DNA from: Alphaproteobacteria bacterium
GTDB taxonomy: Bacteria; Pseudomonadota; Alphaproteobacteria; GCA-2746255
NCBI GenBank assembly: GCA_965249135.1
Contig: OZ252220.1
Span: 1,824,001-1,888,000, forward strand
DNA length: 64,000 nucleotides
Reading direction: 5' to 3'
Shown here: positions 1 to 64,000 of the stretch, in pieces
Numbering within the stretch: position 1 is the stretch's first letter
Layout: each line of letters starts with the position of its first letter
Notes under the pieces: model-generated
What the model was told of the DNA's origin: nothing
Databases searched by the model: none
What the model saw: the letters and a program-made list of their open reading frames with translations, nothing else
Program-made: the position numbers and the translations under genes

Positions 1-1
1 G

Positions 2-313
2 CTGGTCGACCACTGGGACACGGCGGACAGCGTCGTCCCGGTCTATCCCGTGTACGATCGGTTCTGGCACAATGGGAACCCCGTCGCGCATGATCCACGT
101 AGCCTCGTCGGCACCCAGTTCATGGCGCCGTTGATGCGGGAAAGCGGCTTCTACGTCTTCAAGACCTCAGCGTTTGCTGAAGAAGACTGTCGCGTCACTG
201 CGCGGCGCCTATTCATTGAGTTGAGTGAGCAGGAGTGTGTCGACATCGACACCGAGATCGATTTTTTGCGCGCGGAATCAATGTTGCGGCGGCAACAATC
301 GGCACCGTCATGA
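2..313 (+). CDS. Acylneuraminate/ulosonate cytidylyltransferase family protein (NeuA-like), 5'-truncated by window
   Basis: Frame open from base 2 (LVDHWDTADSVVPV...). C-terminal E-S-G-FY and VDIDTEIDFLRAE match the CMP-Neu5Ac synthetase C-terminal DIDxxxDFxxAE motif. Stop overlaps next ATG (ATGA at 310-313). Confidence 0.7.
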   Translation: MVDHWDTADSVVPVYPVYDRFWHNGNPVAHDPRSLVGTQFMAPLMRESGFYVFKTSAFAEEDCRVTARRLFIELSEQECVDIDTEIDFLRAESMLRRQQSAPS

Positions 314-1398
314 CAATGCTGGATCGCATCGACATACAGGCGGCGCGGCACCCTTACTCCGTGCGGTTCTCCGAAACACCATTTGCCGGCCTCGTACCCG
401 CAACTTCCCCCCCGCGTCACGTCTTCATCGACCGGCGTGTCGCCCAGCTGCATCGCGCGCATCTTGGCGCCTTGTCTGACGCACGTTCCGTTCTGGAACT
501 CGACGCCACCGAAACCGCCAAGTCTCTCGATCAACTCACCGGCTATGTCGAGCACTTGGTGGCTCACGGCTTTCGCCGCGATCACCTGCTCGTCGCGGTG
601 GGTGGCGGGATCATTCAAGACATCGTAGCCTTTATCGCGGCCACCCTGATGCGGGGCGTCGACTGGGTATTCTATCCAACGACGCTGCTCGCGCAGGCAG
701 ATTCCTGTATCGGCTCAAAGAGTTCGATCAATGTCGGACAAGTCAAGAACCTTATGGGCTGCTTCTATCCGCCGCTGGACATCCAGATTTCGGTCGATCT
801 GCTCGCGACGCTCGACGCGGTCGACCGCCGGTCCGGAATCGGCGAAATCTTGAAGGTGCACATTATCGATGGCCCGGAGAGTTTCACCTGGGCATCCGAT
901 CACTACCAAGACCTACTGTCGGACGACGAAGTTCTTCGAGAGGGCATCGTAAGAGCGCTGTCGGTTAAAAAAAGATTTATCGAGGTTGACGAGTTCGACA
1001 CCGGTCTTCGTAGTATCTTCAACTACGGTCACACATTCGGCCACGCCATCGAAGCCGCCACCGACTTCGAGGTTCCCCACGGCATCGCGGTGTCGATCGG
1101 AATGGCCCTCGCCAATGCGATGTCCGTTGCGTTCGGCCGGATGTCGCGCGAGGACGAGAGCCGCATGCGGCCGACATTGGAGCAGAACGCTCAAGGATTC
1201 GGAGACGTGCCCTTGTCTATGACGACGTTCTTTGCGGCGCTCGCCAAGGACAAGAAGAACCAGGGGCAGCTCCAGACCGTCGTCTTGCCAGGGCTGGATT
1301 CACTCCCGGAGAAGGTTCAAGTGCCCCTGGATAAGACATTCAAGGATGTCTGCACCGGCTTCTTGGACGAGTCGAACCTGCTGACTCTCGCGAAATAG
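310..1398 (+). CDS. 3-dehydroquinate synthase-like sugar-phosphate cyclase (AroB paralog)
   Basis: Motifs GGGIIQD, PTTLLAQADSCIGSKSSIN, KNLMGCFYPP, EILK, FNYGHTFGHAIE, HGIAVSIGM, KDKKN. Start moved to ATG 310 because of the ATGA coupling. Confidence 0.85.
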   Translation: MTMLDRIDIQAARHPYSVRFSETPFAGLVPATSPPRHVFIDRRVAQLHRAHLGALSDARSVLELDATETAKSLDQLTGYVEHLVAHGFRRDHLLVAVGGGIIQDIVAFIAATLMRGVDWVFYPTTLLAQADSCIGSKSSINVGQVKNLMGCFYPPLDIQISVDLLATLDAVDRRSGIGEILKVHIIDGPESFTWASDHYQDLLSDDEVLREGIVRALSVKKRFIEVDEFDTGLRSIFNYGHTFGHAIEAATDFEVPHGIAVSIGMALANAMSVAFGRMSREDESRMRPTLEQNAQGFGDVPLSMTTFFAALAKDKKNQGQLQTVVLPGLDSLPEKVQVPLDKTFKDVCTGFLDESNLLTLAK

Positions 1399-1405
1399 CC
1401 CGAAT

Positions 1406-2377
1406 ATGAACGTCTTCATTTCCACGTTACCTTTTGGTGAGATCGACAAAGGGCCGCTCGAGTTGCTGGTCGAGGTCGGCGCTAAGGTCCTCGTCAACCC
1501 GACCGGTCGGAAGCTGAGGGATGGCGAAATAGACGCTTTCCTGGGCGACACGGATATTCTGATTGCCGGGACCGAGAATCTCGACGCTGCGAGCCTGTCA
1601 CAGGCCTCTCGTCTCAAGCAGATCAGTCGCGTCGGTATCGGCGTGGATTCCGTCGACTTGAATGCAGCGAGAACGCTCGGGATCGAAGTCACGAACACGC
1701 CCGATGGACCGACGGAGGCGGTGATCGACTTGGCGATCGGCCTGATGGTCTCGCTTCTGCGCAGAGTTCCAGAGGCTGATCGTTGTATCCGCAACGGTCA
1801 GTGGGATCGTCTGATGGGACGTCGGCTCGGGACATGCACGGTCGGCGTCATCGGAGTGGGACGGATTGGCGGTGGCCTAATCCGCCACCTTCGTCGCGCG
1901 TATCCCGGAATATATATCCTAGCCAACGATCCCGAGCCCAAGCCTGAGTTCGAAAACCTGTCAGATGTCGAATGGGTCGCCAAGTCCGAGATCCTAGAAC
2001 GCGCCGATGTTGTCACACTGCACGTTCCGCTGACCGACTTGACTCGGAACATGATCGATGGCGCGGCGTTGGCCAAGCTTCGACCCGACGCCGTTTTAAT
2101 CAATCTCGCCCGCGGCGGGATCATCGACGAGCAGGCGCTTTACGAATGTTTGAAGGCCGGAGAGATACAAGCGGCTGCGATCGACGTGTTTACCAAGGAG
2201 CCCTATCGCGGCGCGCTGGCCGAACTCGGCAACTGTCTTCTGACTGCCCACCAGGGGCCTTTGTCCGAGGACTGCCGCGCCTTGATGGAACGCCAGGCGG
2301 TGGAGGAAGCCGTTCGCTTCATCCGGGGTGAGCGCCGCCACAACGTGGTCGTGCCCGGCCGCCGAGCGGAGCCGTGA
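1406..2377 (+). CDS. D-isomer-specific 2-hydroxyacid dehydrogenase (phosphoglycerate dehydrogenase-like, no ACT domain)
   Basis: SRVGIGVDSVD, GVIGVGRIG (NAD binding), TLHVPLT, INLARGGIIDE, DVF.KEP and catalytic TAH motif. Confidence 0.85.
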   Translation: MNVFISTLPFGEIDKGPLELLVEVGAKVLVNPTGRKLRDGEIDAFLGDTDILIAGTENLDAASLSQASRLKQISRVGIGVDSVDLNAARTLGIEVTNTPDGPTEAVIDLAIGLMVSLLRRVPEADRCIRNGQWDRLMGRRLGTCTVGVIGVGRIGGGLIRHLRRAYPGIYILANDPEPKPEFENLSDVEWVAKSEILERADVVTLHVPLTDLTRNMIDGAALAKLRPDAVLINLARGGIIDEQALYECLKAGEIQAAAIDVFTKEPYRGALAELGNCLLTAHQGPLSEDCRALMERQAVEEAVRFIRGERRHNVVVPGRRAEP

Positions 2378-2447
2378 CCCGCACGCACGTGGACTCCCAT
2401 CCGCAGGAAAAGTAATTACGACGGAATGGCAACACACGGATCGTATT

Positions 2448-3767
2448 TTGAAATCTGACTCCATCGGTATCGAGCTTCATCGCGTGGCCGAAAAGCTATT
2501 CCCGATTTGCCGCAGCATTACGGGTGACGGTGTGCGGCAGACGATCGATGTGCTGAGCCGTAATTTCACGCCGTTCGAAGTTGCCGAAGTGCCCTCTGGG
2601 ACACGGTGCTTCGACTGGACTGTCCCCGATGAGTGGAACATACGTGGCGCGCGCCTGATCGCCCCGGACGGATCTACGGTCGCCGACTTCCAGGAAAACA
2701 ATTTGCACGTGGTCGGCTATTCCGAGCCGGTCGATGTCGAGATTGGACTCGAGGAGCTGCAGCAACACTTGCATTCGCTCGATGCGCTCCCGGAGGCGAT
2801 TCCCCATGTGACCAGCTACTACCGAAGGAATTGGGGATTCTGCCTACCTCACGGACAGCGGGAGCAATTACCGAAGGGTACGTATCGTGCCGTGATCGAC
2901 AGCACGTTAGCTCCGGGATCGATGACCATCGGGGAGTATGTGCTTCCAGGTGAGAGCGCCGACGAGGTCCTGGTGTCGTCCTACGTATGCCATCCGTCCA
3001 TGGCGAATAACGAACTGTCGGGACCGATCGTCGCAAGCGCCATCGGCCGCTGGCTCGGCGAGGAAAAACGGCGATTCACTTACCGCATCGCGCTCTTCCC
3101 GGAAACGGTCGGTTCGATCGTCTATCTCAGCCGCAGGCTGGAGCACCTGAAGCAACGACTGATTGCCGGGTTTCACCTCTCCTGCATCGGCGACGAGCGG
3201 GCCTATTCATTTATTGCAACACCGAGCACCGATACATTTGCCGACCGCGTGGCGCGGCATGTCTACAAGTCAATAGATCCGGGTGCTATCGAATACGATT
3301 TCCTCGATCGTGGCAGCGACGAACGGCAGTTTTGCGCACCCAATGTCGATTTGCCGGTCGTCACATTGATGCGGTCACGGTTCGGCAGCTTTCCAGAATA
3401 TCACACCTCACTTGACGATCTGACTCTGGTTACGCCCGCAGGGCTGGAAGGTGGGTTCTTGGCGGTAAAGCGCTGCATCGAGACCATCGAAGCCGCTTGT
3501 GTGCCGCGGGCCACGCGAACGGGAGAACCGCAGCTGCGGAACTACGAGCTTCGTCCTGATACGTCGACCCGTGATCTCGGCGACTTTTTTCGCCTCGTCA
3601 GCGATGTCCTTGCCTTTGCCGATGGACGCAGGGACTTGGTCGAGCTGAGCGATCGCATCCGGCGGCCTGCCTGGGAGGTGGTTTCGGTCATTGAGCACCT
3701 GGAATCCCATGGCCTCATTGAGCGCTTGCCGGGTACCCGGTCGGGCGGTGGTGTGGATGGTGGCTGA
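2448..3767 (+). CDS. DUF4910-type aminopeptidase-like (M28 fold) polysaccharide biosynthesis protein with C-terminal winged-helix-like segment
   Basis: LFPICRSITGDGVRQT, FDWTVPDEWNI, NNLHVVGYS, TSYY, CHPSMANNELSGP, GSDERQF, EYHTSLD. Start uncertain (TTG 2448 chosen; ORF open from 2328). Confidence 0.8.
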   Translation: MKSDSIGIELHRVAEKLFPICRSITGDGVRQTIDVLSRNFTPFEVAEVPSGTRCFDWTVPDEWNIRGARLIAPDGSTVADFQENNLHVVGYSEPVDVEIGLEELQQHLHSLDALPEAIPHVTSYYRRNWGFCLPHGQREQLPKGTYRAVIDSTLAPGSMTIGEYVLPGESADEVLVSSYVCHPSMANNELSGPIVASAIGRWLGEEKRRFTYRIALFPETVGSIVYLSRRLEHLKQRLIAGFHLSCIGDERAYSFIATPSTDTFADRVARHVYKSIDPGAIEYDFLDRGSDERQFCAPNVDLPVVTLMRSRFGSFPEYHTSLDDLTLVTPAGLEGGFLAVKRCIETIEAACVPRATRTGEPQLRNYELRPDTSTRDLGDFFRLVSDVLAFADGRRDLVELSDRIRRPAWEVVSVIEHLESHGLIERLPGTRSGGGVDGG

Positions 3768-3797
3768 GGGCGTCCGACACAGAAATGCCGAAAAATC

Positions 3798-4772
3798 ATG
3801 AGTGACGCGATTCAAGTCTATGTCGGGACCGACCGTTCGCAGGCTCTGGCGGTCGAAGTTCTAGCCTATTCGATCCTTCGTCACACAAACCGGACGGTTG
3901 AGGTCCACTCGATGCTCGATCTGGATATCCCGGCGCCGAAGGATATCCGGCAAGGTCAACGCACCGGTTTTTCGTTCGCGCGGTGGGCGATCCCCGAGCT
4001 CACAGGCTATCGCGGTCGGGCGATCTACGTCGACGCGGATATGCAGGTATTCAGGGACATCCACGAACTCTGGAGCGTGCCCATGGATAGTGCCAAGATC
4101 GCCGTTCTGGAACCGCAGCGCGAGACCGGACACAACATTCACCACAAAGCCAACGAGACCTCGGTGATGGTGCTCGACTGTGCCCGCTGCGACTGGACGC
4201 TCCAGGAACTGGTCGACGGATTGGACGGGCGGTACAGCTATGAGCAGATGATGTCGGACCTGCGTTTCCTTGGTGATCGCGACATCGCCCGGACAATTCC
4301 CGCGGACTGGAACCGGTTGGAATATTACACGCCGACCACCGGCCTGCTTCATTACACGATCATGTCGACGCAGCCCTGGGTATCGGCGCGCAACCCTCTC
4401 GCTCATCTCTGGATCGAGGAGGTCAGGCACATGATCGGGGAGGGGGCTCTTGAGATTTCAAAGATCAAACAGGAGATCGATCTCGGTTATTTCCGGCCAT
4501 CGTTGATGGTGGAAATAGAAGAGGGGCCAGTGAACAGCACGGACGATCGACGAATCCGCCAACTTGAAGAAATCGACCGTGCGGCGGGCTATGTTCCACA
4601 CCGCAGTGTCAAGGAATTCGACAGGCAGCGGGCCGCCACCGTGGCCGCATACGAACGCCGGTTGGCGCGCGAAAAAGGCGCGATGCCTTATGCCCGTTTC
4701 GTAGGCGCGGAAATGTTTTACGCTGGCCGGAACAAGGCCGCCGCCTTGAAGCGTCGTATCCTGGGCGGTTGA
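3798..4772 (+). CDS. GT-A glycosyltransferase, GT8-like
   Basis: VYVGTD...YSI, TGFSFARWAIP, DAD (DxD) motif, TSVMVLDC, WN.LE, LLHYT...QPW. Confidence 0.75.
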   Translation: MSDAIQVYVGTDRSQALAVEVLAYSILRHTNRTVEVHSMLDLDIPAPKDIRQGQRTGFSFARWAIPELTGYRGRAIYVDADMQVFRDIHELWSVPMDSAKIAVLEPQRETGHNIHHKANETSVMVLDCARCDWTLQELVDGLDGRYSYEQMMSDLRFLGDRDIARTIPADWNRLEYYTPTTGLLHYTIMSTQPWVSARNPLAHLWIEEVRHMIGEGALEISKIKQEIDLGYFRPSLMVEIEEGPVNSTDDRRIRQLEEIDRAAGYVPHRSVKEFDRQRAATVAAYERRLAREKGAMPYARFVGAEMFYAGRNKAAALKRRILGG

Positions 4773-4787
4773 GGAACAGTAACTCGC

Positions 4788-6719
4788 ATGTGCGGTATCG
4801 CCGGTTTTCTCCGTAGCGATGGGGGCCCAGCCCAAGAATTCTCCAGGGAACTCGATGTGATGGCCGACCTGGTGGCGCACCGGGGACCCGATGCGCGGGG
4901 CGCCTGGATCGATGATGTCGTCGCGCTCGGCCATCGGCGCCTGTCAATTCTCGATGTCAGCGATGCTGGTCTTCAACCAATGGAAAGCCGCTGCGGCCGG
5001 TACATGATCGCGTTCAATGGCGAGATCTACAATTTTCCAGAATTGCGTCGGACATTTCTCGATCCTGCCGGGATCGTTCCGAAGTCGGGTACCGACACCG
5101 AAGTGCTGCTTGAAGTTCTCGCCTGCCTCGGGCCGGAGCGAGCGCTTCCGCACGTCAATGGCATGTTTGCTTTTGCCCTTTGGGATCGCCGCGAGAGAAA
5201 GCTCCATCTGGCGCGCGACCGAGTGGGCATCAAGCCGCTCTATTGGGCGCGGCGCGGAAAGTTCGTTCTCTTCGCGTCGCAGCTCAAGAGTTTTACTGCT
5301 CATCCTGCCTGGACGAAGGAACTTTCGAATGTCGGAATCTGGGATTTTCTGCACCACACGAATATCGGCGAGGACCGGACAGCATTCGCCGAGTGTTGGA
5401 AGATGGAGCCGGCGCAGCATTTGATCATCGGGAGCGACGGCCACATTCAGAAGCGAAGTTTCTTTGATCTGGCGGCGCTGGCCGGCACGCGGAGAGACCG
5501 GGCTGCGGCATGGGGCTCCTATGAGGACGCGGTGGATGAACTCGACACGATCCTGCAGCAAGTCGTGCGAGACCAGTCGCGCGCTGATGTGCCGTTAGGC
5601 GCATTTCTATCCGGTGGCATCGACTCGTCGACCATCGTGGCGATCCTGCGGCAGGATCGGCCGGTCCACAGTTTTTCCATCGGATATGAGGAACCGGAAT
5701 TCGACGAGAGTGGTGACGCCCGGGAAATCGCCGGGCATCTTGGCACCGATCATACGGAATTCATTCTCACCCCCAGGCACGCGGCCGAGGTGATTCCGGA
5801 GCTTCCGTTCATCTACGACGAGCCCTTCGCCGATCCGTCGCAGATTCCGACGACGCTCGTTTCCAGGTTGGCGCGCGGTTCGGTTACCGTGGCGCTGTCG
5901 GGGGATGGTGGCGACGAGCTTTTTGCCGGATACGAGCGCTATGAGCAAAGCGTGGATATGTGGCGCTTTGCAGAGCGCGTGCCGAAGTGGTTACGACGCC
6001 CGATGGCTCGTGGGATCGGCAGTGTACCGCCAGTAGTCTGGAAGGCACTTCTTCGTCCTTTTCTGGCGGACGCAAGCCGAAGCATGCCGTATTACGCAAG
6101 GTTATTGCGCGAACCGGGCATCGCCGCCTACAACGAGCGGGCGAACTATCTTGGGGTGGGCTCGGCCTGTGCGATGGAGTCGCACTATGCATGCGAGACC
6201 GAGCGCCTGTTCCGCGCATCGTCGGACATGGGTAGCTCGCTTGATTCCTTGTTATATTCGGATCAGCGGCGCCGGCTCCCCGACTCGATGCTCACCAAGG
6301 TCGATCGTGCGAGCATGGCTTCGAGTCTGGAGATCAGAGTGCCACTGCTGGACAACAGGGTGCTCGAATTCGCCTGGTCTGTTCCCCGCGATTTCTTGAT
6401 CAGAGACGGCCGTCGTAAAGCGGTGTTGTGTGATGTTCTGGGTCGGTATGTGCCGCCGCCCTTATTCGAACGCCCCAAGAAGGGATTCCATGTTCCAATC
6501 AAGCTTTGGTTGGGCGGTGCGTTGCGGGAATGGGCGGAAAGCCTTTTGTCGGATCGGCTCAAGACTGTTTCGGCATTCCTGGACCGGGCTGTGGTGTACG
6601 ACATGTGGCGGCGTTACTTGGACGGTGATAGTGACCTGACGCATCCGATCTGGGTAGTTTTAATGTTCATAGCTTGGCACGCGAGCCTGGATGCCACCCC
6701 ATCGAGACGGGCGGCATGA
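4788..6719 (+). CDS. asnB: Asparagine synthase (glutamine-hydrolysing)-type amidotransferase, glycan-associated
   Basis: N-terminal MCGIAG nucleophile, HRGPD, LGHRRLSILD, FNGEIYN, FLSGGIDSS, SGDGGDELFAGY, KVDRASMA.SLE.RVP, RPKKGF. Confidence 0.9.
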   Translation: MCGIAGFLRSDGGPAQEFSRELDVMADLVAHRGPDARGAWIDDVVALGHRRLSILDVSDAGLQPMESRCGRYMIAFNGEIYNFPELRRTFLDPAGIVPKSGTDTEVLLEVLACLGPERALPHVNGMFAFALWDRRERKLHLARDRVGIKPLYWARRGKFVLFASQLKSFTAHPAWTKELSNVGIWDFLHHTNIGEDRTAFAECWKMEPAQHLIIGSDGHIQKRSFFDLAALAGTRRDRAAAWGSYEDAVDELDTILQQVVRDQSRADVPLGAFLSGGIDSSTIVAILRQDRPVHSFSIGYEEPEFDESGDAREIAGHLGTDHTEFILTPRHAAEVIPELPFIYDEPFADPSQIPTTLVSRLARGSVTVALSGDGGDELFAGYERYEQSVDMWRFAERVPKWLRRPMARGIGSVPPVVWKALLRPFLADASRSMPYYARLLREPGIAAYNERANYLGVGSACAMESHYACETERLFRASSDMGSSLDSLLYSDQRRRLPDSMLTKVDRASMASSLEIRVPLLDNRVLEFAWSVPRDFLIRDGRRKAVLCDVLGRYVPPPLFERPKKGFHVPIKLWLGGALREWAESLLSDRLKTVSAFLDRAVVYDMWRRYLDGDSDLTHPIWVVLMFIAWHASLDATPSRRAA

Positions 6720-7567
6720 TGCTGAAGACCGCAAAAAATTGCCTCATGACGGTGACCATAAGATTGGTAGAGTTTTTCTTTTCTATCGGCGGGCCGGAGT
6801 TGCTGCACAATGTGGGGCAACGATTCATCCGCACGAGCCGTCTTGGGCTTGGCGCCTTTCCCGTCGGTTTCCGGCCCGAGGAAGTCGAGTATTTTCGAAG
6901 CGATTCCGGAGAGCATTTCAAGGCGGTCCGTGACTATGAGCAGGCTCTCGTCGCTACGGGCTGTGAAAACACCGACAATTTCGCCAAACGGGCGCGCTAC
7001 CTCATGCTGCACCAGTTCGCGCATGCGGCATTCGACCGCCTCGGTGGCGAGGGTGAGATGGCGGAGTGTGGATGTTGGCGGGGACATTCAACCTTTATGT
7101 TGGCACGCATCGCGGAGGCGAGAGGAATTTCCGCATTTCACGTATTCGATTCCTTCGAAGGGCTTTCCGAATACGGCGAAAAAGACCAAGGGGGGCTGTC
7201 CCCGGCGGACCCGCGGCTCGCCGATGCGCGCCGACGGCATTTTGCGGCGGATATCGAAAGCGTCCGAAGGACGCTCGCGCCCTTCGATTTCGTACGTTTG
7301 TACAAGGGCTGGATTCCGGAACGTTTCCCCGCGATCGCAGACCGACGGTTCAAATTCGTCCATATTGATGTCGACCTCTATCGGCCCTACGTCGACTCGA
7401 TCGAGTTCTTCTATCCGAGGCTCCTCGAAGGCGGCGTTATCGTGTTCGACGATTACGGTTCCGCCGGCTTTCCAGGAGCGCGCAAGGCCGTCGACGAGAT
7501 GCGTGAGCGGTTTAAGCCGAGCCTGAGCCTCTACTTTCCGTTGGGCGGCGGCGCCTGGGTAAAGTGA
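6716..7567 (+). CDS. TylF/MycF/NovP-family SAM-dependent O-methyltransferase
   Basis: ECGCWRGHS, FDSFEG, KGWIPE.F, HIDVDLY, GGVIVFDDYG. ATGA coupling to the asnB stop. Confidence 0.8.
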   Translation: MMLKTAKNCLMTVTIRLVEFFFSIGGPELLHNVGQRFIRTSRLGLGAFPVGFRPEEVEYFRSDSGEHFKAVRDYEQALVATGCENTDNFAKRARYLMLHQFAHAAFDRLGGEGEMAECGCWRGHSTFMLARIAEARGISAFHVFDSFEGLSEYGEKDQGGLSPADPRLADARRRHFAADIESVRRTLAPFDFVRLYKGWIPERFPAIADRRFKFVHIDVDLYRPYVDSIEFFYPRLLEGGVIVFDDYGSAGFPGARKAVDEMRERFKPSLSLYFPLGGGAWVK

Positions 7568-7586
7568 CGTCCGGCCAGAGAGTGTC

Positions 7587-9350
7587 GTGCTGACGCTCGA
7601 TTTGTATGGTCCGGCCTATCAGGGCCGGTCGGGCAAGCCCGGCTTCGTTCTTCCGACGAGTACGGAAGAGCAGGAGACGTGGTTGGGCCGTGTCGCAAGC
7701 TTGCCGCCGCTCACAGAGAACGGTCAGCGCGACTTCCTCGCAGACTACCGCAGCATCATGGACGGTTTCGACGATGCCAATGCGCAATCGGATGCCTATT
7801 GGTACAGTGCCTTTGGTTCGAGGAATGCGCAGAATTCAAGCTTGTACCATGGATTGGAGCAGCTTTGGCGTCTCGATCAGCAATTGACTCGGTTGGATGT
7901 GCAGGGTTCACCGATCGGCCTGGTTATCCCGGAGCGGTGCATGCTGCAGCCAGTTCGACAACTGGCCCAGTTGCGTGGAATAAGGACGCAGTTACGGGAT
8001 GGATTTCCCGCGCATCGCTGGCTAGATCCATTGCGGCGCCCATGGGGGGCGCTCCGTTATCTGCTCATCTTGTGCGACTATGGGCGTATGCACGGCGACT
8101 ATGGGCCAGCCGGAAATGACGTACTCATCGTCACGGTGTCGGCAGATGAATTGCTGCGGCCGGAACGCTCCGTTCGCGATTTCATTTTCGGCGAATTGCC
8201 AGCCGACCTTGCGAAAGCAGGCTGCAAGGTGCTCATGGTGGCGCAACTGACGGGGCAGATCCAGTCGGCCGCCGGGCGCGCCCATACTCTGCCGCCGCCT
8301 CCCGTCAGGACGCTTGTCGACCTCGCCCGCCCGCGCGATGTCTTTTCCGCTATTTTGCGAGCTGCGGCGTGGCGCCCGGCGGTGGGCCGGGTGCGAAGCA
8401 GGCTGGGCATAGAGCTCTTGTCGCTATTTAGGAACGACGTGCAAATCTGTCGTTGGCGCGACCTACCTACGGCATTTCTTTTGCGCAGGGTTCTCGATCG
8501 GATGCTGGACCGAAACCCGCGGGCTGTGTTGGCTTATCCGTTTGAGAATAATGGTTGGGAACATGCCTGCCAGAGCGCTGCGCAGGCAAGGCACAGCTTT
8601 ACCGCGGCCTTTCAACACAATGCGCTCGTGCCATCTTCGGAGAAGATCTACGCTTCCCGCCGTCGCCCTCATCCCAATCGGATCATCGCCATGGGGCCGG
8701 CCGCAAAGACCATGCTGTGCGACAGATTCGACTATAGTGCAGAAGTTGTATGCGTCGGCTATGCTATGCGCCAATCTGCTGTCTATCGGCATGTTCCGAA
8801 GACCGCTGCGCCACAGACCGTAAAACGCATTCTTGTACTGCTGCAAGGTACGGCGGATTCGGTAGCGCTTATTAATCTGCTTGTCGACGCTTTTTCGGAC
8901 CGAGGAGGATTCTCGGTGACGTTCCGTCCGCATCCAGCCATCCCGCTTGCCGGACAACTCCAGAAGACCAAGCTTGCCGAGCTTCGACCCCCTTTCCTGG
9001 CTAGCAGTAAGAGTGACCTTTATGCCGATATACTCGACCATGATGTGGCGGTGTCCGCAGGATCTACGGCGGGTTGGGAAGCCGTAGCCCTAGGTGTGCC
9101 GACCATCCATGTGGACTTGGGATTTGCCGCGTCAAACAATCCGATGCTCGCCGAGCCGGCCCTGTGCCGTACAGCACACAATGCGGAGGAGTTAGTTGGC
9201 GCGTTACGGGACATCGCTGGACTCAGCGATAGCAAATTTAAGGCTGAAGCGCATCGAGCGCGCCGGTATTTTAAAGAATGTTTTTCCATGAAGAGCGACG
9301 ATGCCTTCAAACGGATTGTGGCCCTCTTTCCAGGCAACAGCGAAAATTAG
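7587..9350 (+). CDS. Uncharacterised glycan-biosynthesis protein with C-terminal GT-B-like half (QxxxD and HP motifs)
   Basis: 587 aa ORF, co-oriented and tightly spaced in the cluster. Motifs FQH, LVLLQGTAD, FRPHP, GSTAGWEAVALG. Confidence 0.6.
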   Translation: MLTLDLYGPAYQGRSGKPGFVLPTSTEEQETWLGRVASLPPLTENGQRDFLADYRSIMDGFDDANAQSDAYWYSAFGSRNAQNSSLYHGLEQLWRLDQQLTRLDVQGSPIGLVIPERCMLQPVRQLAQLRGIRTQLRDGFPAHRWLDPLRRPWGALRYLLILCDYGRMHGDYGPAGNDVLIVTVSADELLRPERSVRDFIFGELPADLAKAGCKVLMVAQLTGQIQSAAGRAHTLPPPPVRTLVDLARPRDVFSAILRAAAWRPAVGRVRSRLGIELLSLFRNDVQICRWRDLPTAFLLRRVLDRMLDRNPRAVLAYPFENNGWEHACQSAAQARHSFTAAFQHNALVPSSEKIYASRRRPHPNRIIAMGPAAKTMLCDRFDYSAEVVCVGYAMRQSAVYRHVPKTAAPQTVKRILVLLQGTADSVALINLLVDAFSDRGGFSVTFRPHPAIPLAGQLQKTKLAELRPPFLASSKSDLYADILDHDVAVSAGSTAGWEAVALGVPTIHVDLGFAASNNPMLAEPALCRTAHNAEELVGALRDIAGLSDSKFKAEAHRARRYFKECFSMKSDDAFKRIVALFPGNSEN

Positions 9351-9353
9351 GAC

Positions 9354-10301
9354 ATGTTGAAAATCAGCGTGATCATTCCCAGCTACAATCGCGCGGCGTT
9401 GCTAGGTCGCGCGGTAGAAAGCGTGCGGGCACAGAATTTCGAGAACTTGGAGATCCTGATCGTCGACGATGGCTCGAAGGACGATACGCTAGATATCGTC
9501 GCTAATTTACAGTGGGACGAGCCTAGAATCAGGCTGGTGCAACATCCGCAGAACCGTGGAGAGGCGGCGGCGCGTAACACCGGATTGCGCGAAGCCCGCG
9601 GGCGTCTCGTTGCCTTTCTCGATTCCGATGATGAATGGCTTGAAGGAAAGCTTCATCGCCAATATGCCGCACTGGAAGCAGCTGGTGGCGATGTGGCTGC
9701 GGTCGTGACCGGCTATATCGTCGTCGCTCCAGATGGTGCGCGGACTTATAATGATGCTTGGCATTTTCATAACGAAATCACGGTACGCAACCTGCTGGTC
9801 AGGGGCTGCGCAATTGGTCTGGGCGGGTGCATCCTGATGCGCCGCGAGGCAGCCCTGGCGGCGGGACCATTCGACGAATCCTTACGTCTGTACGTCGATG
9901 TAGATTGGCTCTGCCGGTTTCTCGACAGGTACCGCATGATTTCCATCAACGAACCCTATACGACCTATTACAAGGCGGCGCTCCGCGACGGCGCCTTTGT
10001 CGGGGCTGTGGCAAAGGCATTTCTAGAAAAGAACGCAGCGCTGATCGAACGCTTCCCACGGTCCGACCGCCGGCTGATTCTTGGCCAATTACACGAAAAT
10101 GTGGCTGTGAGCCACAAAGCGAACGGAAATCGTGCCGGCTTCCTGCGTGCATCCATGAAATCGCTGATTGCGAACCCAAAACGCCAACCTGGCGTTTATG
10201 TTGAGTTCCTTGAGAGCGCCTTGGGCCTCAATCTGCGGCAGCCTCTGTTGCAAATGCTAGGGCGAAGATCGGATCGAAACAACAAGGAGCAGATACCATG
10301 A
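9354..10301 (+). CDS. Glycosyltransferase family 2
   Basis: ISVIIPSYNRA, IVDDGSKD, AARNTG, AFLDSDD. Confidence 0.9.
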   Translation: MLKISVIIPSYNRAALLGRAVESVRAQNFENLEILIVDDGSKDDTLDIVANLQWDEPRIRLVQHPQNRGEAAARNTGLREARGRLVAFLDSDDEWLEGKLHRQYAALEAAGGDVAAVVTGYIVVAPDGARTYNDAWHFHNEITVRNLLVRGCAIGLGGCILMRREAALAAGPFDESLRLYVDVDWLCRFLDRYRMISINEPYTTYYKAALRDGAFVGAVAKAFLEKNAALIERFPRSDRRLILGQLHENVAVSHKANGNRAGFLRASMKSLIANPKRQPGVYVEFLESALGLNLRQPLLQMLGRRSDRNNKEQIP

Positions 10302-11239
10302 TTGGTAGTCTCAGCGTATCAAGCAAGGCGCTTCTCGCCTTTGCCAAGGAGCAGGGAATCGAACCGATCGGAACGCCGCCCGTGGAAGTATTCGATGCCG
10401 TAGAGCCGATTGACGCCGCCGGTTCGACACACGTTACGTTCTGCCGCTTTGACGACGACCGAGGCCGGCGCTGGCTTGAGACGACTCGCGCCGGCGCGGT
10501 ATTCATTCTTCCGCATCTCGCCGCTGAGGCACGCGAACGCCGCGAAGCCTTATACCTGCCCTGCGCGGTGCCTCGGTTCGGGTTGCTTCGTTTCATTGAA
10601 CGTTTCTGGCAAGAGCCACTTTGGCATCCGCCTAGTGGCCGCAACCCCGATATTCACGAATCCGCACGGCTTGACGACAATGTGCGAATAGGACCGTTTA
10701 CCACTATAGGCCCGGATGTCGAGATCGGCACCGAAACCGTGATTGGAGCCGGCGTACATATCACGCACAGTTCGATTGGCCGCGACTGTCTGATTGGCAG
10801 CAACAGCGTCGTCGGCGGACCTGGCTTTGGTTACGAAGACGACGATCAGACCAAAGAGGTGATTGAATTTCCGCAGATTGGCCGTGTCCGGATTGGCGAT
10901 CGGGTCAGACTGGGCGCGAATAATACCGTCGATCAAGCGGCGTTGGGCGAGACGGTGATCGAGGACGATTGCAAGTTCGACGACGGCGTTCACATCGGAC
11001 ACAACGCCAAAGTCGGCAAACGCTGCAAGATTACGGCCCATGCCATGCTTGCGGGCAGCGTGGTAATCGGCTCCGGTACCTGGGTCGGGCCTTCGGCGGC
11101 CATTCGGGACTGGCGGACAGTCGGTGAAGATGCTCTGATCGGTATTGGGGCGGTCGTTACGAAGGATGTGCCCGATGGCGCCACCGTCGTCGGCAACCCT
11201 GCCCACCCGATCGAACGAACAACTCACCGTTACCGTTGA
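10298..11239 (+). CDS. LpxD-like hexapeptide-repeat N-acyltransferase
   Basis: Left-handed beta-helix repeats, GGPGFGY, FPQIGRVRIGDRV, TVIEDDCKFDDGVHIGHN, VVTKDVP...VVGNPA. Confidence 0.8.
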   Translation: MIGSLSVSSKALLAFAKEQGIEPIGTPPVEVFDAVEPIDAAGSTHVTFCRFDDDRGRRWLETTRAGAVFILPHLAAEARERREALYLPCAVPRFGLLRFIERFWQEPLWHPPSGRNPDIHESARLDDNVRIGPFTTIGPDVEIGTETVIGAGVHITHSSIGRDCLIGSNSVVGGPGFGYEDDDQTKEVIEFPQIGRVRIGDRVRLGANNTVDQAALGETVIEDDCKFDDGVHIGHNAKVGKRCKITAHAMLAGSVVIGSGTWVGPSAAIRDWRTVGEDALIGIGAVVTKDVPDGATVVGNPAHPIERTTHRYR

Positions 11240-11243
11240 GGCG

Positions 11244-11945
11244 ATGGACTCTGTGACCACAAATGTAACCGTGATTGCCGCACATCCGGATGATGAAGTG
11301 CTTGGGATGGGAGGGACCCTGGCTCGCCACCGCGCCATGGGCGACCGGGTCTACATTTTCTTTCTGTCGGACGGCATCACCGGACGCGATATTGTCTATG
11401 ATCCTGTGAAGCGCGCCGATGAGATCGAGGCTCGGCGCAAGGCGGCGGAAGCATGTGCCGAACTTATAGGACTAGAATCCATCGAATTCGAGGGCTATCC
11501 AAATCTTCGTATGGACCGCGAGTCGCTGCTTGATGTGACGCAACGGATAGAGAAGCGCCTTGAGCAGTGGGATGCGGAGATCGTCTATACGCATCATTCC
11601 AGCGATATGAATATCGATCATCGCGTAGCCTTCGACGCAACCTTGGTCGCGTGCCGGCCCATACCGGGACGAAGCATCAGGTCCATCCGCTGCTTCGAGG
11701 TCGGCTCGAGTACTGACTATTCGGTGCCATCTCTCGGCCACCCCTTCGAACCCAATCTCTTCATCGAAATCAGCGACTATCTGGATATCCGCCGGCAGAT
11801 GATCGAACGCTATGATATTGAAATGCGTGCTGCGCCGTTTCCCCGGTCGCAGGAGGTTCTCGATGCGCGCGCGACGGTGCGGGGTTCCCAAGTGGGGCTC
11901 GCGGCCGCAGAGGCCTTCATGGAAATTCGCCGCATCATCCGCTGA
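11244..11945 (+). CDS. PIG-L/LmbE-family N-acetyl-sugar deacetylase
   Basis: AAHPDDEVLG metal motif, YTHHSSDMNIDH, RG...G...AEAF. Start placed at ATG 11244. Confidence 0.85.
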   Translation: MDSVTTNVTVIAAHPDDEVLGMGGTLARHRAMGDRVYIFFLSDGITGRDIVYDPVKRADEIEARRKAAEACAELIGLESIEFEGYPNLRMDRESLLDVTQRIEKRLEQWDAEIVYTHHSSDMNIDHRVAFDATLVACRPIPGRSIRSIRCFEVGSSTDYSVPSLGHPFEPNLFIEISDYLDIRRQMIERYDIEMRAAPFPRSQEVLDARATVRGSQVGLAAAEAFMEIRRIIR

Positions 11946-11947
11946 CG

Positions 11948-13276
11948 TTGCCACGACGTCGCCGCATTACATTGGAATCACCCACCACATCGACGGGATA
12001 CGACCAGCGCCAGCATTTAGACGTGGCGACTGGACCTCGGATTCTGTTCATTATCGGCAATCTCCGTCATGGTGGTGCCGAGATTCATTTAAGTATGATT
12101 TGTCCGCGTTTGCGGGAACGTGGGTTTCGGCCGGAAATTTTTCTTCTTACCGGTGGTGGCGAATTGGTCGACGACGTCAAGAACGCCGGAATACCAGTGC
12201 ATGAGCCGCTTTACAAGCTTCCTCCAAAGGCAGGTATTCTGCGACGGGTGTTTCGCCTGGGCGTGGTAACACTTCAGCTGTGGGTATTTCTTCTACGGCG
12301 AAGGTTTGACGTCGTGCACTTCTTTCTTCCAGAAAATTACGTCGTCGGTGCGCCAGTCGCTCTTCTCAGCGGGCATCGCCGGCTCGTAATGAGCCGCCGG
12401 AGCTTGAATTGCTATCAATCTAGGTTTCCTCTACTCGCCCGAATCGAGCGGTTTCTTCATCGGTGCGGTATCGCGATCTTGGGAAACTCCCGACGCGTGG
12501 TCTCGCAGTTGCATGAGGAAGAGGGTGTGCCGGAGGAGCAGCTTGGATTGATCTATAACGGTATAGACTTGACTGCTTACGCTTCAGCGCCCTCGCGGCA
12601 GGCCGTTCGCAATAAGCTTGGGATAGCTGATGAAGCGCTGGTGATGTCGATGGTGGCGAACCTGATTCCTTATAAGGGGCACGCCGATCTGCTTGAAGCA
12701 TTGCGGCTGGTTAAAGATGATCTGCCGGCCGGGTGGCGGCTTCTCGTCGTCGGCCGTGATGATGGTATTGGCCCCCGGCTGAAGTTGTTAGCTGCGCAAA
12801 TGGGATTGGCGGAGAACATCCTGTTCCTCGGCACGCGCAACGATGTCGCGTCTCTCCTGACCACATCGGATATTGGGATTCTGCCCTCGCATGAAGAAGG
12901 TTTTTCGAATGTGCTGGTTGAGGGCATGGCCGCGGGCTTGCCGATGATTGCGACGGATGTCGGCGGTAATGTTGAAGCCGTTGTAGATGACGTTACCGGG
13001 CTCATTGTTCCGCCAAAGGATCCTGCCTTACTCTCGGTGGCGATCATTCGTTTTGCAATGAATGCGGCCGAGCGTGCATCGATGGGAAACGCCGCCCGGC
13101 GCCGAGTACAGGAACTTTTTTCCATCGAGCGATGCGTAGACAACTATGAGCGCTTCTATCGCGCCTTCCTACGCGGTGCCAAGGTGGGAGAAATTCCCGG
13201 GATTCGCGCCAGCGATTTTGGTGGTTGCACTGAAAGCCGAGCGCCGTTGATGATGCATGCTGAAACCAGGAACTGA
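11948..13276 (+). CDS. Glycosyltransferase family 4 (GT-B)
   Basis: GGAE, IYNGID, KGH..LLEA, PSHEEGFSNVLVEGMAAGLPMIATDVGG (EX7E). Start may be GTG 12023. Confidence 0.9.
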   Translation: MPRRRRITLESPTTSTGYDQRQHLDVATGPRILFIIGNLRHGGAEIHLSMICPRLRERGFRPEIFLLTGGGELVDDVKNAGIPVHEPLYKLPPKAGILRRVFRLGVVTLQLWVFLLRRRFDVVHFFLPENYVVGAPVALLSGHRRLVMSRRSLNCYQSRFPLLARIERFLHRCGIAILGNSRRVVSQLHEEEGVPEEQLGLIYNGIDLTAYASAPSRQAVRNKLGIADEALVMSMVANLIPYKGHADLLEALRLVKDDLPAGWRLLVVGRDDGIGPRLKLLAAQMGLAENILFLGTRNDVASLLTTSDIGILPSHEEGFSNVLVEGMAAGLPMIATDVGGNVEAVVDDVTGLIVPPKDPALLSVAIIRFAMNAAERASMGNAARRRVQELFSIERCVDNYERFYRAFLRGAKVGEIPGIRASDFGGCTESRAPLMMHAETRN

Positions 13277-13310
13277 TGAGGGGCGGTATCTGTCCAGGAA
13301 TGTCGCGAAG

Positions 13311-13335
13311 AGAAAACAATAAAATCAGTTAGTTA
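13311..13335 (+). promoter_or_regulatory. Putative IHF binding site in the AT-rich spacer at the cluster boundary
   Basis: AATCAG-TTAG-TTA at 13323-13335 matches WATCARNNNNTTR exactly, preceded by an A-rich tract. Confidence 0.4.
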
Positions 13336-13397
13336 ACGCATATTAAAGCATCCGAATTCCGGCTCGATGACCGGCACGACGTCTGACGAGGCCCCGG

Positions 13398-14252
13398 CTA
13401 GTCCGGCACGCCTTTGCTTCTGAGCTGTTCCTCGAGCCGCTCGATCTGGGTTTGAAGCGGAGCGAGCAGCAAGTGGTCCGCCGGCAGGTCTTTGGCAAGT
13501 TCTTGCCAGCGCTTCAACGCCGCTTCGTAGTCTTCTTCTTGGACGTCGGCGAGCCCGAGATAGTAGCGGGCGGAGAGGTCCTTCGGGTCGTAATCGAGGA
13601 CGGAAGCAAAAGCGCGCCTTGCTTCCTTCGTTACCTCGCCGTTTTCGGCCAGCACCAGGTTTTCGGCGTAGACCGCAAGGAGATCCGGCCGGTCCGTTCC
13701 CGCAAGGCCGACGGCATGGGCGGAAGCCTCGGACGCCTCCCGATAGCGGCCGAGAAAGCGGTAGGCTTCGGCCAAACGGATCCAGTCCTCCAATTCGTCC
13801 GGATTGTCCCGGAGTTTCTTCTCCTGTTTTTCCACAAACTTTGCCACCTCGCCGGTCGGGTCCGCCGTCGCACTTGCCGTGTCAAAGGGCCGGCTCTGGA
13901 GAAGGGGTGAGCCCTGAAACGCGTAGACGATGACGGCGCCGATGGTAAGGGTAAGCACAATCATGCCGGCCGTACGCAAGGGATCGAAATAGAACTCGGC
14001 TTTCGTCGTCGCTTCCTCCGCCTGAATCAACCGGTGTCCGATTTCGGTACGCACCGCTTCCGCTTCTTCCTCCGAAACCACGCCTGTGGCCCGATCGCGC
14101 TCAAGCTCCTTTAGCTGGTCGCGATAAATGGCTAGATCGCCCGTATTTTCGAAGAGCGATTCGATCTTCTTGCGGTGGCGGATGAAGGGGCGCACCAGAA
14201 GCACCAGCGCAATGCCGGTAAAAACGATGGCGAGTAGCCAGAAATAGCTCAT
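13398..14252 (-). CDS. ccmI: Cytochrome c biogenesis protein CcmI/CycH
   Basis: N-terminal TM, IYRDQLKELERD...G, second TM, TPR-like C-terminus. Last gene of the ccm operon. Confidence 0.85.
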   Translation of the reverse strand: MSYFWLLAIVFTGIALVLLVRPFIRHRKKIESLFENTGDLAIYRDQLKELERDRATGVVSEEEAEAVRTEIGHRLIQAEEATTKAEFYFDPLRTAGMIVLTLTIGAVIVYAFQGSPLLQSRPFDTASATADPTGEVAKFVEKQEKKLRDNPDELEDWIRLAEAYRFLGRYREASEASAHAVGLAGTDRPDLLAVYAENLVLAENGEVTKEARRAFASVLDYDPKDLSARYYLGLADVQEEDYEAALKRWQELAKDLPADHLLLAPLQTQIERLEEQLRSKGVPD

Positions 14253-14707
14253 CGGTGACGGTCCAGGAGGCCTTGAATGCGACGCTCTTCATCGGGTGAG
14301 AGGGTGCGGGGCTCAAGGGCGGCGCGTCGGCGTCTGCGCAGGTAAAAAGTTGCGACAAGGATGGTGATTCCGAGAATGGCAAACGGACCCAGCCACAACG
14401 GATAGGTGGCCGGTTTCAAGGGGGGCTTCAAGAGCACGTAATCCCCATAGCGCTCGACGACGAAGGCAATCACCGCTTCGTCCGAATCCCCGGCTTCGAG
14501 GCGTTCGCGGATCAGCAGACGAAGATCGCGGGCAAGATCGGCATCCGAATCGTCGATGGATTGGTTTTGGCAGACCAGGCAGCGAAGTTCCTTTCCGATC
14601 TCTCGTGCACGCGCCTCGAGCATGGGATCGTCCAGGATTTCGTCCGGCTCGACGGCAAGGGCCGGCGTTGCGGCGAAAAGCAAAAGCGCGATGAAGACTC
14701 CCCTCAT
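14249..14707 (-). CDS. ccmH: Cytochrome c biogenesis protein CcmH/CycL
   Basis: LRCLVCQNQSIDDS motif, RYGDYVLLKPP. Confidence 0.95.
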   Translation of the reverse strand: MRGVFIALLLFAATPALAVEPDEILDDPMLEARAREIGKELRCLVCQNQSIDDSDADLARDLRLLIRERLEAGDSDEAVIAFVVERYGDYVLLKPPLKPATYPLWLGPFAILGITILVATFYLRRRRRAALEPRTLSPDEERRIQGLLDRHR

Positions 14708-15231
14708 TTTTCAAACCCTTCGATCAGAGACAGGAAATCTTCCTGCCAGTCGTCCGGCGTCAGGACTCCGACATGTTTCCACCGGATGCGGCCGTTCTGA
14801 TCCACCAGATAGGATTCGGGCACGCCGTAAACCCCCCAGTCGATGGCGACGCGGCCCGAACGGTCGGCACCGATCCGATCATAAGGGTTGCCTCTCTCCG
14901 CCAACCAACGCCTGGCGTCCTCGGGCTTGTCTTTGTAGTTGATGCCGACGACGCGAACGCGTCCCTCCTTTTGCAGTTTAACAAGCAAGGGATGTTCGAC
15001 TTTGCATGGAAGGCACCAGGAAGCAAAGAAGTTGACGAGCGTAAGCGTACCCACCAAGTTGGCCGTCTTGAGCCCTTCTTCGTTGGCTTCGAGAGAAGGA
15101 AGGTTGAATTCCGGCGCCAGCCGGTTGACCAGCGGCGAAGGCACGAGAGAAGGGTCATGGCCAAGACCCGTGAAGAAGAAAGCAAGGAGGCCGGCGAAAA
15201 GGAGAAACGGAAGTAGGAATTTAAAGCGCAT
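14704..15231 (-). CDS. ccmG: Thiol:disulfide interchange protein CcmG/DsbE
   Basis: NFFASWCLPC, GINYKD, GVYGVPE. Confidence 0.95.
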   Translation of the reverse strand: MRFKFLLPFLLFAGLLAFFFTGLGHDPSLVPSPLVNRLAPEFNLPSLEANEEGLKTANLVGTLTLVNFFASWCLPCKVEHPLLVKLQKEGRVRVVGINYKDKPEDARRWLAERGNPYDRIGADRSGRVAIDWGVYGVPESYLVDQNGRIRWKHVGVLTPDDWQEDFLSLIEGFEK

Positions 15232-15232
15232 G

Positions 15233-17215
15233 TCATCCTTTCTCCGCTTCTAGCATGGTCTTTATTTTTGGGCCGTCTTTCACGCGGTAGCGGCGGTCGG
15301 CGAGCGAAAGGCCACCCCCAAGGGCGGCGAGGATTGCGCCGATCCAGATCCAGGGAACGAGGGGGTTGTGGTAAAGCCGGACCGCCCAAGGGCCTTCGCC
15401 ATCCGGCCGTTCGCCGAGAACGGCATAGAGATCCGCAAGCCAAGTCGTGTGAATCGCCGCCTCCGTCGTCCAGCGCCCTTCGACCGGGTAGTAACGCCGT
15501 TCCGGCGTGAGGCTTACGATTGCCTTGCCTTCGCGCGTGACACGGAAGGTGCCACGATCGGAAAGATAGTTGGGTCCCGAAAGGCGTTCTGCGCCCTCGA
15601 AGCGGACCTGGTAGCCAGCGATCGATACCTCATCGCCGGCTTGCATCGCGCGAATTTCCTCCGTCCGCCAAAGCGTCGAGGCGGTAATCCCGGCCAGCAG
15701 CACGGCGATGCCCATATGGGCGACGAACATGCCAAAGAAACTCAGCGGCAAGGCATGAAGGCGCGCCAAGCTTCCCGAAGGGCCGCTACGAAAAAGTTTC
15801 ACGCGTTCCGCCAGTAGAACCAGATTGCTGGAAAAGAGCCAGGCGGCGAGCCCGACGCCAAGCAGTGCCAGGAGAGATTTCCCTGAATAGAGGGCAGCGG
15901 TAGTGCCGGCCACGACGAAGGCTGCGAGCGCAGCAGCCCATAGGCGTCTAAGAACGGCGACGATATCCGCCCGCTTCCATGGGAGATAAGGCCCGATCCC
16001 CATGGCGAACACAAGCGGCAGGAATAACGGTAGAACGGTCGCATTAAAAAACGGCGGGCCGACGGAGACCTTCTCATCGCTCACTGCCTCCAGGATCAGG
16101 GGGTAGAGCGTGCCGAGAAACACACTAGCCGCCGCCGTCACGAGGAGCAGGTTGTTCAGCAGAAGTCCGCCTTCTCGCGACAAGGGCTCGAAATTGCCAA
16201 CGGGTTTTAGTTTCGGTGCGCGCATGGCGAAAAGGGCAAGGGAGCCTCCGATCGCAAGGGTGAGTAAGGCTAGAATGAAAATGCCCCGTGTCGGATCCGT
16301 GGCAAAGGCGTGGACGGAGACCAGAACGCCGGAACGCACAAGAAACGTTCCGATCAGGCTTAAGGAAAAAGCGAGGATGGCAAGCAATACGACCCAGCTT
16401 TTTAAGCTCTCGCGTTTCTCGACGACGCTTACGGAATGCAAAAGTGCCGTGCCGGCTAGCCACGGGAGAAGGGAGGCGTTTTCGACCGGGTCCCAGAACC
16501 AGAAACCACCCCAGCCGAGTTCGTAATAGGCCCACCAGCTACCCAGCGCGATGCCGATCGTGAGAAAGGCCCATGCGGTGAGGACCCAGGGGCGGACCCG
16601 TCGCGCCCAAGCCGAATCGATGCGGCCTTCAAGCAGACCGGCGATGGCGAAGGCGAAGGCAACGGAGAACCCGACATAGCCGAGATAGAGGAAGGGCGGG
16701 TGAAAGGCGAGGCCTGGGTCCTGAAGGAGCGGGTTCAGCCCCTGGCCATCCATCGGCGCCGGGTCGAGCCTGAGAAAGGGGTTCGACGTAAAAAGGATAA
16801 AAAACAGGAACCCCGTCGAAAGGCATCCCTGAACGCCAAGAACTCGGGCCCGCAGGGTGTGGGAGAGTTCCTTGCCGAATGCGACGAGCGCCTGGCCGAA
16901 GATGGCGAGAATAAGGACCCAAAGCAGCATCGAGCCCTCGTGATTTCCCCAAACGCCGGTAATTTTGTAGAGAAGCGGCTTTGCAGAATGGGAATATTTC
17001 GCAACGGTGAGTACGGAGAAGTCGGAAACGACAAACGCATGGATCAGTGCAAGGAATGCAATGGCAACGAATAAAAATTGAGTCGATGCGGCCGGTCCGG
17101 TCGCCAACATCCAATACGCATCCCTTCGTTTGGCTCCGAGAAGTCCGAGGATCGCCTGCACGCCTGCCGCGAAAAGGGCAAGCACCAGCGCGTAATGACC
17201 GAGCTCCGGTATCAT
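15233..17215 (-). CDS. ccmF: Heme lyase CcmF
   Basis: MIPELGH, WGNHEGS, HPPFLYLGY, WAYYELGWGGFWFWDPVENAS (WWD domain). Confidence 0.97.
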   Translation of the reverse strand: MIPELGHYALVLALFAAGVQAILGLLGAKRRDAYWMLATGPAASTQFLFVAIAFLALIHAFVVSDFSVLTVAKYSHSAKPLLYKITGVWGNHEGSMLLWVLILAIFGQALVAFGKELSHTLRARVLGVQGCLSTGFLFFILFTSNPFLRLDPAPMDGQGLNPLLQDPGLAFHPPFLYLGYVGFSVAFAFAIAGLLEGRIDSAWARRVRPWVLTAWAFLTIGIALGSWWAYYELGWGGFWFWDPVENASLLPWLAGTALLHSVSVVEKRESLKSWVVLLAILAFSLSLIGTFLVRSGVLVSVHAFATDPTRGIFILALLTLAIGGSLALFAMRAPKLKPVGNFEPLSREGGLLLNNLLLVTAAASVFLGTLYPLILEAVSDEKVSVGPPFFNATVLPLFLPLVFAMGIGPYLPWKRADIVAVLRRLWAAALAAFVVAGTTAALYSGKSLLALLGVGLAAWLFSSNLVLLAERVKLFRSGPSGSLARLHALPLSFFGMFVAHMGIAVLLAGITASTLWRTEEIRAMQAGDEVSIAGYQVRFEGAERLSGPNYLSDRGTFRVTREGKAIVSLTPERRYYPVEGRWTTEAAIHTTWLADLYAVLGERPDGEGPWAVRLYHNPLVPWIWIGAILAALGGGLSLADRRYRVKDGPKIKTMLEAEKG

Positions 17216-17658
17216 TCCGGCTTTCCTTCCTGCCAGCGACCGGCTCTCTTTAAGGCATCCGCCACTTCCGGAGGCATGTAGTTTTCATCGTGCTTGGCCA
17301 GCACACGGCTTGCTTCGAAAACGCCGTCTTCCCGCAAGCTTCCTTCCGCAACGATGCCCTGACCCTCCCGGAAGAGATCCGGCAACAGCCCGCGATAACG
17401 CACGGCGGTGCTATGTTCAAAATCCGTCACCCGAAAGGTCACCTCAAGGCCGGTTTTGCTTTTCTTCACGCTCCCTTCCTCGACGAGGCCGCCGATCCGG
17501 ATTCGTTCCTTCATTTGAACCGTTTTTGTCTGAAGATCCGAAGGCGAATAGAAAAAGACGAGGTTTTCTTCAAGAGCGGAGAGAATAAGCGTCGCCGCTA
17601 GACCTAAGGCAATCAATCCGGAAAGCACGAAAAAAAGGCGACGCCGCTTGCGGGTCAT
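17212..17658 (-). CDS. ccmE: Heme chaperone CcmE
   Basis: LPDLFREGQG, LAKHDENYMPPE heme-binding motif. Confidence 0.97.
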   Translation of the reverse strand: MTRKRRRLFFVLSGLIALGLAATLILSALEENLVFFYSPSDLQTKTVQMKERIRIGGLVEEGSVKKSKTGLEVTFRVTDFEHSTAVRYRGLLPDLFREGQGIVAEGSLREDGVFEASRVLAKHDENYMPPEVADALKRAGRWQEGKPE

Positions 17659-17834
17659 CCCTTGCGCTCGTCCGATCCGTTCGATTGAAGATCACGGAGA
17701 GTCCGCTCGTGCACGCGCAATTCACGAAGGCTCCATGCAAGAAGTCCAACTAGCACGACAAGTGCCACGGCGTAAGCCGGCCAGATGAACTCGCCATAGC
17801 CACCCATCATCAGGAGCTCTTTGATTTTGTCCAC
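17655..17834 (-). CDS. ccmD: Heme exporter protein CcmD (59 aa; absent from the ORF track)
   Basis: Manual translation from GTG: MDKIKELLMMGGYGEFIWPAYAVALVVLVGLLAWSLRELRVHERTLRDLQSNGSDERKG. MGGY..FIW.AY signature, lies between ccmC and ccmE, ATGA overlap with ccmE. Confidence 0.9.
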   Translation of the reverse strand: MDKIKELLMMGGYGEFIWPAYAVALVVLVGLLAWSLRELRVHERTLRDLQSNGSDERKG

Positions 17835-17855
17835 GTCGCCTCTGGGGGTTGGTGC

Positions 17856-18596
17856 TTACGCCTCTCCAATATGCGGGTCCGTGCCTGCTTGAACAAGGCG
17901 AAGGGTGCGGATTTTCCGCACCAAAAGCGCGCTTCGGACACGAATCAGGAGGAGGACGACGAAAAAGGCGGTGAAACCGACCGTCATCAGCAGAAGTGGG
18001 GTCAACATCGAAGCATGGATCGTCGGCCCGTCAAAGCGAACGACGCTCGCCGGCTGGTGGAGGGTGTGCCACCAGTCAACGGACCATTTAATGATTGGCA
18101 CGTTGACGAAGCCAATCAAAGCCAGCACGGCCGCCGCCTTCGCGCTACGGCTTGAGTCTTCGAAGGCATTCTGCAAGGCTATATAACCAAGGTAGAGAAA
18201 GAAAAGAATCAGGACCGATGTCAGACGTGCATCCCATACCCACCACGTTCCCCAGGTCGGTTTTCCCCAAAGCGATCCGGTCACAAGGGTGACTAGGGTA
18301 AAGCCTGCACCGATCGGAGCCGCCGCGCGCGCCAGCACATCGGCGAGCGGGACCTTCCAAACCAGGAAGAAGCCGCTTGCCACCGCGATTGTCGTATAGA
18401 TGGCAAGCGCCATCCAGGCGGATGGAACGTGGACGTACATGATGCGCACGCTTTCGCCTTGTTGGTAGTCGGGTGGGGCGAAGAAAAGACCCAGCACAAG
18501 ACCGGCACCCATGCTCACCACCGTGATTCCAGCCGCCCATGGCAGGATTTGCTTGGCAAGCTTTTGAAAACGATTCGGGTTGGCGAGTGCGAACAT
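17856..18596 (-). CDS. ccmC: Heme exporter protein CcmC
   Basis: RIMYVHVPSAW, WGKPTWGTWWVWDARLTS, WWHTLHQ. Confidence 0.97.
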   Translation of the reverse strand: MFALANPNRFQKLAKQILPWAAGITVVSMGAGLVLGLFFAPPDYQQGESVRIMYVHVPSAWMALAIYTTIAVASGFFLVWKVPLADVLARAAAPIGAGFTLVTLVTGSLWGKPTWGTWWVWDARLTSVLILFFLYLGYIALQNAFEDSSRSAKAAAVLALIGFVNVPIIKWSVDWWHTLHQPASVVRFDGPTIHASMLTPLLLMTVGFTAFFVVLLLIRVRSALLVRKIRTLRLVQAGTDPHIGEA

Positions 18597-18609
18597 CGGA
18601 TTTGGAATT

Positions 18610-19275
18610 CTATTCGAGCGCTTGACGTAAGGCCACCGCGCTTACCCATGGGGAAAGAGCCAGCGCAAGCACCAGAAAACCGCCTAGCACGGTAAGGCGC
18701 GGGGTCGGGTCCAGCCCCATCGCTGCGGCATCGATGGCAGCTACGCCGAAGATAAGAACCGGTACCAATAGCGGCAGCAACAGCAACGAGAGCAGGACGC
18801 CGCCGCGCTGTGAACCAAGAATTAAGGCCGCCCCAATCGCTCCTAAAAAACTCAGCACCGGCGTTCCAAGCAGCATCGCAAGCACCATCGCGCCGATCGC
18901 GGAGGAGGGAAGTTGCAACAGCAAAGCAAGGATCGGGGACGCCACTAGAAGCGGGAAGCCCGTCGTCAACCAATGGGCGACACATTTCGCAAGGACAATC
19001 ACTTCCATCGGCACCGGCGCCACCGCCAATAGCTCGAGGCTGCCGTCCTCGTAATCCACCTGAAAAAGGCGTTCGAGCGAAAGCATGGCGGCTAGCAAGG
19101 CCATCACCCAAATGACACCGGCGGCGATACGTGCCAGCACGCTTGCCTCCGGTCCGACACCAAATGGGAAGAGAAGGGCAGCAAGCAAAAAAAAGAACAC
19201 CGCCGCCGCACTCTCATTTGCCTGGCGGAGGCTGAGTGTCAGCTCACGCCGAAGAAGAAGCGAGAAAGCCTTCAC
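18610..19275 (-). CDS. ccmB: Heme exporter permease CcmB
   Basis: LFPFGVGPE, DYEDGSLELL, LLLPL.VPVLIFG. Confidence 0.95.
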   Translation of the reverse strand: MKAFSLLLRRELTLSLRQANESAAAVFFFLLAALLFPFGVGPEASVLARIAAGVIWVMALLAAMLSLERLFQVDYEDGSLELLAVAPVPMEVIVLAKCVAHWLTTGFPLLVASPILALLLQLPSSAIGAMVLAMLLGTPVLSFLGAIGAALILGSQRGGVLLSLLLLPLLVPVLIFGVAAIDAAAMGLDPTPRLTVLGGFLVLALALSPWVSAVALRQALE

Positions 19276-19907
19276 GGGGCTCGCTCCTGCAGGTATGCCG
19301 CGAAAACGAGCTCGAGGATTTCCCCGTCCGGAGGCATTTCCTCGTCATGGGTGGCTAGCACAAGCATGCCGCCATGGGCACGGTGTTGGATGATCGCCTC
19401 ACGAAGACGGTGGCTAGTCTCTCGATCGAGTGCTGCCTCCGGCTCATCGAGAAGCCAAAGGGGAGCCTTCGTCGCGAGAAGCCGTGAAAGCGCCAAACGC
19501 CGGCGCTGACCCGCCGACAGAAACCGCGCCGGCATGTCGGCGAGATGGCCGAGCCCGAAGTGGTCAAGCGCACTGTTCACCCGGTCCGCTGCGCCATGGA
19601 GCGTCGCCCAAAAGGCAAGGTTTTCCCGAACGCTCAAACTTGTCTTGATGGCGTCCGCATGGCCGACGAAGCAAAGCCTTTCGTGATGGGCCTCCGGGTT
19701 GTCGGCGATTGCAACCCCTTCCCAGCGGATGGCGCCACTTGCCGGTGCGCTCAACCCCGCCATCAGGCGGAGCAGGCTGGTCTTACCGCTGCCGTTGGGA
19801 CCGGTGAGCACGAGGGCGCCGCCATTTCGCACTTCGAAATCGAGTCCGTCGAAGACCCGACGTTCCCCGCGGATGCAGGTAAGGTCTTGGCCCGTAAACG
19901 TCGCCAT
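19272..19907 (-). CDS. ccmA: Heme ABC exporter ATPase CcmA
   Basis: GPNGSGKT Walker A, LSAGQRRR, LWLLDEP. First gene of the ccm operon. Confidence 0.95.
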   Translation of the reverse strand: MATFTGQDLTCIRGERRVFDGLDFEVRNGGALVLTGPNGSGKTSLLRLMAGLSAPASGAIRWEGVAIADNPEAHHERLCFVGHADAIKTSLSVRENLAFWATLHGAADRVNSALDHFGLGHLADMPARFLSAGQRRRLALSRLLATKAPLWLLDEPEAALDRETSHRLREAIIQHRAHGGMLVLATHDEEMPPDGEILELVFAAYLQERAP

Positions 19908-20121
19908 GCTGTCCTGTCTCTTTTATTCCAACGGCTTAAGGGTTGTCCATGGATGGGGGAGCCTAAGGGATTCGCGCCTTCCTAGCCCAAATGAAAACGA
20001 AGCTCAAGCCGACCCACTTTTGGAGCCACGCCGGATGGGTGTGCCCGCGTAGGAACCTCCCGTTAAAGACGGAGTATGTAATCCATGATAGTTTCTAGGC
20101 GCGTTTTTCTGGGAGGCGTAG

Positions 20122-22797
20122 ATGGCAGCGAGCGGATCGGATAGAGCACCGTCCAAGCGGTCCCTCAAGGTTGGCGATAAGGCTTACGACTACTTCAGTC
20201 TCGAGGCGGCAGCCGCGATTGGGGACATCCGCCGCTTGCCCTTTTCACTAAAAGTCTTGCTCGAAAATCTTCTCCGTCATGAAGATGGGAAGAGCGTGAT
20301 GGCAGATGACATCGAGGCTCTCGCGAAATGGACCGAGACGCGAACCTCCGACCGTGAGATTGCCTTCCGTCCGGCGCGGGTTCTCATGCAGGATTTCACC
20401 GGTGTCCCTGCCGTCGTCGATCTGGCGACGATGCGCGATGCGATGGTGGCGATGGGCGGGGATCCGAAAAAAATCAACCCACTGTCACCGGTCGATCTCG
20501 TCATTGACCATTCCGTCACCGTTGATAATTTTGGGGATGCCGGTGCATTTCAGGCGAACGTCGCAAAGGAGTTCGAACGCAACCGCGAACGTTATGCCTT
20601 TCTTCGCTGGGGTCAGGAGGCGTTCGACAATTTTCGCGTTGTCCCGCCGGGGACCGGTATCTGTCATCAGGTGAATCTCGAATACCTGTCGAAGGTCGTC
20701 TGGACCATGGAGGGTGCCGCTTCGCCGCTAGCCTATCCCGACACGCTGGTCGGTACGGACAGCCACACGGTCATGGTGAACGGCTTGGCCGTTCTGGGCT
20801 GGGGTGTCGGCGGCATCGAGGCGGAGGCGGTCATGTTGGGCCAGCCGATCTCGATGGTGATTCCGGAAGTGATCGGCTTCAAACTTACCGGCGAATTGGC
20901 GGAAGGGGTTACCGCCACGGATTTGGTGCTTACGATCACACAGATGCTGCGCGAGAAAGGGGTCGTCGGCAAATTCGTCGAATTCTTCGGGACCGGCCTT
21001 GACCATCTGTCGCTCGCCGATCGCGCCACCATCGGCAACATGGCGCCGGAATATGGTGCGACCTGCGGTTTCTTCCCCGTCGATGACGAAACACTTCGCT
21101 ACCTTCGCCTGACCGGACGGGAAACGGCTCAGATCGAACTCGTCGAGGCCTATGCAAAGGCGCAGGGGCTCTGGCGCGACGGCGGCACCCCGGATCCGGT
21201 CTTTACCGACACGCTCGCGCTTGAACTTGGCGAGGTGGAGCCAAGCCTGGCTGGGCCGAAACGTCCACAGGACCGCTTGTTGCTTTCGGAGATGGCGGCG
21301 TCCTTCGGCAAGACCCTCGAAGAGGCAGGCGTGAAGGCACAACGCCGGGTCGAGGTGGAAGGGATGGACCATGCGCTTAGCGACGGCGACGTCGTCATCG
21401 CCGCCATCACCAGCTGCACGAACACCTCGAACCCCGCCGTCATGATCGGCGCCGGGCTTCTGGCGAAGAAGGCGCTGGAAAAGGGCCTCGTCCGCAAGCC
21501 CTGGGTGAAAACCTCGCTCGCACCCGGCTCGCAGGTCGTCACCGAGTATCTGGAAGCCGCCGGCCTGCAAGACGCGCTCGACCGGCTCGGCTTCAACCTC
21601 GTCGGCTATGGCTGCACGACCTGTATCGGGAATTCCGGGCCGCTGGACCCGCGGATCGCCGCGGCGATCGAGAAAGAAGACCTGATTGCAACGAGCGTCC
21701 TTTCGGGAAACCGCAACTTTGAAGGCCGCATCAATCCGCAGGTGAAGGCGAATTATCTCGCCTCGCCGCCGCTGGTTGTGGCCTATGCGCTAGCCGGTTC
21801 CGTCACCATGGATCTTAAACGCGACCCGATCGGCGAAGGGAAGGACGGGCCGGTATTCTTGCGCGACATTTGGCCGTCGAACCACGAGATCCATGCCATC
21901 ATCGAGAAGGTGTTGAGCCCGGAGATGTTCAGGAAGCGCTATGGGAACGTCTTCGAGGGCCCGGAGGAATGGCGTGCGATCGCGGCGCCCGCCGGGGAAA
22001 CCTATCGCTGGGACGACACCAGCACCTATGTGAAGCATCCCCCCTATTTTGTTGGCCTTGCGAAGCGGCCCGGCGCCATTACCGATATCCACGGCGCCAG
22101 GCCTCTTGTCGTCCTTGGCGACAGCGTGACGACGGACCACATTTCGCCGGCCGGTGCCATCAAGAAGGCATCCCCGGCCGGCGAATATTTGCTTGAGCGG
22201 GACGTGACGCAGGGCGACTTCAATTCCTACGGCGCGCGGCGCGGCAATCATGAGGTGATGATGCGTGGCACCTTTGCGAACATTCGCCTCAGGAACGAAA
22301 TGGCGCCGGGAACGGAAGGTGGCGTGACCCGGCATATGCCGGACGGCAAAGAGATGTCGATCTATGAGGCGGCCATGGCCTATCAGCGGGAAGGCGTGCC
22401 GCTGGTGGTGGTGGCCGGCAAGGAGTATGGCACCGGCTCGTCCCGCGACTGGGCGGCGAAGGGGACGCGCCTTCTCGGCGTGCTTGCCGTCCTCGTGGAA
22501 AGCTTTGAGCGCATACACCGTTCGAACCTCGTCGGCATGGGGGTGCTGCCGCTTTGCTTCCCGAGCGGCGTTACCCGGAAATCGCTGCAGCTGGATGGAA
22601 GCGAGACCTTCGATCTTCTCGGTATCGGCAAAGGGGTAAAGCCCCGCATGGAAATCGAATGCCGGATCACACGGGCGGATGGAAAAAGCGAAACCGTGTC
22701 CCTGCTTTGCCGTATCGACACGGCGGACGAGGTGCAATACTTCCTGAACGGCGGCATCCTGCACTATGTGCTTCGCCGTTTGGAAGAAGCGGCTTAG
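20122..22797 (+). CDS. acnA: Aconitate hydratase AcnA
   Basis: [31 protein letters not shown] and [12 protein letters not shown] (Fe-S Cys), [18 protein letters not shown]. Confidence 0.97.
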
Positions 22798-22824
22798 GAC
22801 AACGTTTCGAAAACCGGATGGAAG

Positions 22825-23616
22825 CTAACGGGCGCGCTTTAAACTCGCCTTCGTGAAGCCCGCGTCCGTGAGCCCTGTCTGGAACTGATAATTCCCCCAG
22901 AGAAGCGTCGTGCTTTTGCCCGTCTGGTGGTTCACCATCAACATTTCATGGGACCGCCAGTACTTGTCCAGGTAGCGGCGGTATTTCTTGAAAGTCAGCG
23001 TCTTCAGAAGCGACTGCTTGCGATCGTAATAATCCACTTTCCATATGCGGTATTCGGTCTTGTCGAGCCATACGACCTGGCGCGTGTAACCGGAATATTT
23101 GTAGGTGGGGATGCGCTCGATGACGAAGCAACCCTGCCCCTCGATCTCTTCGTCGAGGAGGTACCGGTAGGTGTATTTCTCGACTTCTTGGTCGGAAAGG
23201 TCCTCAAAGGCGAACTCGCTTCCCATGAAGGGGCCGGATTTATTCGTGGAGGCGATTCGTTTCACGCGCTTCACCGCCGGCAGGTAGAGCCATTGATCGT
23301 CCGGTTCGAACTTGTGGCTGAAGGTCAACAGACCGGTGTTCTTCACGTCGGCGGGACGCTTGAAGGTCATCAGGCTCTTGTCGCTGTCTTCCAGGAGTTC
23401 CAAGGAGCGCACCTCCATGAAACGCTCGCTTTCCTCGCCATGGCGGTTGCGCAAGACCATCACCAGTTCGGCCGTGCTGTCCTGGTAGCCGAGCCCGCGG
23501 CGATCCGCCTCCTTGGCGATGGCAAGGCCTTTCTCTTCCGGCGTTTCCGCCCGGGCGGTCGTTGCAAACGCCAGCGCCACTGCTAAAACCAAGGCGATCC
23601 TTCGCATCTGCCTCAT
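22825..23616 (-). CDS. Outer-membrane lipoprotein-sorting (LolA-like) periplasmic protein
   Basis: Signal peptide (ARA cleavage), DDQWLYLPA.KRVKRI, FMGSEFAFED, YYDR...LLKTL. ATGA coupling to the MMPL gene. Confidence 0.85.
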   Translation of the reverse strand: MRQMRRIALVLAVALAFATTARAETPEEKGLAIAKEADRRGLGYQDSTAELVMVLRNRHGEESERFMEVRSLELLEDSDKSLMTFKRPADVKNTGLLTFSHKFEPDDQWLYLPAVKRVKRIASTNKSGPFMGSEFAFEDLSDQEVEKYTYRYLLDEEIEGQGCFVIERIPTYKYSGYTRQVVWLDKTEYRIWKVDYYDRKQSLLKTLTFKKYRRYLDKYWRSHEMLMVNHQTGKSTTLLWGNYQFQTGLTDAGFTKASLKRAR

Positions 23617-25913
23617 GCCTTTTTCTCCACGAGCCGCATCAAGAGCGGCGGCAGGAACAGAAAATCAGCGATCAGGGCAAGGCCGATCGTGATCGCCGAA
23701 AGCAACCCGAAGGTCACGTTTACCTGGAAGGTCGACAGCGTGAGAACAAGAAATCCGAGGATAAGGATAATGGAAGTCGTCACCATCGCCTTGCCGACCG
23801 TCGAGAAGGCATAGTGGACGGCGTCTTCGGCATTCAGCTTCATTTCCCGCATGGCACGCAGGTATTTGCTTAGGAAATGGACCGAGTCATCGACGACGAT
23901 CCCAAGACAAATCGCCGCGACGATGGCGGAAGAAACGTTGATCTGGCCGACGATCGCGCCCCAAAAGCCGAAGGCGAGAAGCATCGGCACCAGGTTCGGG
24001 ATCATGCTCAACGTTCCGATCTTGACGCTTCGAAGTGCGATCACAAGCGTCAGCCCAATCAACAGGACCGCGATGGACGTCCCGAACAGCATGCTTCGGA
24101 TGTTTCGCTCCGAGATGTGGGCAAACATGATCGAGCCTCCGCTTCCCTCGGCCCACATATGTCTAGGTGTGTTTTCCCTAAGCCAGGCCTCTGATCTGGC
24201 GGCAAGACCTTTTAGATCCTCCGTGTTCATGTTTTCCGTCGTGACGACAAAGCGCGCGGCGGAGCGATCGATGTTGATCTGGTTATTTAAATCGAGCCCG
24301 AAGGGAAGCGATAGCTCGTAAAGCAACAAATATTGTGCTGCCAACTCACGGCTTGATGGAAGGCGGTACCAGTCGGAATCGTCGCCATGCATGTTCCTGT
24401 TAAGCCGCTTAAAGGTGTCCGTGATGGTATTGATGTGGATGACGCCAGGCTGTTCACGGTACCATTCGGCGAAGCGCTCGACGTTCTGCAAGTAGTCCGG
24501 TTCCGAGATGCCGCCGCTTTCGGCTGCCTTGATCGAATAGTCGATGATCGAAATGCCCGTCAGGTTGTTCATCACGAAATCCGTGTCCCGCCGGAAGGTC
24601 ATGTCCTCGTCGAAATAGCCGACCCATTCGTCGTTGAATTCGATTCGCGGGATCATGGCGCTGACGAGCACGATCAGGGCCGTCATTCCATAGAGCAGCG
24701 GTTGCCGCCGCTGGATGACGAAGCCCGCGAGTTTGTCCAGCAATTCCTTGAACCTGTCCGCCTTCGTGGGTGCGCGAACCGGAAGCGAAGCGACAAGCGC
24801 CGGCAGGAACAGGATGGAATAGAAGAAGGCCGCCACGACCCCCATCGCCGTGATGTTGCCCAGGTCCTGGAAGGGAGGCGCGTCGCTGAAATTCATGCTC
24901 AGGAAACCGATGACGGTCGTGAGGCTGGTAAGGAAAACCGGCTGCATGTTGATGCGCATGCTTTCGATCAGCGCGTCGTTGCGCGCCATGCCTCGGCGCA
25001 TCGCGTTGAACATCGAGATCAGGATGTGCACGCTGTCGGCGATCGCCAGCGTCATGATCACGGTGGGGGCTCCCACCGATGACGGAGTCAGCATGATTCC
25101 GATCCAACCTGCGATTCCCATCGCGGTGACCGCGGAAAGGAGAATGATGCCGATCGTTCCGATCACGCCGGCGAACGAGCGCAGCATAACGACCATCATG
25201 ACCAGCAAGATGCCGTACATGAGAGGCGTGAGATTCTCCATGTCCGCGATGCTGGCCTCCGCGAAGGCGGCGTTCAGCATGACGAGCCCGGTGATGTAGA
25301 TATCGACGTTCGGATGGGCCTTGCGGACCTTGTCAGCAAGTTCTCGTGTGAAGGCGACCGTTTCTTCTTCCGCCTTTGGGTCTCGTCGCTTCAAATAAAC
25401 GGTCACATTGATGCCGGTGACGTGCCCCTCCGTCGAGACGAGCCGGCGAACGAGCAGCGGCTCGGCAAGGGCGATCTTGCGGATTTCCTCGAGTGCGGCC
25501 GGCGTCAGATCCTTCGATTCCGGCACCAGGTCGGCGACGATCAGGTCGTCCCCTTCGGCCCGCGTGTGCTGATAGTTCGTCAGCGAATCGACGCGCGTCG
25601 AATAAGGAGTCTTCCACGCTTCTTCCGTCAGCTCCCGAACCGCCGCCAACGCTTCCGCTGTGAAAACGTTGCCGTCCTTCGGCGCGACCACGAAAAGAAC
25701 ATTGTCGTTGCGGCTATAGATATCCTGTAAGGCCTCGAAGGCCTGTAACTGCGGATTGTCCTCGCCGAAATAGACGCGATAGTCTTTTTCGAATTGCAGG
25801 CGTCCCATGCCCATCCCGACAAGCCCCGCCACGAGAAGGCAAGCAAGCAGGATGAGAAACCGATAGCGGATTACCCCGCGGGTGTAGCGAACAACTGGCG
25901 TGTCCATCGTCAC
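23613..25913 (-). CDS. MMPL/RND-family membrane transporter
   Basis: Two repeats of TM + periplasmic loop + 5 TM. AIADSVH and GIVVDDSVHF proton-relay motifs, LTSLTT.IGF. Confidence 0.9.
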   Translation of the reverse strand: MTMDTPVVRYTRGVIRYRFLILLACLLVAGLVGMGMGRLQFEKDYRVYFGEDNPQLQAFEALQDIYSRNDNVLFVVAPKDGNVFTAEALAAVRELTEEAWKTPYSTRVDSLTNYQHTRAEGDDLIVADLVPESKDLTPAALEEIRKIALAEPLLVRRLVSTEGHVTGINVTVYLKRRDPKAEEETVAFTRELADKVRKAHPNVDIYITGLVMLNAAFAEASIADMENLTPLMYGILLVMMVVMLRSFAGVIGTIGIILLSAVTAMGIAGWIGIMLTPSSVGAPTVIMTLAIADSVHILISMFNAMRRGMARNDALIESMRINMQPVFLTSLTTVIGFLSMNFSDAPPFQDLGNITAMGVVAAFFYSILFLPALVASLPVRAPTKADRFKELLDKLAGFVIQRRQPLLYGMTALIVLVSAMIPRIEFNDEWVGYFDEDMTFRRDTDFVMNNLTGISIIDYSIKAAESGGISEPDYLQNVERFAEWYREQPGVIHINTITDTFKRLNRNMHGDDSDWYRLPSSRELAAQYLLLYELSLPFGLDLNNQINIDRSAARFVVTTENMNTEDLKGLAARSEAWLRENTPRHMWAEGSGGSIMFAHISERNIRSMLFGTSIAVLLIGLTLVIALRSVKIGTLSMIPNLVPMLLAFGFWGAIVGQINVSSAIVAAICLGIVVDDSVHFLSKYLRAMREMKLNAEDAVHYAFSTVGKAMVTTSIILILGFLVLTLSTFQVNVTFGLLSAITIGLALIADFLFLPPLLMRLVEKKA

Positions 25914-25962
25914 CGATCAGCCCTTCGATGGATTACGCTTCGACGGTAGGGAAAACTGAGGA

Positions 25963-27414
25963 TCAAGCAGCGGACCCGCCGGTTTGAAACAGCCGTCGCC
26001 GGCGGGATGGGACATGAATTTTCTGAGGTAGATGAATCCGAAAGACGGTCCCTTTCTCGGAGGTTTTGACGAGCGAAAGTTCCCCTCCATGGGCCTCCAG
26101 GAGATCACGGGAGATCGCAAGCCCAAGCCCGGTGCCGCCAGAGCGTGCCGAACCGGCAAAGGGTTGGAAAAGCTGGTTTCGTATCTTCATCGGGATGCCG
26201 GGGCCGTCGTCTGCAACGTCGATGGCAACGTTTTTCTTGGTAATGGTTGCCGCAATCGTCAACCAATGGGCGCCGGCTTCCACCGCGTTGCGGGCAAGAT
26301 TCGTGAGCACCCGGTAAAACTGGTCGCGATCAACCTCGAGGATGAAATCGGCTGGAACACGATTATCGATGGCGAAAACACGCGCTTCCTTCTCGGCGAA
26401 GATGAGACCGCCGCCAACCTCGTCGACGAGATGGCGAAGGGACACCTGCGAGATTTGCAGCGTCGGTGGTCCTTCATTCGCGAAAACGAGCGTTTGCGTG
26501 CAAAGCTTTACGGCGCGGTCGATCGCATCCAAAAGCCGCGGAGCAACCCGTTTCACCTCGGGATCGTTACTGAGGGAAAGGCGGTCGGAAACAAGAGAAG
26601 CCGTGGATAGGATATTGCGAAGGTCGTGATGAATTTTTGCGACCCCTTCACCAAGAGCGGCAAGGCGCGTCTTCTGGGTCAATGCCGCGCGCAACTCTTC
26701 CTGCATGCGGGAGAGTTCCCGTTGGGCGATGCCGATCTCGTCTTTTCGGTTGCCCAGAAGAATACGGCGCGTTGCATCTTCCGGCGATTCCCGAAAGGCT
26801 ACCATGCTGGCAGTGATCCGTCGCATCGGCTGAACGAGAAGCCGATGAAGCGCAATGTAGACGAGGCTGGCAGTAATCAAAGAAATGAAGATGGAAAGGG
26901 CAAGGACACGCCTGGCGAATTCGTACATCGCCTCGCTCAGGGGTTGTTCATCCATGACGATACGCACGGTGGACTCCGGTGCCGTCGTCGGCATCCCGGT
27001 TACCTGCATGACGCGATTGATCTTCTGCGACATCGTATTAACCGCGTCCCGAATATGGGTGAAGAAGTTCCCTTCTCTGAGATCGAAGCTTATTTCGATC
27101 GGCGTCGGCATGGTGCGCCGAAGCATGTAGGTTGCCGACTCTTCACGGAAGGTGGCCGCGTCGTCGACGCGGGCGTTGTCGAGAAGTTTTTCTTCCAGTG
27201 CGGGACTGACCTCGAGCGTCGGCGTCGCCTCTAGGGCGAGCGTTGCAACGTGGGCCGCGTTGATATGTTCCTGAAGGGTGGAGATGCGGAAACGGGCGAT
27301 GGAGGGGAAGAAGATCAGGAACTCGCTTACCATCACGAAGATGATCGTGAGCACGAGCAGTCGGGCCGAAAGACTGGTCGCGAATCCAGGTAGATGGAGG
27401 CTTCGCCAAGTCAT
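25963..27414 (-). CDS. Membrane sensor histidine kinase (2 TM, HAMP, HisKA, HATPase)
   Basis: HAMP (P..RI...DEIG), H-box IHHDLRNIL, N-box NLARNA, DDGPGIP, FQPF, GTGLGLAI. Confidence 0.9.
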   Translation of the reverse strand: MTWRSLHLPGFATSLSARLLVLTIIFVMVSEFLIFFPSIARFRISTLQEHINAAHVATLALEATPTLEVSPALEEKLLDNARVDDAATFREESATYMLRRTMPTPIEISFDLREGNFFTHIRDAVNTMSQKINRVMQVTGMPTTAPESTVRIVMDEQPLSEAMYEFARRVLALSIFISLITASLVYIALHRLLVQPMRRITASMVAFRESPEDATRRILLGNRKDEIGIAQRELSRMQEELRAALTQKTRLAALGEGVAKIHHDLRNILSTASLVSDRLSLSNDPEVKRVAPRLLDAIDRAVKLCTQTLVFANEGPPTLQISQVSLRHLVDEVGGGLIFAEKEARVFAIDNRVPADFILEVDRDQFYRVLTNLARNAVEAGAHWLTIAATITKKNVAIDVADDGPGIPMKIRNQLFQPFAGSARSGGTGLGLAISRDLLEAHGGELSLVKTSEKGTVFRIHLPQKIHVPSRRRRLFQTGGSAA

Positions 27415-27421
27415 GGGCTCT

Positions 27422-27451
27422 ATTCTACTCCGGCCGGCCTCTCCGTGACAT
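27422..27451 (-). promoter_or_regulatory. Putative sigma70 promoter giving a leaderless kinase mRNA
   Basis: Minus strand ATGTCA-N18-TAGAAT, then 7 nt to the ATG at 27414, with no SD. Confidence 0.35.
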
Positions 27452-27487
27452 GGGGGGTAAGCGTTTGCTCGTCAAGGCAAGGATTCT

Positions 27488-28915
27488 CTAGCCAAAACGG
27501 GCCAGGAACTTGACCAGTTTCTGGGTGCGCTCTCCGAAGAGGGCCGGCGTATAGTAGCTGCTGGCGGCACGCTTGCTCACCTCGCCCAGGGTAGGATAGG
27601 GGGCGATCACATTGGCCATCGCCCCGATTTTAAGCCCGTTCGAAATCGCCAGCACCCAAGGCTGGATCAACTCGCCTGCTCTTGGGCCCAGGATATCGGC
27701 GCCTAAGATACGCCCCTTCTTATCCGTCACGACCTTCACAAGTCCTTCCGTGATCCGCTCGGCCAGGGCACGGTCGTTTTCTGCAAAGGGCCAGCGCAAA
27801 ACCCGAATCGTACAACCGGCGTTCTTTGCCTCGCGCTCGCTGAGGCCTACATGGGCAAGTTCGGGCGCCGTATAGGTAACCCAGGGTACGTTCGCCGTGT
27901 CGGCCTTTGCCGGTAACCGGAAGAGAAGGTTTCGAATGGCAATACCGGCGTGGTAGCTCGCCACGTGGGTGAATTGCGGGCCGCCCGCGATGTCGCCGAT
28001 CGCATAGACCCGTCGGTTCGTCGTCGATTGCAATCGCCCGTTTACCGTGATTCCCTTCGGTGTGAAGGCAACCCCGCCTGCCTCGAGCCCAAGTCCATCG
28101 ACATTTGCCTTCCGTCCGGCGGCGATCAGAAGGTGGGAGCCTTCGATCCGTTCTTCGCCGGCATCGCCCTTCAACACGGCGACGACCTTGCCGCCGTTTT
28201 TCTCGAGACGGGCGATGCGGATACCTTCGCGAATCGCGAGGCCGTCCTGGCGCAAACGGTTGCGAAGGATCTCGACAAGTTCGGGGTCGTCCCGCGGCAG
28301 AATGCTTGCGATTTCCAGCACGGTGACGCGGGCACCCAGCAGGCGATGGGCGTGGGCCAGCTCGATCCCAATCGGGCCCCCGCCGATCACAAGGAGGTGT
28401 TCGGGCAATTCGGTGTTGTCAAAGATCGTTTCGTTCGTGAAGTAGGGGACCGCCTCGACGCCCGGGATCGGTGGCACGGCGGCGGAGGATCCGGCGGCAA
28501 TGACGAAACGCCGCGCACGAATACGCGTGCCTCCCGCCTCGACTTCCCGCCGATTGACGAAGCAGGCCGTCTCCTGGATGACCTTCACCCCGAGACCTTC
28601 GTAACGCGCGACCGAATCATTGGGTGCGATGGCCGCGATCACCTGCTTGACGTGCCGTTGCACGGCCGGAAAATCGACCCTTGGCGCATCCGCTTGGATA
28701 CCGAAGACGTGGGCATTGCGGATCTCTTCCGCGGCGTGGGCGGCAGCGAGCAAGGATTTTGAAGGCACGCAGCCGGTGTTCAAACAATCGCCGCCCATTT
28801 CGCCACGTTCGATAAGCACGGTTTCCGCGCCCATCTGCGAGGCGCCGGCGGCGACGGAGAGCCCGCCGGAGCCTGCACCGATGATGCAAAGATCAGGAGT
28901 GAGGAAGTTCGCCAT
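27488..28915 (-). CDS. Class I pyridine nucleotide-disulfide oxidoreductase (LpdA/MerA-like, neither)
   Basis: GAGSGG FAD motif, GGDCLNTGCVPSK redox disulfide, GGGPIG. C-terminal YPTLGE, no Cys-Cys tail. Confidence 0.85.
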   Translation of the reverse strand: MANFLTPDLCIIGAGSGGLSVAAGASQMGAETVLIERGEMGGDCLNTGCVPSKSLLAAAHAAEEIRNAHVFGIQADAPRVDFPAVQRHVKQVIAAIAPNDSVARYEGLGVKVIQETACFVNRREVEAGGTRIRARRFVIAAGSSAAVPPIPGVEAVPYFTNETIFDNTELPEHLLVIGGGPIGIELAHAHRLLGARVTVLEIASILPRDDPELVEILRNRLRQDGLAIREGIRIARLEKNGGKVVAVLKGDAGEERIEGSHLLIAAGRKANVDGLGLEAGGVAFTPKGITVNGRLQSTTNRRVYAIGDIAGGPQFTHVASYHAGIAIRNLLFRLPAKADTANVPWVTYTAPELAHVGLSEREAKNAGCTIRVLRWPFAENDRALAERITEGLVKVVTDKKGRILGADILGPRAGELIQPWVLAISNGLKIGAMANVIAPYPTLGEVSKRAASSYYTPALFGERTQKLVKFLARFG

Positions 28916-28943
28916 AGGAATTTACCGTTTTCGAAGGAGGGTG

Positions 28944-29678
28944 TTAGCGGCCTTTCATCTTCTTGTAGGCGATCGGCAGAAGCGCCAGAAGAGCAAGGCC
29001 GACGATCGGGATCAGGATCGCCGGCTCGAAGATGATACAAAGGTCCGGCGTCTCCCCGCGATCGAAGATTGCCCCTAGGCCATTTCCGATGCTCGTATAG
29101 ACAAACGTTCCCGGGACGATGCCGATGAAGGTAGCAATCACGTATGTGCGTAGTGTGACCCCAAGAAGGGCCGGCGCAAGGTTAACGAGCCAGAACGGAA
29201 AGATCGGAACAAGGCGTAGAACGAGAAGGTAGTTGAAGGCGTTTTCCTGAAATCCGGCTTCCATCTTTTGGATGATTTTTCCCGCCTTCTTGCGCAACAC
29301 GTCGCCGACGGCGAGTCGTGCAGCGAGGAAGAGGCCGGTTGCCCCAAACGTGGCGCCAACCACCGTCGACAGCGTGCCAGTCGTCAATCCGAACAGGAAC
29401 CCGCCGGTGATTGTGAGCACGGCCCCACCCGGAATCGAAAAGGCGACCACCACCGCATAGCCGACGATGAAGATCAGGATCGCCAAAGCCAAATTGTGCC
29501 CGACGAAGTCGAGGAGCTCGATCCGATTTGCCTTCAGAGTCTCGAAGGTGACGTATTCATGAAGGCCAAGGGCAAAGAAGGCGATGAGCCCCGCCGCGAG
29601 GACCGCGATCGGGAGGTAGCGCCATGGAAGGCCTTGTCTAGCCTCTCCATCCCTATCGGGATCGGTTTGGTCGGTCAT
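28944..29678 (-). CDS. TVP38/TMEM64 (DedA/SNARE-associated) membrane protein
   Basis: SIPGGAVLTITGGFLFG, LRLVPIFPFWLVN, GIVPGTFVY. Confidence 0.9.
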   Translation of the reverse strand: MTDQTDPDRDGEARQGLPWRYLPIAVLAAGLIAFFALGLHEYVTFETLKANRIELLDFVGHNLALAILIFIVGYAVVVAFSIPGGAVLTITGGFLFGLTTGTLSTVVGATFGATGLFLAARLAVGDVLRKKAGKIIQKMEAGFQENAFNYLLVLRLVPIFPFWLVNLAPALLGVTLRTYVIATFIGIVPGTFVYTSIGNGLGAIFDRGETPDLCIIFEPAILIPIVGLALLALLPIAYKKMKGR

Positions 29679-29797
29679 TTGGCCCCTCCGTCACAGGCGT
29701 CCAATCGGGTGTAGCGGGCTCTAAGAGTTGTGGCAAGTCAAGACGTTATCAAAAGGACGTGAGGAGGCGTCCCAGGCGTGGAACGATCCTGGTGACA

Positions 29798-29826
29798 TTG
29801 ACTTGCCCCCCTCTAGCCCTTATACA
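29798..29826 (+). promoter_or_regulatory. sigma70 promoter of the rpmH operon
   Basis: TTGACT-N17-TATACA, 42 nt upstream of the rpmH GTG. Confidence 0.65.
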
Positions 29827-29868
29827 GCGGGCCCTGTAAGGACCAAGCCGCCGAACGGAGCACCACCT

Positions 29869-30003
29869 GTGAAACGCACCTATCAACCAAGCGTTCTTAT
29901 TCGCAAACGACGCCACGGTTTCCGTAGCCGAATGGCAACGGTTGGTGGGCGGCGCGTGCTGGCCAGACGTCGCGCGAAGGGCCGCAAGCGATTGTCGGCT
30001 TAA
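29869..30003 (+). CDS. rpmH: 50S ribosomal protein L34
   Basis: GTG start, (M)[23 protein letters not shown]...[12 protein letters not shown], 44 aa, GGAG SD. Confidence 0.97.
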
Positions 30004-30411
30004 ATGACGCGGATGTCGGTCGGGCGCCTGCAGCACCGGGCCGATTTTCTTCGGGTCGCCGGCCGAGGTCGCAAGTGGGTTACTCCAGGATTAATTCTTC
30101 AGGTAGCACCCACGACCCCGAATGCTAACGGGGCTGAAGAAAAACACTTGCGAATCGGCTTCACGGTGAGCCGACGCGTCGGTAACGCAGTCGAACGAAA
30201 CCGGGTGCGCCGCCGTCTAAGGGCCGTCGTGCGAGAGGTGTTGGTGGCCCATGGAAAAGAAGGTTGCGACTACGTCGTCATCGGGCGACGCACATCGCTT
30301 ACCCGCCCTTATGGCGAACTTGTTCACGATTTGGAAACCGCACTCGCAGAGCTGGATTCCCTTATTGAGTTTTCGAGAACGAATGGATCCGGTGTTGGGA
30401 AGCCGCAATGA
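30004..30411 (+). CDS. rnpA: Ribonuclease P protein component
   Basis: [24 protein letters not shown] (RNR motif). Follows rpmH. Confidence 0.95.
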
Positions 30412-30677
30412 AAACGATGGGTGAACTTTTGCGTGCGGTAATCTGGCTTTACCGGTGGACGCTTTCTCCGCTGCTGCCGCCAAGTTGCCGCTACTTGCCG
30501 ACTTGTTCGGAATATGCAGGCGAGGCGATCGCACGCTTTGGCCCGTGGCGGGGCGGCTGGCTCGCACTCAAACGTCTCGGGCGGTGCCACCCTTGGGGAG
30601 GTAGTGGCTACGACCCCGTTTTGGAGCCGACCGAAAAAGAGGCTCCAGCCAGACAGGTTTCAAATCCTTCAAGTTAA
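30408..30677 (+). CDS. yidD: Membrane protein insertion efficiency factor YidD
   Basis: [23 protein letters not shown]. Confidence 0.95.
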
Positions 30678-30682
30678 GGCAT

Positions 30683-32440
30683 ATGGAACAACGCAATCTC
30701 ATCCTTGCCGTCGTCCTTTCGCTTGGCGTTCTCTTAAGCTTCCAGGCGTTCTACGACTATCACTACCCGCAGCCCACCGGGACGGTGGAAGGCGAAGCCA
30801 TGGCGGTCCCGGAAACGCCGACGGCGCTGACCGAGGCAAGCGATATCCCACAGCCTCAGAAGGCACAGCCTCAGAAGGAAGGTTCCGCAGAAATCGCCGA
30901 GGCAAGCGAGCAAGACCGGGCAACGGCCCTTTTCAAGGACGTTCGGATCGCCATCGATTCGTCCCGCCTCGACGGCTCCCTTCGCCTGAAGGGTGGACGG
31001 ATCGATGACATCAACCTCAAGGCCTATCGCGAGACGACGGACCCATCGAGCCCGGAAATCACCGTTTTCCATCCTTTGGGAACGGCGCATCCCTACTACG
31101 CCCAGTTCGGCTGGGTGGCGGCGGATGGGGGCGTGTCCTTGCCGGACGCCGACACCCTATGGCAGACGGCTGATACGGTTTTAACCTCGGAACGAGCGGT
31201 GACGCTTACCTGGCAGAACGGCCAAGGCCTCGAATTCACCCGCCGGATTGCACTGGACGATGCCTACCTCTTCACCGTCAAGGACAGCGTGAAGAACCTA
31301 AGCGGGAGTGAGCTTATGCTTCACGCTTACGGTCTCGTCTCCCGTACCGGCACGCCTGAGACCCTGGGCTTCTTCATCCTCCATGAGGGCCTTCTCGGGG
31401 TCTTCGACGAGACCCTTGAGGAATTGGATTACGACGATCTTGAGGATCAGAAGCCGATCAAAACGAACAGCCAAGGGGGGTGGATCGGAATCACCGACAA
31501 ATTCTGGCTCGCCGCCCTGATTCCCGATCAGGCCGCCGCGAACCACTATAACTTTAGGCGTCGGACCGTGTCCGGGCAGAGCAAGTACCAGGTCGATTTT
31601 CTGGGGCCCGGCCTAGTGCTTCCGCCAAGCGGCGAGCTTGAGACGGTCAATCACCTCTTTGTAGGCGCCAAAGAAGTCCGGTTGCTTGATGCTTACGCAA
31701 ACGATCTCAATATCCCACTCTTCGATCGTGCCGTCGATTTCGGTTGGTTCTACTTCCTGACAAAACCGATTTTCTATCTGCTCGACTATTTGAATACGCT
31801 CCTGGGAAATTTTGGGCTCGCCATCCTCGTGATGACGGTCATGATCAAGATCGTTTTCTTTCCGCTTGCCAACAAATCCTATCGTTCGATGAGCAAGATG
31901 AAGTTGCTCCAACCGAAAGTCATTGAGTTGCGTGAGCGTCTGAAGGAAGACAAACCGCGGATGAACCAGGAGCTCATGACGCTTTACAAGACGGAGAAAG
32001 TAAACCCGCTGGCTGGGTGTTTGCCGATGCTGGTTCAGCTGCCGGTCTTCTTTGCCCTTTACAAGGTGCTGTTCGTGACGATCGAGATGCGTCACGCGCC
32101 TTTCTATGGATGGGTCAAAGACCTATCGGTGCCAGACCCGACCTCGATCTTCAATCTCTTCGGGTTGCTTCCTTATACGCTGCCGGATTTTCTCCAACTT
32201 GGTATTTGGCCCATCTTCATGGGCGTTACGATGTGGGCGCAGTTCAAGCTGAACCCGCCGCCGGCGGATCCGATTCAGGCGAAAATCTTTCAATTCATGC
32301 CTCTTATCTTTACCTTTCTGCTCGCCCGGTTCCCGGCGGGACTGGTCATCTATTGGGCATGGAATAACATTCTCTCGATTGCGCAGCAGTGGTGGATCAT
32401 GCGCAGGACGGCTGCGGAGTCGAAATCCGCGACGTCCTAG
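30683..32440 (+). CDS. yidC: Membrane protein insertase YidC
   Basis: VDFGWFYFLTKP, GNFGLAI, NPLAGCLP, ELRHAPF-like motif, PAGLVIYWAWNN. Confidence 0.97.
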   Translation: MEQRNLILAVVLSLGVLLSFQAFYDYHYPQPTGTVEGEAMAVPETPTALTEASDIPQPQKAQPQKEGSAEIAEASEQDRATALFKDVRIAIDSSRLDGSLRLKGGRIDDINLKAYRETTDPSSPEITVFHPLGTAHPYYAQFGWVAADGGVSLPDADTLWQTADTVLTSERAVTLTWQNGQGLEFTRRIALDDAYLFTVKDSVKNLSGSELMLHAYGLVSRTGTPETLGFFILHEGLLGVFDETLEELDYDDLEDQKPIKTNSQGGWIGITDKFWLAALIPDQAAANHYNFRRRTVSGQSKYQVDFLGPGLVLPPSGELETVNHLFVGAKEVRLLDAYANDLNIPLFDRAVDFGWFYFLTKPIFYLLDYLNTLLGNFGLAILVMTVMIKIVFFPLANKSYRSMSKMKLLQPKVIELRERLKEDKPRMNQELMTLYKTEKVNPLAGCLPMLVQLPVFFALYKVLFVTIEMRHAPFYGWVKDLSVPDPTSIFNLFGLLPYTLPDFLQLGIWPIFMGVTMWAQFKLNPPPADPIQAKIFQFMPLIFTFLLARFPAGLVIYWAWNNILSIAQQWWIMRRTAAESKSATS

Positions 32441-32470
32441 CTGTGCGATCGGCCGATAGCGTGCAAAAAG

Positions 32471-33157
32471 ATGGCGGAAACGAAAAACGCGGCGGTGGGG
32501 AGTGACGATCCCTTAGCAAAGGAAACGGAGGCATTGGAAGCCGGCCGGCGGTTGTTCACGGGTGTTTGCGATTTTCAGGCCGGTGTCGCCGCGCTCGAAG
32601 GGCTGCCGGAATCGGATCTGCCTGAGATTGCCTTCGCCGGCCGGTCGAACGTTGGAAAATCCAGTTTATTGAACGCACTCACAGGCCGAAAGGCACTGGC
32701 GCGGACCTCGAAAACGCCGGGAAGGACGCGGCAAATCAACCTGTTCCAGTTGAATGAAAAACTTTTGCTTGTCGATTTTCCTGGCTACGGCTATGCGCGC
32801 GCCTCGAAACAGGACGTGCAACAGTGGACGGAACTCGTCGAGCTTTATCTGAAGGGAAGAACGACGCTTAAACGCGTGCTTCTGCTCGTCGATGCGCGAC
32901 ACGGGCTGAAAGAATCGGATCGCAATCTCTCGAGTCTGCTGGATGTGGCGGGCGTTTCCTATCAAATTGTGTTGACGAAGGTGGACAAGTTGGAACCTCA
33001 GCAACTCGCAACCCGACTGCACGAAACCGAGCGGGAGACACAGACTCACGGGGCGGCACACCCGGAGATCATTGTCACGAGCGCCATGACCGGAAGCGGC
33101 ATTCCGCAACTTCGCGCGCGCCTGGCCATGCTGGTGCGGGCGGATGAATTCCAATAG
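32471..33157 (+). CDS. engB: Ribosome biogenesis GTPase YihA/EngB
   Basis: [23 protein letters not shown]. Confidence 0.95.
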
Positions 33158-33168
33158 AGTGCCGCGCC

Positions 33169-34077
33169 ATGAATAAAAAAGAATTCACGGTTGATCCCAA
33201 GTGGCTTGCCCAGGCGAAGACGCTTTCAGAGGCGCTTCCCTATATGCGGCGCTATGCCGGCGAAACGTTCGTCATCAAGTATGGCGGTCACGCGATGGGG
33301 GATGCGGCACTCGCGAAGAAATTCGCGCGCGACATCGTGCTGATCAAGCAGGTCGGTATTCACCCGATCGTCGTTCACGGTGGCGGGCCGCAGATCGGCG
33401 AAATGCTCGAACGTCTGAAGATCAAAAGCGAATTCGTGGACGGACTTCGGGTTACCAATAAGGAGACCGTCGATATCGTCGAGATGGTGCTGGCCGGGAC
33501 CATCAATAAGAAGGTCGTTTCGGCCGTGAACGCGGCAGGTGGCAAGGCGGTGGGTCTTTCGGGGAAGGACGGGCAGCTTATCCAAGCAAGGAAGCTGCAG
33601 CGGACGAAACCGGATACGGATTCGAACATTGAAAAGATCCTGGACCTGGGTTTCGTCGGCGAGCCGACGAACGTTAACCCGGACACCCTTACGTCCCTGA
33701 TCGAATCCGGGATCACTCCGATCATCGCGCCGATTGGTCTCGGGGAGAACGGGGAGACCTTCAACATCAATGCGGACACGGTGGCAGGCGCCGTGGCGGG
33801 GGCGGTGGGGGCGACGCGGCTCCTGCTGCTGACGGATGTGGTGGGGATACTCGATAAGAAAGGGGAACTCTTGCCGGAGATGACCGCGGCCACCGTCGAG
33901 GCCGCCATCCAGGATGGCACGATCCATGGCGGCATGATTCCGAAGGCAAAAACTTGCCTCGCGGCCGTGGGGAAGAAGGTGGATGCTGCCGTCATCCTTG
34001 ACGGTCGCGTGCCCCATGCCCTGCTGCTGGAGATCTTCACGGAGCATGGCGTCGGCACACTGATCCGCGACGGCTAG
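33169..34077 (+). CDS. argB: Acetylglutamate kinase
   Basis: [31 protein letters not shown]. Confidence 0.97.
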
Positions 34078-35723
34078 CCCGCCTCGTTTTCCTCTGCGTT
34101 GGGGCCTTCGTCCTCGGGCAAGGGCTCTGCAACCTCCGAGTCTTCTTCGGCCGGTTCGAACCCGGTCTCTGCGTCCGGCGTGTCTCCCGGCGTTGCGACA
34201 GGCTCCGGGTCTGCGATCTCCGAGCCTTCCTCGGCCGGTTCGAGCCCGGTCTCCGCGCCCGGCGTGTCTTCCGGCGTCTCTTCCCGGGCCCAATTCGGTT
34301 CCGCGAGCGCTTTGTCGGTGGGCGCCTCTTCCCGGGCCCAATCCGGTTCCGCGACCGCTTTGTCGATGGGTGTTTCTTCCGATGCCCAATCCGGATCGAC
34401 GGGTGCGGCCTTTCGCGTTTTTTCCGATGCCCAGTCCGGTTCGGCCATCGGGGTCGAGGGAATGTCCGAGGCCTCTTCCGTGGCGGTATGAAAGGAATCG
34501 AGATGCAGGCGCATCGCGTCTTCGTCCATCGGATAGGTGTCCGTCTCCGCGCTTAAGGCTTCCGTCGGCAGAATACGGGCGACGCGGGTTTGGATACGGG
34601 AGGCAAGCCGCGCACCAAGCCCGGCTTTCCAGGCAAGGGCCGCCACGGCGACGGCGTTGCCGGCGTTTAGGATGCGCTCCGAAATCCTTACCGGCATGCG
34701 GCCAAGCGCGGCAAGGGCTTCCGTGACGAAGAAGTGCTTGCCCTCGCCCAATGCTTCCGAGATGGCCTTTTCATCGAGCGCTCCCTTCGCCTGCAGGCGT
34801 TGGACCTCATCGGCGGCCTTCTCCCTTTCGTCGGCTTCCGTCGCCACCGCCTCCGATCCTTCCCGTTGAATCCGGTCGTGGAGCGCCTCCGCCACGGCCT
34901 TCGCCGTCTCGGGATCGAGGTCGCCGCGATTTTGCAGCGTTTGCAGCAGAGAGACGGCGAGGAAGTCGCTGAGTTTGTGGATGATGCGCGGCGGAAGCTT
35001 CGGACGTCGGGCCAGCGGTTCATGCCAGGGGCGAATCTCGGGCGCCTTCGCCACGATGCGGTCGAGGGTCTCTTCCCGGATATGCGCCACCGGATTCGCG
35101 AGAAGGGCAGCGATCGCCGGGATGCTTTCCGTCTCGACGATGGCGTCCGAGACGGGTTCGACAACGCCGTCACGGCGGGAGATCGCGGTGATTGATGCTT
35201 CCGCAGGGCCAGTGGCAATGATCGCAAGGAGATCAGCGTCCGTGAGGAGAGGCGAGAATTCCAAAACCGGCACCGCCACCTCGACCTCGCTGTCGCGGGC
35301 GAGTTTGCGGATCACTTCCGGCGGGGCGTGCGCCGTTGCCTTCAGTTCCTCGGCCAACATCTGACGCACGCGGGGCAGCCGGTCCTGCACGAGGACTTCG
35401 AGGGCCTCGAGCGCTAAATCGCGGACCCGGCTTTTCGCATCTTCCGGTAGATTCGGAACGAGACGGCCAATTTTCTGGGCGAGGCGATGACGCACTTCGT
35501 CGTCCGAATCGCGAGCGAGCAGAAGGTCGGCATGGGCAGGCGCCTGCTTGTTTGCGGCAATGGTTGCCCGAACTTCGACGTCATCGTCTTCCGCGAGGAA
35601 GTAGAGAATTTCCGGGCGAACGTCCTCGCGAGCCGCAAGCTTACGGCGGACGTTCGGATTCTCGTCGCGGGCGAGCACCTTCGTCTTCGCGTAGTCGACC
35701 TTGCTGCGTCGCTGGATGTTCAT
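34074..35723 (-). CDS. DUF2336-family protein with N-terminal LRV/HEAT-like repeats and acidic repeat tail
   Basis: Repeated LARD...VR..LA units, [22 protein letters not shown]...VSDAIVE...LLANP (DUF2336-like). Low-complexity C-terminus. Confidence 0.75.
34126..34277. repeat. Two imperfect direct repeats, 84-bp period (28 aa), in the DUF2336 tail
   Basis: ctccgag..ttc.tcggccggttcga.cccggtctc.gcg.ccggcgtgtct.ccggcgt at 34134 and 34218. Protein TP.DTP.AETG.EPAEE.SE.A. Confidence 0.9.
34278..34448. repeat. Four tandem 45-48 bp repeats encoding PxWA(S/R)E motifs
   Basis: Units begin at 34278, 34326, 34374 and 34419. The first two share ctcttcccgggcccaat.cggttccgcga.cgctttgtcg.tggg. Confidence 0.9.
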
Positions 35724-37429
35724 CCCGCCTTTTCCCCCGACGTTTTGGCAAGGACGTAGCCGCTTTTACCGCGCTGCTTTGCCTCATACATGGCGGCATC
35801 TGCGCGGCCGAGGAGCACGTTTAATTCCTCCGGATGGTCCGGGTCGAAGACGGCGATTCCGATCGAGAAGCCGAGCGGACAGTCGGCCCCGCCCGAGAAT
35901 TCGGCAGGGGCCTTCGAATCCTTCAGAATCGCGCGCGCCTTTTCTTCTGCTGCTCTGGCATTCGTGTTTTCCAGCCAAAGGGCGAACTCATCACCCCCAT
36001 GCCGGGCGACGAGGTCAACGCTGCGCGTATTGTGGAAAAGAATCTCACTGACTTTCCGAAGCGCTGCATCGCCTGCTGAATGGCCGCCACGATCGTTTGT
36101 CTGTTTGAAATTGTCGAGATCGAGATAGAAAAGCGTCGCCTTTTCGCTTCCTTTTGTGACGCGCGCAAAGCGGCGATCCAGTTTCTCGTGAAAGGCGCGC
36201 AGATTGAGAAGCCCCGTCAACTCATCGGTTGTAGATAGGCGCAGCAGGCGCTGGTGAATGGCGATTTGCTCGTTCGCGATGCCAAGCTGATCCACAACAC
36301 TTGCCAAGAGTTCCAGTTCATCCTTGCCGAAGGGCTGTGCCTTCCGCCAAAGGCTCACTGCGCCATTCCGCCGTTCGCCGTAATGGGTTGGAAAGAGCAA
36401 ACCATGGCAAGGTTTCTCGAATTCGATGGGAAAGACGCGTTCCGGATCGCGAAGGGCCGCCTCTTCGGTCGCAAAGGAGGGGGGATTTCCGAATTCGGCT
36501 CCGATCACGAATTCCGCGTCTTCCGCAACCGTCACGATCCGACAACCATCTGCATTCGCCGCACGGGTGATGGCGGCGGCGGCGCGTGCGAACATCGCGT
36601 TTGGTTCGACCTCGTCCCGGATCGTACGCACGAGAAAAAGCAGAAGGCGCTCCCTATTCTGGAAACGGGCGAGGTCCATCTGGTGCATCCGGGCCTCCGT
36701 GATGTCCCGGCAAGCCCCCCTTGCCCCCTGCCAGGCGCCTGTTTCATCGAAAAGCGGCCGCGCCGATATCGAGAGACAGGCGGCGTTCCCTCCGGCGTCC
36801 CGAAACCAAAGCTCGACCTCTTCCATTTCGCGGGTGGCGCGGAAGGGGAGACTAAATTCCGTCTCCGCCACATCGAAAAGCAGGTTCGCGGGGTCCTTGC
36901 CGAGAAGCTCGTCCGCTTCAAAGCTAAGCGCGCCCTTCGATGAGACGAAGGTAAACGCTCCGTCCGCCGCCGTCTCCCAGACGAAATCACTCGCCGTTTC
37001 GACAAGATCTTTGTACCGCTGGCGGGACTCGATCAATGCTTCCCTTAAATTGCGATCGAGCGTCACGTCGTTTGCAAAAAGAAAGACGAACCCTTCTTCC
37101 TGGAAAGGCAGGAGAAAAAGATTGAGGGCCGCGCGCGGCGCGTCCTCACCGCTCGCCGATAAGACGACTTCGACATGCTGCGCCTCGTTCGAGGCAAGGG
37201 CTTCATGGATCTTTGTGGAAAGATTCAGGCTCGATGTCTTGTCGGGCCGGGCAAGCAAGGCCGTTGCCAGCGGATTCGCATGAAGGATCCGCCCCTTGCC
37301 GTCGGCAAGGAATGCCGGATAGGGGGCTGCGGCCAGCGCGCCGCCCGTGTCGAACAACCGATCGAAACGGGCGGGTGCCGGGACGTCCTTCGGCCCGCCA
37401 AAAAACGTGGATGCAAGCGGCCCGTTCAT
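35720..37429 (-). CDS. PAS-PAS-GAF-GGDEF diguanylate cyclase
   Basis: PAS (DLVETASDFVWETAADG), GAF, TDELTGLLN, DLDNFKQTND..GH..GD, RSVD I-site five residues before GGDEF, ADAAMYEAK. Confidence 0.92.
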   Translation of the reverse strand: MNGPLASTFFGGPKDVPAPARFDRLFDTGGALAAAPYPAFLADGKGRILHANPLATALLARPDKTSSLNLSTKIHEALASNEAQHVEVVLSASGEDAPRAALNLFLLPFQEEGFVFLFANDVTLDRNLREALIESRQRYKDLVETASDFVWETAADGAFTFVSSKGALSFEADELLGKDPANLLFDVAETEFSLPFRATREMEEVELWFRDAGGNAACLSISARPLFDETGAWQGARGACRDITEARMHQMDLARFQNRERLLLFLVRTIRDEVEPNAMFARAAAAITRAANADGCRIVTVAEDAEFVIGAEFGNPPSFATEEAALRDPERVFPIEFEKPCHGLLFPTHYGERRNGAVSLWRKAQPFGKDELELLASVVDQLGIANEQIAIHQRLLRLSTTDELTGLLNLRAFHEKLDRRFARVTKGSEKATLFYLDLDNFKQTNDRGGHSAGDAALRKVSEILFHNTRSVDLVARHGGDEFALWLENTNARAAEEKARAILKDSKAPAEFSGGADCPLGFSIGIAVFDPDHPEELNVLLGRADAAMYEAKQRGKSGYVLAKTSGEKAG

Positions 37430-37497
37430 CCCACTTCGCCGTGACCTTGTTTGTTTCGGAACTGCGGTTTATTTCTAGGTGAACTCTAAGAAGGGAA

Positions 37498-37514
37498 GGT
37501 TAAGGAATGCTTCA
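37498..37514 (-). promoter_or_regulatory. Possible CtrA-like site upstream of the diguanylate cyclase
   Basis: Minus strand TGAA-N7-TTAACC, one mismatch to TTAA-N7-TTAA(C). Confidence 0.3.
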
Positions 37515-37525
37515 GGATTGGCCGT

Positions 37526-38227
37526 ATGGATCAGCCACTCTCTTTGCCTAAGCCGCCGTCTCTAAGGGAAGTCGAGACGTGGATTTTCGACTTAGACAAC
37601 ACCCTTTATCCGGCAAGCTGTGGGCTTTTTGCGCAAATCGATCGCAAGATGAAAGAGTTCATCTGCGATCTCCTTGAGGTCGAGGAAGACGAAGCGCACC
37701 GTCTGCAAAAGGACTACTTTCACCGTTACGGGACGACACTCCGCGGTCTGATGGAGCATCACGACGTGGATCCGGTCGGCTACCTCGATTACGTGCACGC
37801 CGTCGATTTCTCACCGGTGCTGGGCGACCCGGATCTGGATACGGCCTTGGGCAAACTCGGGGGGCGGAAATTCATCTTCACGAACGGGCCGATCGCCCAT
37901 GTGTCGGAGGTGCTGGCGCGGCTCGGCATCGCAGGGCATTTCGACGACGTTTTCGATATCGTGGATGCCGACTTCATTCCGAAACCGTCGCCGGAGATCT
38001 ATCGTCGGATGCTCGACGCGCATGGGATCGATCCTGCCCGGACGGCGATGATCGACGACTTGCCGAAGAACCTTGCGCCGGCAGCGGCGCTTGGCATGGT
38101 GACGGTGTGGTTGCGCTCGGAAGTGGGAGCTGCCGATTTCGGTGCGCGGGAAGCGCATATACACTACGTCGCGGACGATCTCGTCGAATGGCTGGAGGCC
38201 GCCGCCGCCGAAGGCGCGCGCGGTTGA
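37526..38227 (+). CDS. Pyrimidine 5'-nucleotidase (HAD family)
   Basis: WIFDLDNTLYP, YGTTLRGL, IFTNG, PKP, MIDD. Confidence 0.9.
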   Translation: MDQPLSLPKPPSLREVETWIFDLDNTLYPASCGLFAQIDRKMKEFICDLLEVEEDEAHRLQKDYFHRYGTTLRGLMEHHDVDPVGYLDYVHAVDFSPVLGDPDLDTALGKLGGRKFIFTNGPIAHVSEVLARLGIAGHFDDVFDIVDADFIPKPSPEIYRRMLDAHGIDPARTAMIDDLPKNLAPAAALGMVTVWLRSEVGAADFGAREAHIHYVADDLVEWLEAAAAEGARG

Positions 38228-38252
38228 CAGGGAGAAAGGGCTGGCTCATCTT
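38224..38252 (+). promoter_or_regulatory. Putative sigma70 promoter for dapD-dapE
   Basis: TTGACA-N17-CATCTT. Confidence 0.35.
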
Positions 38253-38293
38253 CGCCGCCAACTCGGGTCTTGACCTGAAGGCAAGGCAACACA

Positions 38294-39151
38294 ATGGACA
38301 CCACGACCCTCGAAAGGGAAATCATCGCCGCCTGGGAGGTGCGCGAGACGCTGACGCCTGAGACGAAGGGCGCGGCCCGGAATGCCGTCGAGACGGCACT
38401 CGCCGCGCTCGACTCCGGCGCCCTGCGCGTCGCCGAACGGGGGGAAGATGGCTGGCAGGTCAATGCATGGCTGAAGAAGGCCGTCCTGCTTTCCTTTCGC
38501 CTGTCGGACATGTCGGTGATCCTCGGCGGGCCGGAAGATATGCCAAGGGGGGCCGCCAGCTGGTTCGATAAGGTCCCTTCGAAGTTCGCCGGTTGGGATG
38601 AGAAGCGATTCCGCGAGGCCGGTTTTCGTGCCGTCCCCACCTGTGTCGTGCGGCGCTCCGCCTATATCGCGCGCGGTGTCGTGCTGATGCCGTGCTTCGT
38701 CAATGTCGGCGCCTATGTGGACGAGGGAACGATGATCGACAGCTGGGCGACGGTCGGCTCCTGTGCCCAGATCGGCAAGAACTGCCATATCTCCGGCGGG
38801 GTCGGCATCGGGGGTGTGCTGGAACCCCTTCAGGCGTCGCCGGTCATCATCGAGGACAACTGCTTTGTGGGTGCGCGCTCCGAGGTTGCCGAAGGCGTCA
38901 TCGTCGAGGAGGGCGCCGTGCTCGCGATGGGAGTCTATATCGGCGCCTCGACGAAAATCGTCGATCGCAACACCGGTGAAATTACCTATGGGCGGGTGCC
39001 GGCCTATTCCGTCGTCGTGCCGGGGACGCTTCTTGGCAAGCCGGCTGGCGATGGCGGTGTTAGCCCATCGCTTGCTTGCGCGGTCGTCGTCAAGCGTGTC
39101 GATGAACGAACGCGGGCGAAAACCTCGATCAACGAACTATTACGCGAATGA
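38294..39151 (+). CDS. dapD: Tetrahydrodipicolinate N-succinyltransferase
   Basis: [49 protein letters not shown]. Confidence 0.97.
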
Positions 39152-40299
39152 CCGCTTCCATTGACGTCGTCGAACTCACCCGGGCGCTTGTCCGCTGCCC
39201 GAGCGTGACGCCAGAGGACGCAGGCGCGCTTGGCGTCCTGGAAGAGGCACTCGGCTCGCTCGGGTTTCGTTGCCGGCGGCTGCCCTTTTCGGACGAGACG
39301 GAGCGGGTCGAAAACCTCTATGCGCGCCATGGCGAGGCAGCGCCCGTCTTCTGTTTTGCTGGCCACACGGACGTCGTCCCGGTGGGGAATGCGGCGGCCT
39401 GGACGGTGGATCCCTTCGGAGCCGAAATCGTCGATGGGGTTCTCTATGGGCGCGGAGCGGTGGACATGAAAGGCGCGATCGCCGCCTTCGCAGCGGCCGC
39501 AGCGGCCTTTCTCGACGATCGGGGGGGCGCATTTCACGGGGCCATCGCGTGCCTGATTACCGGCGACGAAGAGGGCCGTTCCGTCAATGGCACCCGAAAG
39601 GCGCTCGAGCAATTGCATCGCGAGGGGGAGGGGTTCGATGCTTGTCTGGTCGGCGAGCCCACGAATCCGAAGACGCTGGGCGAGATGGTCAAGGTCGGAA
39701 GGCGGGGCTCGTTGAGCGGCACGCTCGTCGTGCACGGCGTGCAGGGCCATACGGCCTATCCCGATCTGGCCGAAAACCCGATCCCGAAGATACTGCGATT
39801 GCTGGAGGCGCTCATGAAGGAGTCCCTCGATTCGGGAACCGACCATTTCCCGCCCTCGAATCTGGAAATCACCAGCATCGATGTCGGAAACCCGGTCACG
39901 AATGTGATTCCGGGGGCGGTCGAGGCCACCTTCAACGTCCGTTTTGGTGATTCCTATACCGCGGCAAGCCTGGAGCGTTGGTTGCGGGAACGCCTGGATG
40001 CGGTGGGCCACGACTACGACCTTCGTATCGAGGTCACCGGTGAGGCCTTCCTCACGAAGCCGGAAGCGTTGACGGATCTCGTCGCCAATGCCGTTAAGAA
40101 GGTAACCGGCAAGACGCCTGAGCTCAGCACGACCGGCGGAACATCGGATGCGCGCTATTTGAAGGATGTGGCGCCAGTTATCGAGTTCGGGCTCGCCGGC
40201 TCGACGATGCACAAGGTTGACGAACGCGTCACCATCGCCGATCTTGAGGCGTTGACGGAGATCTACCGGCTAATCCTGGACAGCTACTTCGCCGAATAG
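39148..40299 (+). CDS. dapE: Succinyl-diaminopimelate desuccinylase
   Basis: [42 protein letters not shown]. Confidence 0.97.
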
Positions 40300-41042
40300 G
40301 CTGATCCGTAACGAACGGCGACGAGGTAAAGCCCTTCCGCCGGTGCCGTAGCACCCCCCTTCGTCCGATCACGTGCCGCAAGGGCCGCCTCGACATCCGC
40401 TTTCGTCCATTTGCCTTCGCCGACCAGTTTCAGCGTGCCGACAAGGATGCGAACCTGGTTGTGAAGAAAGGAGCGTGCGCTTGCCTCCACGCAAATTTCG
40501 TCATCCATCTTGACGACGGATAATCCATCCAGGGTCTTTACGGCGCTGGCCGCCTGACAATAGGTCGAACGAAAACTCGTAAAATCATGCTTGCCGACCA
40601 GCACGGTTGCGGCTTTTGACATCGCCGTCGCATTGAGTGGTGTTCCCACGTGCCAGACACGCCCTTCCTCGAGAGCGGGAGGTGAGCGCCGGTTCAAAAT
40701 CCGGTAGCGATAGATGCGCTGCTTTGCCGAGCGGCGCGCATCGAAAGAAGGATCCGCAACCGCCGCATTCAGAACCGAGATCGGGTGTGGACGGAGGTGC
40801 GCGTTCAATCCGTCACGGACCGTCTCCGCATCGAAGGCGCGTTCAAGATCGAAATGGGCGACCTGACCGAAGGCATGAACGCCGGCGTCCGTTCGTCCCG
40901 CACCGTAAAGGGTGACTTCTTCGCCGGCGAGATGCTGGATCGCATCCTCGATCGCCTCCTGCACCGCAAAGCCGTTTGTCTGGCGTTGCCAGCCGACGAA
41001 AGGGCGGCCGTCATACTCGATCGTGAGCACAAAACGGGTCAT
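40284..41042 (-). CDS. truA: tRNA pseudouridine(38-40) synthase
   Basis: [37 protein letters not shown]. Confidence 0.97.
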
Positions 41043-41992
41043 GGCTCGGCCGGTCCTTTTGGTAACGCGAGCTGCGTGCCTTCCGGTATGGCGTGACCGC
41101 GCAAAAATGTGTCCGTCGCCAGCATGGCGCGACCGGCGCGCTGGAGCTCGAGGATGCGGATCGCGTCATCGCCTGTGGCGATGGTCAGCCGATCGTCGAG
41201 CACGGTGCCCGGCGGCTTCGCGCTTTCCTGGCCCACGACTTCCACCTTCCTAAGCCCGATTCGCGTGCCCTCGAATTCGAACCAGGCACCCGGCCATGGG
41301 TCGAAGGCGCGGACCCGGCGCTCGAGCTTGGCCGCCGAAAGCCGCCAGTCCATCTCGCCCTCGGCGGGGCGAAGCTTCTCGGCATAGCTCACGCCTGCTT
41401 CGGCCTGCGGTTTGGGCGTGATCCGTCCGCTTGCCAAACCTTCCAAGGCCCTTCCCATCAGTTCCGCGCCCAACTCGGCGAGCCTTCCCTCAAGGCTTCC
41501 GGCCGTGTCGTCGTCGCGGATCGGGATTTCCTCTTGAAGGAGGATCGGCCCGCTGTCCAATCCTTCGTCCACCAGCATGATCGTGACACCCGTCGTCGCG
41601 TCGCCCGCAAGCAAGGCCCGCTGAATGGGCGCCGCGCCACGCCAGCGGGGAAGCAGTGAAGGGTGCAGGTTGAGGCAGCCGAATTTGGGAGCCTCCAGGA
41701 TTGGTTTTGGGAGGATCAGGCCATAGGCAGCGACGACCGCCGCGTCGAGATGGAGGTCTTGAAAGGCGCGTGCCTCTTCTTCCGTCTTTAGGCTTTGCGG
41801 TGTGCGGACGGGAAGGCCATGCCGTTCGGCAAAGCTTTGCACGGGCGTTGCCGACACCTTCTGTCCACGGTCCCGTGGCCGGGCCGGCTGGGCGTAGACG
41901 GCGGCGATCTCATGGCCTGCCTCGATCAGCCGGGCAAGCGTCAGAACGGCAAAATCCGGTGTGCCAAGAAAGGCAAGCTTAAAGAAGGCCAT
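41039..41992 (-). CDS. fmt: Methionyl-tRNA formyltransferase
   Basis: [31 protein letters not shown]. Confidence 0.97.
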
Positions 41993-42510
41993 CAGGCAAT
42001 CGCCTGCATCCTTTTCAGTTTTGAAAGCTTGCGCAGGATGATGTTGCGTTTCAGCATCGAAAGACGGTCGACGAAAAGAATGCCTTCAAGGTGGTCGATC
42101 TCGTGTTGAATACAGGTGGCCAGTAGACCCTCCACCTCGATTTCGCAAATCTCGTTTTCATAGTCGAGGTAGCGGATTCGCGCCTTCGCCGAACGGGTGA
42201 CCTCCGCGAACTGATCCGGGAGCGACAGGCAGCCCTCTTCGAAGGCGGCCTTTTCCTCGGAAGTCCAGAGGATTTCCGGATTGGCAAGTTTCAGGGGGTT
42301 TGACTTTTCTCCCTCCTTCACCACGTCGACGACAAGAACGCGCTTCGTGACCCCCACCTGCGGCGCAGCCAGGCCGATACCGGGCGCGGCATGCATCGTT
42401 TCGAGCATGTCATCCATGAGACGGCGGATCGCATCGTCCACCTTCTCGACCGGCTCGGACTTCAGCTTGAGCCGGGGGTCCGGTGCCGTAATGACCGGTA
42501 AAATCGCCAT
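41992..42510 (-). CDS. def: Peptide deformylase
   Basis: GIGLAAPQVG, EGCLS, QHEIDHL. Start placed at ATG 42510 (MAILPVI). Confidence 0.97.
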   Translation of the reverse strand: MAILPVITAPDPRLKLKSEPVEKVDDAIRRLMDDMLETMHAAPGIGLAAPQVGVTKRVLVVDVVKEGEKSNPLKLANPEILWTSEEKAAFEEGCLSLPDQFAEVTRSAKARIRYLDYENEICEIEVEGLLATCIQHEIDHLEGILFVDRLSMLKRNIILRKLSKLKRMQAIA

Positions 42511-42516
42511 AAATTC

Positions 42517-42557
42517 AGCATACCCCTTTTGTGAAGACGCGCCAATCTGGGTAGGAT
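42517..42557. promoter_or_regulatory. Overlapping divergent sigma70-like promoters for def and rmuC
   Basis: Minus: TTGGCG-N17-TATGCT-N6-ATG(def). Plus: TTGTGA-N17-TAGGAT-N5-ATG(rmuC). Confidence 0.45.
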
Positions 42558-42562
42558 GAAGC

Positions 42563-43636
42563 ATGGGTCCGACCTTGCAGCTTATCCTGTTCGTTGCCGC
42601 CGCCGCGGCACTCGTTCTTGGCGTGGGCCTTCTTTATCTTGTGGCCCAGCTGCGCGGGCGGTTTGACCAGCAGGCAAAGACGGAAGCCGAAGCGCAACAT
42701 CGGCTGGCCCAAAGTCTGCAGGCCCAGGAGCGCGCTATTAACGAGCGGCTGGAACAGGTTTCGCGCCGGCTGAATGACGGCCTTACGCAATCTACCGAAA
42801 AGACGACGAAAACGATGACGGATCTGCGCGAGCGCTTGGCCGTCATCGACGCCGCCCAGAAAAACATCGCCGAACTTTCAACCCAGGTCGTCGGCCTGCA
42901 GGACATCCTCGCGAACAAGCAGGCGCGCGGCGCCTTCGGCGAAGTGCAGCTTCAGGACCTCGTGCAAGGTGTGTTGCCGGCGTCCGCCTATCGCTTTCAG
43001 GCGACGTTAAGCAACAACAGCCGGGCGGACTGTCTGCTTGCCTTGCCCAACCCGCCGGGGCCGATCGTGATCGATGCGAAATTTCCGCTAGAAAGCTACC
43101 GCGCGCTCCGCGACGCCAAGGACGACGCTTCCTTACGCGATGCTACGCGGCGTTTCGGCACGGATATCCTGAAACACGTCCGCGATATTGCCGAGAAATA
43201 CATTCTGCCCGGCGAGACGGCGGAGCTGGCGCTTATGTTCCTGCCATCCGAAGCAGTTTACGCGGAACTGCACGCAAATTTGCCGGACGTCGTCGAGAAG
43301 GCGCACCGTGCCCGCGTCTATACCGTCTCGCCCAGCACACTTTGGGCGACCTTGAATACGATTCGCGCCGTGCTGAAGGATGTTCATATGCGCGAACAGG
43401 CGCACATCCTTCAGAAGGAAGTGATGATCTTGCTGGAGGACGTCGTCCGTCTCGACAAGCGCGTCGGTAGCCTGCAAGGCCATTTCCATCAGGCGGAGCG
43501 CGATATTGAAGAAATTCAGGTTTCAAGCCGCAAGCTAACGAAGCGGGCGGAACGCATCGGCGAGCTTGAAGTCGAGGAAGACACTGCAAAGGAAATCGCA
43601 TCTGCTCAACCCGCCAAGCCTCGCCTCGTGGAGTAG
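42563..43636 (+). CDS. rmuC: DNA recombination protein RmuC
   Basis: N-terminal TM plus coiled coil, KQARGAFGEVQL, IDAKFPLE, MFLPSEAVYAE. Confidence 0.92.
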   Translation: MGPTLQLILFVAAAAALVLGVGLLYLVAQLRGRFDQQAKTEAEAQHRLAQSLQAQERAINERLEQVSRRLNDGLTQSTEKTTKTMTDLRERLAVIDAAQKNIAELSTQVVGLQDILANKQARGAFGEVQLQDLVQGVLPASAYRFQATLSNNSRADCLLALPNPPGPIVIDAKFPLESYRALRDAKDDASLRDATRRFGTDILKHVRDIAEKYILPGETAELALMFLPSEAVYAELHANLPDVVEKAHRARVYTVSPSTLWATLNTIRAVLKDVHMREQAHILQKEVMILLEDVVRLDKRVGSLQGHFHQAERDIEEIQVSSRKLTKRAERIGELEVEEDTAKEIASAQPAKPRLVE

Positions 43637-43642
43637 GGCCAT

Positions 43643-44986
43643 ATGGCATCCCTGAAGGAGCCAGCCGCGCTTCTAGAAACCATCTTGAAGAAAGCAAGGG
43701 GCCTTGGTGCAAGTGCGGCCGATGCACTTCTTGTCGAGCATGTGGGCCTTTCCGTTCCGTACCGCCTTGGCCGTTCGGAAGGGATCGAGCGAGCGGAAAG
43801 CACGGATCTTGGTTTAAGGGTCTTTGTCGGCCACCGGCAGGCGGTCGTTTCGACGACGGACCTTTCCGAGGCTTCGCTCGACATGTTGGTGGAGCGCTCG
43901 CTTGCCATGGCGAAAACGGTGCCGGAGGATTCCTTTTGCGGCCTGGCCGACCCGCAAGAACTGGCCAACGAATTTCCGGATCTCGACCTCGCCGATCCGA
44001 CGGAGCCGTCCCCGCAAGAATTGATGCGGCGGGCAAAGACGGCAGAGGAGGCCGCCCTTGCCGTTAAGGGTGTCACGAATTCGGAAGGGGCGGAAGCCGG
44101 CTGGCAGCGCAATTGCGTGACGCTCCTCAGCACAAACGGGTTTAGCGGGCATTACACCGTGACGCGTTCGGGCATCGCTGCTTCCGTGCTGGCGGGCACG
44201 GGCACGGAAATGGAGCGGGATTACGAATACGCGAGCGCCCATCATACGCAAGACCTGGAATCGCCGGAAGTCATCGGCAGACAGGCCGGCGAGCGCGCGG
44301 TCAGGCGGCTGCATCCGCGAAAAGTGCAATCGGCCGCCGTCCCCATCGTCTATGAACCACGGGTCGCCAACAGCCTGCTGCATCATTTCGCTTCCGCGAT
44401 CAACGGCTCTGCGATTGCACGCGGCACGAGCTTCTTGAAAGATTGTCTGGGTGGGCGCGTCTTCCCGGAGGGCGTGTCCATCGTCGATGACCCCCACCGT
44501 CCGCGTGGTCTTGCCTCGCGGCCTTTCGATGGCGAGGGGGTGCAGAACCAGCGCCGCTATCTCGTCAAGGACGGCATGCTAGAAACCTGGCTGCTGGACG
44601 TCCGTTCGGCCCGTCAACTCGGCCTCCACTCGACCGGTCATGCGGCAAGAGGCATTTCCTCGCCGCCGTCTCCGGCCCCTACGAATCTCTATCTCGAGCC
44701 AGGAAGGGTGAGCCGTGAATCACTGCTTGGCGATATCGGGGAAGGCCTTCTCGTGACGGAGCTGATCGGCATGGGGGTGAACGGGGTTACCGGCGACTAC
44801 AGTCGGGGAGCAGCCGGTTTCTGGATCGAAAAGGGCGAAGTCGTCTATCCGGTAGGCGAGATCACGATTGCCGGGAATTTGCGCGAGATGTTTCAGAACG
44901 TAACGGCGGCCAACGACCTTGAATTTCGTCATGGGACAGATGCGCCGACGCTTCGGGTCGATGGAATGATGGTCGCCGGCGTCTGA
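43643..44986 (+). CDS. pmbA: TldE/PmbA metalloprotease subunit
   Basis: GLRVFVG, TNSEGA, SRPFDGEG, STGHA, TGDYSRGA.GF.IE.GE...PV.EITIAGNL. Confidence 0.9.
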   Translation: MASLKEPAALLETILKKARGLGASAADALLVEHVGLSVPYRLGRSEGIERAESTDLGLRVFVGHRQAVVSTTDLSEASLDMLVERSLAMAKTVPEDSFCGLADPQELANEFPDLDLADPTEPSPQELMRRAKTAEEAALAVKGVTNSEGAEAGWQRNCVTLLSTNGFSGHYTVTRSGIAASVLAGTGTEMERDYEYASAHHTQDLESPEVIGRQAGERAVRRLHPRKVQSAAVPIVYEPRVANSLLHHFASAINGSAIARGTSFLKDCLGGRVFPEGVSIVDDPHRPRGLASRPFDGEGVQNQRRYLVKDGMLETWLLDVRSARQLGLHSTGHAARGISSPPSPAPTNLYLEPGRVSRESLLGDIGEGLLVTELIGMGVNGVTGDYSRGAAGFWIEKGEVVYPVGEITIAGNLREMFQNVTAANDLEFRHGTDAPTLRVDGMMVAGV

Positions 44987-45043
44987 GGGGACCGGTGGTG
45001 GTCGCCAGCGGGCGGGCATGCTATCTTCCGTGATACTTCGCAT

Positions 45044-46855
45044 GTGAATCACACGAAAATGGCCCCTCCACCCTTGAAGCTGGATGAAACGACGCTGGCG
45101 CTTGTGCGCCGGCTTTTTCGGGAAAGCATCCGGCCGTACGTCTGGCGGCTCACCGCCGCCACTTTCTTCATGGTCCTGGTTGCAGGAGCCACGGCGGCAA
45201 ACGCCTGGATCATGCAGCCGGTCCTGGACGACGTGTTCCTGAATCAGGATCAGCTTATGTTGATCCTTGTTCCGATCGCGATTCTTGTGATCGCGGCGGT
45301 GAAGGGATTCTCGACCTACGGTCAGGCGATCCTGATGAATTTCGTCGGCCAGCGGATCATCGCGAACATCCAGGTTCGGATGTATGCGCATTTGATTCGG
45401 GCGGACCTTGCTTTCTTTCACGACACGTCGACCGGCACGCTGGTTTCCCGTTTTACCCACGACCTGCAGTTGTTGCGCGTTGCGGTGGCAAACGCGCTTA
45501 CCGGCATGGTGAAGGATTCGCTGACGCTCGTCTTTCTCGTGGGGGTCATGTTTTATCAGGATTGGACCCTCGCGCTGATTACGTTCTTCATCTACCCGGC
45601 GGCCGCTTTTCCGATCATTCGCGTCGGCCGACGGATGCGCAAGATCTCGACCGGCATGCAACAGGCGGTGGGCAGGCTGACCTCGCTTCTGGATGAAACC
45701 TTCCAAGGCACGCGGCACGTCAAGGCTTACGGAATGGAGGACTATGAGACGGGGCGCGCCGCCGACATCGTCGAAGACGTCTTCGGGCTTACCTTCAAAT
45801 CGACGAAAGTCCGGAACGTCGTCCATCCGGTGATGGAACTCCTGGGCAGTTGCGGCATCGCCTTCGTCGTCTTCTATGGAGGGAGCCAGGTGATTTCGGG
45901 AACGACGACGCCGGGCGCCTTCTTCTCGTTCATCGCCGCGTTGCTGATGGCCTATCAACCGATGAAAAGCATTGCCAATCTGAACGCGACCCTTCAGGAG
46001 GGGCTTGCGGCGGCGACGCGGGTCTTCACGCTGCTGGATCTTGAGCCGGACATCCGGGACCGGTCCGGCGCCAAACCACTTGAGGTGAACGGCGGAACAA
46101 TCGCCTTCGAAGACGTCCACTTCGCCTATGGGAAGGAAAGCCCGGCGCTGCATGGGGTGAGCCTCCGCGTGCCGGCCGGCAAAACGGCCGCCCTTGTCGG
46201 CCCGTCTGGCAGCGGGAAATCCACCATCTTGAACCTGATCCCTCGTTTCTACGACGTCGATAAAGGCCATGTGCAAATCGATGGCCAGGACATTCGTGAG
46301 ATCACGGTTTCGAGCCTGAGGGGGGCGATTGCGCTCGTCAGTCAGGAAATTGGCCTGTTCGACGACACGGTGCGGGCGAATATCCTCTATGGTCGGCCGG
46401 ACGCGACGGAAGCCGAGATCGCGCAGGCAGCAGCGGGGGCGGCGGCCGACGAGTTTATTCGCAAGCTGCCGGAGGGCTATGACACGGTCATCGGGGAACG
46501 CGGCGTGAAGCTTTCCGGGGGTCAGCGCCAGCGCATCGAAATTGCCCGCGCCATGCTTCGCAATGCCCCGATCCTGCTCCTCGACGAGGCGACATCGGCG
46601 CTCGATACCGAATCGGAACGCCAAGTTCAGTCGGCATTGCAGCGGTTAAAGGAAGGGCGAACAACCATCGTCATCGCGCACCGACTTTCCACCGTCCAGG
46701 ATGCCGACATCATCTATGTGGTCACGGCGGGCCGTATCGTCGAAGAGGGATCGCACACCGAGCTTCTAGCTCGGAATGGAACCTATGCGCGACTCTACGC
46801 CCTTCAATTCGAAGGCGCAGCGGCGATCGAGAACCAGACCCTAGCGCAGGCGTGA
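45044..46855 (+). CDS. msbA: MsbA-like lipid A-core ABC exporter
   Basis: 6-TM domain plus GPSGSGKST, LSGGQRQR, LLDEATSALD, IAHRLST. In an operon with waaA and lpxK. Start may be ATG 45059. Confidence 0.8.
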   Translation: MNHTKMAPPPLKLDETTLALVRRLFRESIRPYVWRLTAATFFMVLVAGATAANAWIMQPVLDDVFLNQDQLMLILVPIAILVIAAVKGFSTYGQAILMNFVGQRIIANIQVRMYAHLIRADLAFFHDTSTGTLVSRFTHDLQLLRVAVANALTGMVKDSLTLVFLVGVMFYQDWTLALITFFIYPAAAFPIIRVGRRMRKISTGMQQAVGRLTSLLDETFQGTRHVKAYGMEDYETGRAADIVEDVFGLTFKSTKVRNVVHPVMELLGSCGIAFVVFYGGSQVISGTTTPGAFFSFIAALLMAYQPMKSIANLNATLQEGLAAATRVFTLLDLEPDIRDRSGAKPLEVNGGTIAFEDVHFAYGKESPALHGVSLRVPAGKTAALVGPSGSGKSTILNLIPRFYDVDKGHVQIDGQDIREITVSSLRGAIALVSQEIGLFDDTVRANILYGRPDATEAEIAQAAAGAAADEFIRKLPEGYDTVIGERGVKLSGGQRQRIEIARAMLRNAPILLLDEATSALDTESERQVQSALQRLKEGRTTIVIAHRLSTVQDADIIYVVTAGRIVEEGSHTELLARNGTYARLYALQFEGAAAIENQTLAQA

Positions 46856-46859
46856 TTCG

Positions 46860-47567
46860 GTGCGGCTTCGAAAGCGGCTTTTAGATTTTGACTTCGTTCA
46901 GCGTCTGCTAGGCGCGTTGATTGCGTTTTACATTTTCTTCGTCTATCGGACGAGCCATTGGTCCGTCGAGGGAAGGGAACACCCGCAGCCCTTCTGGGAT
47001 TCCGGCAAGAATTTCATCGTGTGCTTCTGGCATGGGCGGATGCTGATGCTGGGGTATGCGTGGGAAAGCCAGCGTCCCTACACGCAGCTGAACTCCGGCC
47101 ATCGGGACGGAATCATCAGTATCCGGGCGCAGGCGCATTTCGGGGCACGCACGGTGATCGGATCGGCGACCGTCGCGGCGCTGACGGCGTTTCGCGGCCT
47201 CCTCAAGACGGTGCGTTCCGGCGAGACGATCGGCATCACGCCGGACGGCCCCCATGGTCCACGCATGCGTGCAAAGCCAGGCATCGTGACGATTGCCAGC
47301 AAGACCGGCGTGCCGATCCTGCCGCTCGCTTTCTCCGCCAAGCGGTCTAAGACGCTGTCAAGCTGGGACCGGTTCATCCTTCCCTATCCTTTTACCCGTG
47401 GCCATTTTGCATGGGGTGAGCCGATCCACGTGCCGAAGGACCTGGATGAGGAAGCGCTCGAAGCCACCCGGCAGCTCGTGGAGGATCGGCTCTATGCGCT
47501 TACGGTTGCGGCGGATGCAAAATATGGCCGCCCGCCGATTCCCCAAGCCGAGGAGGCGGACGTCTGA
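46860..47567 (+). CDS. DUF374 lysophospholipid acyltransferase family (LpxJ-like)
   Basis: FWHGR, S.HRDG, ITPDGP.GP, SWDRF..P.PF. Directly upstream of waaA. Confidence 0.85.
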   Translation: MRLRKRLLDFDFVQRLLGALIAFYIFFVYRTSHWSVEGREHPQPFWDSGKNFIVCFWHGRMLMLGYAWESQRPYTQLNSGHRDGIISIRAQAHFGARTVIGSATVAALTAFRGLLKTVRSGETIGITPDGPHGPRMRAKPGIVTIASKTGVPILPLAFSAKRSKTLSSWDRFILPYPFTRGHFAWGEPIHVPKDLDEEALEATRQLVEDRLYALTVAADAKYGRPPIPQAEEADV

Positions 47568-47569
47568 CG

Positions 47570-48862
47570 GTGTTTTTCCTTTACCGCGCAGCGACGGTCC
47601 TTGGTGCTCCTGGCGTTCGCCTGTACCTGCGTTGGCGCCTCCGCAGAGGGAAAGAGGATCGCGCGCGGCTGCCGGAGCGCCTCGGCTTTGCCTCCATTCC
47701 GCGACCGGCCGGGCCACTCGTTTGGGTCCATGCGGCAAGTGTCGGCGAATCCCTTTCCATCCTGCCGCTTGTAAGCCGGCTTCGCAAGGAGGCGTCGGCA
47801 CCACGGGTCCTGGTGACGACCGGGACGGTGACCTCGGCGAAGCTGATGGCGGAGCGGCTACCGGAAGGAGCCTTTCACCAGTTCTCGCCGGTCGATCTGC
47901 CGACGGCAGTGCTGCGTTTTCTCGATCACTGGCGGCCCGACCTCGTGCTTTGGGTCGAGTCGGAATTTTGGCCGAACCTGCTTTCCGAGTTTCGGGGTCG
48001 CGGGCTTCCGGCGGTCCTTGTGAATGCCAGGCTTTCGGACCGTTCCTTTCGGGGTTGGCGACGGCTTGCCGGCTTTGCGGCGGAACTCCTCGCGAGCTTC
48101 CGGCTTTCCCTTGCTCAGAGCGAGGAGACAGCGGACCGTCTTCGCAGCCTTGGCGGCACGAATATCGAATGCGTCGGCAATCTGAAATACGCCGCCGATC
48201 CATTGCCGGCGAAGGGCGACGCGTTGGCAGCGGTCCAGGGCGAACTCAAAGGCCGGCCCTGCTGGCTTGCGGCAAGCGTCCATCCCAGAGAAGAGCAGGT
48301 GGCGGCACGGGTCCACCGCGGGCTTAAGGCCCGCTATCCGGGTCTTCTCACCGTTGTCGTGCCGCGTCATCCGACCCTGGGCCTGAAGATGGCAGCGAGC
48401 TTACATGCCCAGGGCCTCACGATTGCCCGACGGGCCGCCGGCGATGCCATCACGGCGGAGACGGACGTCTACCTCGCCGATACGCTGGGAGAGCTCGGCC
48501 TCTTCTATCGCCTCGCACCCGTCGTCTTCGTCGGCGGGTCCCTGGTGCCCCATGGCGGGCAGAACCTGCTGGAGCCGGCACGGCTGGATTGCGCGATCCT
48601 CCACGGCCCCCACATTGAAAACTTCACCCACATCGCCGAGGCGCTAGCTGGGGCAGAGGCGGCCTGGCAAGTTGCGGACGCGGACGGCCTGGCGACGGCG
48701 GTCGATTCCCTGCTGAAGGACCCCGAGCGGGGGCTACGCATGGCAGCGGCGGCGAAACGAGTGGCCGAAGGCGAGGCGGGTGTCCTCGACCGCATCCTCG
48801 AGAAACTCGCGCCCTTTCTCGAGACGCCGGCCGAGCGGCGGGGGGAAGGCCCCCATGCGTAG
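47570..48862 (+). CDS. waaA: Kdo transferase
   Basis: WVHAASVGE, ESEFWPN, VNARLS, VPRHP, DTLGEL, GGQNLLEPA. Confidence 0.95.
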   Translation: MFFLYRAATVLGAPGVRLYLRWRLRRGKEDRARLPERLGFASIPRPAGPLVWVHAASVGESLSILPLVSRLRKEASAPRVLVTTGTVTSAKLMAERLPEGAFHQFSPVDLPTAVLRFLDHWRPDLVLWVESEFWPNLLSEFRGRGLPAVLVNARLSDRSFRGWRRLAGFAAELLASFRLSLAQSEETADRLRSLGGTNIECVGNLKYAADPLPAKGDALAAVQGELKGRPCWLAASVHPREEQVAARVHRGLKARYPGLLTVVVPRHPTLGLKMAASLHAQGLTIARRAAGDAITAETDVYLADTLGELGLFYRLAPVVFVGGSLVPHGGQNLLEPARLDCAILHGPHIENFTHIAEALAGAEAAWQVADADGLATAVDSLLKDPERGLRMAAAAKRVAEGEAGVLDRILEKLAPFLETPAERRGEGPHA

Positions 48863-49829
48863 CCCCCGCTTCTGGGAGACGGAGGGCTGGTTCTCCGCGG
48901 TCCTTGTCCCCCTTGGCCTGCTCTGGGCAACTGGGGCCCGCCTGCATCGTACCCTCGCCAAGCCCTACCTGGCAGCCATACCCGTGATCTGCGTTGGCAA
49001 TCTGGTCGTGGGAGGGACCGGGAAAACACCCGTAACCATTGCAATCGCTGAGTATTTAAAGGATCAAGGCATGACACCGCATGTGCTGAGCCGCGGGTAT
49101 GGCGGTAGTGCCTGGGGCCCTACCCGGGTCGATTCCCAACGCCATGACGCCGCCGATGTGGGCGATGAAGCGCTGCTGTTGGCCGCCGTGGCGCCGACTT
49201 GGGTCGGCGGGGACCGGGCCGCCTCGGCGCGGGCCGCCGAAGCAGCGGGTGCCGCCTGCCTCCTTCTGGATGACGGTCTTCAGAACCCGACCCTGGAAAA
49301 GGATCTATCGCTGATCGTCGTCGACGGCGGCTATGGCTTCGGCAACGGCCGCTTGGTGCCGGCGGGTCCCTTGCGGGAGCCGATCAAGGAAGGCTTGAGG
49401 CGGGCCGGCGCCGTCGTGCTGGTAGGAAGGGACGAGGCGCGTGTCGAACAAACCCTCGCCAGCCGGGTGCCGGTTCTCCGTGGCCGCCTGGTGCCGACCG
49501 GCTCGCTGGAGGCGCTTGCCGACAAGCGCGTGCTTGCCTTTGCCGGCATCGGTCGGCCGGAAAAGTTTTTCGAAATGCTCCGCGAGGCCGGCCTAAGGGT
49601 CGCGCAGGCGCATGGGTTTGCGGACCATCACCCCTATCGCAAGGCGGAGATCGAGGCGCTCCTCGAGACCGCGGCGGCGCTGGATGCCGTGCCGGTGACG
49701 ACGGCAAAGGATGCCATGCGGCTGCCGGCCGGCCTTCGCGAACGCGTCCATGTCATCCCGGTTTGCTTCCTCTGGGAGGACGCCGACGCCATCGCGGCCC
49801 TACTGCGTCCGGTGCTGCCCAACGCTTAG
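48855..49829 (+). CDS. lpxK: Tetraacyldisaccharide 4'-kinase
   Basis: VICVGNLVVGGTGKTP, SRGYGG, GDEALL, LDDGLQ, PAGPLRE, FADHH, TT.KD. Start placed at ATG 48855. Confidence 0.95.
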   Translation: MRSPRFWETEGWFSAVLVPLGLLWATGARLHRTLAKPYLAAIPVICVGNLVVGGTGKTPVTIAIAEYLKDQGMTPHVLSRGYGGSAWGPTRVDSQRHDAADVGDEALLLAAVAPTWVGGDRAASARAAEAAGAACLLLDDGLQNPTLEKDLSLIVVDGGYGFGNGRLVPAGPLREPIKEGLRRAGAVVLVGRDEARVEQTLASRVPVLRGRLVPTGSLEALADKRVLAFAGIGRPEKFFEMLREAGLRVAQAHGFADHHPYRKAEIEALLETAAALDAVPVTTAKDAMRLPAGLRERVHVIPVCFLWEDADAIAALLRPVLPNA

Positions 49830-50668
49830 AGGCGTTTCGGCATCGGCCCCGCGACGAGTTCGGGGTCGACATGGGTCCTGAACCAGTTGACCCCCCAATG
49901 GAGGTGTGGCGCGGTTGCGCGCCCGCTTGCGCCGACCGCACCGATCGGGTCCCCCTTCTTCACGCGGGCCCCCTTCTCGACGTCGATGCGGTCAAGATGG
50001 GCATAGACCGTGAACAGCCCATGGCCATGATCGAGGAGCAGGGTCTTGCCGGTGAAGAACATGTCCGGGTGGCGCCAGGCGACGATGCCGTCCGCTGGCG
50101 CCCGGATCGGGGTGCCCTTCGGAGCGGCGATATCCGTCCCGGAATGAGGGCTTCGCCGTTCGCCGTTCAGGATCCTCTCGCTGCCAAAGACGCCGCTGAT
50201 CCGTCCCACCACCGGCCAGTCGAAGCCGCTCGTGAAGAAGGGCTCGTCGGTGTCCGCTTGGCGGGCCTTCGCAAGGGCTGCGCCCTCGGTCCGGATGCGT
50301 GCGATGTCGGCTTGGGAGGGGGCTACCTTGCCGGCAGGCAGACCATCGATCTTCTCGACGGGGAATTCCCGCTGCTCGATCGGGATCCGCCGGAGCCCGC
50401 CTTTGCCGCTCGGGAAACGGTAGGTCATCAGGACGTGTTGCTTCGCCTTGCGGCCGAAGGCGATGACGAAATGGCCCTCCTTGGAAAGGTGGAGAAACTT
50501 GCCCTCGAAGCGAACCTTCGAGCCAGGCGGAACCTGCCCCGTCACCAGCCCGCCCTGGATGAAGTGCCCCTTGAAATGAAAATCGGGATCGCTATCACCC
50601 TCGGCGGAAGCGGGACCGGCGAATGGCAAAAGCAGAAGCGGCACGAAAAAAAACGCGCGTCGCATCAA
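49826..50668 (-). CDS. M23 family metallopeptidase
   Basis: Signal peptide, HSGTD (HxxxD), [12 protein letters not shown] (HxH). Confidence 0.92.
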
Positions 50669-51957
50669 AAAAGTTCTCCCTGTCCCGCCTTTCGCCGCGG
50701 GGATTTCTTCGTCACCTTCGCCTTTTTTGTTTTCGCCTTGTCGATGACGGCGCCCACCTCGCCGTCTTGGAAGCGAATCCCAACCCCCATCCCGGGCTTG
50801 GTTTCCTGTACCGAAGTCACCGGCTCGCCCTCAGGGTCGCGAACCAGCGCAAAGCCGCGTTCGAGCACCCGTGTGTAGGAAAGGCTTTCGATCAGGCGAT
50901 CGAGGCCATGGAGGCGGGTTTGTTGCGTGGCGAGGTTTTGGGTCATGGCGTTCTTCATGCGGTCCGTCCACTCGTCCAGACGTTGGGCCGCCATCTCGAG
51001 AAGGGATTTCGGGTCGATCAATCCGCGGACCAGCACCTTCAGATGCGTGCGGTGGGTTTCCAAATAACGCTCCATCGTTCCCACCAGGCGGCGCGCATGG
51101 TCAAGCACATCCTCCAGCAGTTCGGCGCGCACCGGGACCGCCATCTCGGCCGCCGCCGTCGGCGTCGGTGCGCGCACATCGGCGGCGTAGTCGATGAGCG
51201 TCGTGTCCGTCTCATGGCCGACGGCCGAGATCAGCGGGATCTTCGAGGCCGCCGTTGCCCGCACGACGATTTCCTCATTGAACGCCCAAAGGTCCTCGAG
51301 GCTGCCACCACCGCGTGCGACGATGAGCATATCGGGTCGGGGCAGTTTTCCGCCCTTCTTCAGCCGGTTGAATCCTGCGATCGCGGCGGCGATTTCTTTT
51401 GCCGCCCCTTCGCCCTGCACGAGCACGGGCCAAAGCAAGACGGGGCGGGGAAATCGATCGTTCAGCCGATGCAGGATGTCCTGGATGACGGCGCCGGTCG
51501 GCGAGGTGACGACCCCGATCCGCTCCGGCAAATAGGGAAGGGGTTGCTTGCGCGTGTCATCGAACAGGCCCTCTTCGGCGAGTTTCTTCCGCCGTTCCTC
51601 GAGCAGCTTCAGGAGCGCCCCTTCGCCGGCCACCTCCATCTCCTCGACCACGATCTGGTAGCGCGATCGCCCCGGATAGGTCGTGATCCGGCCGGTGCAG
51701 ATAACCTCGAGCCCGTCCGCCGGTTTCGTGGCGAGCGTGGTGCCCCGCCAGCAGACGACATCGAGCACCGCCTTTTCGTCCTTGAGTGCGAAGTAAAGGT
51801 GGCCGGAGGCAGCGCGTTTGAAACCGGAAATCTCGCCACGCACCCGGACCTGACCGAAGGCCTCCTCAACGGTCCGTTTGAGGGCCAGCGAAAGCTCGCT
51901 TACGCTGAATTCGACGAGGGTATGTTCGGGCGCGGATTCGGGCGAATTGTTCGTCAT
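50665..51957 (-). CDS. xseA: Exodeoxyribonuclease VII large subunit
   Basis: [56 protein letters not shown]. Start placed at ATG 51957. Confidence 0.95.
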
Positions 51958-52019
51958 GGGTTCCGATGATATCAAGAGGCCTGCCCCAGTGGAACGCGCA
52001 GGTCGAAGGACGAGGGAGG

Positions 52020-53315
52020 ATGACGGCAATACGTAGACTGCCCGGTCGCGTTCTTTTGGTGGGCGGCGGTGGGCGCGAGCATGCCCTGGCCCGGGCAATG
52101 GTGAACTCTCCGCTTTGTGAGGCCCTTTATTGCGCGCCAGGCAATGCCGGTATCGCGCAAGTGGCACGTTGTGTGCCCATCAAGGCGGACGATGTGGAGG
52201 GCATCGTGCGTTTCGCGAAAGAGGAGGAAATTGTCTTCGTCGTCGTCGGGCCGGAGGCGCCGCTTGTCCTTGGACTCGTCGATGTGCTGGAAGCGGCGAG
52301 CATCCCCGCCTTCGGTCCCGATCGCAAGGCCGCCCGGCTCGAGGGATCGAAAGGCTTCATGAAGGATATCTGCGAGAAATATGCGATCCCCACGGCGGCC
52401 TATGCGCGTTTTCAGGATGTCGTGGCGGCGAAGGCCTACCTTCACGCCCATGGCGCGCCGATCGTCATCAAGGCGGATGGGCTGGCCGCCGGGAAGGGAG
52501 TGACGGTTGCCCGGACGCTTAAGGAGGCGGAAGCCGCCGTCGAGAAAGCGCTCGTCAAAGGATGTTTTGGTGAGGCCGGCCGCGAAATCGTCATCGAAGA
52601 GCTTCTCGAGGGTGAGGAAGCGAGCTTCTTCGCGCTGGTCGATGGGGAACATGTATTGCCGTTGATTGCCGCTCAGGATCACAAGGCGGTCGGCGACGGC
52701 GATACGGGCCCCAATACCGGCGGCATGGGCGCCTACTCGCCGGTGCCAGTGGTGACGGCCGCTCTTGCCTCCGAGATCCTAGACCGAATTTTCCTGCCCG
52801 CCATTCACGGCATGGCGGCAGAAGGCTGCCCTTTCCGCGGCGTGCTCTTCGCCGGCCTGATGATCGGTGAAGCGGGAGTAAAACTTCTCGAATTCAACAT
52901 CCGTTTTGGCGATCCGGAATGCCAAGTCCTGATGGCGCGGCTCGATTCGGACCTCCTGGCCGCTCTTGTTGCCGCCCATGAGGGGCGGTTGAACGAGGTC
53001 ACCTTTCAATGGCGAAAGGAGGCGGCGCTTTGCGTCGTGATGGCCACGAACGGTTATCCGGGCGCCTATGAAAAGGGCACGCCCATTCGCGGGATCGCGG
53101 AGGCGGAAGCGCTTCCCGGCGTCGTCGTCTATCACGCCGGGACGAAAGCCGAAAATGACCAAATCCTCGCCTCCGGCGGGCGTGTGCTTGGCGTCACCGC
53201 GCTCGGTGAGACGATCGAGGCGGCCCAGCGCCGCGCCTATGAAGCGATCGATCGGATCGATTGGCCGGACGGATTCTGCCGTCGCGACATCGGCTGGCGG
53301 GCCGTCGGGCGGTAG
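52020..53315 (+). CDS. purD: Phosphoribosylamine-glycine ligase
   Basis: [57 protein letters not shown]. Start ATG 52020 after GAGGGAGG. Confidence 0.97.
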
Positions 53316-53325
53316 GGTGCGCCGG

Positions 53326-53739
53326 TCACGCCGCCTTCGCGGCGGCGTCCTTCATCGTCGAGGCAAGCAGCGTATAGGCCTTTGCCCAGGCCGCCTGGAC
53401 TTCCGGCGTGAAGGCATCGCCCAAGCCCTGTCCAAGGGTCCAAAGCAGCGCCTCACCGACCGTGTCGTAGTCTTGCGCCGTCGCGCCGTAACCCATATGC
53501 TGAGTGCCAAGGTCGCGCACGGCGGGTACGATATTATCGAGGTGGTCGAGCCCGTTCACCGCCGTCGCGAGCATCGCCATCAATTTGCGCCCCTGTTCCT
53601 TCATGTCTTGCTTGAAGAGCGACTTTAGCGCTGGGTTGAGTTCGAAGAGGCGCCCGTAAAACATGGCTGCCGCATCTTCGGCAATCGGGGTGACTTTGCG
53701 GAACGTGCTTTGCACGAGTTGGATTTCTTCCGGAGACAT
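53326..53739 (-). CDS. Single-domain 3/3 globin (flavohemoglobin-type globin domain), copy 1
   Basis: Tyr28 (B10), Phe42 (CD1), Gln49 (E7), His81 (F8), Tyr91 (G5), AW.KAY H-helix. SD AAGGAG/GAGG. Confidence 0.92.
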   Translation of the reverse strand: MSPEEIQLVQSTFRKVTPIAEDAAAMFYGRLFELNPALKSLFKQDMKEQGRKLMAMLATAVNGLDHLDNIVPAVRDLGTQHMGYGATAQDYDTVGEALLWTLGQGLGDAFTPEVQAAWAKAYTLLASTMKDAAAKAA

Positions 53740-53888
53740 TTCCTCATACTCCTTATGCGTTGTTATTCCGGAAATTTATGGGAACGCACGTTAAAAAAGT
53801 GTAAGGAAAAAGGTATCGTTCGGTTAAGAAGGGATGAAAAAACAGACGATGGCGTGAATCCCATAAGCCTTTTGGCTAGATGCTTTTC

Positions 53889-54305
53889 TTAACGCACGAC
53901 GTCCTTTGCGGCTTCCTTCATGAGGCTCGAGATTTCCGTGTAGGCCTGTTGCCAGGCATCTCGTACCTTCGGCGTAAAGTCGGACCCGAGTTCCAATTCC
54001 AGCATTTCTATCAAGGCCTTACCAAAGGTATCGTAGTCCGAAGGCTTGACGTGGAAACGGACGTGCTGGAAAGCCAGGTTTTCGATGGCGGGCATGATTG
54101 CATAAAGCGCATCGATCGTCTTCGTGATCATTTTAAGCATCGCCATCAGTTTGCGCCCCTGCCTTTTGAGGTCGCCGATAAAAAGTTTGCGCAACGCCGG
54201 ATCAAGCGCAAAGAGCCGTTCGTAAAAGACGGCCGCGACGTGGTCCGTATCCGCCTCAAGTTGCTTGAAGGTTACTTGAACGAGCTTGGTTGCCTCGGGT
54301 GTCAT
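53889..54305 (-). CDS. Single-domain 3/3 globin, copy 2
   Basis: Same B10 Tyr, CD1 Phe, E7 Gln and F8 His. Aligns to copy 1 without gaps. Confidence 0.88.
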   Translation of the reverse strand: MTPEATKLVQVTFKQLEADTDHVAAVFYERLFALDPALRKLFIGDLKRQGRKLMAMLKMITKTIDALYAIMPAIENLAFQHVRFHVKPSDYDTFGKALIEMLELELGSDFTPKVRDAWQQAYTEISSLMKEAAKDVVR

Positions 54306-54342
54306 CGGCAGATTGGTTGTTGCCTTTTATTTTCGATGCGTA

Positions 54343-54813
54343 TCATGCTTTTTCCTCGCGGCGATCGGAAAAAAAAGTGGTGAGCAAGGTCTTGCACCGT
54401 TCCCCATCGATCCCGCCATAGACTTCCGGATGGTGATGGCAGGTCGGTTGTTCGAAAATACGGGGCCCGTGGTCGACGCCGCCGCCTTTCGGATCATATG
54501 CGCCAAAGTAAAGCCGACGGATGCGCGCAAAGGCAATCGCGCTTGCACACATCGCGCAGGGTTCGAGGGTCACGTAAAGATCGCAGAAGGAAAGCCGGGC
54601 GTTTCCCTCACGGCGGGCGCCCTCGCGAAGGCACAAGAGCTCCGCATGGGCGGTCGGGTCGATAAGTTCCTCCGTCCGATTGCCAAAGGCCGCCAGCAGC
54701 GTGTTCGTACGGCTGTCGACCAGAACGGCACCGACTGGGACTTCACCCCGTTTTCCAGCGGCCGCCGCCTGCTTCCGCGCCTCGTCGAAGAAAGGCGATA
54801 TTTTTTCCGTCAT
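54343..54813 (-). CDS. tadA: tRNA adenosine(34) deaminase TadA-like
   Basis: GEVPVGAV, DPTAHAE, LYVTLEPCAMC, FGAYDPKGG. Start placed at ATG 54813. Confidence 0.88.
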   Translation of the reverse strand: MTEKISPFFDEARKQAAAAGKRGEVPVGAVLVDSRTNTLLAAFGNRTEELIDPTAHAELLCLREGARREGNARLSFCDLYVTLEPCAMCASAIAFARIRRLYFGAYDPKGGGVDHGPRIFEQPTCHHHPEVYGGIDGERCKTLLTTFFSDRREEKA

Positions 54814-54819
54814 GGGGCG

Positions 54820-54896
54820 ACAGTGGAGAGCGGTCAAGCGGTCGTCAAGTGGTGGACGGGGATGAGTTGCCGCAGGCCCCGCTCACGTCCTACAGT
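54820..54896. promoter_or_regulatory. Divergent sigma70-like promoters for tadA and the C26 hydrolase
   Basis: Minus: TTGACG-N17-CACTGT-N6-ATG(tadA). Plus: TTGCCG-N18-TACAGT-N8-ATG(54905). Confidence 0.4.
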
Positions 54897-54904
54897 CCTC
54901 TCCC

Positions 54905-55621
54905 ATGAGCTTGCCCATCATCGGCATGATCCTCGATTCGGAAGCTTCGGGGGGGTATTCGAAGCTGCCCTGGTACGCGTTGCGTGAAAACTACGTTCGT
55001 GCGCTTGCGGATCAGGGCGCGGTTCCGTTCCTCCTTCCGCACGAGCTGGCGTTGGCGGACGCCTATCTCGAGCGAATCGACGGGCTGCTTATTCCGGGAG
55101 GCGATTTCGACATTGATCCGGAGCATTTCGGCGTCAGCACTCGCCACGAGACGGTGGTGACGAAGGATCAGCGAACGGCCTTCGAACTCCTCATGACCCG
55201 GGAAGCCCATCGGCGGGACCTGCCGCTGCTTGGTATTTGCGGCGGCCAACAGCTTTTGAATGTCGCCCTTGGTGGCACGCTCATCCAGCACATTCCCGAC
55301 GAAGTGGAAAACGCGCTTGCCCATGAGCAACCGAATCCAAGGAACGAACCCGGTCACGAGGTGGCGGTCGAGGAAGGCACGCTTCTTCATCGCATCACCG
55401 GCGCGCGTCGCCTTTCCGTCAACAGCGCCCATCACCAGGCGGTGCGCGAGGTGCCAGATGGCGTGATCGTAAATGCCAGGGCACCGGACGGGATCATCGA
55501 GGGAATCGAGGATTCGGATCGCCGCTTCTGCCTCGGGGTTCAGTGGCACCCGGAATATCTGGTCAGCGAAGGAGATTCGAAAATCTTTACCGCCTTCGTT
55601 GCCGCCGCCGCGGAACGGTGA
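54905..55621 (+). CDS. Gamma-glutamyl-gamma-aminobutyrate hydrolase family (peptidase C26) glutamine amidotransferase-like
   Basis: DGLLIPGG, LGICGGQQ (Cys nucleophile), VNSAHHQAV, GVQWHPE. Confidence 0.9.
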   Translation: MSLPIIGMILDSEASGGYSKLPWYALRENYVRALADQGAVPFLLPHELALADAYLERIDGLLIPGGDFDIDPEHFGVSTRHETVVTKDQRTAFELLMTREAHRRDLPLLGICGGQQLLNVALGGTLIQHIPDEVENALAHEQPNPRNEPGHEVAVEEGTLLHRITGARRLSVNSAHHQAVREVPDGVIVNARAPDGIIEGIEDSDRRFCLGVQWHPEYLVSEGDSKIFTAFVAAAAER

Positions 55622-56370
55622 CGAAGGAAAAAACACCAAGGGTTACTTCCGGCGAACGGCTTGCGAAACGGATCGCCCGGGCCGGCCTTTGTTCACGACG
55701 CGAGGCGGAACGCTGGATCGAAGGGGGACGCGTTCGCATCGATGGCAAGGCCGTCGGGTCACCGGCCGTCAATGTCACGAACCGCCAACGCATCACGGTG
55801 GACGGTAAGGCGCTGCCAGAGGCGGCGCCTGCAAGGCTTTGGCGCTACCACAAGCCGAAGGGGTTGGTGACGACGCACCGGGATCCCCAGGGGCGTCCAA
55901 CTGTCTTTGGGCATCTGCCGTCCGCGCTGCCCCGGGTCGTCTCGGTGGGAAGGCTCGATCTCAACTCCGAGGGCCTTTTGTTGCTGACCAACGATGGCGA
56001 GCTTGCCCGCCGTCTCGAGCGGCCCTCGAATGGCTGGCTGCGGCATTACCGGGTCAGGGCCTTCGGCAAGGCCGCCCCGGCGCTCCTCGATCGATTGGCC
56101 AAGGGGATAACGGTGAACGGCACGCGCTATGGACCGATCCAGGCAATGGTTGAGAGGAAACAAGGGGCGAATGTCTGGCTTTCCGTCTCGCTCGCCGAGG
56201 GAAAAAACCGTGAGGTACGAAAGGCCCTCGAGCATCTCGGGCTGAAGGTGAACCGCCTGATCCGCGTGGCCTATGGACCCTTCCAGCTTGGTCGTCTACC
56301 CAGGGGGGACGTGCGGGAGGTTTCAAGAAGGATCATTGCCGAGGTGTTGGGCAAAGGGAAGAAGGCTTAA
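55618..56370 (+). CDS. rluB: rRNA pseudouridine synthase with S4 domain (RluB/RsuA family)
   Basis: ERLAKRIARAGLCSRREAE (S4), KPKG, VGRLDLNSEGLLLLTNDG, EGKNREVR. GTGA coupling to the upstream gene. Confidence 0.85.
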   Translation: MTKEKTPRVTSGERLAKRIARAGLCSRREAERWIEGGRVRIDGKAVGSPAVNVTNRQRITVDGKALPEAAPARLWRYHKPKGLVTTHRDPQGRPTVFGHLPSALPRVVSVGRLDLNSEGLLLLTNDGELARRLERPSNGWLRHYRVRAFGKAAPALLDRLAKGITVNGTRYGPIQAMVERKQGANVWLSVSLAEGKNREVRKALEHLGLKVNRLIRVAYGPFQLGRLPRGDVREVSRRIIAEVLGKGKKA

Positions 56371-56377
56371 ATCCGGC

Positions 56378-56953
56378 ATGCTTCGAATCGTTGCGGGCAA
56401 GCATCGTGGACGGCGATTGAAACCACCACGGGATCGTCGCACCCGGCCGACGGCGGAACGGGTCCGGGAAGCGGTCTTCGACGTGCTTGCCCACGGCGTA
56501 CCCGAAACACGCTCCGCCCCGCTTCCAAAAGGTGCGCGCGTTCTCGATCTCTTCGCCGGGAGCGGGGCGCTGGGCTTCGAATCCCTTTCCAGGGGGGCGG
56601 CGTTTGTCACCTTTCTGGAGACGGATCCGGCCGCCCTCTCGCTGCTTCGGGAAAACGCCGAAGCCTTGGACGAGGAAGCAAGGGTTAAGCTCGTGCCAAG
56701 GGACGCGGCCCGGCTTGGCCCGGCCGGAGAGGCGGTTGGGCTCGTCTTCCTCGATCCTCCCTATGGCCGGGACCTCAGCGGGCCGACCCTGGCCGCCCTT
56801 CGCGAGGGGGGCTGGCTCGAGGCGAAGGCGGTCATCGTCGTCGAAGTGGGGGTGAAGGAAACACTTTTTCCGCCGGAAGGTTTCCGCGCCTTCGATGAGC
56901 GCCGCTATGGAGCGGCGAAGGTGGTTTTTCTGATTTACGAGGAAACGGTTTAA
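56378..56953 (+). CDS. rsmD: 16S rRNA m2G966 methyltransferase
   Basis: RIVAGKHRGRRL, TRPT..RVRE, LDLFAGSGALGFESLSRGA, FLDPPY. Confidence 0.95.
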   Translation: MLRIVAGKHRGRRLKPPRDRRTRPTAERVREAVFDVLAHGVPETRSAPLPKGARVLDLFAGSGALGFESLSRGAAFVTFLETDPAALSLLRENAEALDEEARVKLVPRDAARLGPAGEAVGLVFLDPPYGRDLSGPTLAALREGGWLEAKAVIVVEVGVKETLFPPEGFRAFDERRYGAAKVVFLIYEETV

Positions 56954-56959
56954 GCGACG

Positions 56960-57256
56960 TCAGGCGCCGTACTGGTCCGTGTCATCGAATTCTTTTTCCG
57001 GCACGTCGGCCTCCTCGTGGCTTGGGCCCGCGGAGGGTTCTCCTTCCTTCCGGAGATAGGCCTTCAGATAGGGAAGCCACCAGGGCAGGGTGGCGATGCC
57101 GATCAGAAGCAGCGTCGTCGTGCGAATATCGAGGACCAGGAGATCGATGACGAGCAGGGCGATCGCGGCAAGGGCTACGAGCTCAAGCGGCGTGCGCGCC
57201 TTCAGAAAGTCCTGGATGGCTTCCTGATACCGGTTGCCGGGTTGTTCCGTTTCCAT
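56960..57256 (-). CDS. Small hypothetical membrane protein (2 TM, acidic tail)
   Basis: ATG 57256 is 10 nt after the mutL stop. Two hydrophobic segments. Fills the gap up to the rsmD stop. Confidence 0.6.
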   Translation of the reverse strand: METEQPGNRYQEAIQDFLKARTPLELVALAAIALLVIDLLVLDIRTTTLLLIGIATLPWWLPYLKAYLRKEGEPSAGPSHEEADVPEKEFDDTDQYGA

Positions 57257-57266
57257 GTTTCGATTC

Positions 57267-59048
57267 TTAACGCCCTCCGAACAGGCGCTCAATATCTTGA
57301 AGTTTAAGCTCTACGTAAGTGGGGCGGCCATGGCCACACTGGCCGGCATGGGGCGCTTTTTCCATCTGACGGAGCAGCGCGTTCATCTCGTCCGCCGTAA
57401 GCCGGTGCCCCGCCCGCACGCTTCCATGGCAGGCCATCGTGGCTGCGACATGGTTTAGGCGATCTCGAAGGTTCGCGCCGTCATCGAATTCTTCGAAATC
57501 GTCCGCAAGGTCCTGGATCAGGCCTTGTGGGTTCACCTCACCAAGGACCGCGGGCACCTCGCGGACGGCCACCGCGCCTGGTCCGAAGGATTCGACGATC
57601 AGCCCAAGCTCGGCCAATTCCTCCGCCCGCTCAAGGATGCGCGCGGCTTTTCCTTCCGTCATTTCCACGACCTCGGGGATGAGGAGTATCTGGCGTCCGA
57701 CGTTCTTGGCGTGCAGGCCCTCCAACATTCGCTCGAGCACGATCCGCTCGTGGGCGGCGTGCTGGTCGACGACGACGATGCCGTCTTCGGTCCGGGCGAC
57801 GATGTAGGTCTCGTGCAACTGGGCACGGGCCGCGCCCAGGGGATGGGCCATCGCCGCATCCGCCGCGGCCGATTCGCTTCCCGCTTCCGGCGGCGCGTGC
57901 GGGACGTCCGTACCGGGCAGGCGGGGACGGTAGGCAGGCGCGCGCTCGTGAAGGGCGAAGGCCAGGGCCTTGCCCTCCGCCATGGCGGCCGCAGGTTCGG
58001 GCAGAAAGGCGCCAAGGGCGGCCTGACCAACGGTGGAAGCGGCCCGATGCCCCGCCTCATGCAGCGTGTGGCGAAGGGCGCCAACGAGAAGCCCGCGGAC
58101 GAGGCCTGCATCCCGGAAGCGCACTTCCGTTTTCGTTGGATGGACGTTCACATCGACGCGCTCTGGCGAGATTTCAAGAAAAAGGGCCAGCACCGGGTGG
58201 CGGTCGCGGGCAAGCAGGTCTTGGTAGGCTGCCCGCACGGCGCCGTGGAAGAGCGGGTCGCGCACCGGCCTTCCGTTGACGTAGAAATACTGCATCCTGG
58301 CATTGGCCCGGTTGAGCGTTGGCAGCCCGATATGGCCGGTGAGCGTGATCCCTTCCCGCGTGGCATGGATCGGCAACGCGTTCTCGGCGAAGTCACGGCC
58401 CAGAATCTGCGCCAGCCGGCCGACCCTTGCGTCGAACACTTCGCCAGGGGTGGCGTGAAACTGGAGCACGCTGCGTTTTTCATCGGAAAACTGAAAGGCG
58501 ATCTCGGGATGGGCTATCGTCAGTCTTCGAATGATGTCGACGGCATGATGAAGTTCTGTCTGCGGCGTTTTCAGGAATTTGAGCCGGGCAGGCGTTGCGT
58601 AGAAAAGATCACGCAGTTCGACGCGCGTTCCGAGCGGATGGGCGGCGGGCATCACCTCGCTTTTCTTCCCGCCCTCGACGCAAATACGCGATGCACTGGG
58701 CGCTTCCTGTGTTCGGCTGGTGATGGCCAATCTTCCGGCGGCACCGATGGAAGGCAGGGCCTCGCCTCGGAAACCTAGGGTCTCGATGTTCTGAAGATTG
58801 TCATCGGCAAGCTTCGAGGTTGCGTGCCGTTCGATGGAAAGGGCGAGTTCTTCTTCCGTCATGCCGGACCCGTCGGCCGTTACGGCAATGAGGTTGCGCC
58901 CGCCATTCGTAAGCACGACCTCGATCCGCCTAGTGCCGGCATCGATCGCGTTTTCGACCAGTTCCTTCACGACGGATGCCGGCCGTTCGATCACCTCGCC
59001 GGCGGCGATCCGGTTGACGATGGTTTCCGGAAGCAAGCGGATCGTCAT
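57267..59048 (-). CDS. mutL: DNA mismatch repair endonuclease MutL (carries D58A)
   Basis: NRIAAGEVIERPASVVKELVENAIDAG, RHATSK, LGFRGEAL.SI, DVNVHPTK.EVRF, DQHAAHER, ACH, CGHGRP. Confidence 0.97.
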   Translation of the reverse strand: MTIRLLPETIVNRIAAGEVIERPASVVKELVENAIDAGTRRIEVVLTNGGRNLIAVTADGSGMTEEELALSIERHATSKLADDNLQNIETLGFRGEALPSIGAAGRLAITSRTQEAPSASRICVEGGKKSEVMPAAHPLGTRVELRDLFYATPARLKFLKTPQTELHHAVDIIRRLTIAHPEIAFQFSDEKRSVLQFHATPGEVFDARVGRLAQILGRDFAENALPIHATREGITLTGHIGLPTLNRANARMQYFYVNGRPVRDPLFHGAVRAAYQDLLARDRHPVLALFLEISPERVDVNVHPTKTEVRFRDAGLVRGLLVGALRHTLHEAGHRAASTVGQAALGAFLPEPAAAMAEGKALAFALHERAPAYRPRLPGTDVPHAPPEAGSESAAADAAMAHPLGAARAQLHETYIVARTEDGIVVVDQHAAHERIVLERMLEGLHAKNVGRQILLIPEVVEMTEGKAARILERAEELAELGLIVESFGPGAVAVREVPAVLGEVNPQGLIQDLADDFEEFDDGANLRDRLNHVAATMACHGSVRAGHRLTADEMNALLRQMEKAPHAGQCGHGRPTYVELKLQDIERLFGGR

Positions 59049-60334
59049 GGGGTCATCCTCGACAGGTATTCGCGTGCAAGCCGTTTTCCTTCCTCGACGG
59101 CCGGCTGGGTAAAGGCGTCGACGCCAAGTAGATCGGCGGCGAGGATCGTTTCCAACATAAAATGCATGAAAAGAGCGCCGAGAACCTCTTCATCGGCCGA
59201 GGCCACGCGGAAGGTGCGCACCGGACAACCGTGCCGGCCTAAGGTTTCGGCAGTGGCCTGGCCTTCCGCCTCCAGAAGGTCTCCCATCTTGCGATCGGCC
59301 AGCCAGTCAAGGGCCGGGTCGTCGGCAAGGTCCTTCGGCACCCTTGGCCCCTTGCCCTGGCTTTCCCCGAATAGGAGCGTGAAGAACTTGTCCTTTGGCC
59401 CATCGAGGTAAAGCTGAAGCTGGCTGTGTTGATCGACGGTGCCAAGGGCCTGGATCGGGGTCGTGCCATGCCCACCCTTGCCCAGGCTTTCCGCCCATAG
59501 TTGCCGGTACCAACGGCTCAAGCCGGCCAACCGGTCGAGATAGGGCATGAAGACGGCCTTGCGGATATCTTTCGTTTCGCTAAGGGCGACATGCAGCGCA
59601 GCCCCGACGGCGGCTTCCGACTCGGAAGGGTGTTTGGCAAGGAGCGTGCTTTCGAGAACGGCGGCCGCCCCTTGCCGAACGGCATGCGCGTCGAGACCGG
59701 CGATCATGGCAGGCAGAAGTCCCACGAGCGAAAGCACGGAAAAGCGACCGCCAATCTCCGGGTCATGATCGAGACAAGGGATTGTCCAGCGTTCGCCCAA
59801 GCGGCGAAGCGCGTTGTCGCTGGGTTCGGTGATGATCGTGAACTGCTCTTGGATGGCTGCGTCGTCCAGATTCGTGCGAATCCAATCGAGAGCGGCCAGA
59901 AACTGGGTGAGAGTCTCTGCCGTGCCTCCGGACTTCGAAATGACCAGGAATCCGGTTTTCTTCGGGGGTGCGGTGGCGAAGAGATCCTCGAAGGTTTGCG
60001 GATCCACGTTGTCAAGAAAGCGCAAGGTTGGTGAGCCTGTCTTTCCCCGAAGGGCGGTCAGGGTCTGGGCGCCAAGGCTCGATCCACCGGTTCCAAGGAT
60101 GACGACTTGTTCGAACCGTTCCCGGTAACGCGTGGCGATCGGCGCGAGTTCGGCCAAATCGTCACGGGCTTGAGGCAAGGTGAGAAGCGGCAGGCTGCCT
60201 TCGGCGTGCTGCTTGCGAAGACCCGCAATCCCCCGGGCCGTCTTCGCGAGCGCCTTTTCGAACGCCGCCTTGCGAAGCCCGCCTTCGCCAATTGCAGCGT
60301 CGAAGCAGGTTTCGATGGTTTGCTGGTAGGACAT
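59045..60334 (-). CDS. pgi: Glucose-6-phosphate isomerase (short type)
   Basis: GTGGSSLG, VISKSGGT.ET, IGGRFSVLS, QLWAESLGK, DQHSQLQLY, QPAVEEGK. Confidence 0.92.
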   Translation of the reverse strand: MSYQQTIETCFDAAIGEGGLRKAAFEKALAKTARGIAGLRKQHAEGSLPLLTLPQARDDLAELAPIATRYRERFEQVVILGTGGSSLGAQTLTALRGKTGSPTLRFLDNVDPQTFEDLFATAPPKKTGFLVISKSGGTAETLTQFLAALDWIRTNLDDAAIQEQFTIITEPSDNALRRLGERWTIPCLDHDPEIGGRFSVLSLVGLLPAMIAGLDAHAVRQGAAAVLESTLLAKHPSESEAAVGAALHVALSETKDIRKAVFMPYLDRLAGLSRWYRQLWAESLGKGGHGTTPIQALGTVDQHSQLQLYLDGPKDKFFTLLFGESQGKGPRVPKDLADDPALDWLADRKMGDLLEAEGQATAETLGRHGCPVRTFRVASADEEVLGALFMHFMLETILAADLLGVDAFTQPAVEEGKRLAREYLSRMTP

Positions 60335-60413
60335 CCTTTGGAAATACCCGAGACAGGCGTTCGTTCAAGTCAGATTAACAGAAGCCCGCCAAGCGGAACA
60401 GGGGCCACCCCGA

Positions 60414-61769
60414 CTAGTCAACCGGTGGTGTCGCGGCAAGGCCTTCGGGTTGTCCAACGACAACGACGCCAAGCAACTCAGGTTTAAGCAGCCGTTTTGC
60501 CACGCGTGCAATGTCCGCCACCGTGGTGGCTTCGATGTATTCGTTGCGGCGATCAATGTAATCGATACCAAGATCGTTCAGCTGGATGGCAACGAGGACG
60601 CCAGCGATTCGGTTCGTACTATCCAGCGTGAGAGGGAAGGCACCCGTAAGATAGGTTTTCGCGTCCCGAAGCTCCTCTTCGGTAACGCGTTCTTCCGACA
60701 GGCGTTTCCATTCGGCCCGAACGAGCTTCAGGGATTCCCCAACCCGGTCGTTCCGTGTCGCGACTTGGCCCACCAATAAGCCTGCTTGGTCAAGAGGATA
60801 GAGATAACTATAGACGGAATAGGCAAGGCCACGTTCTTCCCGGATCTTTTTCGACAATCGCGAATTGAGCCCGCCACCGCCAAGCAGGTAGTTCATTACA
60901 TAGGCTGCGTAATAATCCGGATCGTTCCGTTTTACGCCGGCCTGTCCAAAGACGACGATGCTTTGAGGGATTGGCTTTTCGATCACGACCACTTTGCCCT
61001 TCCCCTTTACCTCCGCCTTCTCAAGGGAGAAGGCCTTGGGCTGCCGTTTCGGAAGTGCGCCGAAGGCGTGGTCGAGGAGGGAGGCAAGCTCATCGGATGT
61101 AATATCCCCGGAAACTCCGATAACCAATTTCTCGCGCACAAGATTTTGATCGACAAAGCCTTGCAGGCCTTTTGTGGTAATCGCCTTCACGCTTTCTTCC
61201 GTGCCGCGCCGCGGTTGCCCATAGGTGTGATCCGGAAACACGGTGCTGAGCCAGGTACGTTGAGCGATGGCGTCCGGATCGTCAGCCCGATGGGCAAGGG
61301 TCGTCAGAACCTGATTGCGGATTCGCTCGACGGCCTCCGAATCAAAGCGTGGCTCCGAAAGCGCTAGGCGAAGCAAAGCGAAGGCTTTCTCATGGTTTTT
61401 TCGAAGCGTCTTCAGACTTCCGGTAAAAGCGTCCCGGCCGGCATCGAAACTTAACGAAATCACATCCTCTTCAAGCGCCTGCCGAAAGGCTTGCGAGTCG
61501 AGATCACCTGCTCCTTCGTCGAGAAGGCCGGAGGCGAGATAGGCGAGCCCTTCCTTTCCTTTCGGATCCATCGCACTGCCGCTTTCCCGAAAGGCGATCT
61601 CGACCGAGAGAACGGGAACGGAAGTGTTGCGTGCGAGCCAGGCTTCAATTCCACTGGCACTCACGACGCGCTCAATGGTAAGCGCCGAGGCCGCCGTCGG
61701 AAACAGCAAGATGCAAGTGAAGAAGAGCGTGCGACAGATTGCCGGCAACAAAAAACCTTTCGAGCTCAT
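60414..61769 (-). CDS. M16B peptidase, non-catalytic subunit
   Basis: HxxEH replaced by YLASG, R-Y pair REERGLAY present. ATGA coupling to the catalytic subunit. Confidence 0.88.
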   Translation of the reverse strand: MSSKGFLLPAICRTLFFTCILLFPTAASALTIERVVSASGIEAWLARNTSVPVLSVEIAFRESGSAMDPKGKEGLAYLASGLLDEGAGDLDSQAFRQALEEDVISLSFDAGRDAFTGSLKTLRKNHEKAFALLRLALSEPRFDSEAVERIRNQVLTTLAHRADDPDAIAQRTWLSTVFPDHTYGQPRRGTEESVKAITTKGLQGFVDQNLVREKLVIGVSGDITSDELASLLDHAFGALPKRQPKAFSLEKAEVKGKGKVVVIEKPIPQSIVVFGQAGVKRNDPDYYAAYVMNYLLGGGGLNSRLSKKIREERGLAYSVYSYLYPLDQAGLLVGQVATRNDRVGESLKLVRAEWKRLSEERVTEEELRDAKTYLTGAFPLTLDSTNRIAGVLVAIQLNDLGIDYIDRRNEYIEATTVADIARVAKRLLKPELLGVVVVGQPEGLAATPPVD

Positions 61770-63169
61770 GAAGCTGACCCGCTTTCCCTTGCAGCCGCTT
61801 CCTCGGGAAGAAGGTGGCCGGTTACCGAACGCTCGATGCGCAGGACTCTTTTTGCCGCCGCGTGGACGTCCTTCGCCGTGATCGCTCCGATGCGTTCCGG
61901 CCATTGCTCGACGTCTTCGATCTTATGGCCCGCGGCAAGGGCGGCACCAATCGTCTGAGCACCCGTATCCAGGCTGTCGCGGGCATAGGTAGCTGCTGCT
62001 TGTAGCCGGTTAATCGCGTGGGTCACTTCCGCTTCCTCCACCCCCTTTTCCACCAGCTTTTCGAGTTCGGCATCCACCGCGGCCTCGATCGCCTCGATGC
62101 CGACGTTCGGCGTCGGTATCGCATAGATCGAAAACGTCGCTGGCCCGCGCGCCAGGGGGTCGTAATAGGTGCTCACACCGGCGGCGAGTTTTTGCCTTAC
62201 AACCAGCTCCCGATATAGCCGGCTGGTCCCGCCGCTGCCCAGGATCGCCGCCAGTACTTCCAGGGCCTGGGCCTCCCTTGCCTCGGCCGTTCGCTGGTTT
62301 GGCGCTTCATAGCGGCGGAGGAAGGAAGGTTGGCGCACCTCCGTCGAACGCACCGTGGCCCGACGCGCCGCCTTTTCATACGGCTCTTCAAGGACGTGGT
62401 TCGCGTTCACCTTGCGAGGTGGAATGGGCCCGTAAATTTTCTCCGATAGGAGACGCAGTTTTTCCACCGTCACGTCGCCTGCGACCACCAGTATCGCGTT
62501 GTTCGGTGCATAGTAGCGGCGGTAGAAAGCGAGCGCGTCCTCCGTCGTCAGGGCTCCAACTTCGTGCGCCCACCCGATAATCGGTTTTCGGTAGGGATGA
62601 TTGAGGTAAAGCATTGCGCTCACTTCAAGGGAAAGCAAGGCAGCTGGGTCGTTCTCGAAACGCATCCGGCGTTCCTCCAGAACCACGTCGCGTTCCGGGA
62701 GCACGTTTGAATCGTCAAGAATTAGATTTTGCATCCGATCCGCTTCCATCTGCATGACGAGTTCGAGACGGTTGCTTGCGATGGTTTGGTGATAGGCAGT
62801 GAAGTCTTGGGAAGTAAAGGCGTTATCGGTTCCACCCTGGCGGGCGATGATTTTCGAGAAGTCGCCAGGGGCGATCTTCTTCGTTCCCTTGAACATCAGA
62901 TGCTCGAGAAAATGGGCAAGGCCGGATTTTCCCGGCGCTTCATCCATCGCCCCCACCTTGTACCAGACCATATGCGTGACGGCAGAGATTCGCGGATTCG
63001 AAATGACTACGACGCGAAGGCCGTTTTCAAGTGTGAAGGTTTCCGGATTGAAAACACCGGCAGTTGCAGATACGGAAGAAAGTAGAAAAGAAAAGATTGT
63101 GAGGACACCGACAAGGCGTGAAGTCCAACGGGAGAGAGGTGGACGCGCCGTGCCTAACCTGTAAAACAT
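61766..63169 (-). CDS. M16B zinc peptidase, catalytic subunit
   Basis: WYKVGA.DE..GKSGLAHFLEHLMFKGT, NAFTS.D.T.Y, ERDVVLEERR. Confidence 0.92.
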   Translation of the reverse strand: MFYRLGTARPPLSRWTSRLVGVLTIFSFLLSSVSATAGVFNPETFTLENGLRVVVISNPRISAVTHMVWYKVGAMDEAPGKSGLAHFLEHLMFKGTKKIAPGDFSKIIARQGGTDNAFTSQDFTAYHQTIASNRLELVMQMEADRMQNLILDDSNVLPERDVVLEERRMRFENDPAALLSLEVSAMLYLNHPYRKPIIGWAHEVGALTTEDALAFYRRYYAPNNAILVVAGDVTVEKLRLLSEKIYGPIPPRKVNANHVLEEPYEKAARRATVRSTEVRQPSFLRRYEAPNQRTAEAREAQALEVLAAILGSGGTSRLYRELVVRQKLAAGVSTYYDPLARGPATFSIYAIPTPNVGIEAIEAAVDAELEKLVEKGVEEAEVTHAINRLQAAATYARDSLDTGAQTIGAALAAGHKIEDVEQWPERIGAITAKDVHAAAKRVLRIERSVTGHLLPEEAAARESGSAS

Positions 63170-63190
63170 CGAATCGGTGAAGGGTCCCGC

Positions 63191-63775
63191 TTACTCATAT
63201 CCGAAGGTCTGATCGTCTTCTTCGGTGCCTGTGCCAGGAGCGGAAGGAACGGGCTGACCATAGATTCGCCGGTATTCCTCGATCGGGTCGAGGGTTTCGT
63301 CGCTCGGTTTTTCCTGTTCATTCATGAAGAGCAGCTGCTCAGTAAGCGAGCGATCCTCTTCGGCAACGATCGTCCCTTCGGCATTCAGAATGCGGCGGAT
63401 ATCCGGATTTGCCTGGACGGTACTCGAGCGACCCAACAAAGCCCGCTCGCCGATCGTACGGTTCGCGACGCTGGTTCCGTCTTCGCGGGAAAGGTTCGGA
63501 TTCTCGATGCCGAAGACGGCTTGGCGAGCGCGCTCGTTCGGCTCGGTCGTATTCGGCCGCGCGGCGCCGGGCTTCGGCGGCCTGAGGCCATAGTCCGGAG
63601 GCATGCTTAAGGGCGGCTGGTTGACGACCTGGAATTCGTCCGGCGGCCTGCTTTTCGTGCCGTAGATGAGGTCATCGGCGAGCTGGCAGCCGGTTATCAC
63701 CGGTGCGAGGCCGAGAAGAAGGACCGATAAGAAGGCGCGAGTGCGTAGCACGGTAACTCTCTCTCGTCGTTCCAC
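63191..63775 (-). CDS. DUF3035-like lipoprotein
   Basis: Lipobox ITGC, PDEFQVV..PPLSMPPDYGLRPP.PGA.RP. Located between lspA and the M16 pair. Confidence 0.8.
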   Translation of the reverse strand: MERRERVTVLRTRAFLSVLLLGLAPVITGCQLADDLIYGTKSRPPDEFQVVNQPPLSMPPDYGLRPPKPGAARPNTTEPNERARQAVFGIENPNLSREDGTSVANRTIGERALLGRSSTVQANPDIRRILNAEGTIVAEEDRSLTEQLLFMNEQEKPSDETLDPIEEYRRIYGQPVPSAPGTGTEEDDQTFGYE

Positions 63776-63777
63776 CC

Positions 63778-63999
63778 TTATTTAGGCAATTCTCGGCGCT
63801 CCAACAAGGCATCGATGAGGATCATCCCCACTCCAACGGTAATCGCCGTATCCGCCAGGTTGAAAGCTGGCCAATGGGCGCCGAAGGCATGGAAATCCAG
63901 GAAATCGAAGACGGCCCCATGGCGCAGCCGGTCGACGCCGTTGCCAAGCGCACCACCGATAATGAGCCCGATTCCCCAGCAAATCCAAGGTCTTCCCGT
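63778..63999 (-). CDS. lspA: Lipoprotein signal peptidase II, 5'-truncated by window
   Basis: Manual translation in a frame not listed in the track: ...[44 protein letters not shown]...LPK*. Confidence 0.95.
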
Positions 64000-64000
64000 G

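Follow-up and report, generated by a model that had tools for sequence, protein, structure and literature searches.

The gene at positions 310 to 1398 of the 64-kb stretch of DNA analysed here (the window, 64,000 nt) encodes a second paralogue of 3-dehydroquinate synthase (AroB/DHQS), distinct from the housekeeping enzyme, whose role is very probably that of a non-shikimate enzyme of a glycan cassette, unrelated to aromatic amino-acid synthesis. Our best explanation, to which we assign a probability of roughly 0.4, is that this AroB-like enzyme catalyses phosphate removal within a conserved precursor-forming cassette present in surface-glycan loci: a heptose phosphate would be oxidised to a 2-ulosonate 7-phosphate, which would undergo DHQS-type elimination and ring closure, and the product would then be CMP-activated. 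In general terms, the place of this gene in a conserved set of sugar-acid genes, within a surface-glycan island, suggests an activated acid sugar or cyclitol acid that has yet to be characterised. The relevant features of the window are the following:

2-313, + strand: 3' part (C-terminal 103 of 220 aa) of a cytidylyltransferase (CT) gene, CTP_transf_3, NeuA/PseF-like (Pfam)
310-1398, + strand: AroB-like sugar-phosphate phospho-lyase/cyclase, TIGR04425 family, 362 aa (family-profile scores, clade)
1406-2377, + strand: D-isomer-specific 2-hydroxyacid dehydrogenase (HADH), 323 aa, closest to phosphoglycerate dehydrogenases (Pfam, NCBIfam, PDB)

The full CT gene (G000 1823651-1824313, 220 aa) begins with an ATG located 349 nt before the window. 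Its TGA stop (311-313) and the ATG of the cyclase (310-312) form an ATGA overlap, while the cyclase stop (1396-1398) is followed by a 7-nt spacer (1399-1405) and by the ATG of the HADH gene at 1406; open reading frames and sequence bear out this arrangement of three genes, as described in an earlier reading of the same DNA (the sequence-only reading). Directly upstream, on the same strand and just outside the window, there are two more genes, one for a GmhA-like SIS isomerase and one for a GFO/IDH/MocA oxidoreductase (GFO), whose frames share a GTGA overlap. That reading had also seen no shikimate gene in view, and ORF and profile searches found none across the 64 kb of the window and the 38 kb that precede it.

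Regarding its identity, the cyclase has the architecture of the sugar phosphate cyclase superfamily (Pfam DHQ_synthase, 113 bits; DHQS_C, 116.3 bits). Against TIGR04425, named AroB-related putative sugar phosphate phospholyase, cyclizing, it scores 415.3 bits (cut-off 400), the match covering residues 8-352 of the protein and positions 1-346 of the 348-position profile; against the aroB model (TIGR01357) it reaches 252.5 bits and falls below the cut-off of 305. Among its relatives, L041 (473 bits), L056 (462 bits) and L108 (409 bits) pass TIGR04425, and L068 (374 bits) and L080 (266 bits) fail. A canonical aroK-aroB pair lies elsewhere in the same genome, 450 kb away (G000 1373097-1374742), with an SKI domain (G000 1373097-1373564) directly before the true aroB (TIGR01357, 380.8 bits). 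In the tree, housekeeping AroB proteins (16 rows) and AroB-like proteins (64 rows) are split with an SH-aLRT of 100, and the window cyclase nests among the latter. The sequence-only reading, which had taken the cyclase for a paralogue distinct from housekeeping AroB, is upheld in this respect and, where computed, the outcomes that it had named as contrary to itself are absent: the gene is not the sole aroB, its product is not in the housekeeping clade and its linkage is conserved. The TIGR04425 family is already catalogued by NCBI, without an assigned function; no characterisation of the family was found in the literature searched, and a protein-atlas search matched nothing more specific than generic '3-dehydroquinate synthase family' clusters.

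Aligning 37 close members of the family with 16 housekeeping AroB proteins shows that the motif differences quoted previously are real and family-wide: DSCIGSKSS is present where AroB has DS(S/A)VGGKTG, and HGIAV where AroB has HGEAV. Ten substitutions are family-specific (family/AroB): Q103/G, C133/S, I134/V, S136/G, S138/T, P154/Q, G178/A, H184/G, L217/C and D230/E. Another 48 columns are invariant in both groups, including R115, D131, K137, N147, E179, K182, K220, R234, N238, H241, H245, H257 and K315/K316, which we take to be metal, phosphate and carboxylate ligands or catalytic positions of Aspergillus nidulans DHQS. Presumably, E179, H241 and H257 are the metal ligands (Glu/His/His), which agrees with the former statement that the metal His residues are kept; K137, N147, N238, H245 and K315/K316 would be the phosphate-binding Lys/Asn/His/Lys; and K220 and R234, both retained, the ligands of the DAHP carboxylate (Lys/Arg).

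Compared with AroB/DHQS, the cyclase has in common the two-domain architecture, the best solved relatives and the invariant columns, but it differs in its score, its separate clade, its ten substitutions and its context, since it is never found beside aroK and always in sugar cassettes. EEVS (ValA, 4p53), DDGS (5tpr) and DOIS (2d2x) belong to the same superfamily and are secondary-metabolic cyclases acting on non-DAHP sugar phosphates; similarly, the substrate proposed here would be the 1-carboxylate analogue of sedoheptulose-7-P. Nevertheless, among solved structures the cyclase is nearer to DHQS (154 bits) than to EEVS (104), DOIS (100) or DDGS (69), and the presumed carboxylate-binding Lys/Arg pair is kept, which places it outside the sedoheptulose-7-P cyclases (EEVS/DDGS/EVS). 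Besides, EEVS, DDGS and DOIS sit in aminocyclitol or mycosporine clusters, whereas the AroB-like family is found in glycan loci with a CMP-transferase. A 14-residue DHQS/EEVS fingerprint (Kean et al., 2014) is mentioned in PMC4426668.

The sequence-only reading had described a module of three genes, but the conserved unit is larger and consists of an SDR, the AroB-like enzyme, a 2-hydroxyacid dehydrogenase and a GFO, accompanied in most loci by an SIS isomerase and a CT. When 14 close metagenome loci with at least 8 kb of flank are compared with 32 housekeeping aroB loci (the labels 'family' and 'housekeeping' having been set by tblastn score against the window genome's own two proteins, and the profile HMMs built from some of the same loci later counted), the SDR, the 2-hydroxyacid dehydrogenase and the GFO are near the AroB-like gene in 14/14, the CT in 13/14 and the SIS isomerase in 8/14, and each of them in 0/32 of the housekeeping loci. 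Furthermore, in 35 of the 37 family loci with at least 800 nt of upstream sequence, an SDR gene lies at most 300 nt upstream of the AroB-like gene, being its usual translationally coupled partner. Accordingly, the linkage of the three genes across genomes holds as far as the HADH and the CT are concerned, but the usual coupled partner is the SDR and not the CT; the CT-cyclase link looks looser than the SDR-cyclase link because CTs stand 246-5094 nt away. In whole genomes of other classes, the order is GFO-SIS-SDR-AroBL-HADH (G640, G430 and G416) or SIS-GFO-SDR-AroBL-HADH (G748), with a CT nearby in G430, G416 and G748. Cassette CTs are of mixed type: KdsB-type in L039 (256.9 bits, above the cut-off) and L061, and PseF-like elsewhere.

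It had been suggested that the upstream DNA be read for an aldolase or ulosonate synthase. No conserved C-C-forming synthase was detected: NeuB/PseI/LegI-type synthases do not form part of the conserved unit and, L052 (weak) and L076 are the only close loci with a NeuB at a distance of up to 9 kb, and an HpcH aldolase is present at L039 and L074. The carbon skeleton, then, probably comes from a primary sugar phosphate. In a deep AroB-like subclade (HpcH-SDR-AroBL), an HpcH pyruvate aldolase replaces the GFO and the HADH, which would represent an alternative route to a 2-keto-acid phosphate, and there is no CT within 6 kb. Other neighbours are more sporadic: (i) a protein passing the 6-phosphogluconolactonase model is present in L046 and L048, with a weak match in L045 and none in the window's genome, a presence that fits C1 oxidation of an aldose phosphate; (ii) YhcH/NanQ-like proteins adjoin the AroB-like enzyme in L051, L054, L055, L056 and L062; and (iii) in L067, L068 and L070, the CT, SDR and AroB-like enzyme are accompanied by a class-III aminotransferase and a Maf-like MptE domain.

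As for the window's own neighbouring proteins, the full CT frame matches Pfam CTP_transf_3 (PF02348) with 54.9 bits (gathering score 22.6), reaching 58.5 bits with NCBIfam PseF (cut-off 205.7) and at most 28.6 bits with KdsB-type models, so that it has no equivalog-level match. Its nearest solved relatives are NeuA-type CMP-sialate synthetases and it is most similar to the cassette CTs of L056 and L055 (27-28% identity, full length); none of the other CTs of its own genome was matched at 1e-3. The HADH carries both the catalytic and the NAD-binding domain (Pfam 2-Hacid_dh_C, 161.7 bits; 2-Hacid_dh, 70.6 bits). Its best NCBIfam model is PGDH (220.8 bits; cut-off 454), and PdxB and GhrB models are also matched, always below the equivalog cut-offs, and its best PDB matches are D-3-phosphoglycerate dehydrogenases (152 bits), with 2-ketogluconate reductase structures also being matched. 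It thus resembles SerA, PdxB and the 2-ketoaldonate reductases, but it is encoded in the cassette and not in serine or pyridoxal pathways. No SDR orthologue was found in the window's island, and elsewhere in the genome there are only generic matches (28-38%). The window is, in consequence, atypical: the CT occupies the SDR's usual place beside the cyclase and, since the near-universal SDR is absent, this version may be rearranged or give a different product.

Taking substrate, product and step order from family names and gene neighbourhood, the following steps can be proposed: (i) the GmhA-like SIS isomerase would convert sedoheptulose-7-P into an aldoheptose-7-P; (ii) the GFO would oxidise C1, yielding a heptonate-7-P; (iii) the 2-hydroxyacid dehydrogenase would oxidise C2, yielding hept-2-ulosonate 7-phosphate, which can be seen as DAHP carrying a 3-OH or, equivalently, as sedoheptulose-7-P in its carboxylate analogue; (iv) the AroB-like enzyme would carry out a DHQS cycle (NAD+ oxidation, phosphate beta-elimination, re-reduction and intramolecular aldol) and give a hydroxylated 3-dehydroquinate-like carbocyclic acid; (v) the ketone would be reduced by the adjacent SDR in most organisms while, here, an island aldo-keto reductase or a second GFO enzyme may stand in for the missing SDR; and (vi) the CTP_transf_3 enzyme would form a CMP derivative, to be used by the island transferases. 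The third step is supported by the nearest relatives of the HADH (PGDH, PdxB), which act on phosphorylated hydroxy-acids. It also departs from the sequence-only reading, in which the dehydrogenase acted after the cyclase: the HADH is more likely to act before it, making the 2-keto acid, because a quinate-like product has a tertiary hydroxy-acid at C1, which is not open to oxidation.

These parts of the proposal are not equally firm. Judging from the gene content, a 2-ulosonate omega-phosphate is a reasonably probable substrate for the AroB-like enzyme, and the carbocyclic nature of the product is put forward tentatively, at somewhat under even odds. It seems doubtful that the donor is the CMP ester of the carbocycle; equally hard to credit in full is the chain that would lead from sedoheptulose-7-phosphate, without a condensing enzyme, to a hydroxylated, quinate-like carbocyclic acid whose tertiary C1-OH is cytidylylated and which becomes part of a surface glycan. 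Glycosyl transfer from CMP-ulosonates relies on the ring oxygen, which a CMP ester lacks when it is borne by a tertiary carbon of a saturated carbocycle; as a CTP_transf_3 enzyme is consistently present, this speaks for a true ulosonic acid as end product. The heterogeneity of the cassette CTs, the absence of the SIS isomerase from 6/14 loci and the lack of an SDR in the window also run counter to the preferred reading. Bradyrhizose was considered as a product and set aside: its genes had yet to be found in 2016, and a dTDP-glucose dehydratase is at the heart of the candidate cluster, DHQS not being named in the available portion of the source.

The routes to CMP-Kdo (KdsD-KdsA-KdsC-KdsB) and to CMP-nonulosonates (NeuB/PseI/LegI plus NeuA/PseF/LegF) likewise begin with an SIS-type isomerase, end with a CTP_transf_3 enzyme and are found in surface-glycan islands. 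Unlike them, the cassette lacks both a phosphatase and a conserved condensing enzyme of the KdsA or NeuB type, it includes three dehydrogenases and a DHQS-type phospho-lyase, and its CT fails the PseF and KdsB cut-offs. If the proposed route is true, bacteria possess a compact and horizontally scattered cassette in which oxidation and DHQS chemistry turn a heptose phosphate into an activated C7 acid unit, either a carbocycle or a 7-deoxy-ulosonate, dispensing with NeuB- or KdsA-type condensation; surface glycans would gain a new class of building block, the function of TIGR04425 would be explained and a DHQS paralogue would be at hand in which a few substitutions re-tune substrate choice. Should the unit be a CMP-carbocycle, glycan biosynthesis would have its first DHQS-type cyclase, no carbasugar would have been CMP-activated before, and a transferase of unprecedented chemistry would be implied.

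Precisely because a CMP-carbocycle is a poor glycosyl donor, a non-carbocyclic alternative is a serious rival, although we consider it somewhat less likely than the preferred reading: the product may stay a sugar, with the AroB-like enzyme working as a phosphate-eliminating deoxygenase and a CT-activated 7-deoxy-hept-2-ulosonic acid being transferred by a normal glycosyltransferase. The enzyme would act on a CMP-capped ulosonate, which cannot ring-open, or release a 6-keto-7-deoxy acid, and the coupled SDR would reduce the intermediate. The CTP_transf_3 enzyme in 13/14 close loci (known members of this family activate ring-oxygen ulosonic acids), the ATGA coupling of the CT itself in the window and the YhcH/NanQ-like neighbours (ulosonate anomer/ring-opening families) agree with this possibility, as does the SDR-AroB-like coupling in 35/37 loci, which fits the capture of a reactive intermediate. 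But the active site matches that of AroB column for column, with no sequence sign of room for a CMP group, and the window has no SDR. Moreover, every characterised DHQS-type sugar phosphate cyclase known to us cyclises, and the DHQS enol-pyranose intermediate cyclises spontaneously in solution. It is still less probable that the carbocyclic acid is formed and not CMP-activated, becoming instead a non-glycosidic substituent (e.g., amide- or ester-linked via its carboxylate) while the CT serves another ulosonic acid of the island. The island contains three NeuB-like genes, outside the cassette, four CTP_transf_3 genes, an AsnB-type amidotransferase and acyltransferases, the deep subclade does without a nearby CT and the cassette CTs are of mixed type; yet CTs accompany 13/14 close loci despite the scarcity of NeuB within 9 kb, and the window CT is akin to the CTs of other cassettes but not to the remaining CTs in its genome.

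Another improbable option is that the enzyme tailors Kdo-8-P or a nonulosonate-9-P, the loss of the terminal phosphate yielding an omega-deoxy keto acid that would then be reduced or transaminated into a new Kdo or nonulosonate derivative. The location of the cassette within nonulosonate-rich islands and the loci with a class-III aminotransferase and Maf-like MptE domain are in keeping with it. CT-oxidoreductase pairs are indeed known to tailor nonulosonates: as far as the available portion of the source describes, EpaA/EpaB of Acinetobacter baumannii carry out the 8-epimerisation of pseudaminic acid and combine a CTP_transf_3 domain with oxidoreductases (an aldo-keto reductase fusion and an adh_short_C2 SDR) that tailor the ulosonic acid, but they include no DHQS homologue, 2-hydroxyacid dehydrogenase or SIS isomerase there and their substrate is a finished nonulosonate (PMC12053666). 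In addition, the unchanged carboxylate and phosphate ligand positions would suit a C7 substrate of the size of DAHP better than a longer one, and no NeuB-type synthase was found near most loci. Finally, the enzyme might simply duplicate or back up 3-dehydroquinate synthase in the shikimate or quinate pathway. This would be compatible with the conserved DHQS catalytic set and the 252.5 bits on the aroB model, but it is highly improbable in view of the scores, which fall below the aroB cut-off and exceed that of TIGR04425, the separate clade, the aroK-aroB pair elsewhere, the constant association with sugar-modifying cassettes (0/32 in housekeeping loci) and the distribution of the cassette within the genus.

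In this respect, the cassette had no DNA match in the five other genomes of the genus, and HMM searches of three of these gave only an aroB-level match. The TIGR04425 cut-off is passed in 7/401 sampled genomes of the phylum and, among 401 genomes sampled separately from the class, by the window's own genome alone, which marks the family as a variable, strain-level surface trait. On plasmids, tblastn found no family member, only six records with 35-38% identity, three of them annotated as aroB or 3-dehydroquinate synthase. A contig scan with a single protein retrieved four distant loci only (L005-L008), which were left out of later counts.

The remaining part of the glycan island in the window contains the following genes:

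2328-3767, + strand: DUF4910/DUF2172/HTH_47 'aminopeptidase-like' protein (Pfam DUF4910, 308.8 bits; DUF2172, 116.9 bits; HTH_47, 40 bits)
3798-4772, + strand: GT8-like glycosyltransferase (Pfam Glyco_transf_8, 31.8 bits)
4788-6719, + strand: asparagine-synthase-type glutamine amidotransferase (Pfam Asn_synthase, 331 bits, GATase_6/7; NCBIfam asn_synth_AEB, 432 bits)
6674-7567, + strand: TylF-type O-methyltransferase (Pfam TylF, 75.8 bits; Methyltransf_24, 55.9 bits)
7587-9350, + strand: 587-aa protein, candidate transferase (NCBIfam TIGR04326, 35 bits; PseG, 23.4 bits; each well short of its cut-off)
9354-10301, + strand: GT2 glycosyltransferase (Pfam/NCBIfam)
10298-11239, + strand: LpxD-like hexapeptide acyltransferase (Pfam/NCBIfam)
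11145-11945, + strand: PIG-L deacetylase (Pfam/NCBIfam)
11948-13276, + strand: GT4 glycosyltransferase (Pfam/NCBIfam)

The DUF4910 protein probably starts downstream of 2328 and has no homologue in 80 related loci, which places it outside the conserved cassette. Similarly, the TylF-type gene probably starts later than listed, because the listed start overlaps the preceding gene. No transferase conserved across loci was found: the 587-aa protein, which has no Pfam match and is not conserved at other loci, the DUF4910 protein and the 560-627-aa proteins adjoining the cassette in relatives show no cross-locus homology except in L046, L048 and L065. The genes between 9354 and 13276 constitute the 3' end of the glycan island, after which oppositely oriented ccm genes (13398-19907) are found. 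The 587-aa protein bears, in any case, a weak likeness to TIGR04326 and PseG-type surface-carbohydrate proteins.

The cytidylyltransferase (CT), AroB-like and dehydrogenase genes at the start of the window are part of a longer run of same-strand genes, in the order ABC exporter, isomerase (SIS), oxidoreductase (GFO), CT, AroB-like gene and 2-hydroxyacid dehydrogenase (HADH). The run is as follows (L004 is the stretch that takes in the window and its upstream DNA; subtracting 18000 converts L004 coordinates to those of the window):

L004 13971-15812, same strand: MsbA/PglK-like ABC exporter
L004 15978-16595, same strand: GmhA-like SIS isomerase (gmhA model 90.7 bits vs a cut-off of 209)
L004 16592-17605, same strand: GFO/IDH/MocA oxidoreductase
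Window 2-313, same strand: 3' end of the CT gene, with its ATG 349 nt before the window (genome position 1823651); Pfam CTP_transf_3, 54.9 bits on the full gene
Window 310-1398, same strand: DHQ-synthase homologue (AroB-like), 362 aa; Pfam DHQ_synthase 113 bits, DHQS_C 116 bits
Window 1406-2377, same strand: D-2-hydroxyacid dehydrogenase, 323 aa; Pfam 2-Hacid_dh_C 161.7 bits

The frames of the SIS and GFO genes overlap at GTGA, and a better GmhA-like gene is present elsewhere in the genome. The ORF list and the sequence confirm the close packing of the last three genes described in the sequence-only reading: the CT stop TGA (311-313) overlaps the AroB-like start ATG (310-312), and 7 nt separate the AroB-like stop from the HADH ATG at 1406.

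Judged by its sequence, the protein encoded at window 310-1398 is not the housekeeping 3-dehydroquinate synthase (DHQS). It passes TIGR04425, a hypothetical equivalog in NCBIfam (415.3 bits vs a cut-off of 400), and fails the aroB model (252.5 bits vs 305). A separate, aroK-linked aroB was found in the genome (2.12 Mb, one contig) at 1373678-1374721; it scores 380.8 bits, and its ORF overlaps the 3' end of the shikimate-kinase gene by 4 nt. In a tree of 80 proteins (a quick IQ-TREE search with some long branches flagged), 16 housekeeping AroB and 64 AroB-like proteins split at SH-aLRT 100, and the window protein falls outside the former and nests within the latter, beside a 54%-identical metagenome protein.

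The motif differences from AroB noticed earlier are real and common to the whole family, as shown by aligning 37 close and 27 wider family members with 16 housekeeping AroB. Ten columns are fixed otherwise in the family: Q103, C133, I134, S136, S138, P154, G178, H184, L217 and D230 (Met1 at window 310). Forty-eight columns are invariant in the close family and AroB alike, including R115, D131, K137, N147, E179, K182, K220, R234, N238, H241, H245, H257 and K315/K316. Their equivalents in Aspergillus nidulans DHQS are, we assume, in order, R130, D146, K152, N162, E194, K197, K250, R264, N268, H271, H275, H287 and K356; in the structure of that enzyme by Carpenter et al. of 1998, those residues are reportedly the metal, phosphate and carboxylate ligands. 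Among solved structures, DHQS scores best (154 bits), ahead of the EEVS ValA (104), DOIS (100) and DDGS (69). Since the DHQS-type residues are kept and DHQS structures score best, the likeliest substrate of the AroB-like protein is a DAHP-like 2-keto-acid phosphate, handled by DHQS chemistry. A passage of PMC4426668 describes the sugar phosphate cyclase superfamily, for which a 14-residue fingerprint exists.

The genomic neighbourhood was compared across 80 metagenome loci, the best 80 out of 593 that were confirmed, retrieved with an alignment of 25 family members; the two search patterns do not amount to random sampling. By tblastn score they were split into 48 family loci (window protein higher) and 32 housekeeping loci (the genome's own AroB higher). 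Pfam scans of 135 ORFs neighbouring the AroB-like gene in 25 family loci revealed a recurring gene set, which was counted with profile HMMs made from those same ORFs. In 35 of the 37 family loci where 800 nt or more of upstream sequence is available, a short-chain dehydrogenase (SDR) gene precedes the AroB-like gene by no more than 300 nt. Of the 14 close relatives (240 bits or more in tblastn) flanked by 8 kb or more, all have SDR, HADH and GFO, 13 have CT and 8 have SIS; each of the five is found in 0 of the 32 housekeeping loci, 19 of which have flanks of that length. Whole genomes of other classes carry the order GFO-SIS-SDR-AroBL-HADH (G640, G430 and G416, with a CT nearby in the last two), SIS-GFO-SDR-AroBL-HADH-SDR-CT (G748), SDR-AroBL-HADH (G450, a 3.6-kb contig) or SDR-AroBL only (G422). 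The unit is a six-gene cassette in which SDR is the core partner of the AroB-like gene. The proposal of a non-housekeeping paralogue in a CT/AroB-like/HADH module holds as regards the paralogue and the linkage, which recurs in relatives, but the module has to be enlarged to six genes, with SDR.

Some family loci carry further genes. At L046:9997-10734 and L048:7657-8361, two genes 3' of the AroB-like gene, the encoded protein scores above the cut-off of the 6-phosphogluconolactonase model (137.6 and 134.5 bits vs 124.45); in L046 a glucose-1-phosphate cytidylyltransferase comes directly after it. In L051, L054, L055 (10073-10983), L056 and L062, the AroB-like gene is directly followed by one or two YhcH/YjgK/YiaL (DUF386) genes, which are relatives of N-acetylneuraminate anomerase (84 bits, below cut-off).

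The distribution of the TIGR04425 family is sporadic. Of 401 evenly sampled genomes of the class (one of them unpublished, G240, a non-carrier), only the window's genome passes its cut-off; 7 of 401 genomes of the phylum do so, and 14 model genomes all fall short. Named family members occur in Magnetospirillum moscoviense and Magnetospirillum sp. LM-5. In the five other genomes of the genus, DNA similarity to the cassette is limited to 42-85-nt ABC-transporter motifs, and the three of them in the class sample show an aroB-level match only.

Two variant arrangements can be distinguished: (i) a deeper AroB-like subclade (L080, L084, L090, L096, L108, and L120, L121 and L130 from genomes G368, G219 and G718), in which every member has the order HpcH/HpaI pyruvate aldolase-SDR-AroBL, with CT lacking and a TPP enzyme plus NDP-sugar epimerases frequently present; and (ii) a branch (L067, L068, L070) with CT(+cupin)-SDR-AroBL-class III aminotransferase (L067:3815-9539; L068:7249-11835), with an MptE-like (Maf-type) gene 3' of the aminotransferase in L067 and L068, which suggests an amino derivative, perhaps flagellin-attached. 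In the deeper subclade, L108 passes the TIGR04425 cut-off (409 bits); L080 and L108 have a TPP-dependent enzyme, NDP-sugar epimerases and a DegT aminotransferase, with no CT within 6 kb. The window itself is odd in that CT stands where SDR usually stands, and no specific SDR was found in its island. Its CT most resembles those in the cassettes of L056 and L055 (27-28% identity, full length), with no match at 1e-3 to the other CTs of its own genome.

By family assignment the cassette contains a sugar-phosphate isomerase, three dehydrogenases, a phospho-lyase and a CMP-transferase, and no conserved condensing enzyme or phosphatase. From the family assignments, conserved neighbourhood and conserved residues, which are established, we infer the simplest route that uses all parts. 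SIS would convert sedoheptulose-7-P to aldoheptose-7-P, GFO would oxidise C1 to give heptonate-7-P, and HADH would oxidise C2 to give hept-2-ulosonate-7-P, from which the AroB-like enzyme would eliminate phosphate as DHQS does; a carbocycle would form by default, and SDR would reduce the ketone formed on ring closure. The lactonase-like proteins of L046 and L048 fit the C1 oxidation; for C2, the nearest relatives of HADH are 3-phosphoglycerate and 4-phosphoerythronate dehydrogenases and 2-ketoaldonate reductases. In the HpcH-aldolase subclade, the 2-keto-acid phosphate would instead be reached by aldol addition, which would explain the absence of GFO and HADH there.

The product may, as a minority possibility to be taken seriously, be non-carbocyclic: a 7-deoxy-hept-2-ulosonic acid, ring closure being blocked by SDR or by prior CMP-capping. 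To our knowledge, the only known substrates of CTP_transf_3 enzymes are ring-oxygen ulosonic acids, and this outcome stays alive because a CMP ester formed at a saturated, tertiary carbon of a carbocycle would be a very poor glycosyl donor; against it, the enol-pyranose intermediate of DHQS chemistry cyclises spontaneously. Attachment of the carbocycle through its carboxylate, with CT serving another sugar, is unlikely; in its favour, 4 of the 5 CTP_transf_3 genes of the genome sit in the island. It is improbable that the AroB-like enzyme tailors Kdo-8-P or NulO-9-P; only two close loci, L052 (weak) and L076, have a NeuB-type synthase within 9 kb. Plain redundancy with AroB is scarcely credible.

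The enzyme family is already catalogued, and its characterisation was not found in the literature searched, from which subscription journals are largely absent: the TIGR04425 name and accession returned nothing relevant, and dehydroquinate synthase combined with cytidylyltransferase and nonulosonic acids, with flagellin glycosylation, or with nonulosonate or O-antigen returned no related paper. The cassette logic and product appear to be undescribed. A section of PMC12053666 presents EpaA (CT fused to an aldo-keto reductase) and EpaB (an SDR), which jointly 8-epimerise pseudaminic acid, and a passage of PMC4743980 gives the bradyrhizose genes as unknown as of 2016.

The surrounding island extends from about genome position 1786000 to window 13.3 kb, up to oppositely oriented ccm genes. 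HADH is followed by genes for a DUF4910/DUF2172 protein, GT8, an AsnB-type amidotransferase, a TylF methyltransferase, a weakly TIGR04326-like 587-aa protein, GT2, an LpxD-like acyltransferase, a PIG-L deacetylase and GT4. The first of these (window 2328-3767, DUF4910/DUF2172/winged-helix, 'aminopeptidase-like') has no counterpart in any of the 80 related loci and is therefore specific to this island. Upstream of the ABC exporter lie a PseB/PseC/GNAT/NeuB/CT set, a NeuB-CT fusion, another NeuB-like gene, a radical-SAM/SPASM enzyme, a carbamoyltransferase and others. At L004:8791-12772 (genome 1814791-1818772), a 594-aa NeuB + CTP_transf_3 fusion precedes a 469-aa GT2 protein with a weakly PseF-like C-terminal part and a 287-aa NeuB-like ORF; ulosonate synthase and activating domains thus appear fused or stacked within one island. 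At L004:1891-5244, an FMN-dependent alpha-hydroxyacid dehydrogenase, a radical-SAM/SPASM enzyme and a PhyH-type dioxygenase are adjacent, an unusual set for sugar tailoring. Further upstream, L119:1-11659 (genome 1786001-1797659) holds a Pse/Leg-like set (PseB-type dehydratase, DegT aminotransferase, GNAT, aldo-keto reductase, class-III aminotransferase, NeuB, hexapeptide transferase, WbqC-like protein and CT), followed by methyltransferases and a carbamoyltransferase; the island therefore exceeds 50 kb and encodes several acid sugars. Its end is marked by ccmH, ccmF, ccmE, ccmC, ccmB, a ccmA-like and a thioredoxin-like gene (window 13398-19907, minus strand), past which, as far as the scan reached (about 41 kb), the genes are of the ordinary housekeeping kind.
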